A stretch of DNA of 64,000 nt. It comes from Leptospira biflexa (GTDB lineage: Bacteria > Spirochaetota > Leptospiria > Turneriellales > DYLW01). Position 1 is the stretch's first letter, and every line of letters begins with the position of its first letter. A model generated the notes under the pieces. That model ran no database searches. It was given only the letters and a program-made list of their open reading frames with translations, and had not been told where the DNA came from. This document shows, one piece after another, positions 1-64,000 of the stretch. The DNA lies in the NCBI GenBank assembly GCA_020720785.1, contig DYOA01000004.1, forward strand, positions 21,523 through 85,522. The letters are read 5' to 3'. The position numbers were made by a program, and so were the translations under genes.

Positions 1-644
1 ATCCGGAAAAAGCCTTTGAGATGATCTGGGGAAATGTTCATTCCATTCTCCAAAACGTGAACGATGAAATGATGGATATAATCAAATATTATGAAACCGG
101 AAAGGCAGGCAAGCTGAACCACATCCACCACAGAATGAATAAAATTCTTAATGCCCATAATCCGGCCATCCAGCATATCATTGAACTGGCGAATAAACAC
201 TTTGGCGAAAAAGACCTGATATATATTCCTTATATGACCAAATCCTATACTGATGTAAAATATGTTATTGAGAATATCCGCAAGATCACCCATACAGCTT
301 ATGAAAAAATAATGACCTACCACACCGGTTTATCCAGGAAAGAAGCGGAGGATATTGAGGAAATTGCAAAAATATCCAGGGAGATTATCAAGCAGCTTTC
401 CGTTTCTTTACCGGAAACCCTGAAAAATGCAGATAAAATCAAAAATCTGATAAAGAAAGCCCACTCGGTCCGGGAGGAAATCTCCCAGTCCCAGATTAAG
501 AGAATCAAACAGAAAAAGAGCAAGGTAAATGCCAGTATTTCTTACCTGATTATTCTGGATGAGTTTGGAGATCTCATAGAAAATCTGGATAACCTGCTGG
601 ATAATATCAAAAAGATGAAGAATTTGATTAATCAGCTGATCTAA
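1..644 (+). CDS. hypothetical helical protein, probably the 3' part of a gene that starts outside the window
   Basis: Track ORF 21..644. The same frame (codons from nt 3) has no stop before the window edge. The sequence is Lys/Glu/Ile-rich and helical, with no motif I can name. Confidence 0.5.
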   Translation, partial: PEKAFEMIWGNVHSILQNVNDEMMDIIKYYETGKAGKLNHIHHRMNKILNAHNPAIQHIIELANKHFGEKDLIYIPYMTKSYTDVKYVIENIRKITHTAYEKIMTYHTGLSRKEAEDIEEIAKISREIIKQLSVSLPETLKNADKIKNLIKKAHSVREEISQSQIKRIKQKKSKVNASISYLIILDEFGDLIENLDNLLDNIKKMKNLINQLI

Positions 645-650
645 TGTTTT

Positions 651-2636
651 TTAGGGATTGGGGGCGGAGTGGTTTAATTTATAGATATCTTTCTGGATGA
701 ATACATCCAGAATGGTACGGTCTATGTGGTTTCTCTCTGCTTCTTCTTTCAGTATATCCAGGGATTCTTCTCTGGATATCGCCTTTTTATAAGGACGATC
801 TGTGGCGGTGAGAGCGTCGTAGATGTCCGCTATTGCCATGATTCTGGCCTGAATGGGGATGTCTTTGGCTGTTAATTGCCTTGGGTAGCCGGTCCCATCC
901 AGTTTTTCGTGATGCCCATAGGCAATTTCCGGAACATTTTCCAGATCTCTGGTCCAGGGTATCTGGATTAAAAAATTATACGAATGGGTAACATGACTTT
1001 CAATTTCCACTCTTTCTTCTTCATCCAGAGAACCTCTTCTGACACTCAGGCGGAGTGCTTCATTCTCTGTGAGCAGCTGTATGGGATTTCCGTTAATGGG
1101 AACTCTAATCCTGGATATACTCTGTAAAAAATCAAAATCTCCCTCCTCCAGTATGGTAGGTTCGTTCACAGCATAAATAGAATGAAGCATTCTTTTTATT
1201 TTCTTCTTTTCTTCCAGAAATTTATTTTTTTCTTCCTGCAAAACCTTCAGATAATTGCTCCCCTTTCTGGTTTTCAGGAGGTAAGCCTTTTTATAGAATT
1301 CCGCTTCCATCCGCTTGGCGTAATAGCGGAATTTCCATTCAATGTTATTCAGCTCATGATCATAAAGCTTTTTGGATTTGGTAAGAACTTTTTCCCGGAC
1401 ACCCACCTTCCCAAAATCATGGAGGAGGGCGGCATACCGGATCTCGCGGATCTGGTTTCTGGAAAATTCCACATCCCGGAAATGAGGTTGACTGCATTCA
1501 GAAATGGCTTTAGCTGTTTCGACTGTGTATAAAGCCACTCTGTCTGAATGACCACGGGTAGTGGGATCCCGTTGTTCAATGGCTTTTACGGATGCCCGGA
1601 CAAAACCTTCAAAGAGCTTATGAATATCATTAATCAGAAGATTATTTTCAATAGCCACAGCCGCCTGTCCGGCCAGAGCTCCAACCAGATCCAAAGATTC
1701 CCGGGAAAACGGAATTACCAGATCTGTTTTCATCTGCTCAGGAGTTAATTTTTGGTTGAGATTTCGTTTTCTGTTCACCATTTGGATGACACCGGTGATG
1801 TCGTTCCGGTGGTTTTTCATGGGGACAACCAGCATAGATTTTGTATGATAATTATGCACTTTGTCAAATTCATCGTTAAAGGAATAAGCCGTGTTTTCCG
1901 GTAGCCGATACACATTGTCAATCATCAGGATTTCTCCGGTCAGGGCCACATAACCGGCAATAGATTCATCATTGATTTCCAGAAGAAATTCATCAGCGGA
2001 GAGATTCAGGGAAGACCGCTTGAATCGAAGGCGGGTAACTTTTTTTCTATCTGTTATTTTTTCTGTGAGGTAAAGCGATCCCCCATCCGCATTTGTCAGG
2101 GAAATGGAATATTTCAGAATCAGATCAATCAGAACATCCAGATCTTTTTCCTGGGAGAGCATTTTCCCCACGTGGAGTATTTTCTGGAGTTCATCCTGTT
2201 TTTTCCCCAGCGATAGCTCCAGTTGCATGATATCGTTTTTTAACCTTTGCCGGGCTTCTATGGAAGATAGTATTTTTTCGACCGAACACCCCGGGCTGTC
2301 CAATGGGATCACCGCTTCTATAATTTCATCCGGAAAATCCGAAAGCAAGGCACTGTTCACCGTATTACCAAATAACAGCAAGGAAAATTTAAACTCTGTA
2401 TACTGAAAAACCCAGTTCAGAATTTTTTCTTTATTGGATAATAAAAAATCCATAGCTATGGCAAGGATGATATGGGTTCTTTTCGATTTGAATGGGAAAT
2501 TATTTCCCGCAATCATGGATTCAAAGTCATGAAATGAAATAATATCCCATTCATTGGTATTTAAACCAATTTGCTCCGGAGAATCGAAGGATGTTACAAT
2601 AATAGAGATTTTTTTGGATTCTGAAGTCCCCGGCAT
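651..2636 (-). CDS. HD-GYP domain cyclic-di-GMP phosphodiesterase with N-terminal receiver-like region and GAF domain
   Basis: The 661-aa ORF has an HD motif 'ALLHDFGK' and a GYP motif 'HHEKLDGTGYP'. A GAF-like block ('GGSLYLTE...IAGYVALTGE') precedes them. Confidence 0.9.
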   Translation of the reverse strand: MPGTSESKKISIIVTSFDSPEQIGLNTNEWDIISFHDFESMIAGNNFPFKSKRTHIILAIAMDFLLSNKEKILNWVFQYTEFKFSLLLFGNTVNSALLSDFPDEIIEAVIPLDSPGCSVEKILSSIEARQRLKNDIMQLELSLGKKQDELQKILHVGKMLSQEKDLDVLIDLILKYSISLTNADGGSLYLTEKITDRKKVTRLRFKRSSLNLSADEFLLEINDESIAGYVALTGEILMIDNVYRLPENTAYSFNDEFDKVHNYHTKSMLVVPMKNHRNDITGVIQMVNRKRNLNQKLTPEQMKTDLVIPFSRESLDLVGALAGQAAVAIENNLLINDIHKLFEGFVRASVKAIEQRDPTTRGHSDRVALYTVETAKAISECSQPHFRDVEFSRNQIREIRYAALLHDFGKVGVREKVLTKSKKLYDHELNNIEWKFRYYAKRMEAEFYKKAYLLKTRKGSNYLKVLQEEKNKFLEEKKKIKRMLHSIYAVNEPTILEEGDFDFLQSISRIRVPINGNPIQLLTENEALRLSVRRGSLDEEERVEIESHVTHSYNFLIQIPWTRDLENVPEIAYGHHEKLDGTGYPRQLTAKDIPIQARIMAIADIYDALTATDRPYKKAISREESLDILKEEAERNHIDRTILDVFIQKDIYKLNHSAPNP

Positions 2637-2638
2637 GT

Positions 2639-3325
2639 TTACCCTGTCGCCTCAAAGCGTTCTCTTGCAGTCTTGTATTCCTGGGTAAGAGGTATCTCGA
2701 CCTTGGCGATGGTAATATCCTTATAATTGGATCGGAGGGTGAACAAATGCGGATCAATTCCCTGTGCTTTTAAAAGCATGGTGATGAGCACAATTCCCAT
2801 TCCGGCTCCCTCGGAAGAGTCTCCACCGGCAATATAAAATTCAGCAATGTTATCATACTCCATGGCTGTCTGGAATTTCTGGCGTATCCGCACATCTTCT
2901 TTTTCAGAAATGGGGCGGTTATTGATCACTTCAATAAGCAGTCGCTGGGGGTTATAATTGAAGGATATATCCACATAAAGACCCATAATCTCAGCCTTTT
3001 TTCCATACTCCAGAATCCATGCTTCCGTCAGATTGGTTTTGAAATGGTTCATACCGGAGGCATAGTCTTTATCATTGTCCATACTGATACCCAATTCTTC
3101 AAACAGCACCTGCTTGATATTGGCTTTTGCTCCGTTGATGGAAAGCTCCTTTAGGGCAGTGTACACAGGCCCAATGATGTCCAATCGGTCATATTTGCTC
3201 AAAATGGTTTCTGTTATATAACTCATGGTACCTTCGGTTTCAGAGATAACCGCATAGGCCCTGATTTTAATTGGCCGTTCCTGTGCAATTGCCTGGTCAA
3301 TCTGCACCTTCAAAGATTCTTCCAT
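2639..3325 (-). CDS. GHKL/HATPase_c-like ATP-binding protein (possible serine kinase or anti-sigma-like protein)
   Basis: The 228-aa ORF stops 2 nt before the HD-GYP start, which suggests an operon. It has an N-box-like 'ELSINGAKAN' and a G2-like 'GAGMGIVLI'. The G1 box is degenerate, so the assignment is tentative. Confidence 0.55.
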   Translation of the reverse strand: MEESLKVQIDQAIAQERPIKIRAYAVISETEGTMSYITETILSKYDRLDIIGPVYTALKELSINGAKANIKQVLFEELGISMDNDKDYASGMNHFKTNLTEAWILEYGKKAEIMGLYVDISFNYNPQRLLIEVINNRPISEKEDVRIRQKFQTAMEYDNIAEFYIAGGDSSEGAGMGIVLITMLLKAQGIDPHLFTLRSNYKDITIAKVEIPLTQEYKTARERFEATG

Positions 3326-3356
3326 CGACGTAAAAATATGTTATCAGAATCCTATG

Positions 3357-3914
3357 TCAACCCTTTTTGATACTTCTTCTTTTTAATTCTGCCAGGGAAT
3401 ACTCGCAGCCACAGTACTTCTGGCGGTAATATCCATATTCCCGGGATAACTCTATACTTTTTTTATAACCATTATTCTCTTTGAAATTGATTTTCTGGAA
3501 GCCGGGGAATCCTGAACCAATACGGAATATGGTTTCCGTATTCTTAAATGGACTTATGGTCAGCGATGTGGTGAACTCCGGTATGCCCAACGTCATTGCC
3601 AGTGCATGGGCTTTGCTAAACGTATACTGAAAACAAACATCACATCGTTTTCCGCCCTCCGGCTCCATGTAAAATGGGCTGGTAAGGTTTAACCATTCAT
3701 TATGTCCATAATTGTCCACAACCAACGGGACGGAATGACGCTCTGCCAATTGCTGTACATATTCCAGTCGTTTATAATATTCGGTTTCCGGGTAGATATT
3801 GGCATTGGAATAAAACAGGGTAATACCGGTATAGCCCAATTCCTGTAGCTTTAGGATGGACCAGGTGGCACAGGGGGCACAGCAGACATGCAACAGGATT
3901 GGGCCGGAATCCAT
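3357..3914 (-). CDS. queH: epoxyqueuosine reductase QueH (DUF208 family)
   Basis: The 185-aa ORF has an N-terminal 'LLHVCCAPCA' motif and a C-terminal 'YCGCEYS' motif. This is the Cys pattern characteristic of QueH. Confidence 0.85.
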   Translation of the reverse strand: MDSGPILLHVCCAPCATWSILKLQELGYTGITLFYSNANIYPETEYYKRLEYVQQLAERHSVPLVVDNYGHNEWLNLTSPFYMEPEGGKRCDVCFQYTFSKAHALAMTLGIPEFTTSLTISPFKNTETIFRIGSGFPGFQKINFKENNGYKKSIELSREYGYYRQKYCGCEYSLAELKRRSIKKG

Positions 3915-3915
3915 T

Positions 3916-4254
3916 TTAATAATTCCAGGCGAAGCTTTTCAGGATGGTAGCACTGAATTTTTCTCCTGATATATTCAAATCATCCAGTGCAAAAACATAG
4001 TTTTCCGGCGGGAGGCTGTTGATAATTTCTTTGGAAAGGATATCCCGGTTGACATTGATAAATCCAAGCGAGTTCCGGAGAATTTTTTTATATGCATGAA
4101 ACAGATTCCGCATAACATGAAGAGTTGCCGTAATATCATTTTCAAAAGACGCATTGGAAACCAAACCATTCCGGAATAGCAGTTCATAAGCATAGATATG
4201 ATTGTCGGAGTTTATTATGGGTTGCCTTCCGATATTGATATTATTTGTATGCAT
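3916..4254 (-). CDS. truncated EAL-domain N-terminal fragment (EAL/HDOD-family start), possible gene remnant
   Basis: The 112-aa ORF begins 'GRQPIINSDNHIYAYELLFR', the typical start of EAL domains. It ends after about 110 residues, whereas a full EAL domain is about 240 aa. Its stop lies 1 nt before the queH ATG. Confidence 0.55.
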   Translation of the reverse strand: MHTNNINIGRQPIINSDNHIYAYELLFRNGLVSNASFENDITATLHVMRNLFHAYKKILRNSLGFINVNRDILSKEIINSLPPENYVFALDDLNISGEKFSATILKSFAWNY

Positions 4255-4284
4255 TAAGCGTAGATGGAATGGTTTTATCAGAAG

Positions 4285-4318
4285 GAAAGCTTTTTTTATG
4301 GACTACCAAAGCCGATAA
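4285..4318 (+). promoter_or_regulatory. sigma-28 (FliA)-type promoter candidate for the chemosensory operon
   Basis: There is an exact GCCGATAA at 4311-4318, 23 nt upstream of the MCP ATG, followed by AAGAGG (4331-4336). A -35-like GAAAGCTT lies at 4285-4292, but the spacer is 18 nt rather than the canonical ~11, so the -35 is not canonical. Confidence 0.4.
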
Positions 4319-4340
4319 TTAAGGATAGTTAAGAGGTAGA

Positions 4341-6569
4341 ATGAATCGCGATAAAACTTACATACAATTATGGTTATTTGGAGCATTTCTGATGCCACCC
4401 ATGGCTTGGTTGCTATTGGCATGGTTTGCGGAAATATGGAGTTTTTCAGAAATGCTGGAGATTGTTTTTTATCCTGTGATCTGGATATATGTGGCCGTTT
4501 ATCTTACCTTTGTGGCCATTGGAATTCGCTGGAAACTGGGAATTATCCAGAAATGGTTTCTGAACACATGGGAAGAAAATTTAGCACCAGCCCAGAAGCA
4601 GATATCGTCGCTGGTTATGTTTTTTTCCATCAATATAATTCTGTATATATTAATTGGCCCTAAACTGGTTACCCATCATGTGGATTTTCTGACAGAACGG
4701 GAATTCTGGCTGGCAGAAGCTACGGGGCTTCCCATTATATTCCTGTTTGCCGCACCGTTTTTTATTCAATATCTGAAGAATATTGAATTATGGACCAAAC
4801 CCATCCCATTATCCCAGAGGTATCCATTTATTTCTCTGAGAAACAAAATGGCCATGACTCTGGGGTTTACCACGGTGGGTGTCATTTTTTTAATCAGTTT
4901 GTTCACCATTTCCATAATAAACGCTCATGCAGGGGATTCCGGTGAACAGATTTTTCAGCGAATGCTGATCAAGGATATGGTCGCGTCTGTCATTTCCATT
5001 TCCATTATGTTTCTGAATTTATTTTTAATCATACGTTCAGTGAATCGACCGGTTTCCCAGGTAAACCAGATGCTGAATACCATGCTCAAAAACATCGGGG
5101 AAGGTCAGGCAGATTTAACTGTGAATATTGATGTGGAAAGCCGCAATGAGATTGGGATGTTCACCCGGAAACTCAATGAATTTGTATTAATACTGCGTAC
5201 CATGATAAATATCATCAAAACCAATGCAAACAGTCTGAGCCGGGCATCCGATAATCTGATGCAGGTATCTTCTGGCGTATCAGAATCATCGGAGAGCATG
5301 ATTACAGAAGCACAATCCGTAGCTAGTGCCACAGAAGAAATGAGTATGAATATGAATACGATGGCTTCCACCACAGAAGAAATGAGCGTCAATATTGCCT
5401 CCGTTGCCACAGCAGCCGAGCAGATGTCCCAGAATATGAGTAATATTTCCCGGACGGCGGAAGGGATGACCCGGAATATGGATTCCATTTCCAAAAATTC
5501 AGAAAACAGCTCCCAGATATCCGGTATTGCCGTAAATTACACAAAAAATGCATCCACTTCCATGGATACTCTGGGACTCGCAGCAGATGAAATTGGGGAA
5601 GTGACAAACGTTATCAAGAAAATTGCAGAAAAAACAAATTTACTGGCGTTAAACGCGACCATTGAGGCTGCCTCCGCAGGAGAAGCCGGAAAAGGATTTG
5701 GGGTGGTAGCCATTGAAATCAAGGAACTGGCCAACCAGAGTGCCGTCGCAGCGGAGGATATTGCCAAAAAAATTAACGATGTGCAGAAAAGCACCCGTAG
5801 TGCAGTGGAAATCATACGGGAGGTTTCTGAAATTGTGGGTAAATTGAACCATGCTTCCAAAAGCATCAATGATTCTGTTTTGAGCCAGACTTCCTCCATG
5901 GAAAGCATTTCCATTAATCTCGCGGAGGCAAATAAAGGAATCGGGAATATCGCCAAATCCGCTCAGGAGTTGACCTTTGGGGCCAATGAATTGTCAAAGA
6001 ATGCTGGTGAAGCAGCTCGGGGAACGGACAATGTTTCCAAGAGCATGTCATCGGTGAACGGTAAAATAAACCAGAATAAAGATATTTCCAATAAAGTTAA
6101 TTCCTCTGCCCATGAATTGTTTAATATATCTGAGGATTTAAGAAAGACAGTGGAACAGTTTATTGTGGATCAGGAGGAACAGAAACGAATCAATCCGAAT
6201 AGTTTTGAAAAAGAAGAGATAGATTTTTTTATCAGTAACCACATCAACCAGGGACGGGCATTAACCGAAATGCTGAAAACCGGGGCAGTTTTTTCCCCCA
6301 CATCTCATGAAGAATGCATTCTGGGAAAATGGTACTCCGGAGAGGGGAAAAACCTGTATGGCAATCTGGTAGAGTTTATGGGCATTGATGACCCGCATCG
6401 CAAATTGCATGAGATTGTATTACGGATTCATACTCTGTTCCAGGAAAACCGCAAAGATGAAGCAAGCCGTTTGATGTCGCACTGGGAAGAACTATCCCAC
6501 AACCTTACCCAAAGGCTGAATGAATTAAAAAAAGCAATCATGAAGCTGGGAGAAAAAAATGTTTGGTAA
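4341..6569 (+). CDS. methyl-accepting chemotaxis protein with multi-TM N-terminus, HAMP domain and C-terminal CZB zinc-binding domain
   Basis: The 742-aa ORF carries the MCP signalling hairpin '[34 protein letters not shown]'. Its C-terminus has 'H..//..[10 protein letters not shown]...HRKLH', matching the CZB His/Cys motif. Confidence 0.92.
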
Positions 6570-7914
6570 AGATAAACTGGATTATATCCGGGAAAGAATT
6601 GTCCAGAAAGCAAAAGAGGCCGGCTATGAACTGAATCCCCAGGAGAATGCGTCTCTCCACGGATCCAATCCGGAGTTGTTGTTCCAGTTATTGGAAAAAT
6701 TAATATCCCGAACAATAAAAAACCGTATTGAAGATGCCCCCATGGCATTTATTAAAAAGCTGTTCCAATTGGAGCAAGATAAGAAAATATACAATTCCTC
6801 AGATTTTGATCTTTATGCGATGAATTCTGGGGACCTTTACGAGAAAATGGAATTCCTGAATAAGATAAAAAACATTGAAGTTAAATTCTGGAAATCCCTT
6901 TCCGATCTGTTTCCATCGGCGGTGTTTGTGGTGGCACCGGACAGAAAATTCAAATATTTTAACAAACAGTTTGAATTATTGACGCAGTGGAATGCGGAAG
7001 CCATCTGGGGGGTTACAGGAGCCTATGAAATATTCTGGCCAGAGGATCCCAAAAACTGTCCGGTCTGTAAAATCGTCCGGTATTTTGATCATGAAGCCCG
7101 CAAGTCAGGAATGGAAGAAACCAAAATTAGAACAAAAGATGGTGGCATTATTCCCGTCTCTCTTTATGTCATTCCCGTTTATGAGGAAGACGGGGCTCTC
7201 ATCCATACTTTTGGGATTGTCCAGAGCCGGTTAGAGGAATTTAGAAGAAGATCGGATTACCTGAATAGGGAAATTGAGCCCATTATTGATTCCCTGAGTA
7301 AAATTGCCAATAAAAATATCACAGAAAAAATTACCATGCTCCGTGATAATGAACTCAAAAGCCTGGAGGACCCCATAAATACCATCATTGAAAATCTGCA
7401 TGGAATTCTCACATTCATCGCGGATTCTTCAGTTGAGGCCGTCCAGTCTTCCGAATCCATCAAGCACATTCTGGACGGATTCAATAAATGGCACAAAAGT
7501 ACTTTCAAGACAGAGCAGGATGAATTACTGGAAATATCCCGTAAAATGGAAACATCCACCGGACGGATTGAGCAGATTATTAATCTGATCCAGACCATTG
7601 CTGACCAGACCAACCTGCTATCATTGAATGCATCCATTGTGGCCAACAAGGCGGGTGAGCACGGGCGGGGTTTTGCTGTGGTGGCTTCCGAAGTACGGCA
7701 GTTGGCTCAAAAAAGCTATGAGGCCACCAATGAAGTGGCTGGGATTATTGATGAAATAAAAACAAATACCAGAAATATGGCGGATAAGGTAAATATTGCG
7801 AATATTGAAAGCAACCACTTGAACGATTATATCCTGAATATTTATGACCATTTTAATAAAATAGAAAGTTCTCTGATAAATCTGAATGACAAAATGAAGG
7901 AATTTACTATTTAA
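6559..7914 (+). CDS. soluble PAS-domain methyl-accepting chemotaxis protein
   Basis: The 451-aa ORF has no TM segment. It has a PAS-like region '[24 protein letters not shown]' and the MCP core '[34 protein letters not shown]'. It overlaps the upstream MCP by 11 nt. Confidence 0.9.
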
Positions 7915-7915
7915 C

Positions 7916-10900
7916 ATGATTGACTCAGACATGATATCGGATTTTGTGGAAGAATCCCGCGAACTCTTGGATTCCACGGAAGAGTTTTTTCTGGAGCTGG
8001 AAAAAAATCCGGACGCAGAAAAAATCAATACGCTTTTCCGTGCCGTGCACACCATAAAAGGGACGTCCGGCTTTCTGGGATTGGAAAACATTGGAAAGCT
8101 TTCCCATACCATGGAAAATATTATGGCAAAAATCCGGGACGGCAGTATGAAACCGGATGCTATTATCATTGATGCACTTCTCCAGGGTAATGATCTTCTG
8201 AAAGATATGATAAGGAATGTCTCTGAAAGCGACCAGAAGGACATTTCCGGAATAGTCCGGATAATGACGGATATTCTGGAAAATAAAAAGCCGGCTTCTT
8301 CTTCCACCCAGGAAAAACCAGAAAAAAAGATTCCGGAGGAAAATAAAACACTGCAGCGTGATAACCAATTTCCAAAGGAACAATCTTCCATGGATGTTCC
8401 GGAAGAACTGCTGGATGAGTTTATTTTTGAGGCCGGAAAGTATCTGACCAATCTGGAAGAGATTATTGACAACTGGGACATCCATAATGCCATCACGCAG
8501 GAATCTCTTCTCTCCGGTTTGCATGCTTTGAATGCTCTGAAGAGCAGTGCAGAATTTATTGGTTTGGGACATATATCCTTGATTGCGGAATTTGGGGAAT
8601 CCCTTCTTCAGGAGATAAACCGTGAAAATTCACTGTTTATTGCCTATAATAATTATCTTTTTATGATAAAGGATAAAATGCAGACATATCTGGACAACAT
8701 TAATGAGGCGGATCAGGAGGATGCCCGGAGTTTCATCCAGATTATCCGGGAAGCTATCAGCGGGGACAGCCAGGGGAATATTAAAAAAAATGAACATAAA
8801 GTAGCCTCTGGGGATACCGTAAATAAAAATGAAAATGCCCTGAAGTCAGAAATGGAGATAAATGACTCCATTCGTATTCATTTATCCATTGTGGACAGAC
8901 TGATGCGCCTGGCCGGAGAACTGGTATTAATACGGAACCAGCAATTAATCTCATTTCAAAATATTAACTCTGGTTCACGGGAAATTGTCCAGCGGCTGGA
9001 TGGGGTGACCTCGGAAATACAGGAAACCATAATGAAAACCCGTCTCCAGCCAATTGGGAACATAGTAAACAAATTTCCCCGTTTTATCCGGGAGTTGAAT
9101 AAGAAGTTGGAGAAAAAAATTGAGATGGAAATAACTGGTGCGGAAGTGGAGCTTGACCGTACCATCATAGAATCTCTGGCGGCTCCTCTTACCCACCTGA
9201 TTCGAAATTCCGCTGACCATGGTATTGAGCTTCCTCAGGAGAGAATTCGGGCAGGAAAAAGGGAAACCGGTCTGATCTCCATTTTTGCATACCATGAGGG
9301 CGGATTAATTCATATTAAAATCACCGATGACGGACGGGGAATGAATCTTCAGAAAATAAAGCAAAAGGCTATTGAATCCGGAATTGTCAATGAAAATGAA
9401 TTAGCAGTATGGTCAGAAAATGAAATTATCAATCTGGTTATGCGGCCTGGATTCTCCACTGCAGAGAAAGTCAGTGATGTTTCCGGAAGAGGGGTGGGTA
9501 TGGATGTGGTGAAATCTTCCATTGAACGGCTGAATGGGAGCATAGAAATCAAATCCATGGAAAACGTCGGATCCGAAATTCTGATTAAACTGCCGTTAAC
9601 TCTTGCTATCATTCCTTCCCTGATTGTTATCTCCGGAGATTACCGCTATGCGATTCCCCAGGTGAATCTGGAAGAGCTGGTAACCATTGGACAGAATGCG
9701 ACCTCCCGAGTGGAAACCACACAGGATCAGGAAGTATTCCGGTTACGGGATTTTCTTTTGCCTGTTGTCCGCCTGGATGAATTGCTGGGTTCCCCGGAAC
9801 CGATGAATCGTGAGACGAAGATGGATATTCTGATGAAATATGCCCTGCACCGGGAAAAGGAAACCCGGAATCTGGCTGTGCTGGTGGCCGGGAATAAAAA
9901 GTACGGAATGATCATAGACCAGGTACTGGGAACGGAAGAGATTGTTGTAAAACCCATGCATAACGCATTAAAACATTTGAAAGTATATTCCGGTGCCACT
10001 ATCTTAGGGGACGGGAAGATAGCCCTGATTCTGGATGCAGAAGGCATTGGGAATCATTACGGTGTGAACTACAATGTGAAGATGAAGGAAAAGGAATACA
10101 TCAATGAAAATTCCATTAATGAATCTGTCCTCATATTCCGTTATGGGGAAAAAGAACAATTTGGTTTATCCCTGCATCTGATTTCCCGTATAAAAGAAAT
10201 TTCAGCCCATGACATCCAGAAAGTGGGAAATGATGAATATGTCCATTTTGATAATAAAAGCAATAAAATAATTCGGCTGGATTCCTATCTGCCCATAGAT
10301 CCCATTGTTGCCACAGAATATTATTATATTATTTTATTTAAACACATAAATAAACCCGCCGGTATAATAATTTCAGAGCTGATTGATATCCGGGACATTG
10401 CTATCATTCTGGATGAAGTGTCTTATAAAAAGGACGGGGTTTTGGGGACTTCCATTATAAATGACAAAATTACCATTTTTCCGGATATCTACAGGGTTAT
10501 GGAACTGGCCGAACCGGAATGGTTTTCCCAAAAAGAAAAGAAATATTTATACGCGGATAAAAAAGCACTGGTTGTGGATGATTCGTCCATTTTCCGTTCC
10601 ATGATATCCAAATACCTGCGGGAAGAGAAATTCCTTGTTACCACAGCCACCGATGGAAAAGACGCCCTTCAGAAATGGAAAACCGGGAAATTTGATTTAA
10701 TCATCAGCGACCTGGAAATGCCTGTAATGGATGGTTTTGGGTGGATCGCGGAAGTGAGAAACCTGAAAGATGGAAAAGATATTCCCGCTATCGCTCTGTC
10801 CTCTCTGAACAAAGAGGATATTATAGAAAAAGCAAAATCGGCCGGTTTTGACAGATATGAAATCAAAATTGAACGTGAGCATTTTATACAGACCGTATAC

Positions 10901-10927
10901 TCCGTAATGGAAGAATTCTATGGTTAA
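7916..10927 (+). CDS. cheA: chemotaxis histidine kinase CheA fused to a C-terminal receiver (two Hpt-like domains, HATPase, CheW-like, REC)
   Basis: The 1003-aa ORF has Hpt motif 'RAVHTIKGTSG' and a second degenerate Hpt 'GLHALNALKSS'. The kinase core has 'HLIRNSADHGIE' and 'DDGRGM', followed by a CheW-like domain. The terminal REC has 'ALVVDDS...LIISDLEMPVMDG'. Confidence 0.95.
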   Translation: MIDSDMISDFVEESRELLDSTEEFFLELEKNPDAEKINTLFRAVHTIKGTSGFLGLENIGKLSHTMENIMAKIRDGSMKPDAIIIDALLQGNDLLKDMIRNVSESDQKDISGIVRIMTDILENKKPASSSTQEKPEKKIPEENKTLQRDNQFPKEQSSMDVPEELLDEFIFEAGKYLTNLEEIIDNWDIHNAITQESLLSGLHALNALKSSAEFIGLGHISLIAEFGESLLQEINRENSLFIAYNNYLFMIKDKMQTYLDNINEADQEDARSFIQIIREAISGDSQGNIKKNEHKVASGDTVNKNENALKSEMEINDSIRIHLSIVDRLMRLAGELVLIRNQQLISFQNINSGSREIVQRLDGVTSEIQETIMKTRLQPIGNIVNKFPRFIRELNKKLEKKIEMEITGAEVELDRTIIESLAAPLTHLIRNSADHGIELPQERIRAGKRETGLISIFAYHEGGLIHIKITDDGRGMNLQKIKQKAIESGIVNENELAVWSENEIINLVMRPGFSTAEKVSDVSGRGVGMDVVKSSIERLNGSIEIKSMENVGSEILIKLPLTLAIIPSLIVISGDYRYAIPQVNLEELVTIGQNATSRVETTQDQEVFRLRDFLLPVVRLDELLGSPEPMNRETKMDILMKYALHREKETRNLAVLVAGNKKYGMIIDQVLGTEEIVVKPMHNALKHLKVYSGATILGDGKIALILDAEGIGNHYGVNYNVKMKEKEYINENSINESVLIFRYGEKEQFGLSLHLISRIKEISAHDIQKVGNDEYVHFDNKSNKIIRLDSYLPIDPIVATEYYYIILFKHINKPAGIIISELIDIRDIAIILDEVSYKKDGVLGTSIINDKITIFPDIYRVMELAEPEWFSQKEKKYLYADKKALVVDDSSIFRSMISKYLREEKFLVTTATDGKDALQKWKTGKFDLIISDLEMPVMDGFGWIAEVRNLKDGKDIPAIALSSLNKEDIIEKAKSAGFDRYEIKIEREHFIQTVYSVMEEFYG

Positions 10928-11411
10928 TGCGAAGAACCAGTATATCTCCTTCTGGATTGGTGGAAGATTCTTTGGATGCACTATTCTGGATGTAAAAGAA
11001 ATCAATTCAGAGTTTCACATTACTCCCATTTTTCATGCACCGGAAAGTATGCTGGGTTATGTTAATTTGCGAGGTCAGATTTGTCTGATCATAAATCTGA
11101 ATCCAGTTCTGGGAATTCGCGATGTTTCCATTGATGAGAAAAGAAAAGAAAATGGCAGGCTGATTATTTTCAAGGAATCCACGGGAGAATCCTTTGGCAT
11201 TTTTGTGGATAAAGTGGGGGATGTGCTTTCTGTGGAACCGGAAGATATTGAGGAATTTTCTGCTTTCCGACAGGATAGCAACGAAGAAAATCTGAAAAAC
11301 TCCAAAGTCATTGGCGGCATTACTAGGTTGAAAAATGATTTAATGGTTATTATCAACGCACGGGAAATAATTGAAGACGGGAGAGGAAATGAAAGCCATA
11401 ATAGTGGATGA
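10920..11411 (+). CDS. cheW: chemotaxis coupling protein CheW
   Basis: The 163-aa ORF has the typical CheW length and the pattern 'YISFWIGGRFFG...LGYVNLRGQI'. It overlaps cheA by 8 nt. Confidence 0.9.
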   Translation: MVNAKNQYISFWIGGRFFGCTILDVKEINSEFHITPIFHAPESMLGYVNLRGQICLIINLNPVLGIRDVSIDEKRKENGRLIIFKESTGESFGIFVDKVGDVLSVEPEDIEEFSAFRQDSNEENLKNSKVIGGITRLKNDLMVIINAREIIEDGRGNESHNSG

Positions 11412-12432
11412 TTCCATCATTTTTAGAAAGCAGATTCTGGAAATATTCTATTCCATAGCGGATATTGAAGTAATCCAGTCCTATTGGAACGGCAAAGGAC
11501 TGGTGGAATACCTAACAAGAGATGAGACAATTATCCCGGATCTGGTTACTCTGGATGTGGAGATGCCGGAAATGGACGGAATTGAGACCATGAAAGCAAT
11601 ATCCTCATTGCGGAAAATTAATCCTGCCTTGAAGAAAATGAAAGTACTAATGGTCAGCTCCATTACCAGAGATGGAGCCCAGGCTACCATTGCGGCCCTC
11701 CAGAACGGAGCATTTGATTTTATCCTCAAACCATCCAATGTACCGGACCCAAAGAAAGAACTCCGGATTTTACTGGAAGAAAAAATAAAATTAATGCGGG
11801 AAGAATCAACATCATCTTCCGAAATAAAAAAACGACAGAAAAATCCTGATAAATTAAGAAAACCGGAGGTGGTGGCCATTGGGGTGTCCACGGGGGGGCC
11901 CGCTGCATTAAAAAAACTTCTACCGGAATTATGTGAAAAAATGGATTTACCAGTTCTTGTGGTACAGCACATGCCACTGGAATTCACGGAATCTCTGGCT
12001 CAGAGTCTGGATAAATATACCCGGCATAACGTGTTGGTGGGCCAGCACGGCATGAAGATAGAAAAAAATCATGTATATATCGCTCCGGGCGGATCTCACA
12101 TGCTGGCCAGGAAAGGGACGAATTCCAAGAGTATTGTTATCAACGAAAATCCACCGGAAAACGGTTGCCGTCCTTCTGTGGATCCGTTATTCCGTTCCGT
12201 TGCCGAATCCTATGAGGGGAAATCGGTGGCTGTGGTGCTTACGGGTATGGGGTCGGATGGTTCCCGTTCCCTGGGGACACTTGCCCGGGCAGGTTCGGTT
12301 ATTATTGCACAGGACCAGGAAACCAGTGTGGTCTGGGGAATGCCCGGCAATGCAGTCTCCACAGGATTTGTGGACCGGGTACTTCCATTGGAAAAAATTT
12401 CCGAACAAATTATGGAATACATCAATGAATGA
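11389..12432 (+). CDS. cheB: chemotaxis response regulator protein-glutamate methylesterase CheB
   Basis: It has REC 'MKAIIVDDS...LDVEMPEMDG' plus esterase motifs 'GVSTGGPAAL' and 'GMGSDG'. The track ORF starts at a TTG at 11371. I prefer the ATG at 11389, which is preceded by GGGAGAGG. Confidence 0.9.
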   Translation: MKAIIVDDSIIFRKQILEIFYSIADIEVIQSYWNGKGLVEYLTRDETIIPDLVTLDVEMPEMDGIETMKAISSLRKINPALKKMKVLMVSSITRDGAQATIAALQNGAFDFILKPSNVPDPKKELRILLEEKIKLMREESTSSSEIKKRQKNPDKLRKPEVVAIGVSTGGPAALKKLLPELCEKMDLPVLVVQHMPLEFTESLAQSLDKYTRHNVLVGQHGMKIEKNHVYIAPGGSHMLARKGTNSKSIVINENPPENGCRPSVDPLFRSVAESYEGKSVAVVLTGMGSDGSRSLGTLARAGSVIIAQDQETSVVWGMPGNAVSTGFVDRVLPLEKISEQIMEYINE

Positions 12433-13249
12433 CCAAACAGTAACGGAATTGACTTTCTATCGTATCAGAGACCGAATCCATGAAATCAGCGGTATATTTC
12501 TGGGATATGAGAAAGAATATCTGTTGCGGCAGCGGTTATCCGGCATCATCCGGGATAAAAATCTGGAAAATTTTGAAGCCCTTGCCGATTACCTGGAAAA
12601 AAATAATCCAAACGGATGGAAAAACGATGTTATTTCCGCTATCACCGTGAATGAAACGTCCTTTTTCCGGGATTCCCATCCGTTTATGAACCTGCAAAAA
12701 CTTGTACAGAATGAATTCCCGGGCAGGGCATTGCGTATATTGAGCATTGGATGTGCCAATGGACAGGAGCCGGTGAGCATATCCATCGCATTGCAGGAAT
12801 GCAATACCAATTGCGGGATTTCCTATCGCATTTATGGAGTGGATATTGATATAAAAGTCATCGAAGCTGCACGGAAAAACATATACAGGAAGGAAGAAAT
12901 TCTCCGGGGAGTACCACCTTCTTTCCGGGAAAAATATTTTGTGCAGAATCCGGGGGGAGATTATTCCGCATCCGATGGAATTTTCTATTGGATACAGTAT
13001 CATACGGAAAATATCGTCCATGGATTGGAACATTCCATTGAGAAAGAATATGATATTGTTTTTCTGCGGAATGTATTGATTTACTTTAAACCGGAGACCA
13101 GGGAAAGAGTATTGCAGTATGTGCATTCTATAATGGCTAAAGGCTCTTTTCTGATACTGGGAGCTTCAGAAAATATATTTGGGTATAATCATTTGTTCGC
13201 CAGCGTAATTTACGATAAAAGCATTTTTTACAGGAAATTATATGAGTAA
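12425..13249 (+). CDS. cheR: chemotaxis protein methyltransferase CheR
   Basis: The sequence 'ETSFFRDSHPF', 'LSIGCANGQEP' and 'FLRNVLIYF' matches CheR. The track ORF (from 12071) reads 118 out-of-frame codons through cheB. The plausible start is the ATG at 12425 within ATGAATGA, which overlaps the cheB stop. Confidence 0.9.
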   Translation: MNDQTVTELTFYRIRDRIHEISGIFLGYEKEYLLRQRLSGIIRDKNLENFEALADYLEKNNPNGWKNDVISAITVNETSFFRDSHPFMNLQKLVQNEFPGRALRILSIGCANGQEPVSISIALQECNTNCGISYRIYGVDIDIKVIEAARKNIYRKEEILRGVPPSFREKYFVQNPGGDYSASDGIFYWIQYHTENIVHGLEHSIEKEYDIVFLRNVLIYFKPETRERVLQYVHSIMAKGSFLILGASENIFGYNHLFASVIYDKSIFYRKLYE

Positions 13250-15185
13250 AGTTCATTTTATCAGTCAGGAAGCTCTGTTTTCCAAAATGATATCGGTCTA
13301 TTTTTCCAGACGAGGCCTGGAATTTTCCAGTTCCCCATCCATCGATTCTTCCATGCCCGCCAGCGATTACCTGATGATTGACCTTCCGTATACCGAACCG
13401 GATCCGGGCGTAAAAAGTGAGCTACGCCGGATGAAGGAGAAGGGAATGGTAATCCTGTTTCTGGAGGATAAATACTCGCCGGAAAAAAGCCAGTTTTTTG
13501 CGGAATGCGGTGTTGTCAAAGAAAGAGATTTAAAGGTTCTTGATGATATTATCCTTATGATACAGGAAAATTCCACCCAACCCGCCCCTGCCGAACAGGA
13601 ACCGATGACCGAACCCGGTCCCGTGGAAAATGTGTCCCCATCTCCGGAAATAGTTTCTCCGCCGGAAACGGAGGAAAATCCGGAGCAGGATTCTCTCTCT
13701 CTCCAGGAAACCGATACCCCCCCAGCTTCTTTCTCCAGCCTGGGGATGGAGGCATCGGAAAATGTGGATATAAAAATCCTTATTGCCGATGATGCCAATG
13801 CAATACGCAACTTTGTGAAAAAAATTCTGGTTGCACACGGCTATGAAGTGGAAGCCTTTGAAAATGGACGGTTGCTGGTGGATTATATAGAGAACCATGG
13901 GCGGGGGGACTTGATTCTTCTGGATAACCAGATGCCAGTCATGGACGGAATAGAGACATTAAAATACTTAAAGAATAATAGAGAATTCCGGGAAATTCCC
14001 GTCCTTTTTCTTTCTGCCATTAAAGAGAAAGAAACCGTCGTTAAAGCCTTGGAAATGGGAGCAGATGACTACATGGAAAAACCGTTTCATAATAATGAAT
14101 TTTTGGCCCGCATCAAAGTACACGTCCGCATTGAGACATTGAAACGAAGCATTCTGGAAAAAAACCGCCTGATTGAATTGGAGAAAGAAAAAGCTGATAA
14201 ACTTCTGTTGAATACCCTGCCCAAAAAAATCGTGGAAGATTTAAAAAGGGAAGGGCGTACCTATCCGGAAACCTTTGATAACGTAACGGTCTATTTTTCC
14301 GATATAGCCGGCTTCACTGTCCAGTCCTCACGCCTTGAGCCTGCTTATCTTATCAATGAACTGAATGATATTTTTACCAATTTTGATAACATAATGGAGA
14401 AAAATTCCTGCGAACGGATAAAAACCATCGGAGATGCATATATGGCCGTCTGCGGTATGCCCATCCCCAACCAAAATCATGCGGAAAATATGCTCACTTC
14501 CTCCATTGAAATTATTGATTATTTGGAAAAGCGCAATCTGACTTCACAGGTCCAGTGGAAAATCCGGATTGGTATTCACACAGGAAGAGTGACTGGCGGG
14601 GTGGTGGGCATTAAAAAATATATTTACGATGTTTTTGGGGATACCATCAATACGGCATCCCGGATGGAATCCAATTCCGAACCCATGAGGATTAATATAT
14701 CCCCCACAACCTATGAACTTCTGAAAGATACGTTCCCTTTCATGGAAAGAGAAGCCAGAGAAGTAAAGGGCAAGGGTCTTATGAAAATGTATTTTTACGG
14801 GGAGCAACCGGATATGGAGATGACACTTATACGGGAAACCCCGGCAGAAACAACGCCGAAAGAAATCATTCCATCCAGCGGTCGTATCCGGGAGCCGGAA
14901 ATTATTCCTCCGATAAAGGCCATTTTATCGGAAGAAGATTATGGGATTTTATTCGCATATTATAAATCCAAAGAATTGGATAAAGCAATCGAAATTATAG
15001 AAGCCCATCCAGCAGAAGCTCAGGAGATGAAGACGCTGAAATTGTATGGCTGGATCTATTACGCATTAAAAGAATATTCTCTGGCTGCGGCAATCTGGGA
15101 AAGAGCTCTGGAAATAAATCCGGAGCAGCCAAAGCTGAAAAAAAACCTGGATACCCTGAAAGAATTTCTCCGGAAAATCGGATGA
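13242..15185 (+). CDS. pseudo-receiver / receiver / class III adenylate cyclase / TPR fusion protein
   Basis: The 647-aa ORF has REC 'ILIADDA...LILLDNQMPVMDG...DYMEKPF'. The cyclase core has 'VYFSDIAGFT', 'ERIKTIGDAYM' and 'YDVFGDTINTASRME'. A TPR-like C-terminus follows. It overlaps cheR by 8 nt. Confidence 0.9.
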   Translation: MSKVHFISQEALFSKMISVYFSRRGLEFSSSPSIDSSMPASDYLMIDLPYTEPDPGVKSELRRMKEKGMVILFLEDKYSPEKSQFFAECGVVKERDLKVLDDIILMIQENSTQPAPAEQEPMTEPGPVENVSPSPEIVSPPETEENPEQDSLSLQETDTPPASFSSLGMEASENVDIKILIADDANAIRNFVKKILVAHGYEVEAFENGRLLVDYIENHGRGDLILLDNQMPVMDGIETLKYLKNNREFREIPVLFLSAIKEKETVVKALEMGADDYMEKPFHNNEFLARIKVHVRIETLKRSILEKNRLIELEKEKADKLLLNTLPKKIVEDLKREGRTYPETFDNVTVYFSDIAGFTVQSSRLEPAYLINELNDIFTNFDNIMEKNSCERIKTIGDAYMAVCGMPIPNQNHAENMLTSSIEIIDYLEKRNLTSQVQWKIRIGIHTGRVTGGVVGIKKYIYDVFGDTINTASRMESNSEPMRINISPTTYELLKDTFPFMEREAREVKGKGLMKMYFYGEQPDMEMTLIRETPAETTPKEIIPSSGRIREPEIIPPIKAILSEEDYGILFAYYKSKELDKAIEIIEAHPAEAQEMKTLKLYGWIYYALKEYSLAAAIWERALEINPEQPKLKKNLDTLKEFLRKIG

Positions 15186-15210
15186 TCTTTCATTAATATT
15201 TTTTGACAGC

Positions 15211-15239
15211 TTGACAAACCAAAAAAATCTGGTTAGGGT
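15211..15239 (+). promoter_or_regulatory. sigma-70-like promoter candidate for argG (TTGACA-N17-TAGGGT)
   Basis: TTGACA at 15211-15216 (a second copy lies at 15203-15208) is followed by a 17-nt spacer and TAGGGT at 15234-15239. The argG ATG lies 7 nt further on, so the transcript would have a very short leader or none. Confidence 0.3.
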
Positions 15240-15246
15240 AACCATT

Positions 15247-16464
15247 ATGAAAAATGTTAAAAAAATTGTTTTATCATACTCCGGCGGTCTGGACACATCT
15301 GTCATACTACACTGGCTTAAAAAAGAATATCAGGCGGAGGTGATAGCTTTCTGTGCAGACATTGGCCAGAAGGAAGAGATGGATGGACTGGAAGAAAAAG
15401 CCCTGAAAACCGGTGCATCCAAACTGTATCTTCTGGACCTGAAAGAAGAATTTGCACGGGATTATGTATATCCCATCATCCGTGCATCCGCTGTATATGA
15501 AATGCGGTATTTACTGGGAACTTCCATCGCCCGTCCTTTGATTGCCCAGAAGCAGATTGAGATTGTCCAGAAAGAAGGGGCAGACGCTGTTTCCCACGGG
15601 GCCACCGGGAAAGGAAATGACCAGGTACGGTTTGAATTTACCTTCCATGCTCTTATGCCGGGTATCCATGTTATAGTGCCCTGGCGCACGTGGAATTTCA
15701 CCGGGAGAGAAGATTTGATTGCGTATGCCCACAAGGAAAACATACCGGTAAAGGCATCCGTGCAAAAACCGTATTCCATTGACCAGAATTTACTGCACAC
15801 ATCCTATGAGGGCGGCATTCTGGAGGATCCCTATCTGGAACCGGATGAATCCATGTTTCTCACCACAAAATCATTGAAAGAAGCAAAAAGTGAACCGGAA
15901 TACATAGAAATAGAATTTGAAAGAGGAAACGCCGTAAAATTGAACGGCCAGAGTAAAAGCCCTGCGGACATGATCTTAACTTTGAATAAAATTGGGGGGG
16001 AACATGGTATTGGCCGGGTGGATATTGTGGAAAACCGTCTGGTGGGTATCAAATCCAGAGGCGTGTATGAAACTCCCGGAGGAACCATCCTGCATATTGC
16101 CCACAGGGATCTGGAAGCCATTACCTTGGAAAAAAATCTACAGCATTTAAAAGATGAAATTTCCATGCGATATGCCCGCCTGGTTTACAACGGCGAATGG
16201 TTCAGCCCGGAAAGAGAGGCTCTCCAGAAATTTGTGGATGATACCCAGAGAACCGTTAATGGAACAGTGAGAATCCAGTTGTTCAAGGGAAACGCAAGAG
16301 TGGTGGGAAGAAAATCTCCCAATTCGTTGTACCTTACCAAGCTGGCCTCGTTTGAAGATGACGTAAATGAGAAAATTTATGACCAGTCAGATGCAGAGGG
16401 GTTTATCCGTCTGTTCAGTTTGCCTGTGAAATACGGATATACCCAGTACAAAAAATTTCAATAA
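15247..16464 (+). CDS. argG: argininosuccinate synthase
   Basis: The ORF has 'KIVLSYSGGLDTSV' and 'GATGKGNDQVRFE'. The track ORF begins at a TTG at 15211. The ATG at 15247 gives the canonical N-terminus. Confidence 0.93.
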   Translation: MKNVKKIVLSYSGGLDTSVILHWLKKEYQAEVIAFCADIGQKEEMDGLEEKALKTGASKLYLLDLKEEFARDYVYPIIRASAVYEMRYLLGTSIARPLIAQKQIEIVQKEGADAVSHGATGKGNDQVRFEFTFHALMPGIHVIVPWRTWNFTGREDLIAYAHKENIPVKASVQKPYSIDQNLLHTSYEGGILEDPYLEPDESMFLTTKSLKEAKSEPEYIEIEFERGNAVKLNGQSKSPADMILTLNKIGGEHGIGRVDIVENRLVGIKSRGVYETPGGTILHIAHRDLEAITLEKNLQHLKDEISMRYARLVYNGEWFSPEREALQKFVDDTQRTVNGTVRIQLFKGNARVVGRKSPNSLYLTKLASFEDDVNEKIYDQSDAEGFIRLFSLPVKYGYTQYKKFQ

Positions 16465-16465
16465 A

Positions 16466-16942
16466 ATGGCCTTAAAAAACCAGGAATTCCTGTCTCCCAT
16501 GGGATGGTACCGGATCGAGTACCCGCCCACCTGGGAGGTGGAAGTCATTGAGGGAATCCCCTCCTTTTTCGATGGGCTTTTTTCCAAGGGCGGGGTTTTT
16601 CAGATATTTGCTGTCCGCATTCCGGAGATAGGGAAAGCCAATCCGGAAATATTAAAAAAAGCTCCTTATCTGAATGGGGAAAATGTTGTGGAAAAAATGG
16701 AAGCATTTCTGGAACACCAAGGATCGGGAGCATATGTGGAATCCATCCAGAGTTACACAAAGGATAATTCTCTGGTGTCCGTTTGTGAATGGAAAAAAGA
16801 GGATACTTTTTATTTTGGTTCCATGATGGAAAGCTACCAGAAATTTATTCTTGCTCTATATAACTCCCCTTATGTCCCGGATGCGGAAGAAGCAGGGATC
16901 ATTGGTGGGATGGTTCGTTCGCTGGAAATTTATCCGGATTAA
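16466..16942 (+). CDS. hypothetical protein
   Basis: The 158-aa ORF starts 1 nt after the argG stop. It has ordinary protein-like composition and no recognisable motif. Confidence 0.55.
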   Translation: MALKNQEFLSPMGWYRIEYPPTWEVEVIEGIPSFFDGLFSKGGVFQIFAVRIPEIGKANPEILKKAPYLNGENVVEKMEAFLEHQGSGAYVESIQSYTKDNSLVSVCEWKKEDTFYFGSMMESYQKFILALYNSPYVPDAEEAGIIGGMVRSLEIYPD

Positions 16943-16945
16943 ACC

Positions 16946-18919
16946 CTATTGTTCAAACTGCATACTGTATAATTTTTTATATTTACCGGATTTTTTGAGA
17001 AGCTGATCATGAGTGCCCGTCTCAATGATCCGGCCATCGTCCAGAACCAGTATTTTATCTGAGCTGAAAATGGTGGAAAGCCGGTGGGCAATCACAAAAG
17101 TGGTGCGGTCTCTCATCAGAGTTTCCAGTGCTTTCTGCACCAAACGTTCCGATTGAGTATCCAGTGCGGAGGTGGCTTCGTCCAGAATCAGGATTTCCGG
17201 ATTTTTCAGAAGGGCACGGGCTATGGATAGTCGCTGTCTCTGTCCTCCGGATAGCATAAGCCCACGCTCACCAATGTAAGTATCATATTGGTCCGGGAGT
17301 TTGTCAATGAATTCATCGGCAAAAGCCATGTTCGCAGCCTCCTTCACTTTATCAAAAGGTATAGATTTATTCCCATAAGCAATATTATCCCTGATGGTCC
17401 CATTAAAGAGAAAAATATCCTGTGTTACCACGCCAATTTTTGAACGCAGATTTTCTATGCTCAGATTTTTGATATTAACCCCATCAATAACAATTTCCCC
17501 TTCCTGCGGATCGTAGAATCTTGGAATCAGATCCACCAAGGTGGACTTACCGGCACCGGAATGCCCCACAAGGGCAAATGTCTTCCCAATGGGCAAAGTG
17601 AAATCTATATTTTTAAGGACATATTCTTCTGTCTCCGGATACCGGAAACTGACATTTCTGAAGTCTATTTTTTCTGTGAGCTTACCCAGTAAAACCGGAT
17701 TTTTTGCATGTTCAATCTCTTCTTTTCTGTCAATGATTTCAAAGATCCGGTCTCCGGCGGAACTAGCACGATTGACCACATTTACCCAGCTTGCCATCTG
17801 TTTAATGGGACTCATAAGAATAATCAGAGTGAATAAAAACGTAAAAAAACTTCCCATACTGAATTCCCCTTCCATGATCCGGAATCCTCCATAGACCAGA
17901 AGGATGACAATAATCAGAGAGGTGGCCAGTTCCACAATAGAGGGTCCAATTACATGGTTCAGACGGTATCGGAAATTTTCCCGGTAAAGGCTGTTATTGA
18001 TTTGCCGGAACTGTTCCTTTTCATAGGGTTCCATCCCAAATGCCCGGATGACCCGGATTCCAGAAATTACTTCCTGCAGATGGCCATTGAGATCCGCTAA
18101 CCGGCTTTGTTCATTGGTGGTGATGGACTTGATTTTCTTGGAGAAATAATTTACCGGCCAGAGCAGGACCGGCACCCCAATGAAAACCATAAGCAGAAGC
18201 TTGTAACTGATCAGAGCCAATATCCCCACATGGGTTACGATAATAAAAAAGTTATTAATGGAAATCTGGAGTTCATGGGAAATGGAATCAGAGACAATGG
18301 TCACATCATTGATAATACGGCTCATCAGAATTCCGGTTTTTTCCCTGACAAAGTGAGAAATGGGCAGATGGATCATTTTTAGATATAAATCATCTCTTAA
18401 ATCACGAACAGCCATCAGGCCTGTGGATGTGATATAATAGACAGTACCCAATATGGATAATAAACGTAAAAAATATATGGGGATGATACCAATCCCAATA
18501 TAAACCAGCAAATGGACCGGTTTGATGCCTCCGGCAAGGTCATTAATCCATAATTTTAAATAAGAGTATATTCGGAACACCCGGGATTCCAGTGTGTTTT
18601 TCCTCTGCACCGGTTTATCCTTCCATTCTTCCCTGATCTTCTGGAAATCATTTTTCAATTCCCCATTGGCGGGGTTTTTGTTTATCACAGACTCGATGAT
18701 TTCTGTCTGTTCCGCCTCCACAAGGGCTTGGATATTCTCTTTTTCTATACGCAATTGGAAGGGTTTATCTTTGGATTCCGCCAGCACTTCAAAAATAGGT
18801 TTTAACGCTGTGAGGCTGATTCCATTAAAGATGGACGCGGAAAACGAAAAAAATAAACCCAGAATAAACCTTTTTTTATATTTAGTGGCATATTGCAAAA
18901 TTCTTCTGAATGAACTCAT
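16946..18919 (-). CDS. ABC transporter permease/ATPase, MsbA-like lipid exporter family
   Basis: It has Walker A 'GHSGAGKST', signature 'LSGGQRQR' and Walker B 'ILILDEATSALD', with an N-terminal 6-TM exporter domain. The track ORF starts at a GTG at 18955. The ATG at 18919 ('MSSFRRILQY') is preceded by AAGGAA. Confidence 0.87.
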   Translation of the reverse strand: MSSFRRILQYATKYKKRFILGLFFSFSASIFNGISLTALKPIFEVLAESKDKPFQLRIEKENIQALVEAEQTEIIESVINKNPANGELKNDFQKIREEWKDKPVQRKNTLESRVFRIYSYLKLWINDLAGGIKPVHLLVYIGIGIIPIYFLRLLSILGTVYYITSTGLMAVRDLRDDLYLKMIHLPISHFVREKTGILMSRIINDVTIVSDSISHELQISINNFFIIVTHVGILALISYKLLLMVFIGVPVLLWPVNYFSKKIKSITTNEQSRLADLNGHLQEVISGIRVIRAFGMEPYEKEQFRQINNSLYRENFRYRLNHVIGPSIVELATSLIIVILLVYGGFRIMEGEFSMGSFFTFLFTLIILMSPIKQMASWVNVVNRASSAGDRIFEIIDRKEEIEHAKNPVLLGKLTEKIDFRNVSFRYPETEEYVLKNIDFTLPIGKTFALVGHSGAGKSTLVDLIPRFYDPQEGEIVIDGVNIKNLSIENLRSKIGVVTQDIFLFNGTIRDNIAYGNKSIPFDKVKEAANMAFADEFIDKLPDQYDTYIGERGLMLSGGQRQRLSIARALLKNPEILILDEATSALDTQSERLVQKALETLMRDRTTFVIAHRLSTIFSSDKILVLDDGRIIETGTHDQLLKKSGKYKKLYSMQFEQ

Positions 18920-19042
18920 GGTATTCCTTTGAGTGGCAGGATGCGTATTCAGCACAGGATGAAAAGGGTTATTTCTGTTATCGTTTTTACAGAGAAGATT
19001 GAATAAAATGTTTACATTTCCATTTTTGTTTTAAAATAGATC

Positions 19043-19690
19043 ATGGATTTTTTTATTGACACTGCGGATCTGGACGAAATCCGCAAAGCAAAGGATTATG
19101 GAATACTGGATGGGGTTACCACTAACCCTTCGCTGATTGCGAAAACCGGGAAACCCTTTAAAAAGGTGATCGCGGAAATTGCCACCCTGGTACCCGGGGA
19201 TGTTTCCGCAGAAGTTTTGTCTCTGGATTTGGATGGAATTCTGCGGGAGGGCAGGGAGTTAGCCAAAATTGCCGGCAATATTGTCATAAAAGTGCCACTT
19301 ATTGCGGAGGGGATTAAAGCAGTCAAAATATTTTCCGGGGAAGGCATCAAAACAAATGTTACCCTGTGCTTTTCTTCCATGCAGGCACTTTTGGCAGCCA
19401 AAGCCGGTGCCACCTATATTTCTCCTTTTGTGGGGAGACTGGACGATATTTCCCATGACGGTATGGAATTGATACAGGAAATTGTCACCATATACCAAAA
19501 TTATGATTATTCCACAAAGGTGCTGGCTGCCAGCATCCGCCATCCCATCCATCTTAAAACAGCAGCGTTAATGGGAGCAGATGTGGCCACTATCCCTTTC
19601 AAGGTTTTTGATATGCTGGTCAAACACCCGCTCACAGATAAAGGGCTGGAACAATTTATTGAAGATTCCAAAAAGTTCCATTGGGATTGA
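19043..19690 (+). CDS. tal: transaldolase / fructose-6-phosphate aldolase (short TalC/Fsa type)
   Basis: The 215-aa ORF has '[10 protein letters not shown]', 'GVTTNPSL', 'IKVP' and 'TNVTLCFS...SPFVGRLDD', which match this family. Confidence 0.9.
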
Positions 19691-19696
19691 TGGAAT

Positions 19697-20464
19697 ATGT
19701 CCCGAATTATTTCCATATTAAACCAGAAGGGTGGGGTGGGTAAGACCACCACCGCACTGCACCTGGCCTATGGTTTTGCCCTGGATTATCCGGATAGAAA
19801 AATCATGCTGGTGGATATGGATTCCCAATGCAATGCGAGCAGCATTTTTGTGGATAATTCCAGCTACACAAGGGAAAATTCAGTCTACGGCATACTGGAA
19901 AAAAAAGAAATCCATGGAAATGCCATTTTTGACACTCCGCTGGAGAATTTATTCATCCTTCCCTCGCATTTATCCCTGATTGAGATGGAGAACCAGCTCA
20001 CCACATCCATTGATGGATTTTTCCGGCTGTCCGATGCGCTAAAACCTTTAAAGAATGAATATGAATATATTTTTATTGACTGCCCTCCCAATCTTTCAGC
20101 CATAACCATTAACGCTATGGTTTCTTCTCATGATATTATTGTGCCTCTCCAAACCTCCAAGTTTTCCATTGACGGAATCCGGTTTATTGCCAATGCGGTA
20201 CAAAGCGTTAAAGATCGTTATAACCCATATCTAAAAATTTTAGGGGCACTGCTAACTTTTTTTGATCCCCGGACAACCATTGCCGCTGCGATGGTCCCAG
20301 AGATCAGAAAACACATTCCAGTATTCCAAACATATATTTCTAAATCGGTGGCGGTGGAAGAGGCACACCTTATGAAAAAAACCCTCTTTGACTATGCCCC
20401 CGGCAGTAAGGTTGCAAAACAGTATGACCAATTGATAAAGGAGATTCAAAATGTTTACAGATGA
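19697..20464 (+). CDS. ParA/Soj-family P-loop ATPase (orphan, no ParB nearby)
   Basis: It has the deviant Walker A 'NQKGGVGKTTT', plus 'VDMDSQCNAS' and 'IFIDCPP'. Confidence 0.85.
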   Translation: MSRIISILNQKGGVGKTTTALHLAYGFALDYPDRKIMLVDMDSQCNASSIFVDNSSYTRENSVYGILEKKEIHGNAIFDTPLENLFILPSHLSLIEMENQLTTSIDGFFRLSDALKPLKNEYEYIFIDCPPNLSAITINAMVSSHDIIVPLQTSKFSIDGIRFIANAVQSVKDRYNPYLKILGALLTFFDPRTTIAAAMVPEIRKHIPVFQTYISKSVAVEEAHLMKKTLFDYAPGSKVAKQYDQLIKEIQNVYR

Positions 20465-21101
20465 AAATAAAAAAAAGGGATTCAACAAAAAAGATATGAT
20501 TTCCAGTGCTGTTAAAAAGGAACTGTCAGAATCCGCCATTGACCGCAAAAAAGATTCCTATGGTTTAAAGGCAGCCGATGGGTCAGGACAGCATAGCGAA
20601 ATGATGTCTTATGGGAATCACATAAAAGATGAAATACACGGAAGAAAGAATATTGCGTTTTCCGGGATTTTCATTCTATTCCTGATTGGCCTCGCAGCGT
20701 ATTTCCTGTTCTTTAATCCATTCTGGGCGGGGAAAAAAACACCCATTTTGCTTTCTTCCACTCCAATAACGTCCAATGATCTGGATATGCTGGCCCAAAA
20801 AGAGAATCTTGTATTCCACATAAATAAACCGGTATATGTATATTATAACTGGGAAAAAAATCCTGTAAACAAGGAAATAACCATAGCAATTTACGAAATC
20901 ATGGCAAAACCAAAAGCGGGAAACAACAAATTGCGGGAAATGGTCGCAGAGAATACTTACGAATTGAATAATCCCAAATTTGACCATATATATACCCTTT
21001 TTCAGAGTGATTTTTTTGTCCGCAGTGGGGAGTATGAAATACAGATAAAAGAAGGACAGACCATACTGGAAGCAAAAAAATTCAGATTAACGGATAAGTG
21101 A
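20451..21101 (+). CDS. hypothetical single-pass membrane protein with Lys-rich N-terminus
   Basis: The 216-aa ORF overlaps parA by 14 nt and has AAGGAGA 6 nt upstream of its ATG. It has one TM segment, 'IAFSGIFILFLIGLAAYFLFF'. Confidence 0.6.
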   Translation: MFTDENKKKGFNKKDMISSAVKKELSESAIDRKKDSYGLKAADGSGQHSEMMSYGNHIKDEIHGRKNIAFSGIFILFLIGLAAYFLFFNPFWAGKKTPILLSSTPITSNDLDMLAQKENLVFHINKPVYVYYNWEKNPVNKEITIAIYEIMAKPKAGNNKLREMVAENTYELNNPKFDHIYTLFQSDFFVRSGEYEIQIKEGQTILEAKKFRLTDK

Positions 21102-22025
21102 TCATACGGAATAAAATAAAAACCAACCATTTTTTTCCATGGTTCTGATCTGCCTCCCCTCATTTTCCGAAAGGGTTGCCAACCAGGTCAAGAAAGATTC
21201 TGAAACATTCCTGTATATTCCGGATAACACCCATTGCCCGGAAATACTCAGGTAATTCCGGAAGACTTCCCGGTTGCTCTGGAAAACCCCGGGAAGAATG
21301 TTTGCGACAAACAGGTCAATATGCTTGATTCCTGGCTTTTTTCCCAACCAGGAAAAGTCATCTTTGTAAAAGTACAATTGATCCCACGGTAATTTTTTAT
21401 TGCTTGCATTGTGGAAATCCGCGTTAATTCCTTTATTCTGTTCAGAGGCCTCATAGGAAAGTTCTTCAATATCTATTCCATGAACGTTATCCGCACCCAG
21501 AATCAGGGAAGCGATGGATAAAATACCGGATCCGCAACCCATGTCAATAACTGACATACCCGGACGAACGTGATCTTCCAGATATTCCATCATCAATTGT
21601 GTAGTTTCATGCTGGCCAGTGCCAAAGGCAAAAGCCGGATTGATGATGATTATATTCGGATAATATGGATTTTCTTCCGGCATGTTTTTCAGAGAGGGTA
21701 CCAGGAGAAAGGATTTTCCCACGGGAAAGGGGTGCAGGGATAATTCCAGTTTTGCCAGAATATCCGCCGTTTTAATAATCTGGTGGTGGTATTCATAGTC
21801 CGTTATTTCCAGAAATTCCATAGCCATGACCACCACACTCGTTACCGGGTATTCTTCCCGGAAAGCAAACTGGAGCCATGTATCATCGTTATCCAGATTA
21901 TTGGTTTTTCCTTCCTCGTACAAAGTTTCTGCTGAAGATATGGCCCCTGACCGTAGAAAAAAATCGGTAACGGTATCTGATTTATCTTTGGGAACTTTTA
22001 AATCAAGTTGCAGAAATTTTTCCAT
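21102..22025 (-). CDS. prmA: ribosomal protein L11 methyltransferase
   Basis: The 307-aa ORF has SAM-binding motif 'VIDMGCGSGILSIA', a 'GIDIE' motif and a PrmA-like N-terminal domain. Confidence 0.8.
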   Translation of the reverse strand: MEKFLQLDLKVPKDKSDTVTDFFLRSGAISSAETLYEEGKTNNLDNDDTWLQFAFREEYPVTSVVVMAMEFLEITDYEYHHQIIKTADILAKLELSLHPFPVGKSFLLVPSLKNMPEENPYYPNIIIINPAFAFGTGQHETTQLMMEYLEDHVRPGMSVIDMGCGSGILSIASLILGADNVHGIDIEELSYEASEQNKGINADFHNASNKKLPWDQLYFYKDDFSWLGKKPGIKHIDLFVANILPGVFQSNREVFRNYLSISGQWVLSGIYRNVSESFLTWLATLSENEGRQIRTMEKNGWFLFYSV

Positions 22026-22044
22026 TTATTCTCCAATATAAAGT

Positions 22045-23904
22045 CTATTCATTCTTTGTCTGGTAGGGCAGATATACAGAAATGGATGTGCTACCTGGTC
22101 TGGAAAAAACATGTATAAATCCTTTATGCTTTTCGATGATTTTTTTCACAATACCAAGCCCCAGACCGGTGCCTTCCCCCGGAGCCTTGGTAGTAAAAAA
22201 CGGATCAAATATTTTTTCCTGTATACTTTCCGGGATGCCTTTGCCGGAATCTGTAATGGATATTCTTGCGTAAGGATATTTACCCTGGGTATCCGGATAG
22301 ATGATTTTTTCCAGCGATTCTCCAATAAAAACGGATCCGGGAATGGGTTGGGTTTTTGCATATACCATTTCTGTTTTTAATTCAATGGACCCATCGTGAC
22401 CCATTGCATGGATGGAATTGTTAATCAGATTTGTCCAAATCTGGTTTAATTCCCCTGGATTGGCTTCAATATTGGGAAGGTCAGCATAGTTTCGGATCAC
22501 ATCGATGCCTTTTTTTAGCTGGTTATGCAGAATGATAACGGTATTTTCCAGTCCGTCCCGGATGTCTGTGGGTTCATACAGGCTTTGGTCCAGGTGGGAA
22601 TAGTATTTCAATGCTTTGATAATGCTGGAAATTGCCTTAATCCCGTAACCGGCATTATCCAGATTCTGTTTTAAGCGGATGATATTTTTCAATATGGTAA
22701 AAAAATTATCGTCCATATTTAAAATTGCATCGGATTCCTCCATGAGGTTATTATCAATGATAAATTTTGCCCTGCTTTCCGCTTCATCTCTGGGCAGAAT
22801 TTTTTCCAATTGAATTTTCTGCGTAAGTTTTTTTGTCTCCAGAAATCGGAGGGACGAATTCATCGTATTTTTTTCTATTCCGGTTAATACCCGGGAGGTC
22901 AGTTTTTCCAGGATACTATTCTGGATACGGACGTTTTCTGACCGATGGATATCATCCGGTGAATTCAGTAAACCCAAAATACGAAAAATAAATTGGTCCA
23001 GGTTTTCCATTATGTTAACGATGGCACCATTAATCACACCGGAAGGAGTATTGATTTCGTGAGCGATCCCTGCAACCATGACCCCTAAGCTGGCCATTTT
23101 TTCGTTGTGTATCAGTAAACCCTGGGCTTCTTCCAGCTCTTCTGTTCTCTCCTTCACTTTTTCTTCCAGATTTTCATTCAGGGCGGTTATTCTTTCATAT
23201 AAAATGGTATTGGAAAGGGTTATGGAAGTTATATGGCGGATTTCATTCAGGAAGATAATCTCATCCTCTGTGAAATCCAGCCCGTTGATTTTTCTGCCTG
23301 CATACAGAATTGCCAGAAGATTTTTATTCAGATTGAAAGGTACAAAAACCTGCGATGCCGTCCGATCAAAAAAATCAAGAGCTTCTTTTCTAATGCTGCG
23401 GAATTTTTCTTCCGTGTCAAAATCTGTCCGGGTAAAAATCCTGTCCTGCTCGCTCATCCATAAAATGATTTCATCAAAGACCCGGAATTGTAGGGATTCC
23501 GAGGGATTTACCATTTTCATGGGGGAAAACGATCCCAGGGAATCATGCCAGACAAGCACATCAATATGTTCAGTCTCAAAAAGACGGTTGACAATCTCCA
23601 TTCCTGTCTCAATCACTTTCCGGGTGGAGAGCAGCTTGATGATCCGGCTCTGGTACTCCTCCAGCAAATTTCCAGTTAATCTCTTTTTTATTAACTTACG
23701 ATTCCGCAAATAATTCATTCCCCAGAAAGACAGGGAAGCAGACAGGAGATAGGAAAACAATATCAACAGGAAATAATTTTCCACGGGGATTAACCCCCAT
23801 TGATGCAGAAAATATAGTAAAATTATTATGATAAGAGGAAATATGAATAGGAACGCAGACGTTAAAAAAGCCGCAATGGAGAATTCAATTTTTTTCAATG
23901 GCAT
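22045..23904 (-). CDS. sensor histidine kinase (2 TM, GAF-like region, HisKA, HATPase_c)
   Basis: It has H-box '[10 protein letters not shown]', N-box 'LINNSIHAM' and G-boxes 'DSGKGI' and 'GTGLGLGI'. Confidence 0.88.
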
Positions 23905-24733
23905 TCAGAAGATAATCCAGAGCGGTTTTGGGGTTACCATCCAGCAGGTGCATCAGGGATAAATCAAACCAATCTTTTTTGTTTTTCTGTTTTTTGTTCT
24001 CTGCCATTTTCTTCCTGGTTTGGATATTTTCTTTGATTTCCCTTGCGGAATCACTGTCCAGCATTTCATAGATTTTCTGCAGTTTGGGATCTTTTTCTGC
24101 GATAGCTTTCAACGCATGGATGGATTCCTTTTCATTGTTTTTTTTCAGAAAAATGCTGCTTTTCAACTTCTGCATCAGAATATCCTGAGGATAATCATTC
24201 AGGATTCGTTCAATAAACCGCAATGCCATCACATCATTTTCCCGCTCATAATAAAGCACTGCAAGGGAGGAGAGGGCAGCTTTGTTTTTGGAGTCCAAGG
24301 AGAGTACATTTTTTATGTAAATCTCCGCCTTATCCAGTTCTCCCAGCTTGGAATAGGTATACCCCAGAAGCAAATGGGCCGGTAAAAAACGTGCATCCTT
24401 TTTCAGTAGTGAGTGGAGAATATCCCTTGCATCAGTATATTTTTCTTCCTTGAAATAAACCGAGGCAAGATTGTAATACGCCCTCGGATCCGGTTTGGAG
24501 GCGATTGCTTTCTGGTAGCAGTATTTTGCTTTATCCGGTTTTCCTGTCTTGGAATAGATGGCCCCGGCATTCAACCAGGAATCAAAAAAATGTGTATCCA
24601 ATTGCAGTGTCATTCGATAATACTCCAGTGCCTTTTTATAATTTCCGGAATTCTCTTCCTGCATTGCTTTCTGGAACAAAAGGCCAATTGTTTGCCTTTT
24701 TCTTGCTTCCTCATTTCCGGGATCTATTCTCAT
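23885..24733 (-). CDS. TPR repeat protein
   Basis: The 282-aa ORF has repeated 34-residue patterns ('YKKALEYYRMTLQLD', 'AKYCYQKAIASKPD', 'AEIYIKNVLSLDSKN'). Its end overlaps the kinase start by 20 nt. Confidence 0.8.
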   Translation of the reverse strand: MRIDPGNEEARKRQTIGLLFQKAMQEENSGNYKKALEYYRMTLQLDTHFFDSWLNAGAIYSKTGKPDKAKYCYQKAIASKPDPRAYYNLASVYFKEEKYTDARDILHSLLKKDARFLPAHLLLGYTYSKLGELDKAEIYIKNVLSLDSKNKAALSSLAVLYYERENDVMALRFIERILNDYPQDILMQKLKSSIFLKKNNEKESIHALKAIAEKDPKLQKIYEMLDSDSAREIKENIQTRKKMAENKKQKNKKDWFDLSLMHLLDGNPKTALDYLLNAIEKN

Positions 24734-24792
24734 GGCATCCTTTGTATTTTCGGCATTTTTTTGCGTTTGGTCAATACTTTTCTGTCTGAAGA

Positions 24793-25437
24793 TTATTTGT
24801 CCAGAATATTATTTAATCCCAGAAATATCTTCTTGATGTAAAACGGCATATCGGCATAATAGAACCTGCGATGAAAATCTCCATTCTGGCGGGATTCAAT
24901 TACGGCGTAGATTTCCTCCATTGGCAAAAGAAGATTATTCCTCAGGCCTCGTTTGAAAATCATGATGACGATGAAAAGAATTATTGACATGAAGGCAATT
25001 CCCCATGCCCCCGTGTTTCCCAATTGGCGTGCCCGGTGATCTGCTCTGATCATGGCTGATCGGTTGAGATTGGCAAGACTGCGGATGCTCTCCACGGTAA
25101 TCTTTAATGCAACCGGATCTCCCTGGAAAGCAGAATGATAATTCCTCTCAATGCTATCCAAAAAATACTGTTCTTTTATTTCTGTTATGTTTCCTCGTGC
25201 ACTTTGGTAAGCCAATTGGAAATCATTCAAAGATTGATTATCTTCCTTCGTGAGATTCCTGGTTGCAATGGAGGAGAGCATGGATTCCACTGCTTTCAGG
25301 GATTTATCATTCTGATCCAGAATTATTTCAATAGCAGGGGCCATGCGCTGGAAAAGCCAGATGGCACCAAAAGCCATGGTCAGATTTAGACCGATAATAA
25401 TCCATGTTCCTGTCAACAAAGAATGAAATGGTTTCAT
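24793..25437 (-). CDS. membrane sensor stub: two TM segments flanking a four-helix-bundle-like periplasmic region, HAMP-like tail, no output domain
   Basis: The 214-aa ORF has TM1 'WIIIGLNLTMAFGAIWLF' and TM2 'WGIAFMSIILFIVIMIF', followed by 'LLLPMEEIYAVIESRQNGDF'. AAGGA lies upstream of the start. It overlaps the trkA end by 4 nt. Confidence 0.6.
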   Translation of the reverse strand: MKPFHSLLTGTWIIIGLNLTMAFGAIWLFQRMAPAIEIILDQNDKSLKAVESMLSSIATRNLTKEDNQSLNDFQLAYQSARGNITEIKEQYFLDSIERNYHSAFQGDPVALKITVESIRSLANLNRSAMIRADHRARQLGNTGAWGIAFMSIILFIVIMIFKRGLRNNLLLPMEEIYAVIESRQNGDFHRRFYYADMPFYIKKIFLGLNNILDK

Positions 25438-26099
25438 TTTTCAAATCCTTTCATTAACGCAGCAAGTGACTTTTCCGAGGAAACGATAATCATGTTATCA
25501 TCCACCGTCAGTGGAAGGGATGGAGAAGGCTGGATAATGGTTTGTGCATTTTTTTTCCGGACACCAGCCACAATGACTCCGTATCGCCTAGGAAGCTCCA
25601 GGTCAATCAGGGTCTTCCCAATCATGGAAGGCTGGATTTCAATCTCCGTTAACTGTAAATCCGAATTCAGGGGATGATCCACGATGATATTCCGGAAAAG
25701 AAGTTTATTCGCAAATTTATTACCATATTCCAATTCCGGATTCACCACAAGATGGGCACCCACCAGTTTCAGGATCCGGCGATGGATGGCATCACTGGCA
25801 CGGGAGACAATGTAAGGGTTGCCCATTTGGCGTAATAGAGCGGTGGTGATGATGGAAGCCTCTTTGGAGTCATCCCCTATAGCACAGAGGGCAAAATCCC
25901 TTTTCCCTGGCCGAAGTCTTGCCAGCTCTTCCTCATCGGTGGCATCCATAACAATGGCCTCTTCCACAAAAAGGGAAGCATCATCCACCAGGGATTTTTT
26001 GGGATCGATGGCAATGACTTCAACACCTTTTTCACTGAGAGATTTGGCAACAGAGAGCCCAAATTGACCTAATCCGATAATTAACGCCTGTTTATTCAT
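25434..26099 (-). CDS. trkA: Trk/Ktr potassium uptake system NAD-binding (RCK) subunit
   Basis: The 221-aa ORF has a Rossmann motif 'IIGLGQFGLSVAKSL' and a C-terminal RCK_C-like region. Confidence 0.88.
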   Translation of the reverse strand: MNKQALIIGLGQFGLSVAKSLSEKGVEVIAIDPKKSLVDDASLFVEEAIVMDATDEEELARLRPGKRDFALCAIGDDSKEASIITTALLRQMGNPYIVSRASDAIHRRILKLVGAHLVVNPELEYGNKFANKLLFRNIIVDHPLNSDLQLTEIEIQPSMIGKTLIDLELPRRYGVIVAGVRKKNAQTIIQPSPSLPLTVDDNMIIVSSEKSLAALMKGFEK

Positions 26100-26119
26100 T
26101 GAATTTTCTCCTTGAGTGG

Positions 26120-28168
26120 TTATGAAAAGGGTATTTCCGCATTCGGATATCGGGATTTTCTGGTATCCGGTTGATCGCTTAAAAACATAAAAAGTGTCAG
26201 TGTCCCAATCCTGCCAATGAACATGGTGGCAATAATAATCAGCTTACCCATCTCATCCAGTTTGGCGGTGGCTCCCATGGATAACCCCACCGTTCCCATC
26301 GCGGAGGTTACCTCAAAGATGATTTCCTTTCCGGAAACGGACTGGGTGGTTAACAGCATCACGGACATGACAAACCAGATGATAAAACCAGAAAGAAAAA
26401 TGGTGACGGCTTTGATTATATATGTATTTCGTATGCGGGCACCGTATAGAATGACATCATCCCTATTGGATATTTTAAACCAGAAGGTGGAAAGCAGGAT
26501 TGTTGCCGTCATCGTTTTGATACCGCCCGCTGTCCCCCCCGGGCTGCCTCCAATGAACATAAGAACCAAAATGATCATATAGGTTGGATTGAGGATTTTG
26601 CTCATATCAATGGAATTAAAGCCTGCTGTACGGGTGGTTACAGACTGGAACCATGCATTATGGATTTTCCCCCAAACGCTGAATCCGGAGAGCGTGTGAT
26701 CCCATTCAAAGAGCAACACCATGATAAAGCCTGTAAAAAGAAGAACCAGGGTTGCTGTAAAAATAATTTTATCTGCGGCAGGAATGCTTTCTTTCCGGAA
26801 GAGTTTTCCCAGAGATATTGTGGTTGCCGGAGCCAATCCCCCAAAAATGATTAATGTGGATACTGAATGGAGGAGGGCAGGATTATCCTGATAGGAAATC
26901 AGGCTATCGCTTTGGAGGGCAAATCCTGCGTTACAAAATGCAGAAACGGAGGTAAAAAAACCACGCCAGATTGCCTGAAAAAGGGTATCTCCTTCGCCCA
27001 GAAAAAGAAATGTTAGAAATACCGCACCTGTCAGCTCAATGAAAAATGTGACCTTGAAAATATTGTAAAGGGAATTAAAAATGCTTTGCCTGTCCAGATT
27101 GGAAAGTGCGGAAATCATTCTTTCATGCTTAACGCTGATTCGGTAACCCAGGATATGCAGGGAAACAGTGGCAATGCCCATGATGCCCAGACCTCCTGCC
27201 TGTATTAGCAGCAGAATAAAGAATTGCCCCCAGAAAGTAAAATCCCGGGGAGTATCCAGTATGGTAAGGCCGGTAACACATACAGCACTCACGGATGTGA
27301 AAATGGCATCCACTATGCTTATATTTCCATGTGCAGAGGAAAAAGGAAGTCTTAATAAAAATGTCCCGATGAGTGACAAGAAAATAAATGTCATTATAAG
27401 AATTTTTGCGGGATTGTTAAAAAAAATACTGTACCAGGGAGCTGATGAATCCGAGTCCTGTCCTTTCCGGATCAATAAATATAGCTCTGAAATTAATGAT
27501 ACCAGAAAGACCAGGAGGGAATGCAAATAAAAAATTCCCACAATGGAAAAAAGAAAAGAGAGTATGGTAATCAATTTGTCCAATCCACGGCAGCATTTCA
27601 ACCGCAAAGTTTTTAAAAACAGGTAAAAAAATATATGGACGTTGACAGCAAGTGCAAAAAAGATCCATTGAAAATAAATGGAATCGCGTATTCCCCATGA
27701 GGAGTGCACCACTAAAAAGAATAGAGCTGATATTAAAGAACCAGTTGCCCTTTGCCTGGTTCTGGCTTCATGGGTATCTGCTTTTGGGTGATGGGTAATC
27801 TCATAGTCCAGAATCAGAAACAGAATCCCCGTAAGGATGGCAGATAAAAATAGAAAATTGAAAGGGTCTCGGATCATCAGTGAGCCGGAGACAGAGAAGG
27901 ATATTACCACAGATAAAAACCCAGCCAGTTTGAAACCTTTTTTTTGCCTTGCAATCATTGCGGATGAAAGCAGCATCAGAAACGAAGAGAAAAATCCCAG
28001 AATGGGTTTCCACAATGGCAGAACGCCGTCAGAATAATCCCAGAGCAGGAATGTCAATGGCAATAACGAAAAATTCAAAACCATGCTTTCTCTGCTCAGA
28101 TCAGAAAAAAGAAAACGAAAAGGAATGTTAGGATCAATTCTGTCCGTCTCTCTTTGTTTTCCAAACAT
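26120..28168 (-). CDS. trkH: TrkH/KtrB-family potassium transporter with ~230-aa extra N-terminal polytopic domain
   Basis: The 682-aa ORF has pore-loop-like 'CVTGL', 'AGGLGI', 'CNAGF' and 'GGSPGGTAGGIKT' motifs in its C-terminal ~450 aa. Confidence 0.87.
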   Translation of the reverse strand: MFGKQRETDRIDPNIPFRFLFSDLSRESMVLNFSLLPLTFLLWDYSDGVLPLWKPILGFFSSFLMLLSSAMIARQKKGFKLAGFLSVVISFSVSGSLMIRDPFNFLFLSAILTGILFLILDYEITHHPKADTHEARTRQRATGSLISALFFLVVHSSWGIRDSIYFQWIFFALAVNVHIFFYLFLKTLRLKCCRGLDKLITILSFLFSIVGIFYLHSLLVFLVSLISELYLLIRKGQDSDSSAPWYSIFFNNPAKILIMTFIFLSLIGTFLLRLPFSSAHGNISIVDAIFTSVSAVCVTGLTILDTPRDFTFWGQFFILLLIQAGGLGIMGIATVSLHILGYRISVKHERMISALSNLDRQSIFNSLYNIFKVTFFIELTGAVFLTFLFLGEGDTLFQAIWRGFFTSVSAFCNAGFALQSDSLISYQDNPALLHSVSTLIIFGGLAPATTISLGKLFRKESIPAADKIIFTATLVLLFTGFIMVLLFEWDHTLSGFSVWGKIHNAWFQSVTTRTAGFNSIDMSKILNPTYMIILVLMFIGGSPGGTAGGIKTMTATILLSTFWFKISNRDDVILYGARIRNTYIIKAVTIFLSGFIIWFVMSVMLLTTQSVSGKEIIFEVTSAMGTVGLSMGATAKLDEMGKLIIIATMFIGRIGTLTLFMFLSDQPDTRKSRYPNAEIPFS

Positions 28169-28288
28169 ATTATGAAGTCACCATTTTTCCGGATAATGAA
28201 TAATGCCGATACAGCTTGGCAAGTTTTATAAAAATACAAAATGCCCATAAAATATTGACGGCATGTTTCCGAATGAAACAGAATCCTT

Positions 28289-29728
28289 ATGGGTAAAACA
28301 CTTTTCCAGAAATTATGGGACTCACATGTCATTGATATCCGGAACAATCCCGCCGCTCCGGATGCTTCTGAAGATAAAAACCTGTTATATATTGACCTGC
28401 ATCTGGTTCATGAAGTGACCTCTCCCCAGGCCTTTGAAGGGTTGCGAATGGCTGGACGCAAAGTGAGGAAACCGGAAAATACTTTCGCTACCATGGATCA
28501 TAATGTCCCCACCATAGACCGGGATAAACCGGTAAAAGACCCCATCAGCAAAAAACAGATGGAAACCCTGAAAACCAATTGTGATGCCTTTGGGGTTACC
28601 CTGTACGATCTGGATTCATACGATCAGGGTATTGTACATGTCATTGGCCCGGAACAGGGAATTACCCAGCCGGGAAAAACCATCGTGTGCGGGGATTCCC
28701 ATACTTCCACCCATGGAGCCTTTGGTGCATTAGCCTTTGGAATAGGGACATCCGAGGTGGAGCATGTCCTGGCCACACAGACTCTTATTCAATCCAAAGC
28801 CAAAACCATGAAAGTGGAATTCCGGGGAAAATTGCCTGCCGGGGTGTATGCGAAAGATATGATCCTTGCCCTGATCGGAAAAATCGGGACAGACGGAGCC
28901 ACCGGATACGCTCTGGAATACACAGGAGAAACCGTACGGGAGCTTTCCATGGAAGGAAGGATGACTCTCTGCAATATGAGTATTGAAGCAGGTGCCCGTG
29001 CCGGTATGGTGGGTGTGGACGAGAAAACCATTGATTATCTCCAAAATCGGCCGTATTCTCCCAAAAACTATGAGGCTGCTGCCCAATATTGGAGACAATT
29101 TGTCTCCGATGAGGATGCGGTTTTTGATCGAGAAATCGTTATCGATGTGGAAAAACTTTCCCCGCAGGTAACCTGGGGAACCTCTCCGGGAATGGTTTTG
29201 TCCATCCATGACCTCATTCCAGATCCGGAAAAAGAGACTAATCCCACAGTTCAGAAGGGCTACAGGAAGGCACTGGAGTATATGGATCTGAAACCTCATG
29301 CCAGAATAAAGGATATTTTTCTGGATAAAATATTCATCGGCTCCTGCACAAATTCCCGGATTGAAGATCTGAGGGAGGCAGCGTCCGTCATCCAGGGCAG
29401 AAAAAAAGCCCCCAGTATTAAACAGGTCTATGTGGTGCCCGGAAGCCACAGGATAAAAGACCAGGCGGAGGCGGAAGGTCTCCATAAAATTTTCATAGAA
29501 GCCGGATTTGAATGGAGAGAGCCCGGATGCTCCATGTGCCTGGCCATGAATGATGATGTACTGGAGCCCGGGGAAAGATGTGCATCCACCTCCAACCGAA
29601 ATTTTGAAGGAAGACAGGGGAAGGGGAGCCGGACCCATCTGGTCTCTCCGGTTATGGCCGCATTAGCCGCAATCCACGGTCATTTTGTGGATCCATCCGA
29701 TGATTCCCAGATCAATAAGAAAGGATAA
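28289..29728 (+). CDS. leuC: 3-isopropylmalate dehydratase large subunit
   Basis: It has aconitase-family motifs '[24 protein letters not shown]', '[11 protein letters not shown]' and '[10 protein letters not shown]'. Confidence 0.95.
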
Positions 29729-29731
29729 ATC

Positions 29732-30370
29732 ATGAAACCATTTGAAAAAATCACATCCAATATTTGCCCACTGGACATGCCCAATATTGACACGGACCAG
29801 ATCATACCCAAGCAGTTTCTGAAGCGCATTGAGAGATCCGGTTTTGGCCAGTTCCTGTTCTATGACTGGAGATTCCGGAATGGAAATACGGAAAATACGG
29901 AATTCAATATGAACAAACCGGAGTATAAGGGAGCACAGATTCTTTTAACGGAAGATAATTTTGGATGCGGTTCCTCCCGTGAGCACGCACCCTGGGCATT
30001 GGAGGATTACGGCATTAAGGTTATTCTCTCCCCTTCCTTTGCGGATATATTTCATAATAACTGTTTCCAGAATGGAATTCTCCCCATCCGTCTGGATAAG
30101 GAAATCATCCTGAATCTTTTCAAGGCTGCCTTTGCCCATCCCATGGAAAAATATACCGTGGATCTGGAGAAAAATGAGATTCTCGTGGAAGGGGAAAATT
30201 CCCGGAAGATACTGGGGAATTCCATTTCCTTTTCGTTGGATCCGGGCAAAAAAGAAAAACTGCTCAAAGGTCTGGATGATATTGGATGGACCTTACAGTT
30301 CCTGTCAGAAATTGAAAAACATGAGAAGAGCAGGGTGACGTTTAGCGAAAGCCATCATCAGCGAACGTAA
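29732..30370 (+). CDS. leuD: 3-isopropylmalate dehydratase small subunit
   Basis: The 212-aa ORF has 'NIDTDQIIPKQFL' and 'NFGCGSSREHAPWAL' and follows leuC after 3 nt. Confidence 0.93.
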   Translation: MKPFEKITSNICPLDMPNIDTDQIIPKQFLKRIERSGFGQFLFYDWRFRNGNTENTEFNMNKPEYKGAQILLTEDNFGCGSSREHAPWALEDYGIKVILSPSFADIFHNNCFQNGILPIRLDKEIILNLFKAAFAHPMEKYTVDLEKNEILVEGENSRKILGNSISFSLDPGKKEKLLKGLDDIGWTLQFLSEIEKHEKSRVTFSESHHQRT

Positions 30371-31353
30371 GAATCGCCGTCTTTACGCAGAACAATCCGG
30401 TTTTCCGATTCCAGGTCGTGGATGGTATCCAAGACGGTATTTCTTGCAGTTTCCACTTCAGAGATGGGAATTCTGTCCAGACGGTCCATTTCATCGATGA
30501 TATCCGCAGATCGATTAATGGAAATACTGGAGAGAATATGGCGACGCAGCGTTTCTCCGGAACCCTTCAACGCTTTTGCCCATATTTCATAGGATGACAG
30601 TCTCTCCATCAATACGCGGACTTCTTTCTGCTCCAGATTGATAATATCCGCAAAAGTAAACAATTGGGAACGGATTCTTTCCGCCATGGAATCATCTTCT
30701 GTGCGAATGCTTTCCAGAATGGTTTCCTCTTTAGCGGAGTCCACATATTTCAGAATTTCCGCCAGCCGGTTTTCTCCATCAATTTCATAAAATTTATCTT
30801 CGGAAAAGGAGTCCAGCTTTTTCTTCAGAGACTGGTACACCGCATACAGGACTTCCGGAAGAACATCCGTGGACTTGGCAATACGGTAGGACACTTTCGC
30901 GGCATACTCCCTGTCAAATTCCTTGATGACGGCTGCCGCGAATGGGGGTTTTAACTGGGATAAAACGATTGCAGCCGTCTGGGGGAGCTCAGAGGAAAGA
31001 ATATGGGCAAGGTCTTCTGGAGGATAATCCGATAACTTTTTAAAGTAATCATGGACTTTGGACTTTTCTATCTTATCTATGTATTTCTGTGATTTTTCTT
31101 TTCCCAGGGTTTTTTCCAGCCAGGCAATGGCGGTGTCTTTACCGCCGGTGCTTTCCATCTGGGCTTTTCTCAGGGTATCCCGGAATTCCTTTAAAAGAGT
31201 TTCTTTTTCCTCGGCGTTTATGACAGAAATCTCAGCGATTTCCACTGCCAGCTTTTCAATGTATTTTTCATCCAGATGCTTGAGAATATTGGAAGCGTTT
31301 TCTTTCCCCAGGGCAAGTAGTAGTTTTGCTGCCTTCTGGCTGCCCTTTTCCAT
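30358..31353 (-). CDS. fliG: flagellar motor switch protein FliG (isolated paralogue)
   Basis: The 331-aa ORF has 'KAAKLLLALGKENASNILKHL', an EHPQ-like 'ELPQTAAIVLSQL', an MFxF-like 'QLFTFADI', and a C-terminal torque-helix region. Confidence 0.9.
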   Translation of the reverse strand: MEKGSQKAAKLLLALGKENASNILKHLDEKYIEKLAVEIAEISVINAEEKETLLKEFRDTLRKAQMESTGGKDTAIAWLEKTLGKEKSQKYIDKIEKSKVHDYFKKLSDYPPEDLAHILSSELPQTAAIVLSQLKPPFAAAVIKEFDREYAAKVSYRIAKSTDVLPEVLYAVYQSLKKKLDSFSEDKFYEIDGENRLAEILKYVDSAKEETILESIRTEDDSMAERIRSQLFTFADIINLEQKEVRVLMERLSSYEIWAKALKGSGETLRRHILSSISINRSADIIDEMDRLDRIPISEVETARNTVLDTIHDLESENRIVLRKDGDSYVR

Positions 31354-31361
31354 TCGTTATT

Positions 31362-31691
31362 TTAATTTTTCAATGCTTCTTCTTCTGTTTCATGGATTTC
31401 AAACATATCCATCAATTCCACCACTTCAAATATTTTTCTCACTGCGGGATTCAGATTGGAAAGCTTAAGGGATTTTCCGGCGGATTTGAGAACTCTCATG
31501 GTAGCAACCAGAACCCTGAGACCGCTGGAAGACATGTATTCCACATCCACCAAGTTGATGATCAGATTTTTGGACGGATTTTCATCCAGAATTTTATTGA
31601 TTTCTTTTTCCACATCTCCGCTGGCATGAACATCCAGTCTTCCCTTGAGATATACAACAATGTTATCGCCTGCTTCTTTTTTTGTTACCAT
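31362..31691 (-). CDS. STAS-domain anti-sigma-factor antagonist (SpoIIAA/RsbV-like)
   Basis: The 109-aa ORF has 'IINLVDVEYMSSSGLRVLV', which contains the conserved phosphorylatable Ser context (DSSGL-like). Confidence 0.88.
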   Translation of the reverse strand: MVTKKEAGDNIVVYLKGRLDVHASGDVEKEINKILDENPSKNLIINLVDVEYMSSSGLRVLVATMRVLKSAGKSLKLSNLNPAVRKIFEVVELMDMFEIHETEEEALKN

Positions 31692-31727
31692 ATGCCAATC
31701 ATATCACCTTTTATTGGGTGTAAACAT

Positions 31728-34046
31728 TTATTTGATGCGGATAATCATTAATGTGAAATCATCAAACTGTGGTTCGGTTCCGCAGAATTCCAGGACATCC
31801 GCATACACCTTTTCCGTAATGGTAGCGACGGAAACGTCCCGATTTTGATACAGAATATCCAGAAACCTGTCCATCCCGTATTCTTCGTTCTGGGGATTAA
31901 TACTTTCCACCACTCCGTCCGTGTACAGAACCAGGATGTCTCCGGATTCCATTCCAATACTCTTTTCCTCATAAACGTGTCCTTCCGAGGAAGGCAGAAT
32001 ACCCAGAGGCTTTCCTTTCGCACTCAGATACACCGGTTCGTTGCTACCGTTTTTCAGAAGTATCTGGCGGTTATGGCCGGCGGAAGAATAGGACAGAGTT
32101 TTGGCCGGTGCATCGTATGACGTCAGAAACATTGTGACAAACATACCGCCTTCACTGTTTTGGTAAATCAATTCATTGGCCATTTTCAAGATAAGGGATG
32201 GCAGCTTCTCTGTCTGGAACACCGTTCGGACGATGGAGCTGGCCAGTGCCATGAAAAGTGCTGCGGGAAGACTTTTTCCGGATACGTCGGCAATGGAGAA
32301 GTGCGAAGTTCCTTCCGGATTAATATTAAAGTCATAAAAATCACCGCCCATGGTTTTTGCGGGCTGGTAATAATGGGCCAAATCCAGAAGCGGGTTGTCC
32401 ACCTTTGTCCGGGGGAGAATGGCACGCTGGATATGGGAGGTTATCTGGAGTTCTTTTTCATAGGCCTTTTTCTCCAGCATTTCATTGACCATACTGTAGT
32501 TGGATATTGCCTGGGAAAGCTGGGTACTCAAGGTGATCAGAAGTCTCAGATTGCTTTTCTGGTAAGAATGCACGGAATCTTTTTTGGAGAGATTCACAAT
32601 CCCAAACGGTTTATCCCCCAGGCTCAGATAATAAATAATGCAATTCCCATTATTATAGCGATTGGCATCAAAAAAACGGGAGTATTTTGTGGAACGCAGA
32701 TCATTGGTAAAAAAGGATTTCCGGCTTTTGAAAACCTCCCCGGACAGATTATTATCCAGTTGTATTTCACTATGGAGTGCTTCCGCTGGTAATCCAAAAG
32801 CATAACGGATGATGAGTTTATCTTTTTTCTCATCATAGAGCAAAATCGAGATGGTAAAAGGATCAAACTGTTCGATGAGTAAATCCAGATAGGATTGCAA
32901 AATATTATCCACAGAGAAAGTTCGGGTGATCTGCTGGCTGAATTTATGCAGACCGGAAAGTTCGGAAATCCGTTTTTGTAAATTCCGGTTGGATACCTTC
33001 AAAGATTCAATCAAGTCCCGGTTGTGGATGGCGAGGGCGGCCTGTTCGGAAAAGGTGATAAACCTCTGGAGGTCTTTCTTTTTGAAGTTCATCCGCCCAA
33101 CGGTGTTGATTGCCTCCAGAACCCCAATCATTTCATTTTTTACCATCAGCGGTGTGGCAATCAGGTTTCTGGTTACGTAGTGACTGGCTTCGTCCACATT
33201 TTTAAAATGCCGGGAATCACTCTGGACATCATTGACAATTTCAGCTTTCCGGTTTAACGCTACCTCTCCGGCAATCCCTTTCCCAATGGGGATAGTCATC
33301 TTTTTCAACGCTTCGTCTTTTTCCCCGGATACCACAGAAAAAATCAGGTTCTCTTTCTTCTCATCCAGTAACATCAGACTGGAGCCTTCTGTTTTTAGTA
33401 CCATTTTACTGGATTCCATAATGGAACCCAGCAGATGATGAATATCGATGGAGGCATTAATCATCCGTGAAAGCTTGATAATTTCCGATACCATGGTGTC
33501 GTAATCCACCAATTCTTTCTGGCTGGAGAAAAAACGCTGGATCACCGGAAGAATCGCAGCCAGATCCATCACCAGTTGCGAGTCATCCGTATAATAGAGG
33601 TTACTCATAAAATCCCCGGTGACTTTAGCGGCAACCTGGACAATTTTACGGTCATTCAAGGTGAAATACCTTGAATCCAGTTTATCCCGGAACGTAATCT
33701 GACCAATTCGTTTTTTTCCGCCAAAAAGAGGATAAACCAGATAAGACCGGGGTGCTTTTTCCTCATTGTTTTCCAACCCAGGTTCATTTTCATTAATCTG
33801 CAGATAAGAGTCTTTTTTTTCTGATTCCCGGAAAACACATTTATCAAAATCATCCTGAACGTATGCAGGAAACAAAAATGATATGGGCTTTTCTTTTGTG
33901 TTAAGGCTTATTTTTATATTGGAAACTTTGATCAGATGAAAAAAAGTAGCTCCCAGTCTTTTCAGGAAATATCGGTTACTTTTTTTCAGCAGCACCCCTC
34001 TATGGATGCAGGCTTTCCCATTCTGGATAATGATTATCGGTTTCAT
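31728..34046 (-). CDS. tandem-GAF PP2C/SpoIIE-family serine phosphatase (RsbU-like)
   Basis: It has the PP2C core 'GGDFYDF...ADVSGKSLPAALFMA...YTDGVVES', preceded by two GAF-like blocks. The track ORF starts at a TTG at 34052. An ATG lies at 34046. Confidence 0.87.
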   Translation of the reverse strand: MKPIIIIQNGKACIHRGVLLKKSNRYFLKRLGATFFHLIKVSNIKISLNTKEKPISFLFPAYVQDDFDKCVFRESEKKDSYLQINENEPGLENNEEKAPRSYLVYPLFGGKKRIGQITFRDKLDSRYFTLNDRKIVQVAAKVTGDFMSNLYYTDDSQLVMDLAAILPVIQRFFSSQKELVDYDTMVSEIIKLSRMINASIDIHHLLGSIMESSKMVLKTEGSSLMLLDEKKENLIFSVVSGEKDEALKKMTIPIGKGIAGEVALNRKAEIVNDVQSDSRHFKNVDEASHYVTRNLIATPLMVKNEMIGVLEAINTVGRMNFKKKDLQRFITFSEQAALAIHNRDLIESLKVSNRNLQKRISELSGLHKFSQQITRTFSVDNILQSYLDLLIEQFDPFTISILLYDEKKDKLIIRYAFGLPAEALHSEIQLDNNLSGEVFKSRKSFFTNDLRSTKYSRFFDANRYNNGNCIIYYLSLGDKPFGIVNLSKKDSVHSYQKSNLRLLITLSTQLSQAISNYSMVNEMLEKKAYEKELQITSHIQRAILPRTKVDNPLLDLAHYYQPAKTMGGDFYDFNINPEGTSHFSIADVSGKSLPAALFMALASSIVRTVFQTEKLPSLILKMANELIYQNSEGGMFVTMFLTSYDAPAKTLSYSSAGHNRQILLKNGSNEPVYLSAKGKPLGILPSSEGHVYEEKSIGMESGDILVLYTDGVVESINPQNEEYGMDRFLDILYQNRDVSVATITEKVYADVLEFCGTEPQFDDFTLMIIRIK

Positions 34047-34054
34047 ATACAATG

Positions 34055-36166
34055 CTATCTGTTATTCAATCTTTGTTCAATAAATTTTCCGGTGGATTTA
34101 TCTTTCCGCATTTTGCCTTCCATATTTCCAAATTTTGTTTTCAATTTTTCCTCATAGGTTTTCACATGGGCTTCCTGCCGTATTATTTCCTTGTCCAGAG
34201 CCAGTATCCTGGTTTTATTGGCGTCAATCTGGGAAGAAATAATCCCACGGGTAAACTGGATATAGGGCTCCAAAAATTCATGGGAGGAAAACGCAAAACC
34301 GGAATCAATGACTCTGTCCGAATTGGAGTCCAGCCCGAAGAATTCTTTAACAGCAGTGGGATTTTCCATCACCATGGAGATCAATTTTCCTTCATCCAGA
34401 ATCAGATACCCTTGGGAGATGTTTTTCCACTCCGCTCCCACTTCTCCGGTTGTAATCCCGATAAAAGGAAGGGATTTAATGTAGGGTTCCCGGAGAGCGG
34501 GGTAGGAGTCTGCAACCCGGAATTTCAATCCATTGACCAGACTGCGGATGGCGGAATTGCCCACCAGAATACCGGATTCCTGTTTCATTTTATCATATTC
34601 TCCAACCGCTTTAATTTCCGATGTTTTTGTCAGCTCATGGGAAAGTTTCAATAATTCATTATACGCCTCGATAAACTCTTTTACCTGAGTGACAGAGTCA
34701 ACCGGATTTTTTGTGACTTTCACAAGTATTTCCTGGGGGGTGGGGGCAATCAGGTTTATGTTGGCACCCTTGATTAAATCTTCAATGGCCAGATTTCCTT
34801 TTCTTTCCACAGGAATTCCATCCAGTTCCAAGGAGGCATTGGAAGCTTCCTGGATAATATTCCTAAACTGTTCTTTCTGGCCGGCTATGTTTGGCTTCTC
34901 TTTATCTGTTTTTTCTGGTTCAGGGATTATTTCATAGACCCATTTGGCATTGAAGAAAGTAACATTCATATTCTGTGTATAGAAATCCATTTTCTTTATA
35001 TTTGCATCCACGGGAATTTGAATTAGCTTATCTTTTCCTTTCAGAGATATCTTCAATGGACCGTTCTGGAGACCCTCCGTTTTTTTCCCATCTTTGGAAT
35101 CTGGCTGCGGAGATGGAGTTGGGGGATTAGCGGCTCCGGAGGGGGATTCCGGAAAATGAAGGATAACCCCATAATCCTTTTCTTCTTCCCGGACTGTTTT
35201 ATGCTCTCTTTCTCTTTCAATGTTGTAGGTATGAATTTCATTTCCCTGGATATTCAACGTATCCACCGGTCCGTCTGCAATTTTATCCGGAGCGTTATCC
35301 TTTTCCTCCGGAGGGGTGGGGACCATGTCATGTTCCAGATTCAGGGCCTTCAATTTCTTTTTCTCCTGCACGGGTGGTGCCTGGTCAAATCTCCGGGCAG
35401 ATTCACCGGAGATGGTAAATCCTTTTTTATCTTCCCTTAATTGGAACGGCCCATCTTTTACCACGGAAAAATTTTCCAGCCCAAAGAGAATATCACTATA
35501 ATCTTCTTTCATTTCTCCTGAGCTTTTATCTTCCGGCTTTCCGTCCGGTTTATCTGTCCCGGCCAAACCTTTGATCAAACCGGCTTTTTTCAGAATCCCG
35601 TCCGGATCCTCCATCTTCAGGAGAGCTTCTTCTCCTTCTTTGACAGTCTCCGCAACCAAAAGAGCATTATCCGCATCCGGACGAATATATTTCACCGTTA
35701 AAAAATCAGAATAGTATTCATTGATAAAATCTGCCAGATTCTCCAGCTTTCCACCGGAAAATCGTTTTTCCCGTCCATTAATGGATATTTTCCCGGCAGG
35801 AAACACCTGGGACGTTTTCACCGCATCGGATTTGAAAACCAGCTTTTTGGCCAATTGGTGGATTTTTAAACGATATTCACCGGATGTGGCGTTTTTTGCG
35901 GAGGATCCGGATGCAAACCCTTCTTTGGAGAACTCCAGTTTTTTGGATTCAAAAGAGGCTTCAAATCCATATAGCTTTTTGAGTCTGTCCTGGAGTCTTT
36001 TTGTATATTTCCGTAATTCCTCCAGAGCGGCATTCTTTGCCCGTAGCTCTGCCTGTTCGCGTTCCATACGCCGCTGGGGAATGCGTTCAATGGCCACCAG
36101 ATCATTGATAACTTTCTGGGTATCCATTCCAGAGGGCGAATTGGGTATATAACTGGGTGCCGGCAT
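34055..36166 (-). CDS. fliD: flagellar filament capping protein FliD (hook-associated protein 2)
   Basis: The 703-aa ORF has N-terminal 'GMDTQKVINDLVAIERIPQ' and a C-terminal coiled coil 'IDANKTRILALDKEI...KFGNME', both typical of FliD. A Pro/Lys-rich insertion lies in the middle. Confidence 0.85.
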   Translation of the reverse strand: MPAPSYIPNSPSGMDTQKVINDLVAIERIPQRRMEREQAELRAKNAALEELRKYTKRLQDRLKKLYGFEASFESKKLEFSKEGFASGSSAKNATSGEYRLKIHQLAKKLVFKSDAVKTSQVFPAGKISINGREKRFSGGKLENLADFINEYYSDFLTVKYIRPDADNALLVAETVKEGEEALLKMEDPDGILKKAGLIKGLAGTDKPDGKPEDKSSGEMKEDYSDILFGLENFSVVKDGPFQLREDKKGFTISGESARRFDQAPPVQEKKKLKALNLEHDMVPTPPEEKDNAPDKIADGPVDTLNIQGNEIHTYNIEREREHKTVREEEKDYGVILHFPESPSGAANPPTPSPQPDSKDGKKTEGLQNGPLKISLKGKDKLIQIPVDANIKKMDFYTQNMNVTFFNAKWVYEIIPEPEKTDKEKPNIAGQKEQFRNIIQEASNASLELDGIPVERKGNLAIEDLIKGANINLIAPTPQEILVKVTKNPVDSVTQVKEFIEAYNELLKLSHELTKTSEIKAVGEYDKMKQESGILVGNSAIRSLVNGLKFRVADSYPALREPYIKSLPFIGITTGEVGAEWKNISQGYLILDEGKLISMVMENPTAVKEFFGLDSNSDRVIDSGFAFSSHEFLEPYIQFTRGIISSQIDANKTRILALDKEIIRQEAHVKTYEEKLKTKFGNMEGKMRKDKSTGKFIEQRLNNR

Positions 36167-36242
36167 ATTGTTTCCGTAAATTTAGCAGATAACCCTCATA
36201 AAGCCAAAAAAAAGAAGAGATGGTTATCTTTTTTCTTTTTCT

Positions 36243-36277
36243 ATATCGGCCAATGGGGAAAAACCAACAGAACTTTA
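36243..36277 (-). promoter_or_regulatory. sigma-28 (FliA)-type promoter candidate for fliD
   Basis: The minus strand reads TAAAGTTC (36277-36270), then 19 nt, then GCCGATAT (36250-36243). The -10 is an exact match to the Bacillus SigD consensus. The spacer is about 8 nt longer than canonical. It lies 77 nt upstream of the fliD ATG. Confidence 0.4.
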
Positions 36278-36280
36278 TCT

Positions 36281-36295
36281 ATTATGAGACATAAT
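36281..36295. promoter_or_regulatory. 15-bp perfect palindrome ATTATG-aga-CATAAT (operator-like)
   Basis: Read directly from the sequence. It abuts the -35-like element of the fliD promoter candidate in the fliD/secreted-protein divergent region. Confidence 0.35.
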
Positions 36296-36303
36296 CTCCC
36301 TTA

Positions 36304-36342
36304 TGTAAAGTGATTCTGTAAAGTAAATCTGTTAAGCGATTA
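36304..36342. repeat. three imperfect 13-bp tandem direct repeats (TGTAAAGTGATTC / TGTAAAGTAAATC / TGTTAAGCGATTA)
   Basis: Read directly from the sequence. The copies occupy 36304-36316, 36317-36329 and 36330-36342 within the divergent intergenic region. Confidence 0.7.
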
Positions 36343-36360
36343 CACATTGGTTCTCTTTCC

Positions 36361-36403
36361 TGCTTTCATGATCCGGAAACTGCGGATTTCCCGGAAAAGC
36401 AGA
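36361..36403. other. 43-nt imperfect hairpin (outer stem CTGCTTT/AAAGCAG, inner stem TCCGGAAA/TTTCcCGGA, 7-nt loop)
   Basis: Read directly from the sequence. It is followed by A8, not T-rich sequence, so it is not a canonical terminator on either strand. Confidence 0.5.
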
Positions 36404-36480
36404 AAAAAAACTTGCCGTTGTGCATAAAAACCCGGATTGGTATTTGCGTGACTTAAAAATTAACCTTGGAGAAAAAATTT

Positions 36481-38136
36481 ATGAAATCAGTTACAAAAGC
36501 ATTGTTTGTTCTACTGTTTTCCGTATCTGCTACGTTTGCCTTTGCTCCGGCAGACTATGCAGATAAGGACACAATTTTTTATGCAGAAATTGACAGCTAT
36601 TCCTCGTTGCTGAAAAAGACGCAGACATTTTACCTGAACCTCAGGAACCCCGCCGGAAAGAATGAATTGGAAATGGTCAAAACCGAGTTCAAACAGAATA
36701 TGGGAATTGACATCCTGGATGAAAAAGCCGTTGCCGCGTTTGGGGTGGATGTGACCCAACCCATCGCCGTGGGGGTTACTATGGCAGATCCCCAGATGCA
36801 GCAGGGAAAAGTGCACATTTGGATTCCTTCCGGTAATTCAGCTAGACTATACCAGAATGTTCTGAAAATGCTGGCAGCAAAAGACGCATCGGTGAGGCAA
36901 TACGATGAAGGTGCACAGGCTTCCTTCACAGAATTGAAATCCAATGAGCTCATAGAAATTGGCCAGGGCGAGGTTTTTATTGCCAGAGGAAGGGATTTTA
37001 TCTATATCACCACCGATCAGACAGCGGCAAACAATCCGTCCAAAGCAGGCGATTCCCTTGCCGGAACCGAGAAATACAAACTTCTGAAAGATCATTACGC
37101 TAAATCAGATAAAACGGGGATTTATCTCATTGACTATTCTCTGGTTACCACGGCGGCTTTGAGCCAGTATGCCCTGATGTACGGAGATGCGGGGAATGAA
37201 ATTGAAAAAGAATATCTGGAGGAAATTAAGGAAAATTTAATTTCCATTGGAGGAAAACTGGATATCCGTCCCAAAAGCTTTAACATCCAGTTTACTTATT
37301 TTTATAAAGAGGGCTATTTACAGGATATGACTAAAATGATGCCCAAACTGCTAAAAAATACTTCCAATCCAACCTCAATAGATTTTTTCAATGGAAATCC
37401 CATAGCATATTTTTCCCTCAAAATGAACCTTCCGGAGTTCTATAACGTTATGAAGGGAATGCAGCCCACCATCGCAACAAGCATCGCAGAAATGAACCAG
37501 GGATTTTCCGAGGATACTGGTCTGGACATTGAAACCGATGTGATCAACGGCTTCACCGGACGGGGATCGATGCTTCTGGTATCTCTGCCACCAGAAAAAC
37601 GCCTTCAGGATTTTAACGCCTGGAATGGGGCAATGGCAGTGGGAATCACACCAGGATCCGGGGATAAATTCAACAAAATAATCCTGGCCCTCCAGAAAAA
37701 AAATGATAACCCGAATATGACCATTAAATCCCAGAAGCTGGATAATGATGTTACTCTTTGGGCTTTTGTTACGAAAATGAATCCGGAATCAGAAGCCACA
37801 GAAGAAGCGTCACCCAAAAAATCGGCAAAGAAAAACACTGTGTATGTTTATGTTAAATCGGATGAAATAGTCATCGCTCCCAAAATGAACGCATGGATTA
37901 CCAAACCGGCAAGCAAAATTCATTTAATAAAAAAACTGGTAAAGGGAAATGAAAGCAATACTCCCGGAATTTTTTATGTGGATGTAAGCTCCGTTTCAAA
38001 ATACATGAAGACCACCTCTTATGGAATGATGATGGGCATGTATCTTGCTTATATCCAGAACGTGAAAGATGTTTACATGATATCATCCACAGAGGAAAAC
38101 ATCACAGTTTCTGATTTCATGATCAGACTTAAATGA
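36481..38136 (+). CDS. hypothetical secreted protein (signal peptide)
   Basis: The N-terminus is 'MKSVTKALFVLLFSVSATFAFAP'. GGAG lies 9 nt upstream of the ATG at 36481. The track ORF starts at a TTG at 36466. This is the first gene of a five-gene coupled operon. Confidence 0.65.
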   Translation: MKSVTKALFVLLFSVSATFAFAPADYADKDTIFYAEIDSYSSLLKKTQTFYLNLRNPAGKNELEMVKTEFKQNMGIDILDEKAVAAFGVDVTQPIAVGVTMADPQMQQGKVHIWIPSGNSARLYQNVLKMLAAKDASVRQYDEGAQASFTELKSNELIEIGQGEVFIARGRDFIYITTDQTAANNPSKAGDSLAGTEKYKLLKDHYAKSDKTGIYLIDYSLVTTAALSQYALMYGDAGNEIEKEYLEEIKENLISIGGKLDIRPKSFNIQFTYFYKEGYLQDMTKMMPKLLKNTSNPTSIDFFNGNPIAYFSLKMNLPEFYNVMKGMQPTIATSIAEMNQGFSEDTGLDIETDVINGFTGRGSMLLVSLPPEKRLQDFNAWNGAMAVGITPGSGDKFNKIILALQKKNDNPNMTIKSQKLDNDVTLWAFVTKMNPESEATEEASPKKSAKKNTVYVYVKSDEIVIAPKMNAWITKPASKIHLIKKLVKGNESNTPGIFYVDVSSVSKYMKTTSYGMMMGMYLAYIQNVKDVYMISSTEENITVSDFMIRLK

Positions 38137-40118
38137 GCCCGGATTCCCCTGAAACTGACCTCCAGAAAGATGTTAACTCAATAAGGTTAAAAATTTTTCT
38201 GGAGGTTTTTCAGGAGGAATATGGTCATAATATACTTTCAGAAGATATTGAAAATTTTTCCTCACAATATAAAAAACTCCTGCGTGATATTAAAGATGCA
38301 AAATGGATCCAATCAGAAACCGAGCTGTCCATTATCTCTTATTTTTGCAATAAATTTAATAATTGGGAAATAATCCGTAAAGTGGGGAAAGACTGTCTCT
38401 CTACTGCCTTTGAGTATCTCCTCCCTGCCCTCCCCCCCCGGATCACAAATACGGAAATTATCTACAGAATTCCCAATGCACTTTCCCTTTTCCTGACATA
38501 CATCAATATCAGAATAGAAAAAAAGGAAACGGATGTGTACTGGATTTATTTAAACCATACAAATCCGCAAGGCTGGAACCCGGCGGATATATATTTTCTG
38601 GAAGGTGTTGTAACCCGCCTGTTTGAATCCCTGAAAAGCGGACCAATTCTCTTAAAAATGGAAAAATGCCCTGAAACGGTGATCCCATATCTGGTTAAAG
38701 GGGATATCATAAATTCGGAAAACCCCGCAGAATGTGCTCTGAGGTTATCCATACCTCCGGATAGCCAGGCCGGTCCTTCGGATAATCATGCCTTCAGCAC
38801 CTATGATGCCTATATTTCATCGGTCCTGAACCGCTCTTCCCAGCTTTTGCAGGATAAAAAAGAGCTTCTGACCGCCGTGGAATATCTCCAACTGGCCAAT
38901 GACAAACTGGAGAATGAGTTGATTTCCAACAAAAAAGAACTCCAGATGGCACGCAGTATCCAGAAAGGGTTTGTCCCCAAACGTATTCCAGACTGGAAAG
39001 GGCTTCAATTCTGGATTAAATTCTATCCCCTTCAGGAAGTGAGCGGAGATTTTTATGATTACATCCAACATGAAGGCGATAAAATCGGGATTCTGGTCGC
39101 GGATGTTTCCGGGCATGGAGTGCCGGCAGCCCTGATCAGTGCAATCGCCAAACTTTCCTTTCAGAATCATGTCTTATCCTCCCCGTCCGAAGTATTTTCC
39201 AAAGTCAACCTGGACATCCTGCGATATGTGAAACGGGAGGGTTATATTACCGGCACCTATTTTATTGTGGATAATCATTATAACATTACGTATAGCCTGG
39301 CAGGTTCGCCACGTCCCTTTTTATACCGGAAAAAATCGGATGAGGTGATCCGGTTGCCTGGTAGCGGTACCATTCTGGGAATGTTTCCGGATGCCAATGA
39401 GCTTTACATGGACCAGCGGACGCACATGGAACCGGGAGACAAACTTTTTTTATTCACAGATGGCCTGGTGGAAGCCATTAATTCCCAGAATGAAATCATG
39501 GGGGACGAGAAACTCATTGAGTATATCCAGGAAACATCCGGAATGGACATCCAGGACACTTCCAACCACATCATGAAAAGGTACCATGAATACCTTCTGG
39601 GCTCCGAACCCCATGACGATCTGACATTTCTTACAATCATGGCCAGTGAACGAATCGGGGAATTTGATCAATTAATGAAAGAAACCAGAGAATTTATCCG
39701 GAAAAAGGATTATGAAAAAACGATCCATTCCCTGCGGGAAGCGGTGGCTATTTTTCCCCAGAATGCGTCCACACTTTTCCTCCTGGGGAAGTTCCTTGTT
39801 TTATTCGGCAAGCACGATGAAGCAATGAAAATTCTGACCGAGTATAATTATCTCCAACCCTATAATGCGGACGCATATACCCTTCTGGCACAATGCCATT
39901 ACAAACAGGAAAACTACCGGATGGCCCTGGATGACATAAAAAGATCTCTGAGCCTGAGATCAGATAATCCCAACGCCATGTATCTGATGGTAAAAATCTA
40001 TTCTGCCCTGGGTGACCATAACTCCGCTTTCACCACTTTTACTGCTCTGGAGTTTTTAAAGCCGGGCCATAGAAAAATACTTGAACTAAGAGAAAAATTT
40101 TTCGAAGAGAGTCCATGA
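38133..40118 (+). CDS. PP2C/SpoIIE-family serine phosphatase with C-terminal TPR domain
   Basis: It has 'SGDFYDYIQ...ADVSGHGVPAALISA...FTDGLVEA...PHDDLTFL' followed by TPR-like repeats. An ATGA overlap joins it to the upstream gene. Confidence 0.88.
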   Translation: MSPDSPETDLQKDVNSIRLKIFLEVFQEEYGHNILSEDIENFSSQYKKLLRDIKDAKWIQSETELSIISYFCNKFNNWEIIRKVGKDCLSTAFEYLLPALPPRITNTEIIYRIPNALSLFLTYINIRIEKKETDVYWIYLNHTNPQGWNPADIYFLEGVVTRLFESLKSGPILLKMEKCPETVIPYLVKGDIINSENPAECALRLSIPPDSQAGPSDNHAFSTYDAYISSVLNRSSQLLQDKKELLTAVEYLQLANDKLENELISNKKELQMARSIQKGFVPKRIPDWKGLQFWIKFYPLQEVSGDFYDYIQHEGDKIGILVADVSGHGVPAALISAIAKLSFQNHVLSSPSEVFSKVNLDILRYVKREGYITGTYFIVDNHYNITYSLAGSPRPFLYRKKSDEVIRLPGSGTILGMFPDANELYMDQRTHMEPGDKLFLFTDGLVEAINSQNEIMGDEKLIEYIQETSGMDIQDTSNHIMKRYHEYLLGSEPHDDLTFLTIMASERIGEFDQLMKETREFIRKKDYEKTIHSLREAVAIFPQNASTLFLLGKFLVLFGKHDEAMKILTEYNYLQPYNADAYTLLAQCHYKQENYRMALDDIKRSLSLRSDNPNAMYLMVKIYSALGDHNSAFTTFTALEFLKPGHRKILELREKFFEESP

Positions 40119-40966
40119 AAGAATTTATTATTCAGCTTTTCTCCGGACGGAATTCCACTTTTATGCAGGTCCTGTATTCCATTTTAATAATCATGGTCTT
40201 TCTTTTGATGGGGAAAATAATTAATAGAATTTTCCTGAAAAGAATCAACGGCGTTTTATACCGTATTTTATGGAAGAGAATTTTATCCTATTTTCTGTTT
40301 ATCCTTCTCCTTTTGTTTCTGATTCCCTATTGGCTGCCCTCCCTCCGGACATTTTCTGCCTTTCTGGGGTTAATCGGCACTGGTATTCTTCTGGTGAACA
40401 AGGAAATCATCATGAATATGACCGGATGGATGTATATTGTCATCCGCCAACCGTTTAAAATAGCCAATAGAATCCAGATTGGGGAATTTAACGGAGATGT
40501 CATCGATATCCGTATACTGGAAACAACCATTATGGAAGCCCGCAAAAGAGAAAAGGGCGGGAATTCCACGGGAAGGGTTCTGCATATCCCCAATATGCTT
40601 TTTTTAACCATGCCGATGGCAAATTCCAGCAAAGAATTTATGTTTAACTGGAATGAGCTGGAAATCCATCTCAATCCGGATTCCAACTGGAAAAAAGCTA
40701 AAAATATTCTGCAGAAAATTGCCGATAATCACATTGAAAAACTATCCATGACATCAAATAAATTAAAGAATTTTCACAGTGAATATGCCATGTTCCTGGA
40801 TAATGTCCGTTCTGAAATATATGTGGAGATGCGTGAAGATCATATTGTTTTAATTCTCCGTTATCTCATTGAACCCCGCAATGCGGGAAAAATAAACAGC
40901 TATCTTTGGGAGAATATACTCGATAGCTTTCATGGTCACAAAGACATTATATTTTACAGGAAATAA
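40115..40966 (+). CDS. small-conductance mechanosensitive channel (MscS family)
   Basis: The 283-aa ORF has 3 TM segments followed by 'FKIANRIQIGEFNGDVIDIRILETTIME...GRVLHIPN', which matches the MscS beta-domain pattern. An ATGA overlap joins it to the upstream gene. Confidence 0.85.
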   Translation: MKEFIIQLFSGRNSTFMQVLYSILIIMVFLLMGKIINRIFLKRINGVLYRILWKRILSYFLFILLLLFLIPYWLPSLRTFSAFLGLIGTGILLVNKEIIMNMTGWMYIVIRQPFKIANRIQIGEFNGDVIDIRILETTIMEARKREKGGNSTGRVLHIPNMLFLTMPMANSSKEFMFNWNELEIHLNPDSNWKKAKNILQKIADNHIEKLSMTSNKLKNFHSEYAMFLDNVRSEIYVEMREDHIVLILRYLIEPRNAGKINSYLWENILDSFHGHKDIIFYRK

Positions 40967-40968
40967 TC

Positions 40969-42954
40969 ATGAATAAATTAAAGAAAATGCTCCTGTCCAT
41001 GGAACTGGAAGAAGAAATGCGGGAAGATTCTGACGATGAAGTTATTATTCTCAGTGATAATCTTCAGGAAGCACTGGAAGTGGGCTCCAAGGAATTAAAT
41101 ACGGATATCGCTGGCCTGGACTATGAAATAATGGAGAAAGGGCATCCCGGCATTTTTGGATGGGGTAGAATTCCCTATAAAATCCATATCCGTCGAATGG
41201 TAGAAGACAACCGCTGGAAAGATCTGGATGATCTCCATGTTTCGCTGGATTACGGTTCGTCCTCCGGCTCTTACGATGAAAACGCAAAGATAGCCATTAA
41301 TGGTGATGCAAAAATACGGATTTATAAACAGGGAGTATTTCTAAAAATCCTCAACCCACGGGGTGACGGCAAAAAAATTCCGGTGGAAAGAGTCATGGAA
41401 AAAATCATCCGTGCCGGTGTTCTTAACTATGAAAAGAGCATTGTGGAAAAGGAAGTTAAACACCCTTCTGAAAATTATATCAAAATCGGGCCTTGGGTTC
41501 CCAAACCGGAGGCAGATTCCACTCTGGCGGTGGAAGTTTCACCGGATGAGATGAAAGCATTTATTACCATATCCTCTCCCCGCCCGGGGGGCAAACATTT
41601 GACATTTAAGGACATAAAAGCAGCCCTGAACGCCTCCAATGTGGTGGATGAAATTATGGAAGAGGATATTGAGGATGCTCTGGAGAATGAAAAATATTCC
41701 CAAACCATTGTGGCGGCATCCGGTATCCGTCCCCAGAATGGCTCCGATGGTTTTATTGATTATAAGGTGAGGATTGATAAAACCATTGAATTCAAGGAAG
41801 ATGAGAGAACCGGAAAGGTGGACTTCCTGAAAAAAGATCTGGTGGAAAATGTGGTTCAGGGACAGATTCTGGCTGAACTCATGCCGGCGGAAAAAGGTGT
41901 GGAGGGACATACCGTCACAGGAAAAATTATGCCAGCCAAAGACGGTGCCCCCACTACGCTGAAGCCAGGAAAAGGAACTCTGGTTTCCGAGGACGGTAAA
42001 ACCCTCCAGGCCGAGATCAACGGACAGGTGGTATTCATTGCCGGAAAGATCAATGTGGAAGAAGTGTACACCGTGGGCGGAGACGTGGGTCTGGAAACCG
42101 GAAATCTCATGTTCATCGGCTCCATTAATATCCGGGGCAGCGTGGATGACAATATGAATGTGAAAGCCGCCGGAAATATCACCGTGGGCGGTAACGTCCA
42201 GAAATCCCTGATTGAAGCGGAAGGCGATATTATTGTCAAACAGGGTATTCTGGGAAGAGACGGAGCCCATATTGAATCCACATCAGGCTCTTTGTTTGCA
42301 AAATTTATCCAGAACGCCACCATCAGCGTGGATAAAGATGTTGTCGTGGAAGAAGCAATTATGCACTCCAAAATTGACGCAGGCAGGAAGGTCATTGCAA
42401 ACGGAAGGAGAGCCCAGATTGTGGGGGGAGAAGTCATGGTGGGGGAAGAAATCCGGGTAAAACAATTAGGGGCACAGGCTTCCACTCCAACCATGATAGT
42501 GGTGGGAACCAATCCCAAAATACTCCAGCAGATAAATTCCTTGAGCGAAATTGAAAAAGACGCTGTCACCAAATTACAAAAAGTGGAAAAAAACATTAAA
42601 ACCCTTTACCAGCAAAAGGAAACCCAACCGGAGACATTCAATTCAGAAAAAGAGGAGATCCTGGCAAAGCAGCTTTCTTTCCAGGATACCATCACGGAAA
42701 GAGTCCAGGATGTCCAGAATGAGAAACTGCAGCTTTCTGAATATCTGGAAGTCCTTTCTGCCGGAGGAAAGGTGCATGTGGAAAAAACCCTATTTCCCGG
42801 TGTCACCATTGAAATCAACGGAGCCAAGTTTGAGGTAAAAGATGAATACAACCATGTTACCCTGATGGAAGAAAATGGAAATATCAAAATTGTTCCTTAC
42901 CAGGAAGACGCAAATGAAGTAAAAGACTGGAGAAAATCAAGGAGGAAGAGATGA
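40969..42954 (+). CDS. fapA: flagellar assembly protein A (FapA, DUF342 family)
   Basis: The 661-aa ORF has repetitive beta-helix-like segments ('GDVGLETGNLMFIGSINIRGSVDDNMNVKAAGNITVGGNV') and a C-terminal coiled coil, typical of DUF342/FapA. Confidence 0.82.
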   Translation: MNKLKKMLLSMELEEEMREDSDDEVIILSDNLQEALEVGSKELNTDIAGLDYEIMEKGHPGIFGWGRIPYKIHIRRMVEDNRWKDLDDLHVSLDYGSSSGSYDENAKIAINGDAKIRIYKQGVFLKILNPRGDGKKIPVERVMEKIIRAGVLNYEKSIVEKEVKHPSENYIKIGPWVPKPEADSTLAVEVSPDEMKAFITISSPRPGGKHLTFKDIKAALNASNVVDEIMEEDIEDALENEKYSQTIVAASGIRPQNGSDGFIDYKVRIDKTIEFKEDERTGKVDFLKKDLVENVVQGQILAELMPAEKGVEGHTVTGKIMPAKDGAPTTLKPGKGTLVSEDGKTLQAEINGQVVFIAGKINVEEVYTVGGDVGLETGNLMFIGSINIRGSVDDNMNVKAAGNITVGGNVQKSLIEAEGDIIVKQGILGRDGAHIESTSGSLFAKFIQNATISVDKDVVVEEAIMHSKIDAGRKVIANGRRAQIVGGEVMVGEEIRVKQLGAQASTPTMIVVGTNPKILQQINSLSEIEKDAVTKLQKVEKNIKTLYQQKETQPETFNSEKEEILAKQLSFQDTITERVQDVQNEKLQLSEYLEVLSAGGKVHVEKTLFPGVTIEINGAKFEVKDEYNHVTLMEENGNIKIVPYQEDANEVKDWRKSRRKR

Positions 42955-43265
42955 AACCCCTGGACCTGCAGGTAAATATGAACTCCCTCCTGAGATACTC
43001 TCAGGATCAGGGAGTGGAGAATATTCGCGGAGTTGTCCACCAGATGGAGATAGATGAAAAAGCCATTCTGGATGCCCGAAAAGCAAATGAAAAAATTAAT
43101 GAAAATGAGGAATCAGAAAAATCTCTCTGGGATAAAGACCATTCGGACAATATGCATAAAAAGAATAAAAATAATTCCCGTGGGCATTCTTCCTCATCCG
43201 GAGACGTGGATAAAGAAACCGGGGATTCCAACGGTAAAACCGGTCACCGGGATTTTTTTGCCTGA
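42951..43265 (+). CDS. small highly charged hypothetical protein
   Basis: The 104-aa ORF has a strong AAGGAGG 5-6 nt upstream and an ATGA overlap with the fapA stop. Its C-terminal half is low-complexity and rich in Lys, Asn, Ser and Asp. Confidence 0.6.
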   Translation: MKPLDLQVNMNSLLRYSQDQGVENIRGVVHQMEIDEKAILDARKANEKINENEESEKSLWDKDHSDNMHKKNKNNSRGHSSSSGDVDKETGDSNGKTGHRDFFA

Positions 43266-44635
43266 AAATTATTCCGGGCATATTGCAGCAGAAATTCAGT
43301 ATCATTTTTCTCCGGATGGTTCATCACAAAATCCAGTGCGTTCTGTAAAATCATTCCAATTTCTTTGCCCTCCCATCCCTGCATCCTGAGATCATTTCCA
43401 TCCAAAGCCAGATGCTTCATCAGATAGGGCTCATTTTTCTGTTTAATCACTTTATATTTCTGCAATACCATTTTGAAAAATATTTTTAGGGCAATTCCTC
43501 GTTTGTCCTCCGGCAAGTCCAATGGGAAAACGGAAGGATAATAACGCAGCCAGAAACGCACATAGATCCGACCTTCTTTTGATTCCATCAGATACATATT
43601 TTTTTTCAGAAGTAAGACCATATCTGTGTCCATGGATAATTTCTCAGGAGGATTATCGCTGATATAATCCATCCATTTTTTATCCGGTGGATATCTCAGA
43701 ATGAGCTCTACGGTTTTGGAAACAAACGCCGATGTTTTATGCCGGGCCAGGTATTTTTTTATTTCCGGGTATGGGATTAAATACGCGGCATATTCATGAT
43801 AATACAGAAGTGAATAAAAATAGACCAGCCTTTTTCCCGGAATAATCCGGATATCCTCCAGAAAAACCGGCCAGGATGCATAAATTCTTTCCAGTTCCGG
43901 AAAGAAAATCCGCAGAATTCCGGTCTGCCGCATGCACTCCAGAAAATTCCCAAAGTGGGTTGCGTTCATAGCTTTCTGGATTTCATCGCCCACTCGTTCC
44001 GGGGCCACTTTCGCAATCACTTCCAGATTCCGGTTCACCGCCGGAGTGATTCCGGAATCCATCCGTAATCCCAGAGAAGCTGCGAACCGGCATCCCCGGA
44101 TGGGACGCAGCCCATCTTCCCGGAATCTCTCCCTTGCATCCCCAATGGTACGCAGGATTCTGTTATCCAGATCCCCCAACCCGCCAATATAATCGATAAT
44201 TGTCTTTTTTCCCGGATCATAGAGCAGTCCGTTGATGGTGAAATCCCTTCTCTGGACATCCTCCCTGGCGGATTTTCCCCAGATAACGGAGTCAGGATGT
44301 CTTCCATCAGAATACGCGGACTCACTCCGGTATGTGGTGATTTCCACATTTATGCCATTGTGCATCGTAAGAATGGTGCCGAATTTCTCGCCCAGAGGAA
44401 CATGGCGGGGGAACAATTTCTTAATATCCTCCGGGCGGGCATTGGTGGTGACATCCAGATCATGGATTCTTTTTCCGTATGTTAAATCCCGGACAGTCCC
44501 GCCCACAAGAAAGCATTCAAATCCGGCTGAAGTTAATGAATGGTATATTTTTTGGATGACCTGCCCATGACGTTCCGGCATCTGGGAAAGAAGATCCATT
44601 TCTTTTAACAAAGGAGTCATGATCCATGAATCCAT
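43244..44635 (-). CDS. cca: CCA-adding enzyme / poly(A) polymerase-family tRNA nucleotidyltransferase
   Basis: The N-terminus has 'CFLVGGTVRDL...DLDVTT' and 'RDFTINGL', followed by a long C-terminal helical domain. Confidence 0.85.
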   Translation of the reverse strand: MDSWIMTPLLKEMDLLSQMPERHGQVIQKIYHSLTSAGFECFLVGGTVRDLTYGKRIHDLDVTTNARPEDIKKLFPRHVPLGEKFGTILTMHNGINVEITTYRSESAYSDGRHPDSVIWGKSAREDVQRRDFTINGLLYDPGKKTIIDYIGGLGDLDNRILRTIGDARERFREDGLRPIRGCRFAASLGLRMDSGITPAVNRNLEVIAKVAPERVGDEIQKAMNATHFGNFLECMRQTGILRIFFPELERIYASWPVFLEDIRIIPGKRLVYFYSLLYYHEYAAYLIPYPEIKKYLARHKTSAFVSKTVELILRYPPDKKWMDYISDNPPEKLSMDTDMVLLLKKNMYLMESKEGRIYVRFWLRYYPSVFPLDLPEDKRGIALKIFFKMVLQKYKVIKQKNEPYLMKHLALDGNDLRMQGWEGKEIGMILQNALDFVMNHPEKNDTEFLLQYARNNFQAKKSR

Positions 44636-45072
44636 TGCGGGTTGATTCCGGATGCCAGGACGTATAAAACTACATAGCGGAGTGTTTTACCCAGTGCCAG
44701 AAAAAATACAAATTTATGGAACCGGTATCCCACTAATCCCGCTGCTGCGGTCACCGGATCCCCAATTACCGGCAGAAAGGAAAAGAAAATGGCAATGCCG
44801 CCGTATTGATCAATTCTCTGACGGGCTTTTTCCAGCGTTGCATCGCTGAAACCTGTGAAACGGTTTTTCAATAACTGCCGGAATTTTCTGCCCAGAAAAT
44901 AGTTGAAGCCCCCACCCAGAATGTTCCCGGCAGATGCGACCGCCACTATAAATAATCCGGAATACTGTCCATAGTAATCCATAGATGCCAGATAGACAAA
45001 ATATATTTCCGATCCTCCGGGCAGCAGTGTGGCACTCAGAAAAGATAAATAAAATAAATGCAGGCCTCCCAT
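44617..45072 (-). CDS. YqaA/DedA-family membrane protein
   Basis: The 151-aa ORF has 'ATLLPGGSEIYFVYL' and 'LPVIGDPVTAAAG', typical of the YqaA family. It overlaps the cca start by 19 nt. Confidence 0.75.
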   Translation of the reverse strand: MGGLHLFYLSFLSATLLPGGSEIYFVYLASMDYYGQYSGLFIVAVASAGNILGGGFNYFLGRKFRQLLKNRFTGFSDATLEKARQRIDQYGGIAIFFSFLPVIGDPVTAAAGLVGYRFHKFVFFLALGKTLRYVVLYVLASGINPQWIHGS

Positions 45073-45075
45073 TCG

Positions 45076-46182
45076 TCATATCCCCAATCGTCGTTTTTCA
45101 AATCCGGAGTTCACCTTCACCGGCGTCATCCGGGAAGTCTGGTAAACCCGTTGCCATACGTTTTGGGTTTCCATGCACATATAATGGTAAACTCCGGGAA
45201 GATATTTATCCAGATATCCTGCCATTTTTTTATACACCCCCACCCTGATACCGGAAAGGAACCGGTATTTGTAATCCTCTGAAAGCAGCATTTCCCCGGA
45301 GGTTAAAGTACTCTGCGGCTTATGGATTTTCAGGACTTCCCGGAAACCCACAGAATAGCGGAAAACCCCCAGGGAAATCCACCGGATTTTTTCCATATCC
45401 ACCATCCGGGCAATTGTTTGGATAATATCTTCATAATCTTTTTCCCAACCTTCGTAATAAAAAATCGGATCAAAATGAAACCCAAGCTGGAATCCAACCA
45501 TCGAGGTAGCCCGTGCCGCCTCCAGGCGTTCCTCCAGAGAGGAAGCACCGGCTTCGTGTTCGTCCACAATTTTCTGCGGATTCAGCGTCCATGAAATCAC
45601 CACATTGGCCGGATTTTCCCGCAACAGATGATCAACCTCCGCCGATTTGGTTTTCAGCTCCAGAGTCGCGTTGGATTTCATAGTAAAAAAATCTATCAGA
45701 ATGCGGTTGTATCCCAGAATAGGGTCCAAAGCGATGGAATCAATATACTCCCCGGTACCAATGCGGTAATGGAATCCCGGTTTAGACTCCAGGAACCGGT
45801 CCAGCTCCGTAAGAAGATCCTGCACATTGGTATGAGCAGTCATAAACGGATGCTTTGCGTAGGACTGGAGAAAACAATAGGCACAATCAAAAGGACATCC
45901 AATACCAATATTCAGAACATGGTACATACAGCAAACAACCCCTTCCGATCCTGGGCAAGAGGAAAGAAATTTCCCCTTGTAGCGGTGCAGCAGAAGGATG
46001 TCTTTATCATAGTAGGAATATTTGTCCTGGTATTTCCGGATAAACTCAGCATGATCAGGGATATAATGAATTTCGGTATCCATATTATGCTCCCGGACGA
46101 AGTCCAGAACATTCCGAGTAATAGCATCCCCGGCGGAATCTTCTTCAATGAAAATTTTTCTTAACCTGATATGATCCTGCAT
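45076..46182 (-). CDS. spore-photoproduct-lyase-like radical SAM protein
   Basis: The 368-aa ORF has the radical SAM triad 'GCPFDCAYCFLQSY' (CxxxCxxC), preceded by 'SCPGSEGVVCCMYHVLN' as in the SplB family. Confidence 0.75.
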   Translation of the reverse strand: MQDHIRLRKIFIEEDSAGDAITRNVLDFVREHNMDTEIHYIPDHAEFIRKYQDKYSYYDKDILLLHRYKGKFLSSCPGSEGVVCCMYHVLNIGIGCPFDCAYCFLQSYAKHPFMTAHTNVQDLLTELDRFLESKPGFHYRIGTGEYIDSIALDPILGYNRILIDFFTMKSNATLELKTKSAEVDHLLRENPANVVISWTLNPQKIVDEHEAGASSLEERLEAARATSMVGFQLGFHFDPIFYYEGWEKDYEDIIQTIARMVDMEKIRWISLGVFRYSVGFREVLKIHKPQSTLTSGEMLLSEDYKYRFLSGIRVGVYKKMAGYLDKYLPGVYHYMCMETQNVWQRVYQTSRMTPVKVNSGFEKRRLGI

Positions 46183-46188
46183 GAAAAG

Positions 46189-46779
46189 CTATTTCCTGTC
46201 CAGATGTTTTCTGATTTTTCTCTTGATGATGTTCAGCCTGTGATAGAATGTTCCCCTGGAGATACCCAGCTCCAGGCAAATATCCTTTATTTTTTTCCGC
46301 TCATAAAAAAAAGAAAAAACAATAAAATACTCTTTGGATGATAGAGAACTTAATGCCTGGGTGACCATCATTTTATTATCATCTTCATGGCCATCCGTAA
46401 CAGATATTTCTTCCATGGACTTTAATGGTGTCGTTTCCTCCCGGGAGCCTCTGGCCAGCTTCACGGAGGCTTTTTTGGCCTTTCTGTAAAAAATGGTATT
46501 CAACCAGATGGATAGATTTTTCTCCGGATTATAGGATACAAAAAATCGGAATACATCCAGCCAGCCTTCCTGAAGAGTATCCGCCATGACCTCATTCCGG
46601 AAATACAAAATGGGAGCAATGATTTTTACCATCGATGGGTTATGCTCATGATACATTTCCTGGAAAAACGAATCCACGTCCCTGCGTTCCGCATTGGATA
46701 GGGAACTTTTCTTCAGATAAGACTGGATTTCCTGAATTTTTTCTAAATTTTGCGTTCCCATATAAAAAAATCGGACCAC
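46189..46779 (-). CDS. ECF-type RNA polymerase sigma-70 family factor
   Basis: It has region 2-like 'ADTLQEGWLDVFRFF...IWLNTIFYRKAKK' and a region 4 HTH 'IKDICLELGISRGTFYHRLNIIKRKI'. The start is either the GTG at 46779 or the ATG at 46761. Confidence 0.75.
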   Translation of the reverse strand: MVRFFYMGTQNLEKIQEIQSYLKKSSLSNAERRDVDSFFQEMYHEHNPSMVKIIAPILYFRNEVMADTLQEGWLDVFRFFVSYNPEKNLSIWLNTIFYRKAKKASVKLARGSREETTPLKSMEEISVTDGHEDDNKMMVTQALSSLSSKEYFIVFSFFYERKKIKDICLELGISRGTFYHRLNIIKRKIRKHLDRK

Positions 46780-46976
46780 CCTGCCGTACGATATATGAAC
46801 CTCGGGTTAAAGTGGGTTCCACCACCGTCGTAGCTATTTTCAAGGTTTCCCTTTACTTTGGCCACAGCGAAATATCTGGATCCCATATTTTTTATGTTGG
46901 TTCACAAAACCCGTTACGTGCAGCGCAGTGCCGATAATCCAAATACGATATGATTCCCAGAAATTCCAGAATTTTT

Positions 46977-47873
46977 TTATATTTGACCAATTTTTTGGTC
47001 AATTTCTGAAAGTATTTTTTCCAAATCGGCCTCTGACGGGGCCACGCCATGCCATTTGGGGTTATTTTCCATAAAGGAGACCTCACTGCCCAGAACAGTA
47101 TGAAAAAGAATGATAACTGGCTTCCGGGGGTTATCCAGGGATTTCCGGAAACTTTCCTGGATGGAGGCGATATCATTTCCCCGGCCTTGAATGACATCCC
47201 AGCCAAAGGACAGAAACTTGGCACGTAAATCTTTCAGGTCCATCACAGTGCTGGTTCTGCCATCAATCTGGATGTCATTTCTGTCCACGAACGGGAAGAG
47301 ATTATCAATTTTATGATGGGATACAGCCATCGCAGCTTCCCAGCTCATGCCTTCCTGGAGCTCACCATCGGACATGCCCAGAAAAATCTTCGCGTTGTTG
47401 TTTTGAAGCCTCAGGGAAAGGGCCAGACCGCCGGCGTTGGAAAGCCCCTGACCCAGTGAACCACTGGAATTTTCCACCTCCGGCAGATAAACCGTACTGG
47501 GATGCCCCTGCAGACGGCTTCCCAGATGCCGGAACTGCAACAACTCCTCCAGAGGAATGATCCCTGCCCTGGCCATGGCTGCATAACGAACCGGACTCAC
47601 ATGGCCGTTGCTGATGAGCACCCGGTTGCGATTATTGTTCTTTAAATCCCAGTCAGAAGCATTCAGAATAGAAAAAAATAAAACAGAATAAATGTCACTC
47701 AGTCCGATGGAACCGCCCGGATGGCCAGATTTGGCCGCATAGATCATGATAGCAATATCTTTTTTAATCCGATAGGAAAGATATTTCAAATCTTTATCGC
47801 TTCTTTCCGTATTATTTTTACGGACAATTTCATCTGCCCGATTGTCCTGCAGCAATTCCAGTAACGGTTTCAT
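46977..47873 (-). CDS. transketolase, N-terminal (thiamine-diphosphate-binding) subunit of a split enzyme
   Basis: The 298-aa ORF has 'SGHPGGSIGLSD', 'LISNGHVSP', 'GHPS', 'GSLGQGLS' and 'GDGELQEG'. No C-terminal subunit gene is adjacent. Confidence 0.9.
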   Translation of the reverse strand: MKPLLELLQDNRADEIVRKNNTERSDKDLKYLSYRIKKDIAIMIYAAKSGHPGGSIGLSDIYSVLFFSILNASDWDLKNNNRNRVLISNGHVSPVRYAAMARAGIIPLEELLQFRHLGSRLQGHPSTVYLPEVENSSGSLGQGLSNAGGLALSLRLQNNNAKIFLGMSDGELQEGMSWEAAMAVSHHKIDNLFPFVDRNDIQIDGRTSTVMDLKDLRAKFLSFGWDVIQGRGNDIASIQESFRKSLDNPRKPVIILFHTVLGSEVSFMENNPKWHGVAPSEADLEKILSEIDQKIGQI

Positions 47874-47949
47874 GCGTCAGGAATCCAGCCGGAAACACTC
47901 CGGCAAGCTTCTTTCGGTTTGCCCCACGCCACCGGGATGCAGTCCCACC

Positions 47950-49137
47950 TCATGGACCGGTAAGTGCGTATTCCAGAACATCCCGGCTGGTTTTAATTTC
48001 TTTGTTGGAAGCCCCGCGTGGGTTATAAAAATTCCCGTCCTTTTTCAGAAGCGGATGGAGGAACGCATGAAGGATGGGGTATTTTTCATCCGTGGGAAAA
48101 TCCAGCACCACCACCGGTTTGGGTCCGGTGAATCCCCGGTAAAACGCTGCCGCAAACTGGAGCTGATTATACATGGATTCATAACTGTCCACTCCAGTAT
48201 AGGGGACATTAGACCATTTTTTGCCAGGATGGTATCCGGACGCGAAAAGAAACACGGTCTCCCCTCTGTATTCGGAAAAATTCTTTTCCATATAATCCGT
48301 TATCGCATGGGCATCCACCCGTTCTTTCCGGATGTCCAGAAAATGCTGCCATTCTCCGGAGGTATTGATGCCAAAAACTATTTTTTTGTCCAGATTTCTA
48401 ATGGGGTAGCCATAGGCGACGTTCAGGCCCAGAATCTGGTTTTTAACGGAGCGGGCATCTTCCCAGGCCAATACGTTATTTCCCGAAACCGGGCGGAGCA
48501 CCAGGGACAGTCCATTTTCAGGGACTTTTTTTTCCCAGTCTGCCAATGCGGTGAAAATAGTACCGGCAAAATTCCGCAATGGCACATATTTATTCCCCGG
48601 TTCATCTCCGGTAATGGCGGCGGAAGAAATGGTAAAATATTTGGGGGAGGAACCATGATTTTTCAGGATATCCCAGGTTATCTGCATCTGGGAGCGGATG
48701 GCCCGCTGCATGGGTTCTGTGGTTTGGGAATATACCATTCTTTGACCGTTATGGGAATCCATCCACTGGACCAGAATGGGACGGGAGTAACGGATACCGG
48801 AATCAAAGAGGCCGGAAAAATACTCCCGCATGGTAGCCAGGATTTCCGGATTTTCCTTAAACCCAGAATCCAGCCACTCCAGGGAGGAAATCTCCACCAC
48901 TGAATGATCCACTTGCTGGTTTTTATAAAACATGGTATCCAGGGTATAATATTTTTCAGAATACCGGTTAGCATTGGTCGCAGAATAAGCAAATGTTACA
49001 TGCAGGGGCGATGGATGCAGGTTCTGTATGGTAATTTCCAGGGATGGTTTTTCCCTTCTCTGGTACCAGGAAACTGCCGCCAGCAGTAGCAATAAAAACG
49101 TCACAAGAGACAGAATCACAGAAATGGTTTTTCGCAT
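47950..49137 (-). CDS. hypothetical membrane-anchored or secreted protein
   Basis: The 395-aa ORF has the N-terminal hydrophobic anchor 'ISVILSLVTFLLLLLAAV'. I prefer it over the mirror-frame + strand ORF 47842..48903, which has aberrant composition. Confidence 0.6.
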   Translation of the reverse strand: MRKTISVILSLVTFLLLLLAAVSWYQRREKPSLEITIQNLHPSPLHVTFAYSATNANRYSEKYYTLDTMFYKNQQVDHSVVEISSLEWLDSGFKENPEILATMREYFSGLFDSGIRYSRPILVQWMDSHNGQRMVYSQTTEPMQRAIRSQMQITWDILKNHGSSPKYFTISSAAITGDEPGNKYVPLRNFAGTIFTALADWEKKVPENGLSLVLRPVSGNNVLAWEDARSVKNQILGLNVAYGYPIRNLDKKIVFGINTSGEWQHFLDIRKERVDAHAITDYMEKNFSEYRGETVFLFASGYHPGKKWSNVPYTGVDSYESMYNQLQFAAAFYRGFTGPKPVVVLDFPTDEKYPILHAFLHPLLKKDGNFYNPRGASNKEIKTSRDVLEYALTGP

Positions 49138-49191
49138 AGGACTTGATAAAAAAGGAATTGTACTCTGAAAACATTTTTTTATTACCGACTC

Positions 49192-50526
49192 ATGATAAAA
49201 TTATCCACCCGCTTCCGGAAAATAACGGCACGTTTATTTATTTTCGCGTTTCCCTTTCTGCCAGCCCTTGCGGTTCCCCCGGACGTACAGATTTGCCTCC
49301 ATCCTGGAGAAGGAGCCCAATTGAGGCAGGCGGATGGGAAGGAGATTCCTTATACCATAATGAAAAAAGATAAGGAACTGACCCAAATCCGGTTTTCCGG
49401 GGTTTACGCTAACCATACCATTGCATTCCAGGTCGCAGATAAAAACCGATCTTTTGTTTTTAATCCGGAGGCATACCGCAAAGTCCATGGGGATGGGAAT
49501 CCCCCTCTCATCCAAATCCCACAGGAAAATCCCTGTCTGGACTTTTCCCATACTCTGGCCACGGGGAAGCTGCCCAAAAGCATCCGTTTCACTGATGAAA
49601 ATACCATCGCCGTCCCTCTTTTATATGATGCCGGTGTGGATATGATCCAAACCCACACCGGAGCAAGACACCGGCTCCAGGTTCCCGCCCGCTATACCGC
49701 AAATAAAAAATTTGGTTTTGTGGAGACCTGGATTGTCCCCCGCTCCGGGCAGACGGAACTGTGGGTATCACAGATGTCCACCGGTCTGGTCCATGTTTTC
49801 AATCCGGAAACCCATGCATATATGAAAACCATTCCGGTGAAATCTTCCATGCCAAAAATACTCTATTCCATGGATAACTCTCCCTATCTTTACGTAACCA
49901 ACTGGAGCGGAAAAAACATATCGGTTTTGTCCAAAGATACATACAGCTTTCTATGGCACTTGCCTGCTTTGGGTCATCCCCGGGGAATTGCCCTTTCCGG
50001 TGATAAAAAATATCTGTATATTGCCCAGTATGGCAAAAACTCGGATGAAGACCAGAAAGGAAAACTGGTCAGATTCAACATGATAACAAAAAAATTTGAC
50101 GGAGAAGCCGGCACTCCGGGAAGCCAGAGACATATTGTGGTGGATGAGGAAAGAAATATTGCGTTCATTTCCAATATGGCCCATTCCATGGTCGAGGTCA
50201 TTGACCTGAACAAATTCCAGAGTATAGCCAAAATTCCCGTTTATCATAAGCCCAATACGATTGTTTTATCCAAGGATAAAAAAACCCTTTTTGTATCCTG
50301 CCGGGGACCCAATAATCCCAAAGGATATACCGAACCCGGGCTGGAGTTGGGGAGGTTGTACTTCGTCAACACATCGGATTTTTCCGTAAAAGGACATATC
50401 CAAGGGGGAAATCAGCCCACCGGACTGGATATTTCCCCGGATAACCGCTATCTGGCTTCCTCTGATTTTCTGGATAACCGCATCCGGATTTATAAAATCA
50501 AACCGGGATGCGGTGCACAAGATTAG
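49192..50526 (+). CDS. secreted beta-propeller repeat protein (YVTN/YncE-like)
   Basis: It has a signal peptide 'LFIFAFPFLPALA'. Repeated units such as 'PRGIALSGDKKYLYIA', 'PNTIVLSKDKKTLFVS' and 'PTGLDISPDNRYLASS' follow. Confidence 0.72.
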   Translation: MIKLSTRFRKITARLFIFAFPFLPALAVPPDVQICLHPGEGAQLRQADGKEIPYTIMKKDKELTQIRFSGVYANHTIAFQVADKNRSFVFNPEAYRKVHGDGNPPLIQIPQENPCLDFSHTLATGKLPKSIRFTDENTIAVPLLYDAGVDMIQTHTGARHRLQVPARYTANKKFGFVETWIVPRSGQTELWVSQMSTGLVHVFNPETHAYMKTIPVKSSMPKILYSMDNSPYLYVTNWSGKNISVLSKDTYSFLWHLPALGHPRGIALSGDKKYLYIAQYGKNSDEDQKGKLVRFNMITKKFDGEAGTPGSQRHIVVDEERNIAFISNMAHSMVEVIDLNKFQSIAKIPVYHKPNTIVLSKDKKTLFVSCRGPNNPKGYTEPGLELGRLYFVNTSDFSVKGHIQGGNQPTGLDISPDNRYLASSDFLDNRIRIYKIKPGCGAQD

Positions 50527-51602
50527 ATCTGGCTTTCAAACTCTTTCATGAAGGACACCAGAGCCTGGGCTCCTTCCATGGGATGGGCATTATAGATGCT
50601 GGCCCGTATTCCCCCCACAGAGCGGTGGCCTTTGAGCCCAATCAATCCTTTCTGGGTGGCACGCTCCACAAAGTTTTTTTCCAGGGCTTCATCATTATTC
50701 ACCCGGAAAACCACATTCATGTTGGAGCGGTCTTCTTTGGCCACCGGGCTGGTATAGACAGAAGAACTGTCTATGGCGTCATAGATCATCTGGGCTTTTT
50801 TCTGGTTATTTTTGGCCATGCTTTCCAGTCCGCCCTGCTTCTGTACCCATTCAAAAACCAGATTCACCATATAGATTCCAAACGTGGGCGGGGTATTATA
50901 CAGTGACTTTTCAGGTGCATGGGTCCGATACTGGAGCATGGTGGGCAGGGATTCCGGAGCCCTTTCCATCAGATCTTTCCGGAGAATGACCACCACCAGA
51001 CCGGAAGGCCCAATATTTTTCTGGGCTCCGGCGTAAATGGCACCAAAACGGTTCACATCCACGGGACAGCATAGAATATCGCTGGACATATCCGCCACCA
51101 GAGGAACACTTCCAGTGGATGGGAAGGATTTGAACTGGGTACCAAAGATGGTGTTATTGGAAGTAACATGAACATAGGACGCGTCTCCACTGAATTTGAG
51201 ATTATCTTTGGGGATATAGGAAAAATTCTTATCTTCCGATGACGCCACAATATTTGCGATGGATACCTTTTTAATCTCTTTCAGGGCTTTCTTGCTCCAG
51301 GCTCCGGTAACAATAATGTCCACCGGTAACTCTTTTACCGCCAGATTCATGGGAATCATGGCAAACTGGAGGGACGCCCCGCCCTGCAGAAAAAGGACTT
51401 CATAATCGGCGGAAATTCCCATAATGGCCCGCAGGCGGTCCTGGGCCTCATCATTTATTTTTGTGAATTCCTTGGACCGATGGCTGATTTCCATCACGGA
51501 CATACCCGTTCCGGCAAAATCCAGAAGTTCCCTCTGGGCTTTTTCCAGTACTTCCAGCGGCAAAACAGCCGGGCCGGCATTAAAATTGTAAACTCTGTTC
51601 AT
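50523..51602 (-). CDS. serC: phosphoserine aminotransferase
   Basis: The 359-aa ORF has 'YNFNAGPAVLP', 'MEISHRSKEF' and 'GAQKNIGPSGL', the last containing the PLP lysine context. Confidence 0.93.
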   Translation of the reverse strand: MNRVYNFNAGPAVLPLEVLEKAQRELLDFAGTGMSVMEISHRSKEFTKINDEAQDRLRAIMGISADYEVLFLQGGASLQFAMIPMNLAVKELPVDIIVTGAWSKKALKEIKKVSIANIVASSEDKNFSYIPKDNLKFSGDASYVHVTSNNTIFGTQFKSFPSTGSVPLVADMSSDILCCPVDVNRFGAIYAGAQKNIGPSGLVVVILRKDLMERAPESLPTMLQYRTHAPEKSLYNTPPTFGIYMVNLVFEWVQKQGGLESMAKNNQKKAQMIYDAIDSSSVYTSPVAKEDRSNMNVVFRVNNDEALEKNFVERATQKGLIGLKGHRSVGGIRASIYNAHPMEGAQALVSFMKEFESQI

Positions 51603-51661
51603 TGTCCTGAATTGATTCTTTATTTACCGCTTCAAGAATTTATTTATGGATTGAATCGCTT

Positions 51662-52324
51662 ATGGATATTGACCGTATGCGGATTTTTATTCTGGCTCAG
51701 GGCATTGCCTGGATTCTGCTGGCCGGTTTCCTTTTTCTGGGGCTATCCCCGGAAAAAACCCAGGGGAATATCCATAGACTTTTTTATTTCCATGTGGCTG
51801 CCGCATGGACTGCGTTTGCGGGATTTTTTCTCAGTTTCATCCATTCCGGATGGTTTTTTTTCCGCCATAAAGATCTTCCCTCCCTCCGGAGCGGATACCG
51901 GAAAATCCACCGCTTCAATCTGGTGTCTGTTGCGTTCACACTCATGGCACTGTTCCTGGGTATGTTCTGGGCAAAAGCCGTATGGGGAGTTTTCTGGAAC
52001 TGGCAGGATGCCCGTCTGGTCACCTTTTCCCTGATGCTGGGTTCCTATCTGGTATTTTTTCTTCTGGGGAAAAGCATCCCCCAAGGGGAGGACAGGTATA
52101 AAACGGGACACATCTGGAATATTCTGGCTTTTGCCAATATCCCGCTGGTTTATTTTTCCGTGAAAATATGGAATTCCTCCATCCACCCGGTAGTGGCCAA
52201 ATCCGGATCTTCCATAGAAATGAATATGGCCGGGGTGCTCATGGGCTCGGTGGTGATGCACCACACCCTTTATTTTCTATTCTACCATTTTTTAAGAATC
52301 ACGGAGAATCCCCATGAAATTTAA
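51662..52324 (+). CDS. ccmC: CcmC-like heme exporter / cytochrome c assembly membrane protein
   Basis: The 220-aa polytopic ORF has the Trp-rich motif 'WGVFWNWQDARLVT', which resembles the CcmC WGxxWxWDxRLT motif. Confidence 0.75.
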   Translation: MDIDRMRIFILAQGIAWILLAGFLFLGLSPEKTQGNIHRLFYFHVAAAWTAFAGFFLSFIHSGWFFFRHKDLPSLRSGYRKIHRFNLVSVAFTLMALFLGMFWAKAVWGVFWNWQDARLVTFSLMLGSYLVFFLLGKSIPQGEDRYKTGHIWNILAFANIPLVYFSVKIWNSSIHPVVAKSGSSIEMNMAGVLMGSVVMHHTLYFLFYHFLRITENPHEI

Positions 52325-52661
52325 TTTTCTTCCGGACAGGATACTTCCATCGGCCATTGCTTTTATATTTCTGATATGGCCCACCCTGGCCATGCCGGTT
52401 TTTTCCGCCCCTTCCAGCCAGAATCCCCTGGCGGAGGATATATTGAAGAAGAAATCCTGCATTACTCTGGAGGAAAGAACCCTGCTGGAGCAGCATTTCC
52501 GACAGAAAGCGGAAAAAAAAGCGGGAGAAAGCCTGGGGTATCTCATGGCCGGCTTTTTCTTCTATTTTTTTATCCAGACTCTTTTTATGCTTTTCCTCTA
52601 TAACCGCAGTAAAAAAATGAAACAGAATGAAAATAGGAGTGATGGCAGACACTCACAATAA
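52314..52661 (+). CDS. hypothetical membrane protein (signal peptide plus C-terminal TM)
   Basis: The 115-aa ORF has GGAG upstream and overlaps ccmC by 11 nt. Its C-terminal TM is 'YLMAGFFFYFFIQTLFMLFLY'. A CcmD-like role is only a guess. Confidence 0.45.
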   Translation: MKFNFLPDRILPSAIAFIFLIWPTLAMPVFSAPSSQNPLAEDILKKKSCITLEERTLLEQHFRQKAEKKAGESLGYLMAGFFFYFFIQTLFMLFLYNRSKKMKQNENRSDGRHSQ

Positions 52662-53112
52662 TCGGGAAGCCACCCGGAAAGCACTGGAATTGTTCCGTTC
52701 CCAAGGGATTGTGACCATCCTCCATGCCGGTGATCTGGAAGATCCCTCCATGCTGGAATATTTTCAGGATTTTAATCTGTACCTGGCTCGGGGAAATACG
52801 GATCTACTTTATCAGGAAATCAACCGGAAACTGACAGAAATGGGAAAAAATCCCATGCAAACTTTCCATGAGCTGAAACTGGATGGTAAGAATTTTCTGC
52901 TTATCCATGGGGATGATGCGATTTTCTTCCGGCAAGCGGTCGCATCCGGAGCCTATCATTATATCATCAAAGGCCATACCCATTTTACTGAAGATTATGT
53001 GCGGAACAATATCCGGGTGCTGAATCCCGGTGCCCTTTTCCGGGCCGATGAATTTACCATTGGGATTCTGGACATTCCGGAAAATTCCTGGAGATTGTTC
53101 AAAATTTCTTAA
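52627..53112 (+). CDS. metallophosphoesterase, YfcE/MJ0936 family
   Basis: The 161-aa ORF has 'MKIGVMADTHNN', 'LHAGDL', 'GNTD', 'LIHGD' and 'KGHTH'. Confidence 0.85.
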   Translation: MKIGVMADTHNNREATRKALELFRSQGIVTILHAGDLEDPSMLEYFQDFNLYLARGNTDLLYQEINRKLTEMGKNPMQTFHELKLDGKNFLLIHGDDAIFFRQAVASGAYHYIIKGHTHFTEDYVRNNIRVLNPGALFRADEFTIGILDIPENSWRLFKIS

Positions 53113-56100
53113 AGCAGATATTCCAGAATGGAGGACAACTCCCGAAGTTCATTTTTCCGGTTATAAGGTTTTATGGAAAAAATCCGTGGATCCTCCGGAT
53201 ACAGCCGGATGCGGGGGTCAGATTGGAGTAGCTCCTGGAATACTTTCAGATTCATCTTCGTTTCAGGAGAGACGGTCACCATATAAACATCCTCCTTTTT
53301 TTCCACCCGGTCAAAGCGGGCTTCCCCGGACAGGACACGGATCATTTCCAAGAAGAAAATATTTTCCATAAGCTCATCCAATCGGCCAAATCTGTCTTCC
53401 ATCTCCTTTTTCAGGGATTCCAGATCCACCCTGGTTTTACAGCGGGACATCTTTTTATAAATTTCCATTTTCTGCCGTGTATCCGTGACCATGGTGTCCG
53501 GGATGTAGTAATCATGAGGGATGACAATATTCGCTTCATAATTTTCCAATGGCTTATTTTGCATTACTGACAATTTTTCATTCAGCATATCCAGATACAT
53601 TTCAAAACCAACATTCATTATGTCTCCACTCTGCTCTCTCCCAAGAATATTCCCGGCTCCCCGAATCTCCATATCTCTCAGAGCAATCCTGAAGCCGGAA
53701 CCCAGGTCATCGTATTCCTGTATGGTATTCAGTCGTTTCTGGCTGATCTCTGATATGGCTTTCTGCGGGGAGTAGAAAAAATAGGCATGGGCCACCCTGT
53801 CTGACCGCCCCACCCGCCCCTTGAGCTGGTACAACTGGCTCAGCCCGAAAGCGTCCGCATTCAATACCACCAGAGTGTTCACGTTGGGAATATCAATCCC
53901 GCTTTCTATGATGGTGGTGGTGAGAAGAATATCAAACTGATGGTTGTAAAACTGAACCAGAATCTCCTCAATCTGGTCATCATCCATCTGTCCATGCAAC
54001 ACATTCAGGGAGGCGGCGGGATACAGGGAACGAATCCGGGAGGCCACCAGGTCAATGGTCATCACTTTGTTGTGCAGAATATAAATCTGTCCTCGCCGGT
54101 TCAGTTCATTCCGGATGGCTTCCCGCAACAGGTCATCATTCTCCTCTGTAACATAAGTTTCAATTTTCCTGCGGTTTCCAGGCGGGGTTTCAATGAGACT
54201 CAGATCCCGCAAACCAGCCAGGGACAGATGCAGAGTCCGGGGTATGGGGGTGGCCGTGAGCGTGAGGCAGTCCACATTGTTTTTCATTTTCTTGATCTGT
54301 TCTTTCTGTTTCACCCCGAATCTCTGTTCCTCATCAATAACCAGAAGACCCAGATCTTTATACTCAATTTTTTCAGAAAGAAGAGCATGGGTACCAATGA
54401 TAATATCCACATTTCCCTCTTTGATCTGCTCTAATGTTTTTTTGATTTCCATGGGTGTCTTGAACCGGCTCACGAAATCCGTATTCACAGAAAATTCTTT
54501 TAAACGGGCGGAAAAGGTATTATAATGCTGGAGCGTTAGGACGGTGGTGGGACAGAGAAAAGCCACCTGCTTACCACTCATCACGGCCTTAAATGCGGCA
54601 CGGATGGCCACTTCTGTTTTTCCAAAACCCACATCGCCACAAACCAGTCTGTCCATGGGTTTGGGACTTTCCATATCTTTTTTCACCTCATGAATAGCCA
54701 TGATCTGGTGGTCTGTTTCCTCATAAGGAAAGGAAGCTTCAAATTCTTCCTGAAAAATATTATCCGGCTTGAAAGAAAAACCCCGGGCATTCTCCCGTTC
54801 CGCATATATATCCAGAAGCTCCTCAGCCAGTTTTTCAATATTCTCACTGACCTTCTTCCTGGTTTTTTCCCAGGAGGATTTTTTACCCAGATAATCCAGG
54901 CGAATATTATCCACAGATCCAATATAGCGATGGACATATTTTAACTGCTCCAACGGAACATACAATTTATCCTCGTCCGCATACGCCAGAATCAGGAAAT
55001 CTCTTTCATAACCGCCGGCCTTCATGCGTTTTATGCCGGCAAAACGCCCCACCCCGTAATTGATATGAACAATATAATCCCCTTCGTTAATATCCAGATA
55101 GCTTTCTATGATTTCCGTATTGGTTTTCTGGATTTTCCGAAAATGGGTCTTTTTCCCAAAAATATCCATGTCTGTGAATACGTCCGTATTTTTGGATGAG
55201 AATCCCCCCCTTAATCCGCTGGGAAAAAGCAGGATGGATTTATCCCCGTTCGATGTGGTGTTGTTTTCAAAAATATGCTGCATTCTTTCCAGCTGGGCGC
55301 TATTGGCAGAAGTGAAATATTTCTTCCTTTTTAGCATTTCCACATCGTCACAGTAATCCAGAAAATCCGTGACCTTCCCTTTAAATTTCTTTTGCTCCCG
55401 TACCGGCACCCGGATTGCATCTTTTGATGGAGACAGAAGCCCCATAACATGGGATCTATCCAGAATTCTTTCCATTTCGCTTTCCGTCAGAAACATTTTC
55501 TCCACCGGAGCCCGGAGAATACCATGGGATTTTTCATAGAAAAGATTGACTTCTTCCATCAGAATCCGTGTTTTTTTTAGTATGCCCTCCTTGTCCGGAA
55601 CAACCAGGCAATAAGAATTTGGCAAATAATCCGCGAAAGGAACGGTGTTCTGGACCAGTGCAAACACATCCCATAAGCCCTGGGGAGAAGATCCGGGATT
55701 TTTCAGAAAAGCAGGGATTTCCAGTTCCGGAGATTTTTTTGCCATGGATACCAGAGCCTTGATTTCTTCTGACGAAAGATAAATATCCCGCCGGGGGAAA
55801 ATTTTAATTTCCTTTATTTTTTCAATGGAAAGCTGGTTGTACACATTAAAAAACCGGATAGTATCAATCTCATCCCCAAAAAATTCCAGCCGAACCGGAT
55901 TTTCATAGGATGGGCAGAACACATCCAGAATTCCCCCTTTGAGGGAATACTCCCCCGGAATCTCCACAATATCGGAACGGACATAGCCCATGGATTCCAG
56001 ATAGGTCAGAATTTCCGGACGGGGAATGCTCTGCCCGTTATCCAGCTTGAGGATTTTACTGGTCAGTTTATCTTTATCCGGAACACGCAGAATAAAACCC

Positions 56101-56522
56101 GGCAGGGAAGCTACCACAATCTGCCTGGAAAACCCGCTGGAATTGAGGGAGGACAGGGTGCGGGAGCGTTCCGCTTCCAGGGTCTTATCCGGTTTCAGAT
56201 AATGGAACGGCATCATTCCCCAACCCGGAAAATAAAAAATCCCCAACCGGGAAGGGGAAAAACCAAATGCATTCTGAAATACGGACGATTCCACGGACAA
56301 GGCCAGCTCACGAATAATCTCATAAAAAGAAGACGCATCGGAATCTGTTTCCAGGAGCACCACATAATCGCCCGGATCCCGGAGGGCTTTCAGAAACAGA
56401 AAAACCGGCAGAAATTCCGGATGGATACCGGCATAATCACAGTTTTTTTCCGTTCCGGCCACTAGGTTTTCCGCCACTAAGTCCAGTATCATTTTTTCCA
56501 GGATTTTATTTTCTGTTGTCAT
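53109..56522 (-). CDS. mfd: transcription-repair coupling factor
   Basis: The 1137-aa ORF has a CarD-like region, helicase motifs 'GDVGFGKTEVA', 'DEEQRFG' and 'LTATPIPRT', and a TRCF C-terminus. Confidence 0.95.
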   Translation of the reverse strand: MTTENKILEKMILDLVAENLVAGTEKNCDYAGIHPEFLPVFLFLKALRDPGDYVVLLETDSDASSFYEIIRELALSVESSVFQNAFGFSPSRLGIFYFPGWGMMPFHYLKPDKTLEAERSRTLSSLNSSGFSRQIVVASLPGFILRVPDKDKLTSKILKLDNGQSIPRPEILTYLESMGYVRSDIVEIPGEYSLKGGILDVFCPSYENPVRLEFFGDEIDTIRFFNVYNQLSIEKIKEIKIFPRRDIYLSSEEIKALVSMAKKSPELEIPAFLKNPGSSPQGLWDVFALVQNTVPFADYLPNSYCLVVPDKEGILKKTRILMEEVNLFYEKSHGILRAPVEKMFLTESEMERILDRSHVMGLLSPSKDAIRVPVREQKKFKGKVTDFLDYCDDVEMLKRKKYFTSANSAQLERMQHIFENNTTSNGDKSILLFPSGLRGGFSSKNTDVFTDMDIFGKKTHFRKIQKTNTEIIESYLDINEGDYIVHINYGVGRFAGIKRMKAGGYERDFLILAYADEDKLYVPLEQLKYVHRYIGSVDNIRLDYLGKKSSWEKTRKKVSENIEKLAEELLDIYAERENARGFSFKPDNIFQEEFEASFPYEETDHQIMAIHEVKKDMESPKPMDRLVCGDVGFGKTEVAIRAAFKAVMSGKQVAFLCPTTVLTLQHYNTFSARLKEFSVNTDFVSRFKTPMEIKKTLEQIKEGNVDIIIGTHALLSEKIEYKDLGLLVIDEEQRFGVKQKEQIKKMKNNVDCLTLTATPIPRTLHLSLAGLRDLSLIETPPGNRRKIETYVTEENDDLLREAIRNELNRRGQIYILHNKVMTIDLVASRIRSLYPAASLNVLHGQMDDDQIEEILVQFYNHQFDILLTTTIIESGIDIPNVNTLVVLNADAFGLSQLYQLKGRVGRSDRVAHAYFFYSPQKAISEISQKRLNTIQEYDDLGSGFRIALRDMEIRGAGNILGREQSGDIMNVGFEMYLDMLNEKLSVMQNKPLENYEANIVIPHDYYIPDTMVTDTRQKMEIYKKMSRCKTRVDLESLKKEMEDRFGRLDELMENIFFLEMIRVLSGEARFDRVEKKEDVYMVTVSPETKMNLKVFQELLQSDPRIRLYPEDPRIFSIKPYNRKNELRELSSILEYLL

Positions 56523-56534
56523 TTTTCCACCGGC

Positions 56535-57062
56535 TCACTTTTTTCTATAATAATTTCTCAGGTATGGAATATCTCTTTCCAGTTTAATTTTCTTATGAGA
56601 AACCTTATTTCTCAGATATTCATAGGCGGCCACCGCCACGGAATTGGAAAGATTCATGGAACGGACTTCCCCCCACATGGGAATTCGGACAGAGGTTTGG
56701 GCATAATCCCGTAGCAACCGGGGCGGAAGACCATGCCCTTCATTTCCAAATATCAGAATATCATTATCTGAAAACGGGAACTCCCAGAGATGGCTTTCCC
56801 CTTCCTTGGAAAACACCACCAGCCGGGATTTGGGATTTGCCAAAATAAAATCTTTCCAGCGGGGATATATTTCCAGATGCAGATGTTCCCAGTAATCAAT
56901 CCCCGCCCGCCTCAGACTTTTGTCATCCATCCGGAAAGCCGGATTTCCAATGATGCTCAGCTTGCCATGGATTCCCACGCACAAACGGACAATATTTCCG
57001 GTGTTCGGCGGAATCTGTGGTTTATACAGGGCAATATGAACTGAATCATGAAAAACGGACAT
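56535..57062 (-). CDS. trmL: tRNA (cytidine/uridine-2'-O-)-methyltransferase TrmL (SpoU family)
   Basis: The 175-aa ORF has 'PQIPPNTGNIVRLC', 'LIFGNEGHGLP' and 'RSMNLSNSVAVAAYE'. Confidence 0.88.
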   Translation of the reverse strand: MSVFHDSVHIALYKPQIPPNTGNIVRLCVGIHGKLSIIGNPAFRMDDKSLRRAGIDYWEHLHLEIYPRWKDFILANPKSRLVVFSKEGESHLWEFPFSDNDILIFGNEGHGLPPRLLRDYAQTSVRIPMWGEVRSMNLSNSVAVAAYEYLRNKVSHKKIKLERDIPYLRNYYRKK

Positions 57063-57185
57063 TTTACTTTTGACTTATTATTATTTTTTTGTTTACAGTG
57101 CGAAAAACATAGTCAGGTAGTCAATCGACTCTTGCAGTATTTACTGTTGGATATTAATTAGTTATAGATAAAACAGGAGAAGAAA

Positions 57186-57401
57186 ATGTCAAAAGTAGTG
57201 AGCGTAAACAAAGACGATTGTACAAGTTGTAATCTGTGCGTGGACACGGTTCCCAAATATTTCCGTTTGGATGCGGATGATTTGGCAGAAAGCCATAACG
57301 ACGGTGGAGATGTGAATGCAGCAGCCGTAGCGGACGGGGACATTTCCTCCGTACAGGAAGCCATTGATTCCTGTCCTGCTGAATGTATTGTCTGGAAGTA
57401 A
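57186..57401 (+). CDS. small single-cluster ferredoxin
   Basis: The 71-aa ORF has 'CTSCNLC' and a distal 'CPAECI'. AGGAGA lies 6 nt upstream of the ATG. Confidence 0.85.
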   Translation: MSKVVSVNKDDCTSCNLCVDTVPKYFRLDADDLAESHNDGGDVNAAAVADGDISSVQEAIDSCPAECIVWK

Positions 57402-57409
57402 TTCTGTGA

Positions 57410-57436
57410 AAACCGGCCTCGTGCCGGTTTTTTTTA
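57410..57436. terminator. bidirectional rho-independent terminator between convergent ferredoxin and cNMP-binding genes
   Basis: The stem ACCGGC (57413-57418) pairs with GCCGGT (57424-57429) around a 5-nt loop. It is flanked by AAA on the 5' side and T7 on the 3' side. Confidence 0.7.
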
Positions 57437-58069
57437 TATAATCTCCATATAACTGAATATTTCTGGTTTGAATGTGATGTAGATAACGTTGCTGTGATCT
57501 TTTTGTACATTCAAAAGATTTTTATTCTTCAATTCCAGAATGGTATGGTTTGCGTCTTTTTTATCAATTCCGGCGTTCTGGAAAATATGGTCCAGAAAAT
57601 TCAGATAATTAATAATCAGAAAATCGTTTTCCTTTTGCTTTTTTCCCTCTCGTTGCCAGAACAAAGCCAGCTCTTTGAGAAGACGGGTCTCCTTACTGAA
57701 CGATAACAGCTCTCCAATTTTTTGATCCGCCCGGTAGAGCCTTTCTGACATGGTTTTGATCATAGTCAGGGCAAAATCCTGGTTTTGTTCAATCATAAAA
57801 TGGAATGAGGTTTTCTTAAAAGTGAGAATTTCAGATTTTTCCATCACGGTAGCAGTGGCCGATCTTTTTTTATCCGTGAACATGGACATTTCCCCAAAGA
57901 AATCCCCTGCCTTTAAGGTAGCCAGAATGGTTTCCGCGTTTTTTGCCTTTTTGCTGATTTTCACCGAACCAGTCTGGATGATAAAAAGCTCATCCCCTTC
58001 ATCCCCTTCGCGGAATAAAACCATTCCAGCCTGGTATATGCCACCAAACTTCTTATTGAGATCCTGCAT
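57434..58069 (-). CDS. cyclic-nucleotide-binding domain protein (Crp/Fnr-like)
   Basis: The 211-aa ORF has the cNMP-binding pattern 'FREGDEGDELFIIQTGSVKI' and 'GDFFGEMSMF...RSATA'. The C-terminal half is only weakly HTH-like. Confidence 0.82.
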   Translation of the reverse strand: MQDLNKKFGGIYQAGMVLFREGDEGDELFIIQTGSVKISKKAKNAETILATLKAGDFFGEMSMFTDKKRSATATVMEKSEILTFKKTSFHFMIEQNQDFALTMIKTMSERLYRADQKIGELLSFSKETRLLKELALFWQREGKKQKENDFLIINYLNFLDHIFQNAGIDKKDANHTILELKNKNLLNVQKDHSNVIYITFKPEIFSYMEII

Positions 58070-58072
58070 GGT

Positions 58073-58411
58073 CTAACCCGGTGGCCAGCCAATCCTTCTT
58101 CCGCCCAGTAAATGGAAATGAAGATGACCCACAGACTGGCCTCCGTTTTCTCCAATGTTGTTCACAATCCGGTAACCTTCCCCATCGATTTTTTCCTGAC
58201 GGGCAATTTCCTTAGCCGCCAGAAGAATCTGACCCAGAAGCTGCGGATCTTCCGCTTCATTCAAGGACGGAATATGGTTTTTGGGTATTATCAGAATATG
58301 GGTGGGAGCCACCGGGGCAATATCCCGGAACGCAAGGATTGTCTCACTCTCCCAGACAATATCCGCCGGTATTTCCTTTCTGGCAATACGGCAAAATAAA
58401 CATTCCTGCAT
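58073..58411 (-). CDS. HIT-family (histidine triad) nucleotide hydrolase
   Basis: It has 'CLFCRIARKEIPA' and the triad 'HLHFHLLGG'. The track ORF starts at a TTG at 58444. The ATG at 58411 gives the canonical N-terminus. Confidence 0.88.
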   Translation of the reverse strand: MQECLFCRIARKEIPADIVWESETILAFRDIAPVAPTHILIIPKNHIPSLNEAEDPQLLGQILLAAKEIARQEKIDGEGYRIVNNIGENGGQSVGHLHFHLLGGRRIGWPPG

Positions 58412-58469
58412 GGGGCATTCTCTTCGATGAGAGACGCCCGGCAACTATTTTTTGGATTTGTCGACCCCC

Positions 58470-59375
58470 CTACTTTCCCAATATATCAGAAAGGGCTTCC
58501 TCCAGATGCGGAAACTGAAAAGTAAACCCATCCTGCAGAAGATGCTCCGGAAGAACAAACTGATCCGCCAGTAAAAGTTCCTTTCCCATTTCTCCCAGAA
58601 AGGTTTTTGCCACAAATTCCGGAAACGGAAGAAAGCTGGGACGGTGCAGGATTTTTCCAATGGCGGTGGCAATCTCCCGGGAGTTTGCGGGGTTGGGGGC
58701 AGTCAGATTATAGATTCCGGAAGACTTTTTATTCTCCATCAGGAACAGGATCCCATCCCTTACATCATCAACATGAATCCAGGAAATATACTGCTTCCCT
58801 GAACCAAAAGGCCCGCCCGCGAAAAAACGGTAGGGAAGAATCATTTTGGAAAGCATACCACCGTCTTTCCCCAATACCCCGCCAATGCGCAGGATTACTT
58901 TTCTTGTTTTGGGGACGGTTTTTTCCGTGGCTTTTTCCCAGGCATCACAGACCATGGCCAGGAACCCCTCCCCACGGGCAGATTTTTCTGTGAAGAGGGT
59001 TCCCGGGGAAGACCCATAGTATCCCACTGCGGAGGAGGAAAGAAAAACCTCCGGCTTTCCGGAGGAATGCGCAATGGAATTTGCCAGAAACGTGGTCATT
59101 TTTACGCGGGAATCCAAAATCTTTTTCTTTTTTTCCGCGTTCCAGTATCCGGAGGCAATACTTTCTCCGGACAGATTAATCACCGCATAAAAATCGGATA
59201 AATCCATATAAGGATTTTCCGGTTCCCAGGCCATGGCCTCAATCCTGGAACCCAGGAAGGATTTTGCTTTGTACGGATTTCTGGATAATACGGTGACGGA
59301 ATATTTCTCCGTCAGTTTTTCCACCAAACGCATCCCAATGAAGCCTGTGGCCCCGGCAATGAACACTTTTTTCAT
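58470..59375 (-). CDS. TIGR01777-family NAD-dependent epimerase/dehydratase (SDR with DUF1731 C-terminus)
   Basis: The 301-aa ORF has 'KVFIAGATGFIG', 'VINLSGE', and a conserved C-terminal 'PEHLLQDGFTFQFP'. Confidence 0.83.
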   Translation of the reverse strand: MKKVFIAGATGFIGMRLVEKLTEKYSVTVLSRNPYKAKSFLGSRIEAMAWEPENPYMDLSDFYAVINLSGESIASGYWNAEKKKKILDSRVKMTTFLANSIAHSSGKPEVFLSSSAVGYYGSSPGTLFTEKSARGEGFLAMVCDAWEKATEKTVPKTRKVILRIGGVLGKDGGMLSKMILPYRFFAGGPFGSGKQYISWIHVDDVRDGILFLMENKKSSGIYNLTAPNPANSREIATAIGKILHRPSFLPFPEFVAKTFLGEMGKELLLADQFVLPEHLLQDGFTFQFPHLEEALSDILGK

Positions 59376-59424
59376 ACGAACAATTTAGCTTTTAAAACAC
59401 CCAGCGTCTAATAATAACCGGCAT

Positions 59425-59790
59425 TTACAGATTTGTGGTCTTCTTTTCCGCTTCTTTTTCTGCTTCTCTGGCTTCTCTCTCCAGGTCTTTCATTCCAGGA
59501 AAATTTTCCGATTGCTCAAAGCCTTCATCGAACATTTTTTCCACATCATGCACTTTCCCATCAGGGAAGGCAATCCAGAAAAATGCTGCCAGGGCAATCG
59601 CAGAAACAGAATCCATAATCCCAGCAATCACCAGTATCCGGTTTTTCTTCTCATTTCCCAGAGAAACCATGCTACCCAGCAATCCGGTTGCCCCCAGAAC
59701 CATACCAACCACCAGCAGCACCTTCATCTGCATCACATACCCCATTACGGAAACAGCAAGGGCAAGACCGCCCAAGATAATAGATTTCAT
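59425..59790 (-). CDS. small hypothetical membrane protein (3 TM, acidic tail)
   Basis: The 121-aa ORF has a strong AAGGAGG 4-5 nt upstream of its ATG. Confidence 0.7.
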   Translation of the reverse strand: MKSIILGGLALAVSVMGYVMQMKVLLVVGMVLGATGLLGSMVSLGNEKKNRILVIAGIMDSVSAIALAAFFWIAFPDGKVHDVEKMFDEGFEQSENFPGMKDLEREAREAEKEAEKKTTNL

Positions 59791-59816
59791 AGTACCTCCT
59801 TAATGATAATAATAAT

Positions 59817-61202
59817 TCATGTATTGGCACCCGCCCAGTTTTCCTGACAATTCTCAAACCGGGTGGTTTCTTCCATCAGGGAATCCATCAAGGTATCCAG
59901 CCTCTCGATTGCCCGGTCGATGGTTTGCTTCCGGACAATCAGCGGAGGAGCCAGCCGCAGAACGTTATTCCCAGCCCGGCCAATGACCAGATTCTTCTCC
60001 AATGCCTTTTTTACCACGTTCCGGGCTTCCATTCTCTCCGGCAGGACAATGCCAATCAAAAGCCCCATTCCCCGGATATTCCGGATGATTTCCGGATATT
60101 TTTTTGCCAGCTTTTGGAGTTCTCCCATCAAATACTGCGACATTTCTGCCACATTCTCCAGAATTTTTCCGGATTCTATGGTACGGATGACTTCATAGCC
60201 CACGGCGGTTCCCAGATGATTCCCCCCAAACGTACTGCCATGGGCACCGGAACCCAGTACCTTTGTGAATTTTTCTGCTACCACTGCCGCACCAATGGGA
60301 AACCCTCCTCCCAGGCCTTTTGCAATGGTGAGCATATCCGGAACAATCCCATAATGCTGGTAGGTAAAATATTTTCCTGTGCGCCCCATCCCGGTCTGGA
60401 TTTCATCCAGAGTAAACATGGCATTGAATTCATCCGCAATGTCCCGGGCAAGCTGGAGGTATTCCCGATCCAGCGGAAGTATGCCCCCTTCCCCCTGTAT
60501 GGGTTCCATGATAATGCCACACACTCTGGAATCTACTGCGGCCATCAGGTAATCCTTATCATTGGCTTCAATATAGATCATTTCCGGAACAATGGGACCA
60601 AAGCCATCATGGATCTTCCCCTGGCCGGTCATGGACATGGCACCAAAGGTTCTTCCATGAAAACTGTTTTCCAAGGCCACAATTCTGTTTTTTTGGGGAT
60701 CCACAGACTGCCCGTGAGCCCGCATGATTTTCAATGCGGCTTCATTGGCCTCCGTACCGCTATTGGCAAAAAATACCTTTCCGGGAAATGTGATCTCCAC
60801 CAGAGCTCTGGCAAGCATGGCCTGGTTCTGGGAAAAAAATATATTGGAGGTATGCCACAGACGGTCTGCCTGGGATGCGAGAGTTTCAATCAAATCCGGG
60901 TGGGAATGTCCCAAGGAGTTCACGGCAATACCGGAAAGAAAATCAATATACTCTATACCTTCTGTATCATAAAGGAATTCTCCGGAGCCATACTGGAACG
61001 CAACTGGCATCCTTGCATACACAGGAAGAACATATTTTTCATCCAGCTTGCGGATCTCCTCAAAGGACATGGGCTGGGATGGGTCATAATCACTATGGAC
61101 ATGGGTATGTTCCTCGCTGTCCTTCTCATAGGATTCCAGCACAAACTCATTATCTTTTTCCAGACTTTTATCTTCACTGGGTGTCCAGACATCGTTACTC
61201 AT
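59817..61202 (-). CDS. argD: acetylornithine aminotransferase (class III PLP aminotransferase) with acidic N-terminal extension
   Basis: It has 'GSGEFLYDTEGIEYIDFLSGIAVNSLGH', 'DEIQTGMGRTGK' and 'LTIAKGLGGGFP'. An alternative start is the ATG at 61070. Confidence 0.9.
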   Translation of the reverse strand: MSNDVWTPSEDKSLEKDNEFVLESYEKDSEEHTHVHSDYDPSQPMSFEEIRKLDEKYVLPVYARMPVAFQYGSGEFLYDTEGIEYIDFLSGIAVNSLGHSHPDLIETLASQADRLWHTSNIFFSQNQAMLARALVEITFPGKVFFANSGTEANEAALKIMRAHGQSVDPQKNRIVALENSFHGRTFGAMSMTGQGKIHDGFGPIVPEMIYIEANDKDYLMAAVDSRVCGIIMEPIQGEGGILPLDREYLQLARDIADEFNAMFTLDEIQTGMGRTGKYFTYQHYGIVPDMLTIAKGLGGGFPIGAAVVAEKFTKVLGSGAHGSTFGGNHLGTAVGYEVIRTIESGKILENVAEMSQYLMGELQKLAKKYPEIIRNIRGMGLLIGIVLPERMEARNVVKKALEKNLVIGRAGNNVLRLAPPLIVRKQTIDRAIERLDTLMDSLMEETTRFENCQENWAGANT

Positions 61203-61245
61203 AAGAAAATATTAAAACCGGAGTTCGCCTGACAAGGCTTTTATT

Positions 61246-63294
61246 TCATTTGATTTTTGACTGAAGATATTTTATGGCTGTGAGCATGATGTAATCCCGG
61301 AATGCTTTTTTGTTGGTTATATCCGCGTATTTGGCGGAGACAGACATGGACATGGCCATATTGGAAAGCTCTCTCTGGATAAACTGGGTGGAAACTGCAC
61401 GGGACTTCATGAGAATCTTGAAATTATCCGCTGATCGTTTTTCAATGGCCTTATCCACTTTATCTCTGACAATTTCCCTCACTTCTCCTATTTTCTGGTT
61501 CCACTCCGCTTCCAGAGAAGATAATGAGGCCTTGCTATTGGAGGAGGGCTGGATGGTGTTCTGGATAACCTGGAGAAATTCAGAAATTTCTTTTTTCCTT
61601 TTGGATGAGGAATCCTCTTTTACCTCTGCATCCGGAGAGGACATCGCATTTCCGCCACCCTCTCCGGCTTCTTCCGGCAATTCGGTGGTAACGGACGGAC
61701 TGAACAAACTCACCAAAAATAACAGGACACGCGTGAGAAAAAAGCGGTATACCGCCGGCTGTGCCCCGTAAGCACTGCGGTACAGATTCAGCCGATCCAG
61801 CTCCAGAATCTGGTACGTGGGACGCAGGATTTGATTCTTTCCGGGAACAAAATAGATATCCATGATGGACTTCCCTTCTTTGATTTCCATACCCTGGCTC
61901 TCCATTATGGCGTTATAAATGATAGGGGAATTATCCAAATATGTCCGGAGTACTTTGAATTTTTTTTCCAGAATTTTCAGGATGGTATCATCAAAGGCCA
62001 GATCATTACTCATTTCTGATTCGGTGCGAAATTCCACAAAACGGTTTTTCCAGCGGTTCTTTAATTGGGAGGATATTTCCAGTGAGGCATCCAGCCGCAT
62101 GTTTTCCAAAACATTCAGAATGTTTTCCCGGGTCACCAGAAACACTGTCCCATCCAGAGAGACCAGCTTAATCAAGGGAGGCAGGAGTCCGGAAGAATTT
62201 TCCCCATCGCTGAACACGGAATACTCATGGATGACCTCATCAATCAAATCCGCAAACTGGTTGGGGGAATAATTTTTTCCAAATTCCGCAGTATCTGTCT
62301 TTTTTCCATGGAGACTCCCATCCCTTAATTCCTGTAATTCTTTGGCTGTAATGGTCCCATCCAGATTTTTTATTGTATTCAGGATGGTTTTTTTATCATT
62401 TTTTTTATTTTCTTCCTGTTCTTTTTCTTTGCCCTCATTCTGCTCCGCTTCTTTGTAATATTTCAATAAATAGATGGCAGTATGGGGCTGTTTGACCTTT
62501 TCATCATCGCGGTCATTTTTAAGAACACTCAAAATGGTCTCAATGGCATGAATGAAGAAAGCCGGATTCTCTCTTTCTTCCTGATAGAAAATCTTTTTTA
62601 CTCTTTCCGCGTCGATGGTTTTTTCCGGTAAAATTCCTTTCAGAAGACGGGCCACATCCTCCAGAGCTTTTGTTTTTTGCCCCGGATACAGATAAAACCC
62701 GATTTTTCTTAATACAATGGGCAGGAGGCTGTATAAAAAATCCGGAGGGACCAGAACATGAGACGAGGTTTCTGCAATGTTTATTCTCACTATTTTCCTG
62801 GTCTCATAGGCCTCTTCCAGCCTCATTCTGGAAATATCCGATGCCGGGAGATTAAAAATATTTGCCATGGGGATTTTTAAGGGAAAATTACTCTCATCCG
62901 GAAATGGCATTGCTGGTTCCTTCTGGAGTTTCTGGTAGTATTCATTGAGCATATTTTTTTCTGACTCCAGAAATTCCACGGTTTTGAGCGTTTCTCCCTC
63001 ATAGACCACATCACACATTTTCCGTTTCTGCAGATAACCCAGCACATTGCCCAGTGCCCTCCGGATATTCTGGGCATGCCGGAAATTGGAATAATTATTA
63101 TCGTCCGCCCATTTTGTCAGAGCATTGATGAAATTCTCCACTTTTACTTTGGGTTCTTCTTTCTGCTCCACATATTTGAATAACCGGGTCACCAGCAGGA
63201 CATTATTTCTGTCCGTAATTCCCAGGTTTGCCAGCATATCTGTAACCTGCTCATTGCTGAATTTGATATAATATGGTATATTCGCGGATCCCAC
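61246..63294 (-). CDS. large hypothetical protein (682 aa), no recognisable domain
   Basis: It is a long uninterrupted ORF with ordinary composition. It has one hydrophobic segment, 'VYRFFLTRVLLFLVSLFSP', and a Glu/Lys-rich low-complexity insert. The start codon is uncertain (GTG at 63294). Confidence 0.65.
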   Translation of the reverse strand: MGSANIPYYIKFSNEQVTDMLANLGITDRNNVLLVTRLFKYVEQKEEPKVKVENFINALTKWADDNNYSNFRHAQNIRRALGNVLGYLQKRKMCDVVYEGETLKTVEFLESEKNMLNEYYQKLQKEPAMPFPDESNFPLKIPMANIFNLPASDISRMRLEEAYETRKIVRINIAETSSHVLVPPDFLYSLLPIVLRKIGFYLYPGQKTKALEDVARLLKGILPEKTIDAERVKKIFYQEERENPAFFIHAIETILSVLKNDRDDEKVKQPHTAIYLLKYYKEAEQNEGKEKEQEENKKNDKKTILNTIKNLDGTITAKELQELRDGSLHGKKTDTAEFGKNYSPNQFADLIDEVIHEYSVFSDGENSSGLLPPLIKLVSLDGTVFLVTRENILNVLENMRLDASLEISSQLKNRWKNRFVEFRTESEMSNDLAFDDTILKILEKKFKVLRTYLDNSPIIYNAIMESQGMEIKEGKSIMDIYFVPGKNQILRPTYQILELDRLNLYRSAYGAQPAVYRFFLTRVLLFLVSLFSPSVTTELPEEAGEGGGNAMSSPDAEVKEDSSSKRKKEISEFLQVIQNTIQPSSNSKASLSSLEAEWNQKIGEVREIVRDKVDKAIEKRSADNFKILMKSRAVSTQFIQRELSNMAMSMSVSAKYADITNKKAFRDYIMLTAIKYLQSKIK

Positions 63295-63488
63295 AAGTCA
63301 AAGTATAAAATAAAATCACCTTATCAAACCATTTATTCCCATTTATCCACCGAATATCCTTATAATACAGATTAAATTAACTATTTTTTCCAAAAACTGA
63401 TTTTTTTTAAAGGAAATTCTTATTTACGGGAAAAAATGAACAATATTTTTTCATATATAAGTAAAACTATAATAAAGCGAGGATAAAA

Positions 63489-63848
63489 ATGGAAAACAAA
63501 ATAATGTTGCATGTACGCCTGGTGGCCTGTGCCAACCATAAACTGAGGACAATGGATCCGACGAATATGAATCTGTCTGTGGATTTATTTCTGGACGCAT
63601 TGGAGAGCGGAAAGCTTACTTCTTTTCTCACCACTCCCGGATATACAATTCTGGCCGGCGGGAAAAAAATTGCGAAAATCCCTTTTGTCTCCGGTCAGAA
63701 TTACAAAAACACTGTCCGGATTCAACTGGCCATTTTTCAGAGAATGCGTAAATTCATTTCCCATGGTTTTCAGGTTTCCTGGATCATACAGGAATCCATA
63801 TACTACCACACAAAGTATCTGGAAAACGCCCAAACCCGGGCGGCATAG
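63489..63848 (+). CDS. hypothetical protein (119 aa)
   Basis: GAGGA lies 5 nt upstream of the ATG. No motif is recognised. Confidence 0.55.
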   Translation: MENKIMLHVRLVACANHKLRTMDPTNMNLSVDLFLDALESGKLTSFLTTPGYTILAGGKKIAKIPFVSGQNYKNTVRIQLAIFQRMRKFISHGFQVSWIIQESIYYHTKYLENAQTRAA

Positions 63849-63857
63849 GTAAAAAAA

Positions 63858-63899
63858 ACCGGATGTTCATCCGATACTTATGTATGGCTAACATCCGGT
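63858..63899 (+). other. perfect 10-bp inverted repeat ACCGGATGTT...AACATCCGGT (22-nt loop) spanning the next gene's possible start codons
   Basis: Read directly from the sequence. The left arm can also pair locally (CGGATG/CATCCG, 63860-63873). A T-rich stretch follows at 63905-63913. Confidence 0.45.
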
Positions 63900-64000
63900 A
63901 CCGTTATATTTTTGACAATATTTCCAATGAAAAAACAGGTAAGAAAATCTTTGATGTGGAACTGGATGAAATTACATTATCCTTTATCCCCAATCTCACC
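63863..64000 (+). CDS. hypothetical protein, 5' part (runs off the window)
   Basis: An open frame runs from the ATG at 63863 (or 63884) to the window end: '...MANIRYRYIFDNISNEKTGKKIFDVELDEITLSFIPNLT'. It is too short for the ORF track, and its composition is protein-like. Confidence 0.35.
   Translation, partial: MFIRYLCMANIRYRYIFDNISNEKTGKKIFDVELDEITLSFIPNLT

Follow-up and report, generated by a model that had tools for sequence, protein, structure and literature searches.

Where does a chemoreceptor signal go when the operon that encodes the receptors and their kinase contains no stand-alone CheY and ends in a gene for a receiver fused to a cyclase? This question is raised by seven genes in the window, the 64-kb stretch of DNA that was analysed. 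The operon comes from an uncultivated bacterium, which is flagellated since the flagellar genes fliG, fliD and FapA lie in the window. As the CheY-less operon ends in a phosphorylatable receiver (REC) and an intact cyclase, the chemoreceptor signal is most likely converted directly into cAMP. Judged from sequence, we put at about two in three the probability that the operon is a non-motor, Wsp-like chemosensory pathway with a cAMP output. A chemoreceptor-to-cAMP route had been proposed in the first-pass annotation of this DNA. Domains, residues, synteny and the absent CheY support this reading, and most of the computational tests proposed for it had a favourable outcome.

All seven genes lie on the + strand, with boundaries that match those given earlier. 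They encode, as called by ORF and Pfam, a first chemoreceptor (MCP1, 4341-6569), a second chemoreceptor (MCP2, 6559-7914), CheA (7916-10927), CheW (10920-11411), CheB (11389-12432) and CheR (12425-13249), followed by the ORF of the REC-cyclase protein (13242-15185, 647 aa). For CheB the ATG start is given; the longest ORF starts from a TTG at 11371. The junctions were recomputed as -11, +1, -8, -23, -8 and -8 nt in gene order, identical to the overlaps and the 1-nt gap listed before. Neighbouring genes overlap by 8-23 nt or lie 1 nt apart, and all seven are translationally coupled. The earlier domain calls for two MCPs, CheA-REC, CheW, CheB and CheR were reproduced by Pfam above the gathering thresholds. 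Core and adaptation components (MCP, CheA, CheW, CheB, CheR) are encoded together, with Pfam and NCBIfam matches above the cut-offs, and by this component test the operon is a Che-type chemosensory signalling pathway. On its 3' side, a short gap separates the operon from argG, a gene of the same orientation that the first-pass annotation had missed; no convincing terminator was found between the cyclase gene and argG.

The two receptors differ in build. MCP1 is a 742-aa membrane chemoreceptor with a HAMP domain (Pfam, 25.5 bits), a long signalling domain (MCPsignal, 98 bits) and a C-terminal CZB zinc-binding domain (35 bits), and its N-terminal polytopic hydrophobic region gave no Pfam match. 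The Glu of the hairpin tip is residue 448. The CZB domain retains its ligands (H, HEEC(ILGKW) and HxxxH), and orthologues of this receptor occupy the equivalent operon position in the loci L001, L005, L007 and L095. MCP2 is a 451-aa soluble chemoreceptor with a PAS domain (31 bits) and a short signalling domain (MCPsignal, 108 bits). Its arm past the hairpin tip measures exactly 84 aa (12 heptads) in the window, L001 and L095, which is the arm length of the 24H class. CheW is a 163-aa coupling protein (Pfam CheW, 71 bits), whose gene overlaps cheA by 8 nt. The adaptation enzymes are a 347-aa CheB methylesterase with an N-terminal REC (CheB_methylest 210 bits, Response_reg 63 bits; NCBIfam 346 bits against a cut-off of 293) and a 274-aa CheR methyltransferase (CheR SAM domain 156 bits, CheR_N 38.5 bits). 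The end of cheR and the start of the cyclase gene share 8 nt.

Further receivers were sought in the 64-kb window by tblastn, the queries being CheY of E. coli and the receivers of the window. Only three REC-coding regions were detected, in CheA, CheB and the cyclase protein. All three are fused, and therefore a stand-alone CheY is absent from the window. Among the remaining large ORFs of the window, Pfam revealed no CheZ, CheC, CheX, CheD or CheV. Likewise, neither CheY nor an auxiliary phosphatase was found in any of five complete orthologous operons. The earlier claim that the operon contains no single-domain CheY and no CheZ/C/X/D thus holds across the whole window and these five operons. 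On the output side, a cNMP-binding CRP-like protein is encoded at 57434-58069 of the window, which favours a cAMP pathway; against it, neither a cAMP effector nor a phosphodiesterase recurs as a neighbour of the operon.

CheA has 1003 aa and consists of a first Hpt domain (with His45), a degenerate second Hpt, dimerisation, HATPase, CheW, CheW' and REC domains; Pfam detected no P2/CheY-binding domain in it. Hpt2 (26.3 bits) and CheW' (29.1 bits) both score above the Pfam cut-off; this second Hpt and second CheW domain had been overlooked in the first-pass annotation. In three of four orthologues, Hpt2 has Asn, Ser or Asn in place of the canonical His. An Hpt2 without phosphorylatable His in most orthologues argues for direct transfer from Hpt1 to REC, as opposed to a four-step relay. 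The C-terminal REC of CheA keeps the DD...D...S...K residues.

As indicators of chemosensory class, the features of CheA are split. Two Hpt domains, the missing P2 and the REC fit the ACF/Tfp classes, and 93% of CheA proteins with two Hpt domains are reported to be ACF/Tfp. The two CheW domains fit the flagellar class F5, to which they are reported to be almost exclusive. Of the CheAs of class F5, 99% are reported to combine two CheW domains with a C-terminal REC, and here the F5-type duplicated CheW and the REC are both present. The operon could on this account be a flagellar (F-class, possibly F5-like) chemotaxis system with its CheY elsewhere in the genome, in which the REC-cyclase would be a side branch or a motility modulator. 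The flagellar genes in the window suit such a system, as a remote CheY could be served by CheA. Nevertheless, we regard it as unlikely. The five complete operons and the window contain no CheY, CheZ, CheC, CheX, CheD or CheV, the CheA with two Hpt domains and no P2 points away from F classes, and flagellar genes adjoin none of the operons compared. Furthermore, related operons have non-motor outputs: in L096, an operon with a 43%-identical CheA, the last slot encodes a REC-PP2C protein, and the Desulfonema operon L097 is flanked by a REC-PP2C and a STAS/anti-sigma-kinase fusion. A non-motor output response regulator without motor-directed CheY or CheC/D/V/X/Z, one criterion of the ACF class, was found in the 64-kb window and in L001, L005, L007 and L095. 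Membership in F5 itself, tested as duplicated CheW plus REC plus a CheY in the cluster, was rejected, because none of the orthologous operons encodes a CheY. F5 systems use a different receptor class (38H); the receptors of this operon carry 24H-like and long signalling domains.

We next turn to the question of which kinase would serve the cyclase receiver. In ten of ten orthologous loci the cyclase gene is directly preceded by cheR, and in five of these ten the whole operon is present, in differing genomic flanks. The full order MCP(CZB)-MCP(PAS)-CheA-CheW-CheB-CheR-cyclase recurs in L001, L005, L007 and L095; CheA identity among the full-order loci is 42-47% (92% in L001), with unrelated genes on either side. 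Conservation of the REC-cyclase at the operon end in relatives, on which the earlier reading depended, was therefore borne out, with proteins only 31-62% identical and differing flanks. The nearest REC-cyclases outside the clade do not adjoin che genes, and therefore the che linkage is specific. In L096 the REC of the REC-PP2C protein aligns with the cyclase REC over 141 aa at 46% identity and 77% similarity, and the two proteins also resemble each other in having an N-terminal extension. Between L096 and the cyclase operons, the effector domain is exchanged on a conserved output receiver. The occurrence of a REC-PP2C with a 46%-identical REC in the same slot argues that the cyclase receiver is the output port of the pathway. 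Synteny and this effector swap suggest that CheA would transfer phosphate to the cyclase REC.

Three loci of one lineage (L009, L092, L093) have the cheB-cheR-cyclase trio alone, without cheA, cheW or an MCP nearby, and therefore the kinase partner is not always adjacent to the cyclase. These trios raise the alternative that another histidine kinase phosphorylates the cyclase REC, and that the cyclase gene hitchhikes in the che operon or is tied to CheB/CheR and not to CheA. The cheR-cyclase adjacency is indeed stricter than that of cheA and cyclase, and in L009 a hybrid histidine kinase (REC-PAS-HisKA-HATPase-REC) is encoded upstream of the trio. However, this kinase is not kept in the sister locus L092, where ligA lies upstream. 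CheA and cyclase occur together in five complete operons with overlapping or near-abutting genes, and the receiver type accompanies the CheA clade despite the effector swap. We consider phosphorylation by another kinase quite improbable. More speculatively, the stand-alone trios may indicate that CheB and CheR are functionally tied to the cyclase protein itself.

From N to C terminus, the REC-cyclase protein has a pseudo-receiver, a disordered stretch that links it to a canonical REC, a helix of transducer type, a class IIIa-like catalytic domain and a TPR tail. Residues 1-111 (13242..13574, + strand) were modelled by AlphaFold2 with the (beta-alpha)5 order of a receiver (pLDDT 80-90). This region has no Pfam match and lacks the acidic DD pair; only D47 is nearly invariant among the 19 family members. 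The first-pass annotation had overlooked this confidently modelled, receiver-like domain. The canonical phospho-acceptor REC comprises residues 177-296 (13770..14129, +; Pfam Response_reg, 94 bits; model pLDDT 79-91). D183, D184, D228, S258 and K280 are invariant in the 19 family members, and by residues and fold the domain is predicted to be a functional phospho-acceptor receiver. It is the best match to E. coli CheY in the window (33% identity, E 9e-16); by NCBIfam scores it is nearer to PhoB/OmpR-type receivers than to CheY, a point against the proposed pathway. Residues 297-340 (14130..14261, +) form a transducer-like helix with the motif LLLNTLPKKIVEDLK, called from model and alignment. 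The linker was modelled as a continuous helix (284-325) and a further helix (328-337). In alignments, residues 297-340 correspond to the helices that precede the catalytic domain in AC9 and in receptor and soluble guanylate cyclases, and faint HNOBA matches were seen in relatives of the protein.

The catalytic domain, of class III and IIIa-like, spans residues 341-520 (14262..14801, +; Pfam Guanylate_cyc, 195 bits). Its best solved relatives are AC9, AC8, AC5, GC-A and the mycobacterial Cya/Rv1625c. D354 and D398 (metal), K394 and D463 (adenine), R442, N470 and R474 are invariant in the cyclase family. These seven residues and the five of the REC are unchanged across 19 relatives of 44-83% identity. 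All cyclase motifs quoted earlier were found again, and in an alignment they fall on the equivalent catalytic residues of mammalian AC9 C1/C2. With its metal Asp pair, transition-state Asn/Arg and phosphate-binding Arg, the domain is predicted to be a competent class III cyclase. Guanylate cyclases carry Glu/Cys at the positions of the class III Lys/Asp specificity pair. Here the ATP-specifying pair is present as K394 (IKTIGD) and D463 (YDVFGD), and ATP-type specificity is predicted. Gene context and residues suggest that the protein would synthesise cAMP.

Of the reading of the last protein as REC, cyclase and TPR, the first two parts stand on strong Pfam matches. The TPR part does so less firmly: for residues 560-647 (14919..15182, +) individual TPR models reach 17-24 bits and thereby miss their gathering cut-offs (23.5-28 bits), and the call of a TPR-like helical repeat is based on these weak matches together with a confident helical-repeat model (pLDDT 90-97). 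The tail is lineage-specific, being present in five of the 19 family members, a lack of conservation that the first-pass annotation had missed. It is hardly credible that the protein is mainly a phosphate sink or scaffold, docked to the array by pseudo-receiver and TPR, with a constitutive or vestigial cyclase or a product other than cAMP: the extra non-catalytic modules, the sink-like REC already on CheA and a substrate specificity predicted from two residues only would suit this idea, but no catalytic residue varies within the family, implying that catalysis is under selection, the specificity pair is the Lys/Asp of ATP-using enzymes in place of the Glu/Cys of guanylate cyclases, and the TPR, missing in 14 of 19 members, is therefore not essential.

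For the chemoreceptor-to-cAMP pathway we propose the following course. The membrane MCP (CZB, zinc/oxidant-type) and the soluble PAS-MCP would control autophosphorylation of CheA on Hpt1-His45, routed via CheW and both of CheA's CheW-like domains. Phosphorylated CheA would then have three targets. Its own C-terminal REC may act as sink or regulator; CheB, together with CheR, would provide methylation-based adaptation; and D228 in the receiver of the last gene would carry the output. Phosphorylation of this receiver may shift the long transducer helix and alter the activity of a homodimeric class IIIa-type adenylate cyclase, and receptor occupancy would therefore be read as an adapting change in cAMP. 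For the ligands, for whether phosphorylation activates or inhibits the cyclase, and for the targets of cAMP further downstream, we rely on inference. Taken more widely, we lean slightly towards a family of methylation-adapting arrays in uncultivated bacteria, which would turn oxidant, zinc or redox signals into transient cAMP pulses via a dual-receiver cyclase, on a chassis that may be re-pluggable, for example to PP2C partner switching.

Among known systems, Wsp of Pseudomonas (WspA-F and WspR; ACF class) is similar in having an MCP, a CheA-REC hybrid, CheW-type couplers, CheB and CheR without CheY. The last gene of either operon codes for a receiver with an enzyme of nucleotide-cyclase fold that would link receptor input to a second messenger. 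In contrast, the Wsp output is the GGDEF diguanylate cyclase WspR, here a predicted class III adenylate cyclase; Wsp has one receptor, the operon two (CZB and PAS types). Unlike Wsp, the operon has a CheA with two Hpt and two CheW domains and an output protein with an N-terminal pseudo-receiver. Membership in Wsp was rejected, as Pfam identified the output as Guanylate_cyc and no GGDEF was present; the operon is Wsp-like in working only. The Pil-Chp system of Pseudomonas aeruginosa, with CyaB, is likewise a chemosensory-type pathway that alters cAMP. Chp belongs to the type IV pilus (Tfp) class and has PilG and PilH as CheY-like proteins. It acts indirectly on the membrane cyclase CyaB (MASE2), which has no receiver and is encoded outside the operon. 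The cyclase described here, in contrast, bears its own receiver and is translationally coupled to cheR. Membership in Pil-Chp/CyaB was also rejected: the operon lacks pil genes and single-domain receivers, and its cyclase has a REC.

The sister operons L096 and L097 (Desulfonema magnum) share the CheA architecture at 43-48% identity, and L096 keeps the CheW-CheB-CheR order before its output protein. Their effector is a SpoIIE/PP2C phosphatase, in Desulfonema beside the STAS/anti-sigma-kinase, which points to partner switching as opposed to a cyclic nucleotide. Their receptors bear other sensor domains (dCache; Fe-hydrogenase-like).

A 'REC - CHD mononucleotidyl cyclase' response regulator has been listed in a che cluster of 'delta proteobacterium NaphS2' (Munoz-Martinez et al. 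2012, PMC3447774, Table S2). This listing is a single row of a table, in a survey devoted to CheR-TPR fusions, without analysis of residues, synteny or function (PMC3447774). Both clusters combine a receiver and a class III cyclase with chemosensory genes, that of NaphS2 being assigned to alternative cellular functions. In NaphS2 the TPR is on CheR, here on the cyclase and in some members only. No characterised REC-cyclase in a che cluster was found in the literature searched, and within it the earlier statement that this wiring lacks a characterised example stands, with the che-cluster association itself tabulated since 2012.

Finally, PleD (REC-REC'-GGDEF) resembles the cyclase protein in placing a phosphorylatable and a degenerate adaptor receiver before a dimerising cyclase-fold domain. 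Foldseek comparison of the whole model with PleD over at least 520 columns gave TM-scores of only 0.18-0.29 (rmsd ~22 A), and therefore the domain order is alike and the fold does not match. The order of true and pseudo receiver is reversed between the two proteins, the cyclase here is of class III, and PleD is fed by the kinases DivJ and PleC, not by CheA.

All seven open reading frames that the first-pass annotation had placed on the + strand were found exactly there, and each product was identified by Pfam. Two chemoreceptor genes, MCP1 (4341-6569) and MCP2 (6559-7914), are followed by cheA (7916-10927), cheW (10920-11411), cheB (11389-12432; NCBIfam concurs), cheR (12425-13249) and a receiver-cyclase gene (13242-15185). 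From 5' to 3' the junctions are -11, +1, -8, -23, -8 and -8 nt, and with this spacing of -23 to +1 nt the operon is tightly, and probably translationally, coupled. The earlier domain assignments held in that all Pfam calls were above gathering thresholds; only the TPR models fell individually below cut-off. The claim that the operon lacks a stand-alone CheY was borne out as well. In a tblastn search of the entire 64-kb window, queried with E. coli CheY and with the receivers encoded in the window itself, we detected only three receiver-coding regions (those of CheA, CheB and the cyclase), and Pfam scans of the window's other large ORFs revealed no further che genes. Downstream of the cyclase gene, after a short gap, argG is located on the same strand (15186-16464), its start probably being near 15250 rather than at the TTG at 15211. 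A promoter/terminator scan gave counts barely above those of shuffled sequences and turned up nothing convincing as a terminator past the end of the cyclase gene. The adjacency to argG is also present in the relatives' loci L001 and L004 and absent from L005, L007 and L095. It is probably lineage-specific read-through, and argG is probably not part of the chemosensory system. Right after argG lies an ORF of 158 aa (16466-16942, +) that is kept in L001 and L004 and has no Pfam match.

The protein encoded by the last gene was analyzed using an AlphaFold2 model (mean pLDDT 76) and an alignment of 19 family members with 44-83% identity to the window protein. Six parts were distinguished. The N-terminal residues 1-111 form a (beta-alpha)5 receiver-like fold (pLDDT 80-90) without the acidic pair and without a Pfam hit, which is present in all 19 members, poorly conserved. 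This pseudo-receiver is connected by a disordered linker (residues 113-174, pLDDT below 50) to a canonical receiver (residues 177-296, Pfam 94 bits). Model and alignments place a long helix and transducer-like linker at residues 284-337, ahead of the catalytic domain (residues 341-520, Pfam 195 bits). A TPR-like repeat (residues 560-647, pLDDT 90-97) ends the protein and occurs in only 5 of the 19 members. Invariant across the alignment are the receiver signature (D183, D184, D228, S258 and K280), the cyclase metal ligands D354 and D398, the ATP-specifying pair K394 and D463, the phosphate-binding R442 and the transition-state pair N470 and R474. The cyclase motifs quoted previously were correct and match their counterparts in mammalian AC9 C1/C2. 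The nearest solved relatives belong to class IIIa (AC9, AC8, AC5, receptor and soluble guanylate cyclases, and mycobacterial Cya/Rv1625c), and none of the structure comparisons made returned a receiver and a class III cyclase in one solved chain. The helix ahead of the catalytic domain carries the motif LLLNTLPKKIVEDLK and aligns with the signalling helices of the solved class IIIa relatives. By analogy to what is established for class IIIa/b cyclases, the cyclase is likely controlled by a receiver-driven shift in helix register or dimer geometry.

The arrangement of pseudo-receiver, receiver and cyclase was found in about twenty clustered relatives. Ten loci were inspected (the window, L001, L004, L005, L007, L009, L091, L092, L094 and L095), and in all ten cheR lies directly upstream of the cyclase gene. 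The first-pass annotation had tied failure of its proposal to Che proteins of an F class combined with a lack of synteny; since synteny is strong, this combination does not apply. The full order MCP(CZB)-MCP(PAS)-CheA-CheW-CheB-CheR-cyclase is also present in L001, L005, L007 and L095, where CheA is 92% (L001) or 42-47% (the other three) identical to that of the window. In L005, L007 and L095 the operon is flanked by genes that bear no relation to the window's flanking genes, which argues that it is mobile and is maintained as a unit. As an outgroup control, scans of GTDB genomes and metagenomes were used, in which the matches listed were mostly unrelated cyclases or receivers. The nearest receiver-cyclases outside the clade among these matches (L012-L015, L021, L099 and L102) have no che genes in their available upstream sequence. 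One lineage possesses only a trio of cheB, cheR and the pseudo-receiver-receiver-cyclase gene (L009:7971-11548, L092:2700-6300 and L093:1331-4931), with no cheA, cheW or MCP gene near the trio in these three loci. Upstream of it we found a REC-PAS-HisKA-HATPase-REC hybrid kinase gene in L009 and ligA in L092.

Searches with CheA revealed a large clade of CheA-REC proteins of roughly 1000 aa, with named members from Desulfobacterales, Nitrospinota, Planctomycetota, Verrucomicrobiota, Lentisphaerota, Thermodesulfobacterium and others. Two operons of this clade are joined to a different effector. The first (L096, 4907-16382) keeps the gene order of the window operon, with a CheA 43% identical to that of the window. 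Its receptors have different sensor domains, and the last gene encodes a REC-SpoIIE/PP2C protein in place of the cyclase. The receiver of this protein starts at residue 143 and, over 141 residues, shares 46% identity and 77% similarity with that of the cyclase. In one of the L096 receptors the sensor consists of Fer4 and Fe-hydrogenase large-subunit (Fe_hyd_lg_C) domains, which is unusual for a chemoreceptor. In the second, L097 from Desulfonema magnum (CP061800.1), genes for REC-PP2C and for a STAS/anti-sigma-kinase fusion are located directly upstream of cheA. Here, the related CheA-CheW-MCP-CheB-CheR cluster (L097:6914-16986) is preceded by REC-SpoIIE and the HATPase_c_2+STAS fusion, which suggests chemosensory input into a partner-switching (anti-sigma) module. 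Judged from these sequences, one array chassis and one output-receiver type are joined to differing effectors, and this is the strongest available computational evidence that the receiver serves as the output port of the pathway.

Pfam further placed two additional domains in CheA above cut-off, a second Hpt (26.3 bits) and a second CheW-like one (29.1 bits), and detected no P2/CheY-binding domain. The two CheW domains of CheA come on top of the separate CheW of the operon. A four-step phosphorelay from Hpt1 via the CheA receiver and Hpt2 to the cyclase receiver was considered as the main route. Four orthologous CheAs were compared over Hpt2 (CheA residues ~160-260, window 8390-8700). At the site of the canonical phosphorylatable His, Asn is present in the window and in L007 and Ser in L005; only L001 has His. 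As the main route the relay was rejected, since Hpt2 is without the canonical His in three of the four orthologues. In the same comparison His45 of Hpt1 was invariant. ChpA has degenerate Hpt domains comparable to Hpt2. Among CheAs with multiple Hpt domains 93% are ACF or Tfp, CheAs with two CheW domains are reported to be almost confined to F5, and CheAs bearing a REC are found in F3, F5, ACF and Tfp (Berry et al., PMC10782961). The window CheA combines these features, and its architecture alone gives conflicting class signals (F versus ACF). We describe the pathway as ACF-type logic with cAMP output and assign it formally to neither ACF nor F.

The main reading, direct control of the adenylate cyclase by phosphotransfer from CheA to its receiver, is given a probability of about 0.68. 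MCP1 and MCP2 would set the activity of CheA, and phosphorylated Hpt1 would donate to three receivers: CheB, which together with CheR would provide adaptation; the REC of CheA itself, as a sink or regulator; and D228 of the cyclase protein. The phosphorylated receiver would then alter cyclase activity via the transducer helix. What is shown of this scheme are the domains and residues, the order of the genes and their conservation; phosphotransfer to the cyclase receiver, the sign of regulation and the cAMP targets are inferred. By analogy to other CZB and PAS sensors, the stimuli may be zinc, oxidant or redox. The observation of the first-pass annotation is confirmed, and we regard its interpretation as a well-founded candidate that the data support.

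No bacterial sensors are more sophisticated than chemosensory arrays, which combine high gain with a wide dynamic range and with adaptation. To our knowledge, few of their non-motility outputs are understood, the paradigm being Wsp with c-di-GMP, and the only array-cAMP link we know of is that of Pil-Chp to CyaB, which is indirect and of unclear mechanism. The window operon shares with Wsp the Che core, the lack of CheY and a receiver-enzyme output, but is not a member of this group because its output is other than GGDEF. In contrast to CyaB, which has no receiver, the window cyclase carries one. If, as is most likely, the kinase phosphorylates the cyclase directly, the operon would form a clean and testable circuit from chemoreceptors to cAMP and would add cAMP to the second messengers controlled by arrays. 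Together with the REC-PP2C sister operons, the output receiver would then be a modular port. The effector swap and the pseudo-receiver offer added mechanistic hooks, and the operon components are soluble or easily truncated and could serve as parts for synthetic sensing. Receiver fusions in che clusters with CheR-TPR include a 'mononucleotidyl cyclase', the sole such case being protein D8FCI6 of delta proteobacterium NaphS2, in one table row (Munoz-Martinez et al. 2012, PMC3447774). This row is the only precedent found, and no characterised pathway from Che proteins to a REC-adenylate cyclase was found in the open-access full-text literature. Catalogues of non-motor Che systems already include varied outputs fused to receivers, so a specialist would not be astonished; even so, the proposed direct, adaptation-equipped wiring of chemoreceptors to cAMP is conserved, readily testable and uncharacterised in the literature searched.

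The two receptors differ greatly in the length of their signalling domains. MCP2 (6559-7914) is a soluble PAS receptor with exactly 12 heptads past the hairpin tip (24H-like), as in L001 and L095. MCP1 (4341-6569) has ~23 heptads from HAMP to the tip, a long domain of about 44-48H by length; an exact heptad class was dropped, as alignments to 40H and 44H structures conflict. Its CZB domain has an intact 3His/1Cys motif in the window; of four orthologues, three keep the motif, and in L007 (114-2348) the C-terminal CZB has lost the Cys and HxxxH zinc ligands, which are present at the other four loci.

Elsewhere in the window, two genes encode possible cyclic-nucleotide effectors, a CRP-like cNMP-binding protein of 211 aa (57434-58069, -), which nothing ties to the operon, and a GAF protein with an HD-GYP-type domain (HD_5; 651-2636, -), located 1.7 kb upstream on the opposite strand. 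Neither is conserved beside the operon in more distant relatives. Pfam scans of the large ORFs identified fliG, fliD and FapA, which marks the organism as flagellated. A spirochaete origin, considered because of the orphan fliG and the numerous GAF/SpoIIE proteins, was supported by no test and dropped. The isolated fliG, fliD and the FapA-family gene are interspersed with genes for GAF-GAF-SpoIIE and SpoIIE-TPR phosphatases, the group occupying 30358-31353 (-), 34055-36166 (-), 40969-42954 (+), 31728-34052 (-) and 38133-40118 (+), and the cell is rich in PP2C-type signalling. ORFs without a Pfam match are located at 36466-38136 (+, 556 aa), 61246-63294 (-, 682 aa) and 47950-49137 (-, 395 aa). 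Beyond an identical copy and one relative of 58%, the matches of Mfd (53109-56522, -) among 5.8 billion proteins were at most 48% identical and from mixed phyla, with about 40% identity across most of the length. By sequence comparison, the organism seems to represent a deep, poorly sampled lineage.

Follow-up and report, generated by a model that had tools for sequence, protein, structure and literature searches.

A partner-switching module linked to a divergent FliG paralogue in Leptospirales

A spirochaetal gene array that lies behind fliD encodes what we read as a partner-switching module (PSM) that is dedicated to a divergent paralogue of FliG, and not to a sigma factor, as its output; we give this reading even odds (a probability of about 0.5). 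The domain composition of the encoded proteins, their intact catalytic and phospho-acceptor residues, the linkage of the genes across related loci and the distinctness of the FliG family are established here and are described below, followed by a model for how such a module may act and by the other explanations for the same data.

Results

Gene array and encoded proteins

The window, meaning the whole 64-kb stretch of DNA analysed, comes from an uncultured Leptospira-like spirochaete. Its minus strand carries fliD and genes for a GAF-GAF-PP2C phosphatase, a STAS protein and FliG in that order, separated by gaps of 8, 36 and 8 nt, and both the open reading frames (ORFs) and the gaps match exactly those given in the initial annotation. 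The Pfam domains expected of these proteins (GAF, SpoIIE, STAS, FliG_N/M/C and FliD_N/C) were all detected where they were expected.

34055-36166, minus strand: fliD (filament cap), 703 aa; ORF; Pfam FliD_N 1.8e-19, FliD_C 8.7e-43; NCBIfam NF005188, 304 bits
31728-34046, minus strand: GAF-GAF-PP2C sensor phosphatase (RsbU-like), 772 aa from ATG; ORF; Pfam
31362-31691, minus strand: single-domain STAS protein (RsbV/SpoIIAA-like anti-sigma antagonist type), 109 aa; ORF; Pfam
30358-31353, minus strand: divergent full-length FliG, 331 aa; ORF; Pfam FliG_N/M/C

The phosphatase has an alternative TTG start at 34052, and fliG and the convergent leuD overlap by 13 nt at the 3' end of fliG. A degenerate GAF-like region at the N-terminus of the phosphatase precedes GAF-A, GAF-B and the PP2C/SpoIIE domain (Pfam GAF 203-344, GAF 380-516 and SpoIIE 579-773, the last at 5.4e-47). 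The conserved metal-binding Asp motifs of PPM/PP2C phosphatases are present, with GGDFYDF, ADVSGKS, YTDG and DDFTL kept in all 15 aligned orthologues. Orthologues of the phosphatase are 38-94% identical. Some relatives of this phosphatase in Leptospirales carry a fused HATPase_c_2 domain, with GAF rather than REC domains.

The single-domain STAS protein (Pfam STAS 8.4e-22) scores 82.4 bits on NCBIfam TIGR00377 against a cut-off of 53.45. Its Ser55, which lies in the phospho-Ser context YMSSSGLRVL that had been noted previously, aligns with the phospho-acceptor Ser58 of SpoIIAA (1AUZ), the position of RsbV Ser56, and EYMSSSGLR is found in 86 of 87 STAS homologues scanned, including those of the clade that lacks a kinase gene. 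Within the window's clade, STAS identity is 94-99%; between the window and one clade member, L002, the STAS proteins are 94% identical while the PP2C and FliG proteins are only about 63% identical. The STAS protein is also 59-72% identical to homologues in about 65 loci without an adjacent FliG, indicating that the main constraint on its sequence is not the FliG paralogue. STAS orthologues were found in many non-flagellar contexts.

A tblastn search with orthologous kinases gave no match to an RsbW-type kinase anywhere in the 64-kb window, so the window lacks the HATPase_c_2 kinase expected of a PSM; the gap between the PP2C and STAS genes is 36 nt. The operon has no room for a sigma factor or FlgM gene either, which bears out the initial annotation on all three absences. 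Likewise, no sigma factor gene, and thus no linked cognate partner of the usual kind, was found either within the operon or in the flanks annotated for four loci (L001, L002, L003 and L006).

A distinct FliG family

The window FliG is a full-length protein (Pfam FliG_N 8.6e-34, FliG_M 1.2e-22 and FliG_C 2.6e-23) that aligns end to end with the solved FliGs 8Z4D, 3HJL and 8UMD, and it is similar over its N domain to the FliF-binding domain of 5TDY (E 9.7e-17). Its score on TIGR00207, 209.3 bits, falls ~17 bits short of the NCBIfam equivalog cut-off of 226.7, and the Turneriella orthologue scores 92.2 bits. Profile scores separate the divergent family (348-445 bits) from canonical FliGs (at most 239 bits), and the family carries the signatures WA[KR]ALKG and S[IM]NR[SA]xD. 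On these sequence criteria, we assign the window FliG to a distinct divergent family.

Functional motifs vary within this family. At the FliM-binding motif EHPQR, the window protein has ELPQ followed by Arg, and other members have ESDQ, EYSQ, ETAA or ENPN. Among the residues that contact the stator (E. coli K264, R281, D288, D289 and R297), the window protein keeps K, R, D and E and has Pro at R297. Copies from the Turneriella branch lack both acidic residues of the torque helix, EHPQ and a recognisable FliG_N domain.

While the canonical FliGs used for comparison sit between fliF and fliH, the neighbours of the window gene are the STAS gene and convergent leuD, in agreement with the earlier observation that this fliG lies outside a fliF-fliG-fliH cluster. 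Multiple FliG genes have been described in spirochaetes, with three copies in L. interrogans (PMC11800159) and two in B. burgdorferi (PMC7225975). The TIGR00207 score, the distinct family and the three-copy precedent of L. interrogans make it likely that the window FliG is a second paralogue in its own genome.

Linkage of the module to FliG across related loci

We compared 23 distinct loci from Turneriella-like and other Leptospirales genomes. A FliG paralogue lies immediately downstream of PSM genes on the same strand in 23/23, and in each of the 22 loci for which the contig extends far enough upstream, PP2C accompanies the FliG paralogue. The arrangement kinase-STAS-FliG is found in 18 of the 23 loci (PP2C is visible in 17 of the 18), the kinase-less PP2C-STAS-FliG in three (the window, L002 and L007) and the STAS-less PP2C-kinase-FliG in two, both metagenomic. 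Intergenic distances within these cassettes typically run from a 4-nt overlap to about 25 nt, and the cassette is present in metagenome-assembled genomes (MAGs) labelled Turneriella.

Twenty orthologous cassettes contain an RsbW-type HATPase_c_2 gene, either between PP2C and STAS or directly before FliG, which argues that the missing kinase gene of the window's clade is a derived, lineage-specific loss. The kinase-less operon described in the initial annotation is therefore true of the window but not ancestral. Similarly, the four-gene order fliD-PP2C-STAS-fliG is kept in L002 and L007, the two loci that make up a clade with the window; fliD heads the operon in this clade alone, and elsewhere it is absent and the upstream neighbour varies. 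By this comparison, the conserved unit is PP2C, RsbW-type kinase, STAS and FliG rather than fliD to fliG; in the window's clade the kinase has been lost, and fliD, together with its promoter, has been added upstream.

The genes outside this unit change. Upstream, the neighbour is fliD, a 2400-2550-aa Tricorn/TPR protein, RelA/SpoT, or a PBP with a thioesterase, and downstream it is leuD-leuC or acylphosphatase-KdtA-ClpP-ClpX-Lon. The linkage nevertheless persists through complete turnover of the outer neighbours and through divergence of FliG down to 24-27% identity. A search seeded with the FliG family signature alone, and thus blind to neighbours, returned five loci, with PSM genes directly upstream in all five. 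Taken together, these data uphold the physical tie between the phosphatase/STAS pair and an isolated divergent FliG, and the tie is conserved far beyond chance, although shared vertical inheritance within one order could inflate its significance.

In relatives of the Leptonemataceae type, the position behind the same GAF-PP2C-kinase and STAS core is taken not by FliG but by an unrelated protein of ~800 aa (c2), consistent with a modular build in which a switch core is joined to an output gene. One further related locus, L051, carries PP2C-kinase-STAS but has no FliG or c2 behind it.

Promoter region of the window operon

Three elements were identified upstream of fliD.

36243-36250, minus strand: sigma-28 (FliA)-type -10 box GCCGATAT, 76 nt upstream of the fliD ATG
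36270-36277, minus strand: -35-like TAAAGTTC; spacer to the -10 box 19 nt, not 11 nt
36281-36324, minus strand: conserved upstream block with two ACTTTACA repeats and a sigma-70-like promoter candidate, TTTACA-17-CATAAT (10/12 matches in the promoter scan)

The box GCCGATAT conforms to the -10 element GCCGATAA/T of sigma-28 promoters. Its count is unremarkable alone (5 matches in the window versus 3.96 expected); CCGATATAG is invariant in both orthologous upstream regions, those of L002 and L007, in one of which the spacer has otherwise diverged. A sigma-28 -35 element, TAAA(GTTT), is absent at consensus spacing, since TAAAGTTC sits 19 rather than 11 nt away, and no counterpart of TAAAGTTC was found upstream of fliD in L002. 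The repeat ACTTTACA occurs just twice in the whole window, both times within 36281-36324, and the block ACTTTACATAAGGRAGATTATGTCWCATAA recurs upstream of fliD in L002 and L007. Two more GCCGATAA boxes in the window lie ahead of motility genes (the che operon and FapA), which makes use of sigma-28 by the organism probable. The sigma-28-type box proposed to precede the array is thus present and kept in L002 and L007, but none was found ahead of the cassette in other lineages, and we assign it to the promoter of fliD rather than to the cassette generally.

Discussion

A model for the module

In our model, the ancestral cassette would have comprised a GAF-gated, RsbU-like PP2C phosphatase, an RsbW-type serine kinase, an RsbV-like STAS protein and a FliG paralogue. 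A small ligand on the GAF domains would set phosphatase activity and thereby the phosphorylation state of STAS Ser55, and this state would decide whether the FliG paralogue is free for the flagellar motor or held by the STAS protein or the kinase. Once freed, the paralogue might serve as an alternative rotor subunit or compete for stator or C-ring contacts. The cassette of the window's clade has come to lie behind fliD, and hence behind a sigma-28-type late flagellar promoter, so that the switch would be made only while flagella are being completed, and a kinase encoded elsewhere would presumably phosphorylate its STAS protein. We infer the protein-protein contacts of this model from gene order; what binds the GAF domains, which way regulation runs and how the motor responds are likewise predictions.

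The most specific form of the model makes the FliG paralogue itself the switched partner: an RsbW-type protein or the STAS protein would act as an anti-FliG that sequesters it and the GAF-gated phosphatase would release it, yielding a signal-dependent rotor subunit or stator decoy that alters torque or rotational bias. We regard this form as possible and advance it tentatively, judging it on the whole unlikely. Some cassettes lack STAS and others the kinase, which makes it impossible to single out one PSM protein as the one that touches FliG and obliges the model to call on paralogues acting in trans. The resemblance of the STAS protein to homologues in loci without an adjacent FliG, and locus L051 with its module that neither FliG nor c2 follows, also count against the model.

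Alternative explanations

The FliG paralogue could instead be mere co-expressed cargo of a motility operon in which unphosphorylated STAS, by binding FlgM or a different anti-sigma factor, governs the late flagellar genes that depend on FliA. Such a route has a precedent in P. aeruginosa, where PA3346/PA3347 act on FlgM (PMC8256260), and the position of the window cassette in the fliD operon, behind a conserved sigma-28-type -10 box in an organism whose che and FapA genes follow similar boxes, would create a feedback loop. However, the association with fliD and sigma-28 is confined to 3 of the 23 loci, and no cassette contains flgM or fliA. Nothing in these data supports the earlier suggestion that FlgM could be the target. 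FlgM is a poorly conserved, disordered protein, and it could hardly account for how little STAS varies across orders. Control of FlgM would also leave unexplained why FliG, and FliG alone, always follows the module, and we consider this route improbable. We hold it equally improbable that the RsbW-type kinase is an ordinary anti-sigma factor for an unlinked stress or developmental sigma factor, with FliG adjacent by inherited accident or for co-expression. Leptospirales carry many PSM paralogues, among which cross-talk is possible, the kinase does match RsbW models, if weakly (40 bits on NF003144 versus a cut-off of 145), and the STAS protein is a bona fide TIGR00377 member with orthologues in non-flagellar settings. 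Against this, the four annotated cassettes have no sigma gene in or near them, the adjacency of FliG has outlasted neighbour turnover, loss of the kinase or STAS and divergence to 24% FliG identity, and every locus found through FliG carried the module.

It is slightly less probable still that the window FliG is a functional rotor protein, possibly one of several interchangeable copies, and that the PSM regulates something else, such as a partner common to all STAS orthologues. The full length of the protein, its match to the FliF-binding domain, its equivalents of K264, R281 and D288/D289 and its near-threshold TIGR00207 score would all fit a working rotor subunit. By cassette position and family signatures, however, it is orthologous to the Turneriella copies that lack a recognisable FliG_N, EHPQ and the acidic torque residues; it does not adjoin fliF or fliH, and extra FliG copies have precedents in L. 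interrogans and B. burgdorferi.

Relation to known systems

A PSM with a FliG paralogue as its output would resemble the RsbU-RsbV-RsbW and SpoIIE-SpoIIAA-SpoIIAB systems of Bacillus in its PP2C/SpoIIE phosphatase with intact metal motifs, its Ser55 at the SpoIIAA Ser58 position and the RsbW-type kinase of 20 orthologous cassettes. It differs from them in that the window lacks the kinase gene, the sensor is a tandem GAF and the order is U-W-V-X rather than V-W-sigma, with the FliG paralogue in the place of the sigma factor gene. In SypE-SypA of Vibrio fischeri and SiaA/B/C-SiaD of P. aeruginosa, a non-transcriptional effector is likewise controlled by whether a small STAS-type protein is phosphorylated; their effectors have biofilm or diguanylate-cyclase functions, whereas the candidate effector here is FliG-like. 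The HsbR (PA3346)-HsbA (PA3347)-FlgM system of Pseudomonas aeruginosa is also a PSM tied to flagellar function, and binding of FlgM by PA3347/HsbA establishes a non-sigma output for STAS proteins (PMC8256260). The fused kinase domain of HsbR is shared by some Leptospirales relatives of the window phosphatase, which itself has only GAF-GAF-SpoIIE in place of the receiver-PP2C-kinase arrangement and takes its input through GAF domains rather than through a receiver fed by HptB. No FlgM is linked here; the flagellar gene that is linked codes for a rotor-type protein, pointing to the motor rather than transcription as the level of control.

Like the window gene, second FliG copies of spirochaetes, such as FliG1 beside FliG2 in B. 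burgdorferi, are encoded outside fliF-fliG-fliH; linkage to a PSM is undescribed for FliG1 and for the Leptospira copies. Borrelia FliG1 is not needed for flagellar assembly and has an asymmetric localisation (PMC7225975). The brakes and clutches YcgR, MotI and EpsE, which act on FliG or MotA, also provide signal-dependent post-translational control at the rotor-stator interface (PMC11800159), but these are c-di-GMP receptors or a glycosyltransferase that bind canonical FliG, while here the regulated object would itself be FliG-like and controlled through a phosphatase/STAS switch. Our literature search found no report of a FliG-like effector of a PSM and no published description of the PSM-FliG architecture, as the initial annotation had also stated.

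Implications

PSMs are known mainly as sigma factor regulators, with few other outputs, and a module dedicated to a rotor-type flagellar protein would, if true, mean that the mechanism can also control the motor directly. The role of the extra FliG copies of spirochaetes is largely unknown, and a conserved signal-gated switch beside one of them provides concrete, testable candidates. The natural variants without kinase or without STAS offer ready genetic contrasts, and Turneriella, the genus whose label is borne by some of the MAGs with the cassette, has a cultured species, which may carry it too. It is an open question how spirochaetes set their two polar motors to turn asymmetrically (PMC7225975), and a FliG paralogue that is itself the switched partner would be one possible route to their unlike behaviour. 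The recurrence of the PSM-FliG pairing in 23 loci suggests that the flagellar motor is regulated in a way that has not been described before.

A phosphatase and a STAS protein are encoded between fliD and fliG

The initial annotation placed fliD, PP2C, STAS and fliG in tight minus-strand order, and the junction sequences bore this out, with gaps of 8, 36 and 8 nt. Pfam upheld every domain call made for FliD, the GAF-GAF-PP2C protein, the STAS protein and FliG. The window corresponds to contig CDCNAG010000017.1 of the MAG GCA_974337035.1.

Table. The array and features of its surroundings
30358-31353 (-): fliG, 331 aa; FliG_N, FliG_M and FliG_C
31362-31691 (-): STAS gene, 109 aa; STAS, 8.4e-22
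31728-34046 (-): GAF-GAF-PP2C gene, 772 aa from ATG, with a TTG two codons further 5'; two GAF regions and SpoIIE, 5.4e-47
34055-36166 (-): fliD, 703 aa; FliD_N and FliD_C
36243-36250 (-): sigma-28-type -10 box GCCGATAT, 76 nt 5' of the fliD ATG
38133-40118 (+): second SpoIIE phosphatase, with TPR repeats (Pfam), in the operon divergent from fliD
40969-42954 (+): homologue of FapA (flagellar assembly protein A) that carries a Jag_N domain; GCCGATAA box at 40721-40728

No promoter-like or terminator-like match fell within the intergenic gaps of the array in a scan whose overall counts were at chance level, and the convergent leuD overlaps the 3' end of fliG by 13 nt.

The PP2C and STAS proteins correspond to the RsbU-like phosphatase and the RsbV-like component of a partner-switching module, the third component of which is an RsbW-type HATPase_c_2 kinase. 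The metal-binding motifs of the phosphatase are kept in 15/15 aligned orthologues, including those of the kinase-less clade formed by the window and the related loci L002 and L007. The phospho-Ser context recognized earlier in the STAS protein (YMSSSGLRVL) was found, and its Ser55 lines up with Ser58, the phospho-acceptor in SpoIIAA. The window STAS protein and 87 homologues, from several families and three unrelated gene contexts, share 59-99% identity, the figure across all three contexts being 59-72%. Their long invariant blocks are EYMSSSGLR, present in 86 of the 87 homologues scanned, and A-V-[KR]-K-I-F-E-V-V-E-L-M-D-M-F. Between the window and L002, STAS is 94% identical, compared with about 63% for PP2C and FliG. 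This conservation is unusually strong for an RsbV-type protein.

The operon had been described as lacking an RsbW-type kinase, and since tblastn detected none across the entire 64-kb window either, the kinase loss is derived; continued phosphorylation of Ser55 would require a kinase acting in trans. There was likewise no match within the 64-kb window to c2, a ~800-aa non-FliG protein encoded 3' of the module genes in other loci.

An NKFDE-type cyclic-nucleotide motif in GAF-A matched only partially, and its Glu is not conserved, so we make no ligand claim for this domain. Elsewhere in the window, a GAF and HD_5 (HD-GYP-like) protein (651-2636, minus strand), a 211-aa cNMP-binding protein (57434-58069, minus strand) and a REC-adenylate/guanylate cyclase (13242-15185, plus strand) suggest rich cyclic-nucleotide signalling in the organism. 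The cyclase belongs to a chemotaxis operon (~4311-15185, plus strand, with a GCCGATAA box ahead) that also encodes an MCP with CZB, a PAS-MCP, a 1003-aa CheA-CheW-REC hybrid, CheW, CheB and CheR.

The cassette in related genomes

PP2C orthologues were found in Turneriella-like and other Leptospirales MAGs. Conservation of the four-gene order held within the window's clade, as fliD-PP2C-STAS-fliG-leuDC in L002 (63% PP2C identity) and fliD-PP2C-STAS-FliG in L007, but elsewhere fliD was missing and a kinase gene was present. A Turneriella MAG (L003) carried PP2C, a 141-aa HATPase_c_2 kinase, STAS and FliG without fliD, and a third lineage (L006) carried PP2C, kinase, STAS, FliG and leuDC. With the STAS alignment as seed, a scan that covered a single genome of each species yielded 80 loci, which were classed by tblastn and neighbour-ORF clustering.

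Table. Locus types in the STAS-seeded scan
Full cassette: PP2C-kinase-STAS-FliG; 12 loci
Kinase-less: fliD-PP2C-STAS-FliG; L007
Leptonemataceae type: TPR/Mrr, fused PP2C-kinase, STAS, unrelated ~800-aa c2; 8 loci
Different cluster: TPR/Mrr, cNMP-binding 604 aa, 148 aa, STAS, c2, TPR/Mrr, ParB_N-like; about 58 loci

At locus L051, PP2C-kinase-STAS was followed by neither FliG nor c2. Profile comparison ruled out c2 as a FliG-like protein (hhalign probability 0.2%), as well as c3 as PP2C-like and c4 as kinase-like (<2% each).

A seven-gene cluster recurs in many Spirochaetota MAGs (L028:6202-15130 and about 55 other loci, L011-L086) in the order TPR+Mrr_cat (~450 aa), cNMP-binding + P-loop (~604 aa), 148 aa, STAS, c2 (~750 aa), TPR+Mrr_cat (~520 aa) and ParB_N-like (~310 aa). 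Its c2 had no Pfam or NCBIfam match, and we found no published account of this TPR/Mrr-STAS-c2 cluster. In other STAS contexts, loose linkage of FliG or FapA to STAS was confined to L054 and L059, not a general feature. At L059:3-2640, a C-terminal FliG fragment clusters with the paralogue family, sharing its NNR-x-x-D torque-helix variant but lacking the inserted Trp. A gene for a FapA-like protein of 584 aa comes after it, 9 kb 5' of an other-type STAS cluster, and the locus edge cuts the genes upstream of the fragment.

Since the STAS-seeded scan was biased by its own seed, we separately scanned metagenome contigs for FliG, using an 8-sequence alignment and a pattern based solely on the signature of the FliG family, [IVL]WA[RKA]ALKGx[GD]; a 15-sequence FliG alignment was too divergent as a seed. 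Module genes lay directly 5' of FliG in 5/5 loci. Three carried kinase-STAS-FliG, with PP2C also visible in two (the L103 contig ends at the kinase), and two carried GAF-GAF-PP2C, kinase and FliG without any STAS gene (L101:2950-6993 and L102:3177-6975), the kinase stop overlapping the FliG start by 4 nt in L101. These STAS-less loci imply either direct action of the kinase on FliG or a STAS provided in trans.

The full cassette was also present on a 4.84-Mb Turneriella-like contig, ctg28255 of ERZ26867466 (L095). The 23 distinct loci comprised 18 with kinase-STAS-FliG (PP2C visible in 17), the three kinase-less members of the window's clade and the two STAS-less loci, and PP2C accompanied the FliG paralogue in 22/22 loci with the upstream end on the contig. 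The neighbours of the cassette differ both upstream (fliD, RelA/SpoT, a PBP plus a thioesterase, or a giant Tricorn/TPR protein of 2400-2550 aa) and downstream (leuDC or acylphosphatase-KdtA-ClpP-ClpX-Lon). In all Turneriella-type loci (L003:337-7998, L053:1-7200 and L095:1-2811), the giant, with Tricorn_N, PD40 and TPR matches, stops 2 nt 5' of PP2C and is probably co-transcribed with the cassette.

A candidate sigma-28 promoter ahead of fliD

The sigma-28-type -10 box reported before the array is present, but the octamer alone is not significant, with 5 matches in the window compared with 3.96 expected. It gains credibility from the invariance of CCGATATAG 5' of fliD both in L007, where the proteins are 91-99% identical, and in L002, where they are 55-94% identical and the remaining spacer has diverged; from a second GCCGATAA box in L002 that adjoins the start codon; and from two further window boxes that precede motility genes on the right strand, namely the chemotaxis operon at 4341-15185 (23 nt) and the FapA gene (240 nt). 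A -35-like TAAAGTTC is present, although its spacer to the -10 box is 19 nt, not 11 nt.

Just 5' of the -10 box, a conserved block ACTTTACATAAGGRAGATTATGTCWCATAA common to the window, L002 and L007 holds a sigma-70-like promoter candidate (TTTACA-17-CATAAT) and the window's only two copies of ACTTTACA (repeat stretch 36304-36324, minus strand). Repeats containing ACTTTACA also occur at L007:5216-5300 (at least five tandem copies beside an N run) and L002:5600-5650 (one and a half), and could be where a regulator binds or be -35 elements that have been duplicated. No sigma-28 boxes were found ahead of the cassette in the related loci L006, L008, L009 and L010. The fliD/sigma-28 linkage is an addition specific to the window's clade, and it would make expression of the switch coincide with late flagellar assembly.

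The operon divergent from fliD (36466-42954, plus strand) codes for a secreted protein of 556 aa that matched no family, the SpoIIE-TPR phosphatase, an MscS-like channel protein and FapA.

The FliG paralogue as a candidate output

The window FliG aligned over its full length with FliGs of known structure, its N domain matching the 5TDY FliF-binding domain, and scored 209.3 bits against TIGR00207 (cut-off 226.7); the match of the Turneriella orthologue was limited to the M and C domains and scored 92 bits. Alignment with canonical FliGs revealed two family signatures: WA[KR]ALKG, which contains an inserted Trp, and S[IM]NR[SA]xD, which replaces MS[KQ]RAAE. Residues equivalent to E. coli K264 and R281 are kept in the family alignment, those equivalent to D288/D289 are kept in the window's branch and lost in Turneriella, and the R297 position is Pro in the window FliG. 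The EHPQ motif is degenerate (the window FliG has ELPQ, other members ESDQ, ETAA or ENPN). A family profile gave members 348-445 bits compared with 239 bits or less for all other FliGs, and no named Leptospirales canonical FliG was among its protein-search matches. Canonical FliGs looked up in samples unrelated to the window (P0145, P0136 and P0125) were flanked by fliF and fliH. L. interrogans reportedly has three FliG genes (PMC11800159), and two, FliG1 and FliG2, are present in B. burgdorferi (PMC7225975). The window FliG is likely a second paralogue in its own genome.

The best-supported reading, to which we give a probability of about 0.5, is that the locus encodes a partner-switching module with the FliG paralogue as its dedicated output. 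This reading is favored because the gene after the switch core differs by lineage (FliG paralogue or c2), as in an output slot, because the FliG slot survives neighbour turnover and loss of the kinase or STAS, and because no sigma factor is linked. A sigma factor encoded elsewhere could instead be the target, but we regard this as unlikely. An HsbA-like action of STAS on FlgM has a precedent (PMC8256260) and would sit with the sigma-28-type box of the window's clade, a box with no counterpart before the cassette in L006, L008, L009 or L010; we hold it to be just as improbable. An ordinary rotor role for the window FliG, with which its full-length alignment and retained K264 and R281 equivalents agree and its location away from fliF and fliH does not, appears slightly more doubtful still.

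If the FliG paralogue is the dedicated output, the kinase-less variant points to STAS as its probable contact and the STAS-less variant to the kinase. The extreme conservation of STAS in FliG-free contexts argues that the main constraint on STAS may lie elsewhere than FliG. The suggestion that no described system has such an architecture stood up to a full-text literature search, which found none linking FliG to STAS or partner switching. The parts are familiar but the output is new, and a FliG-linked switch is relevant to the additional FliG copies that spirochaetes carry, which are still little understood.
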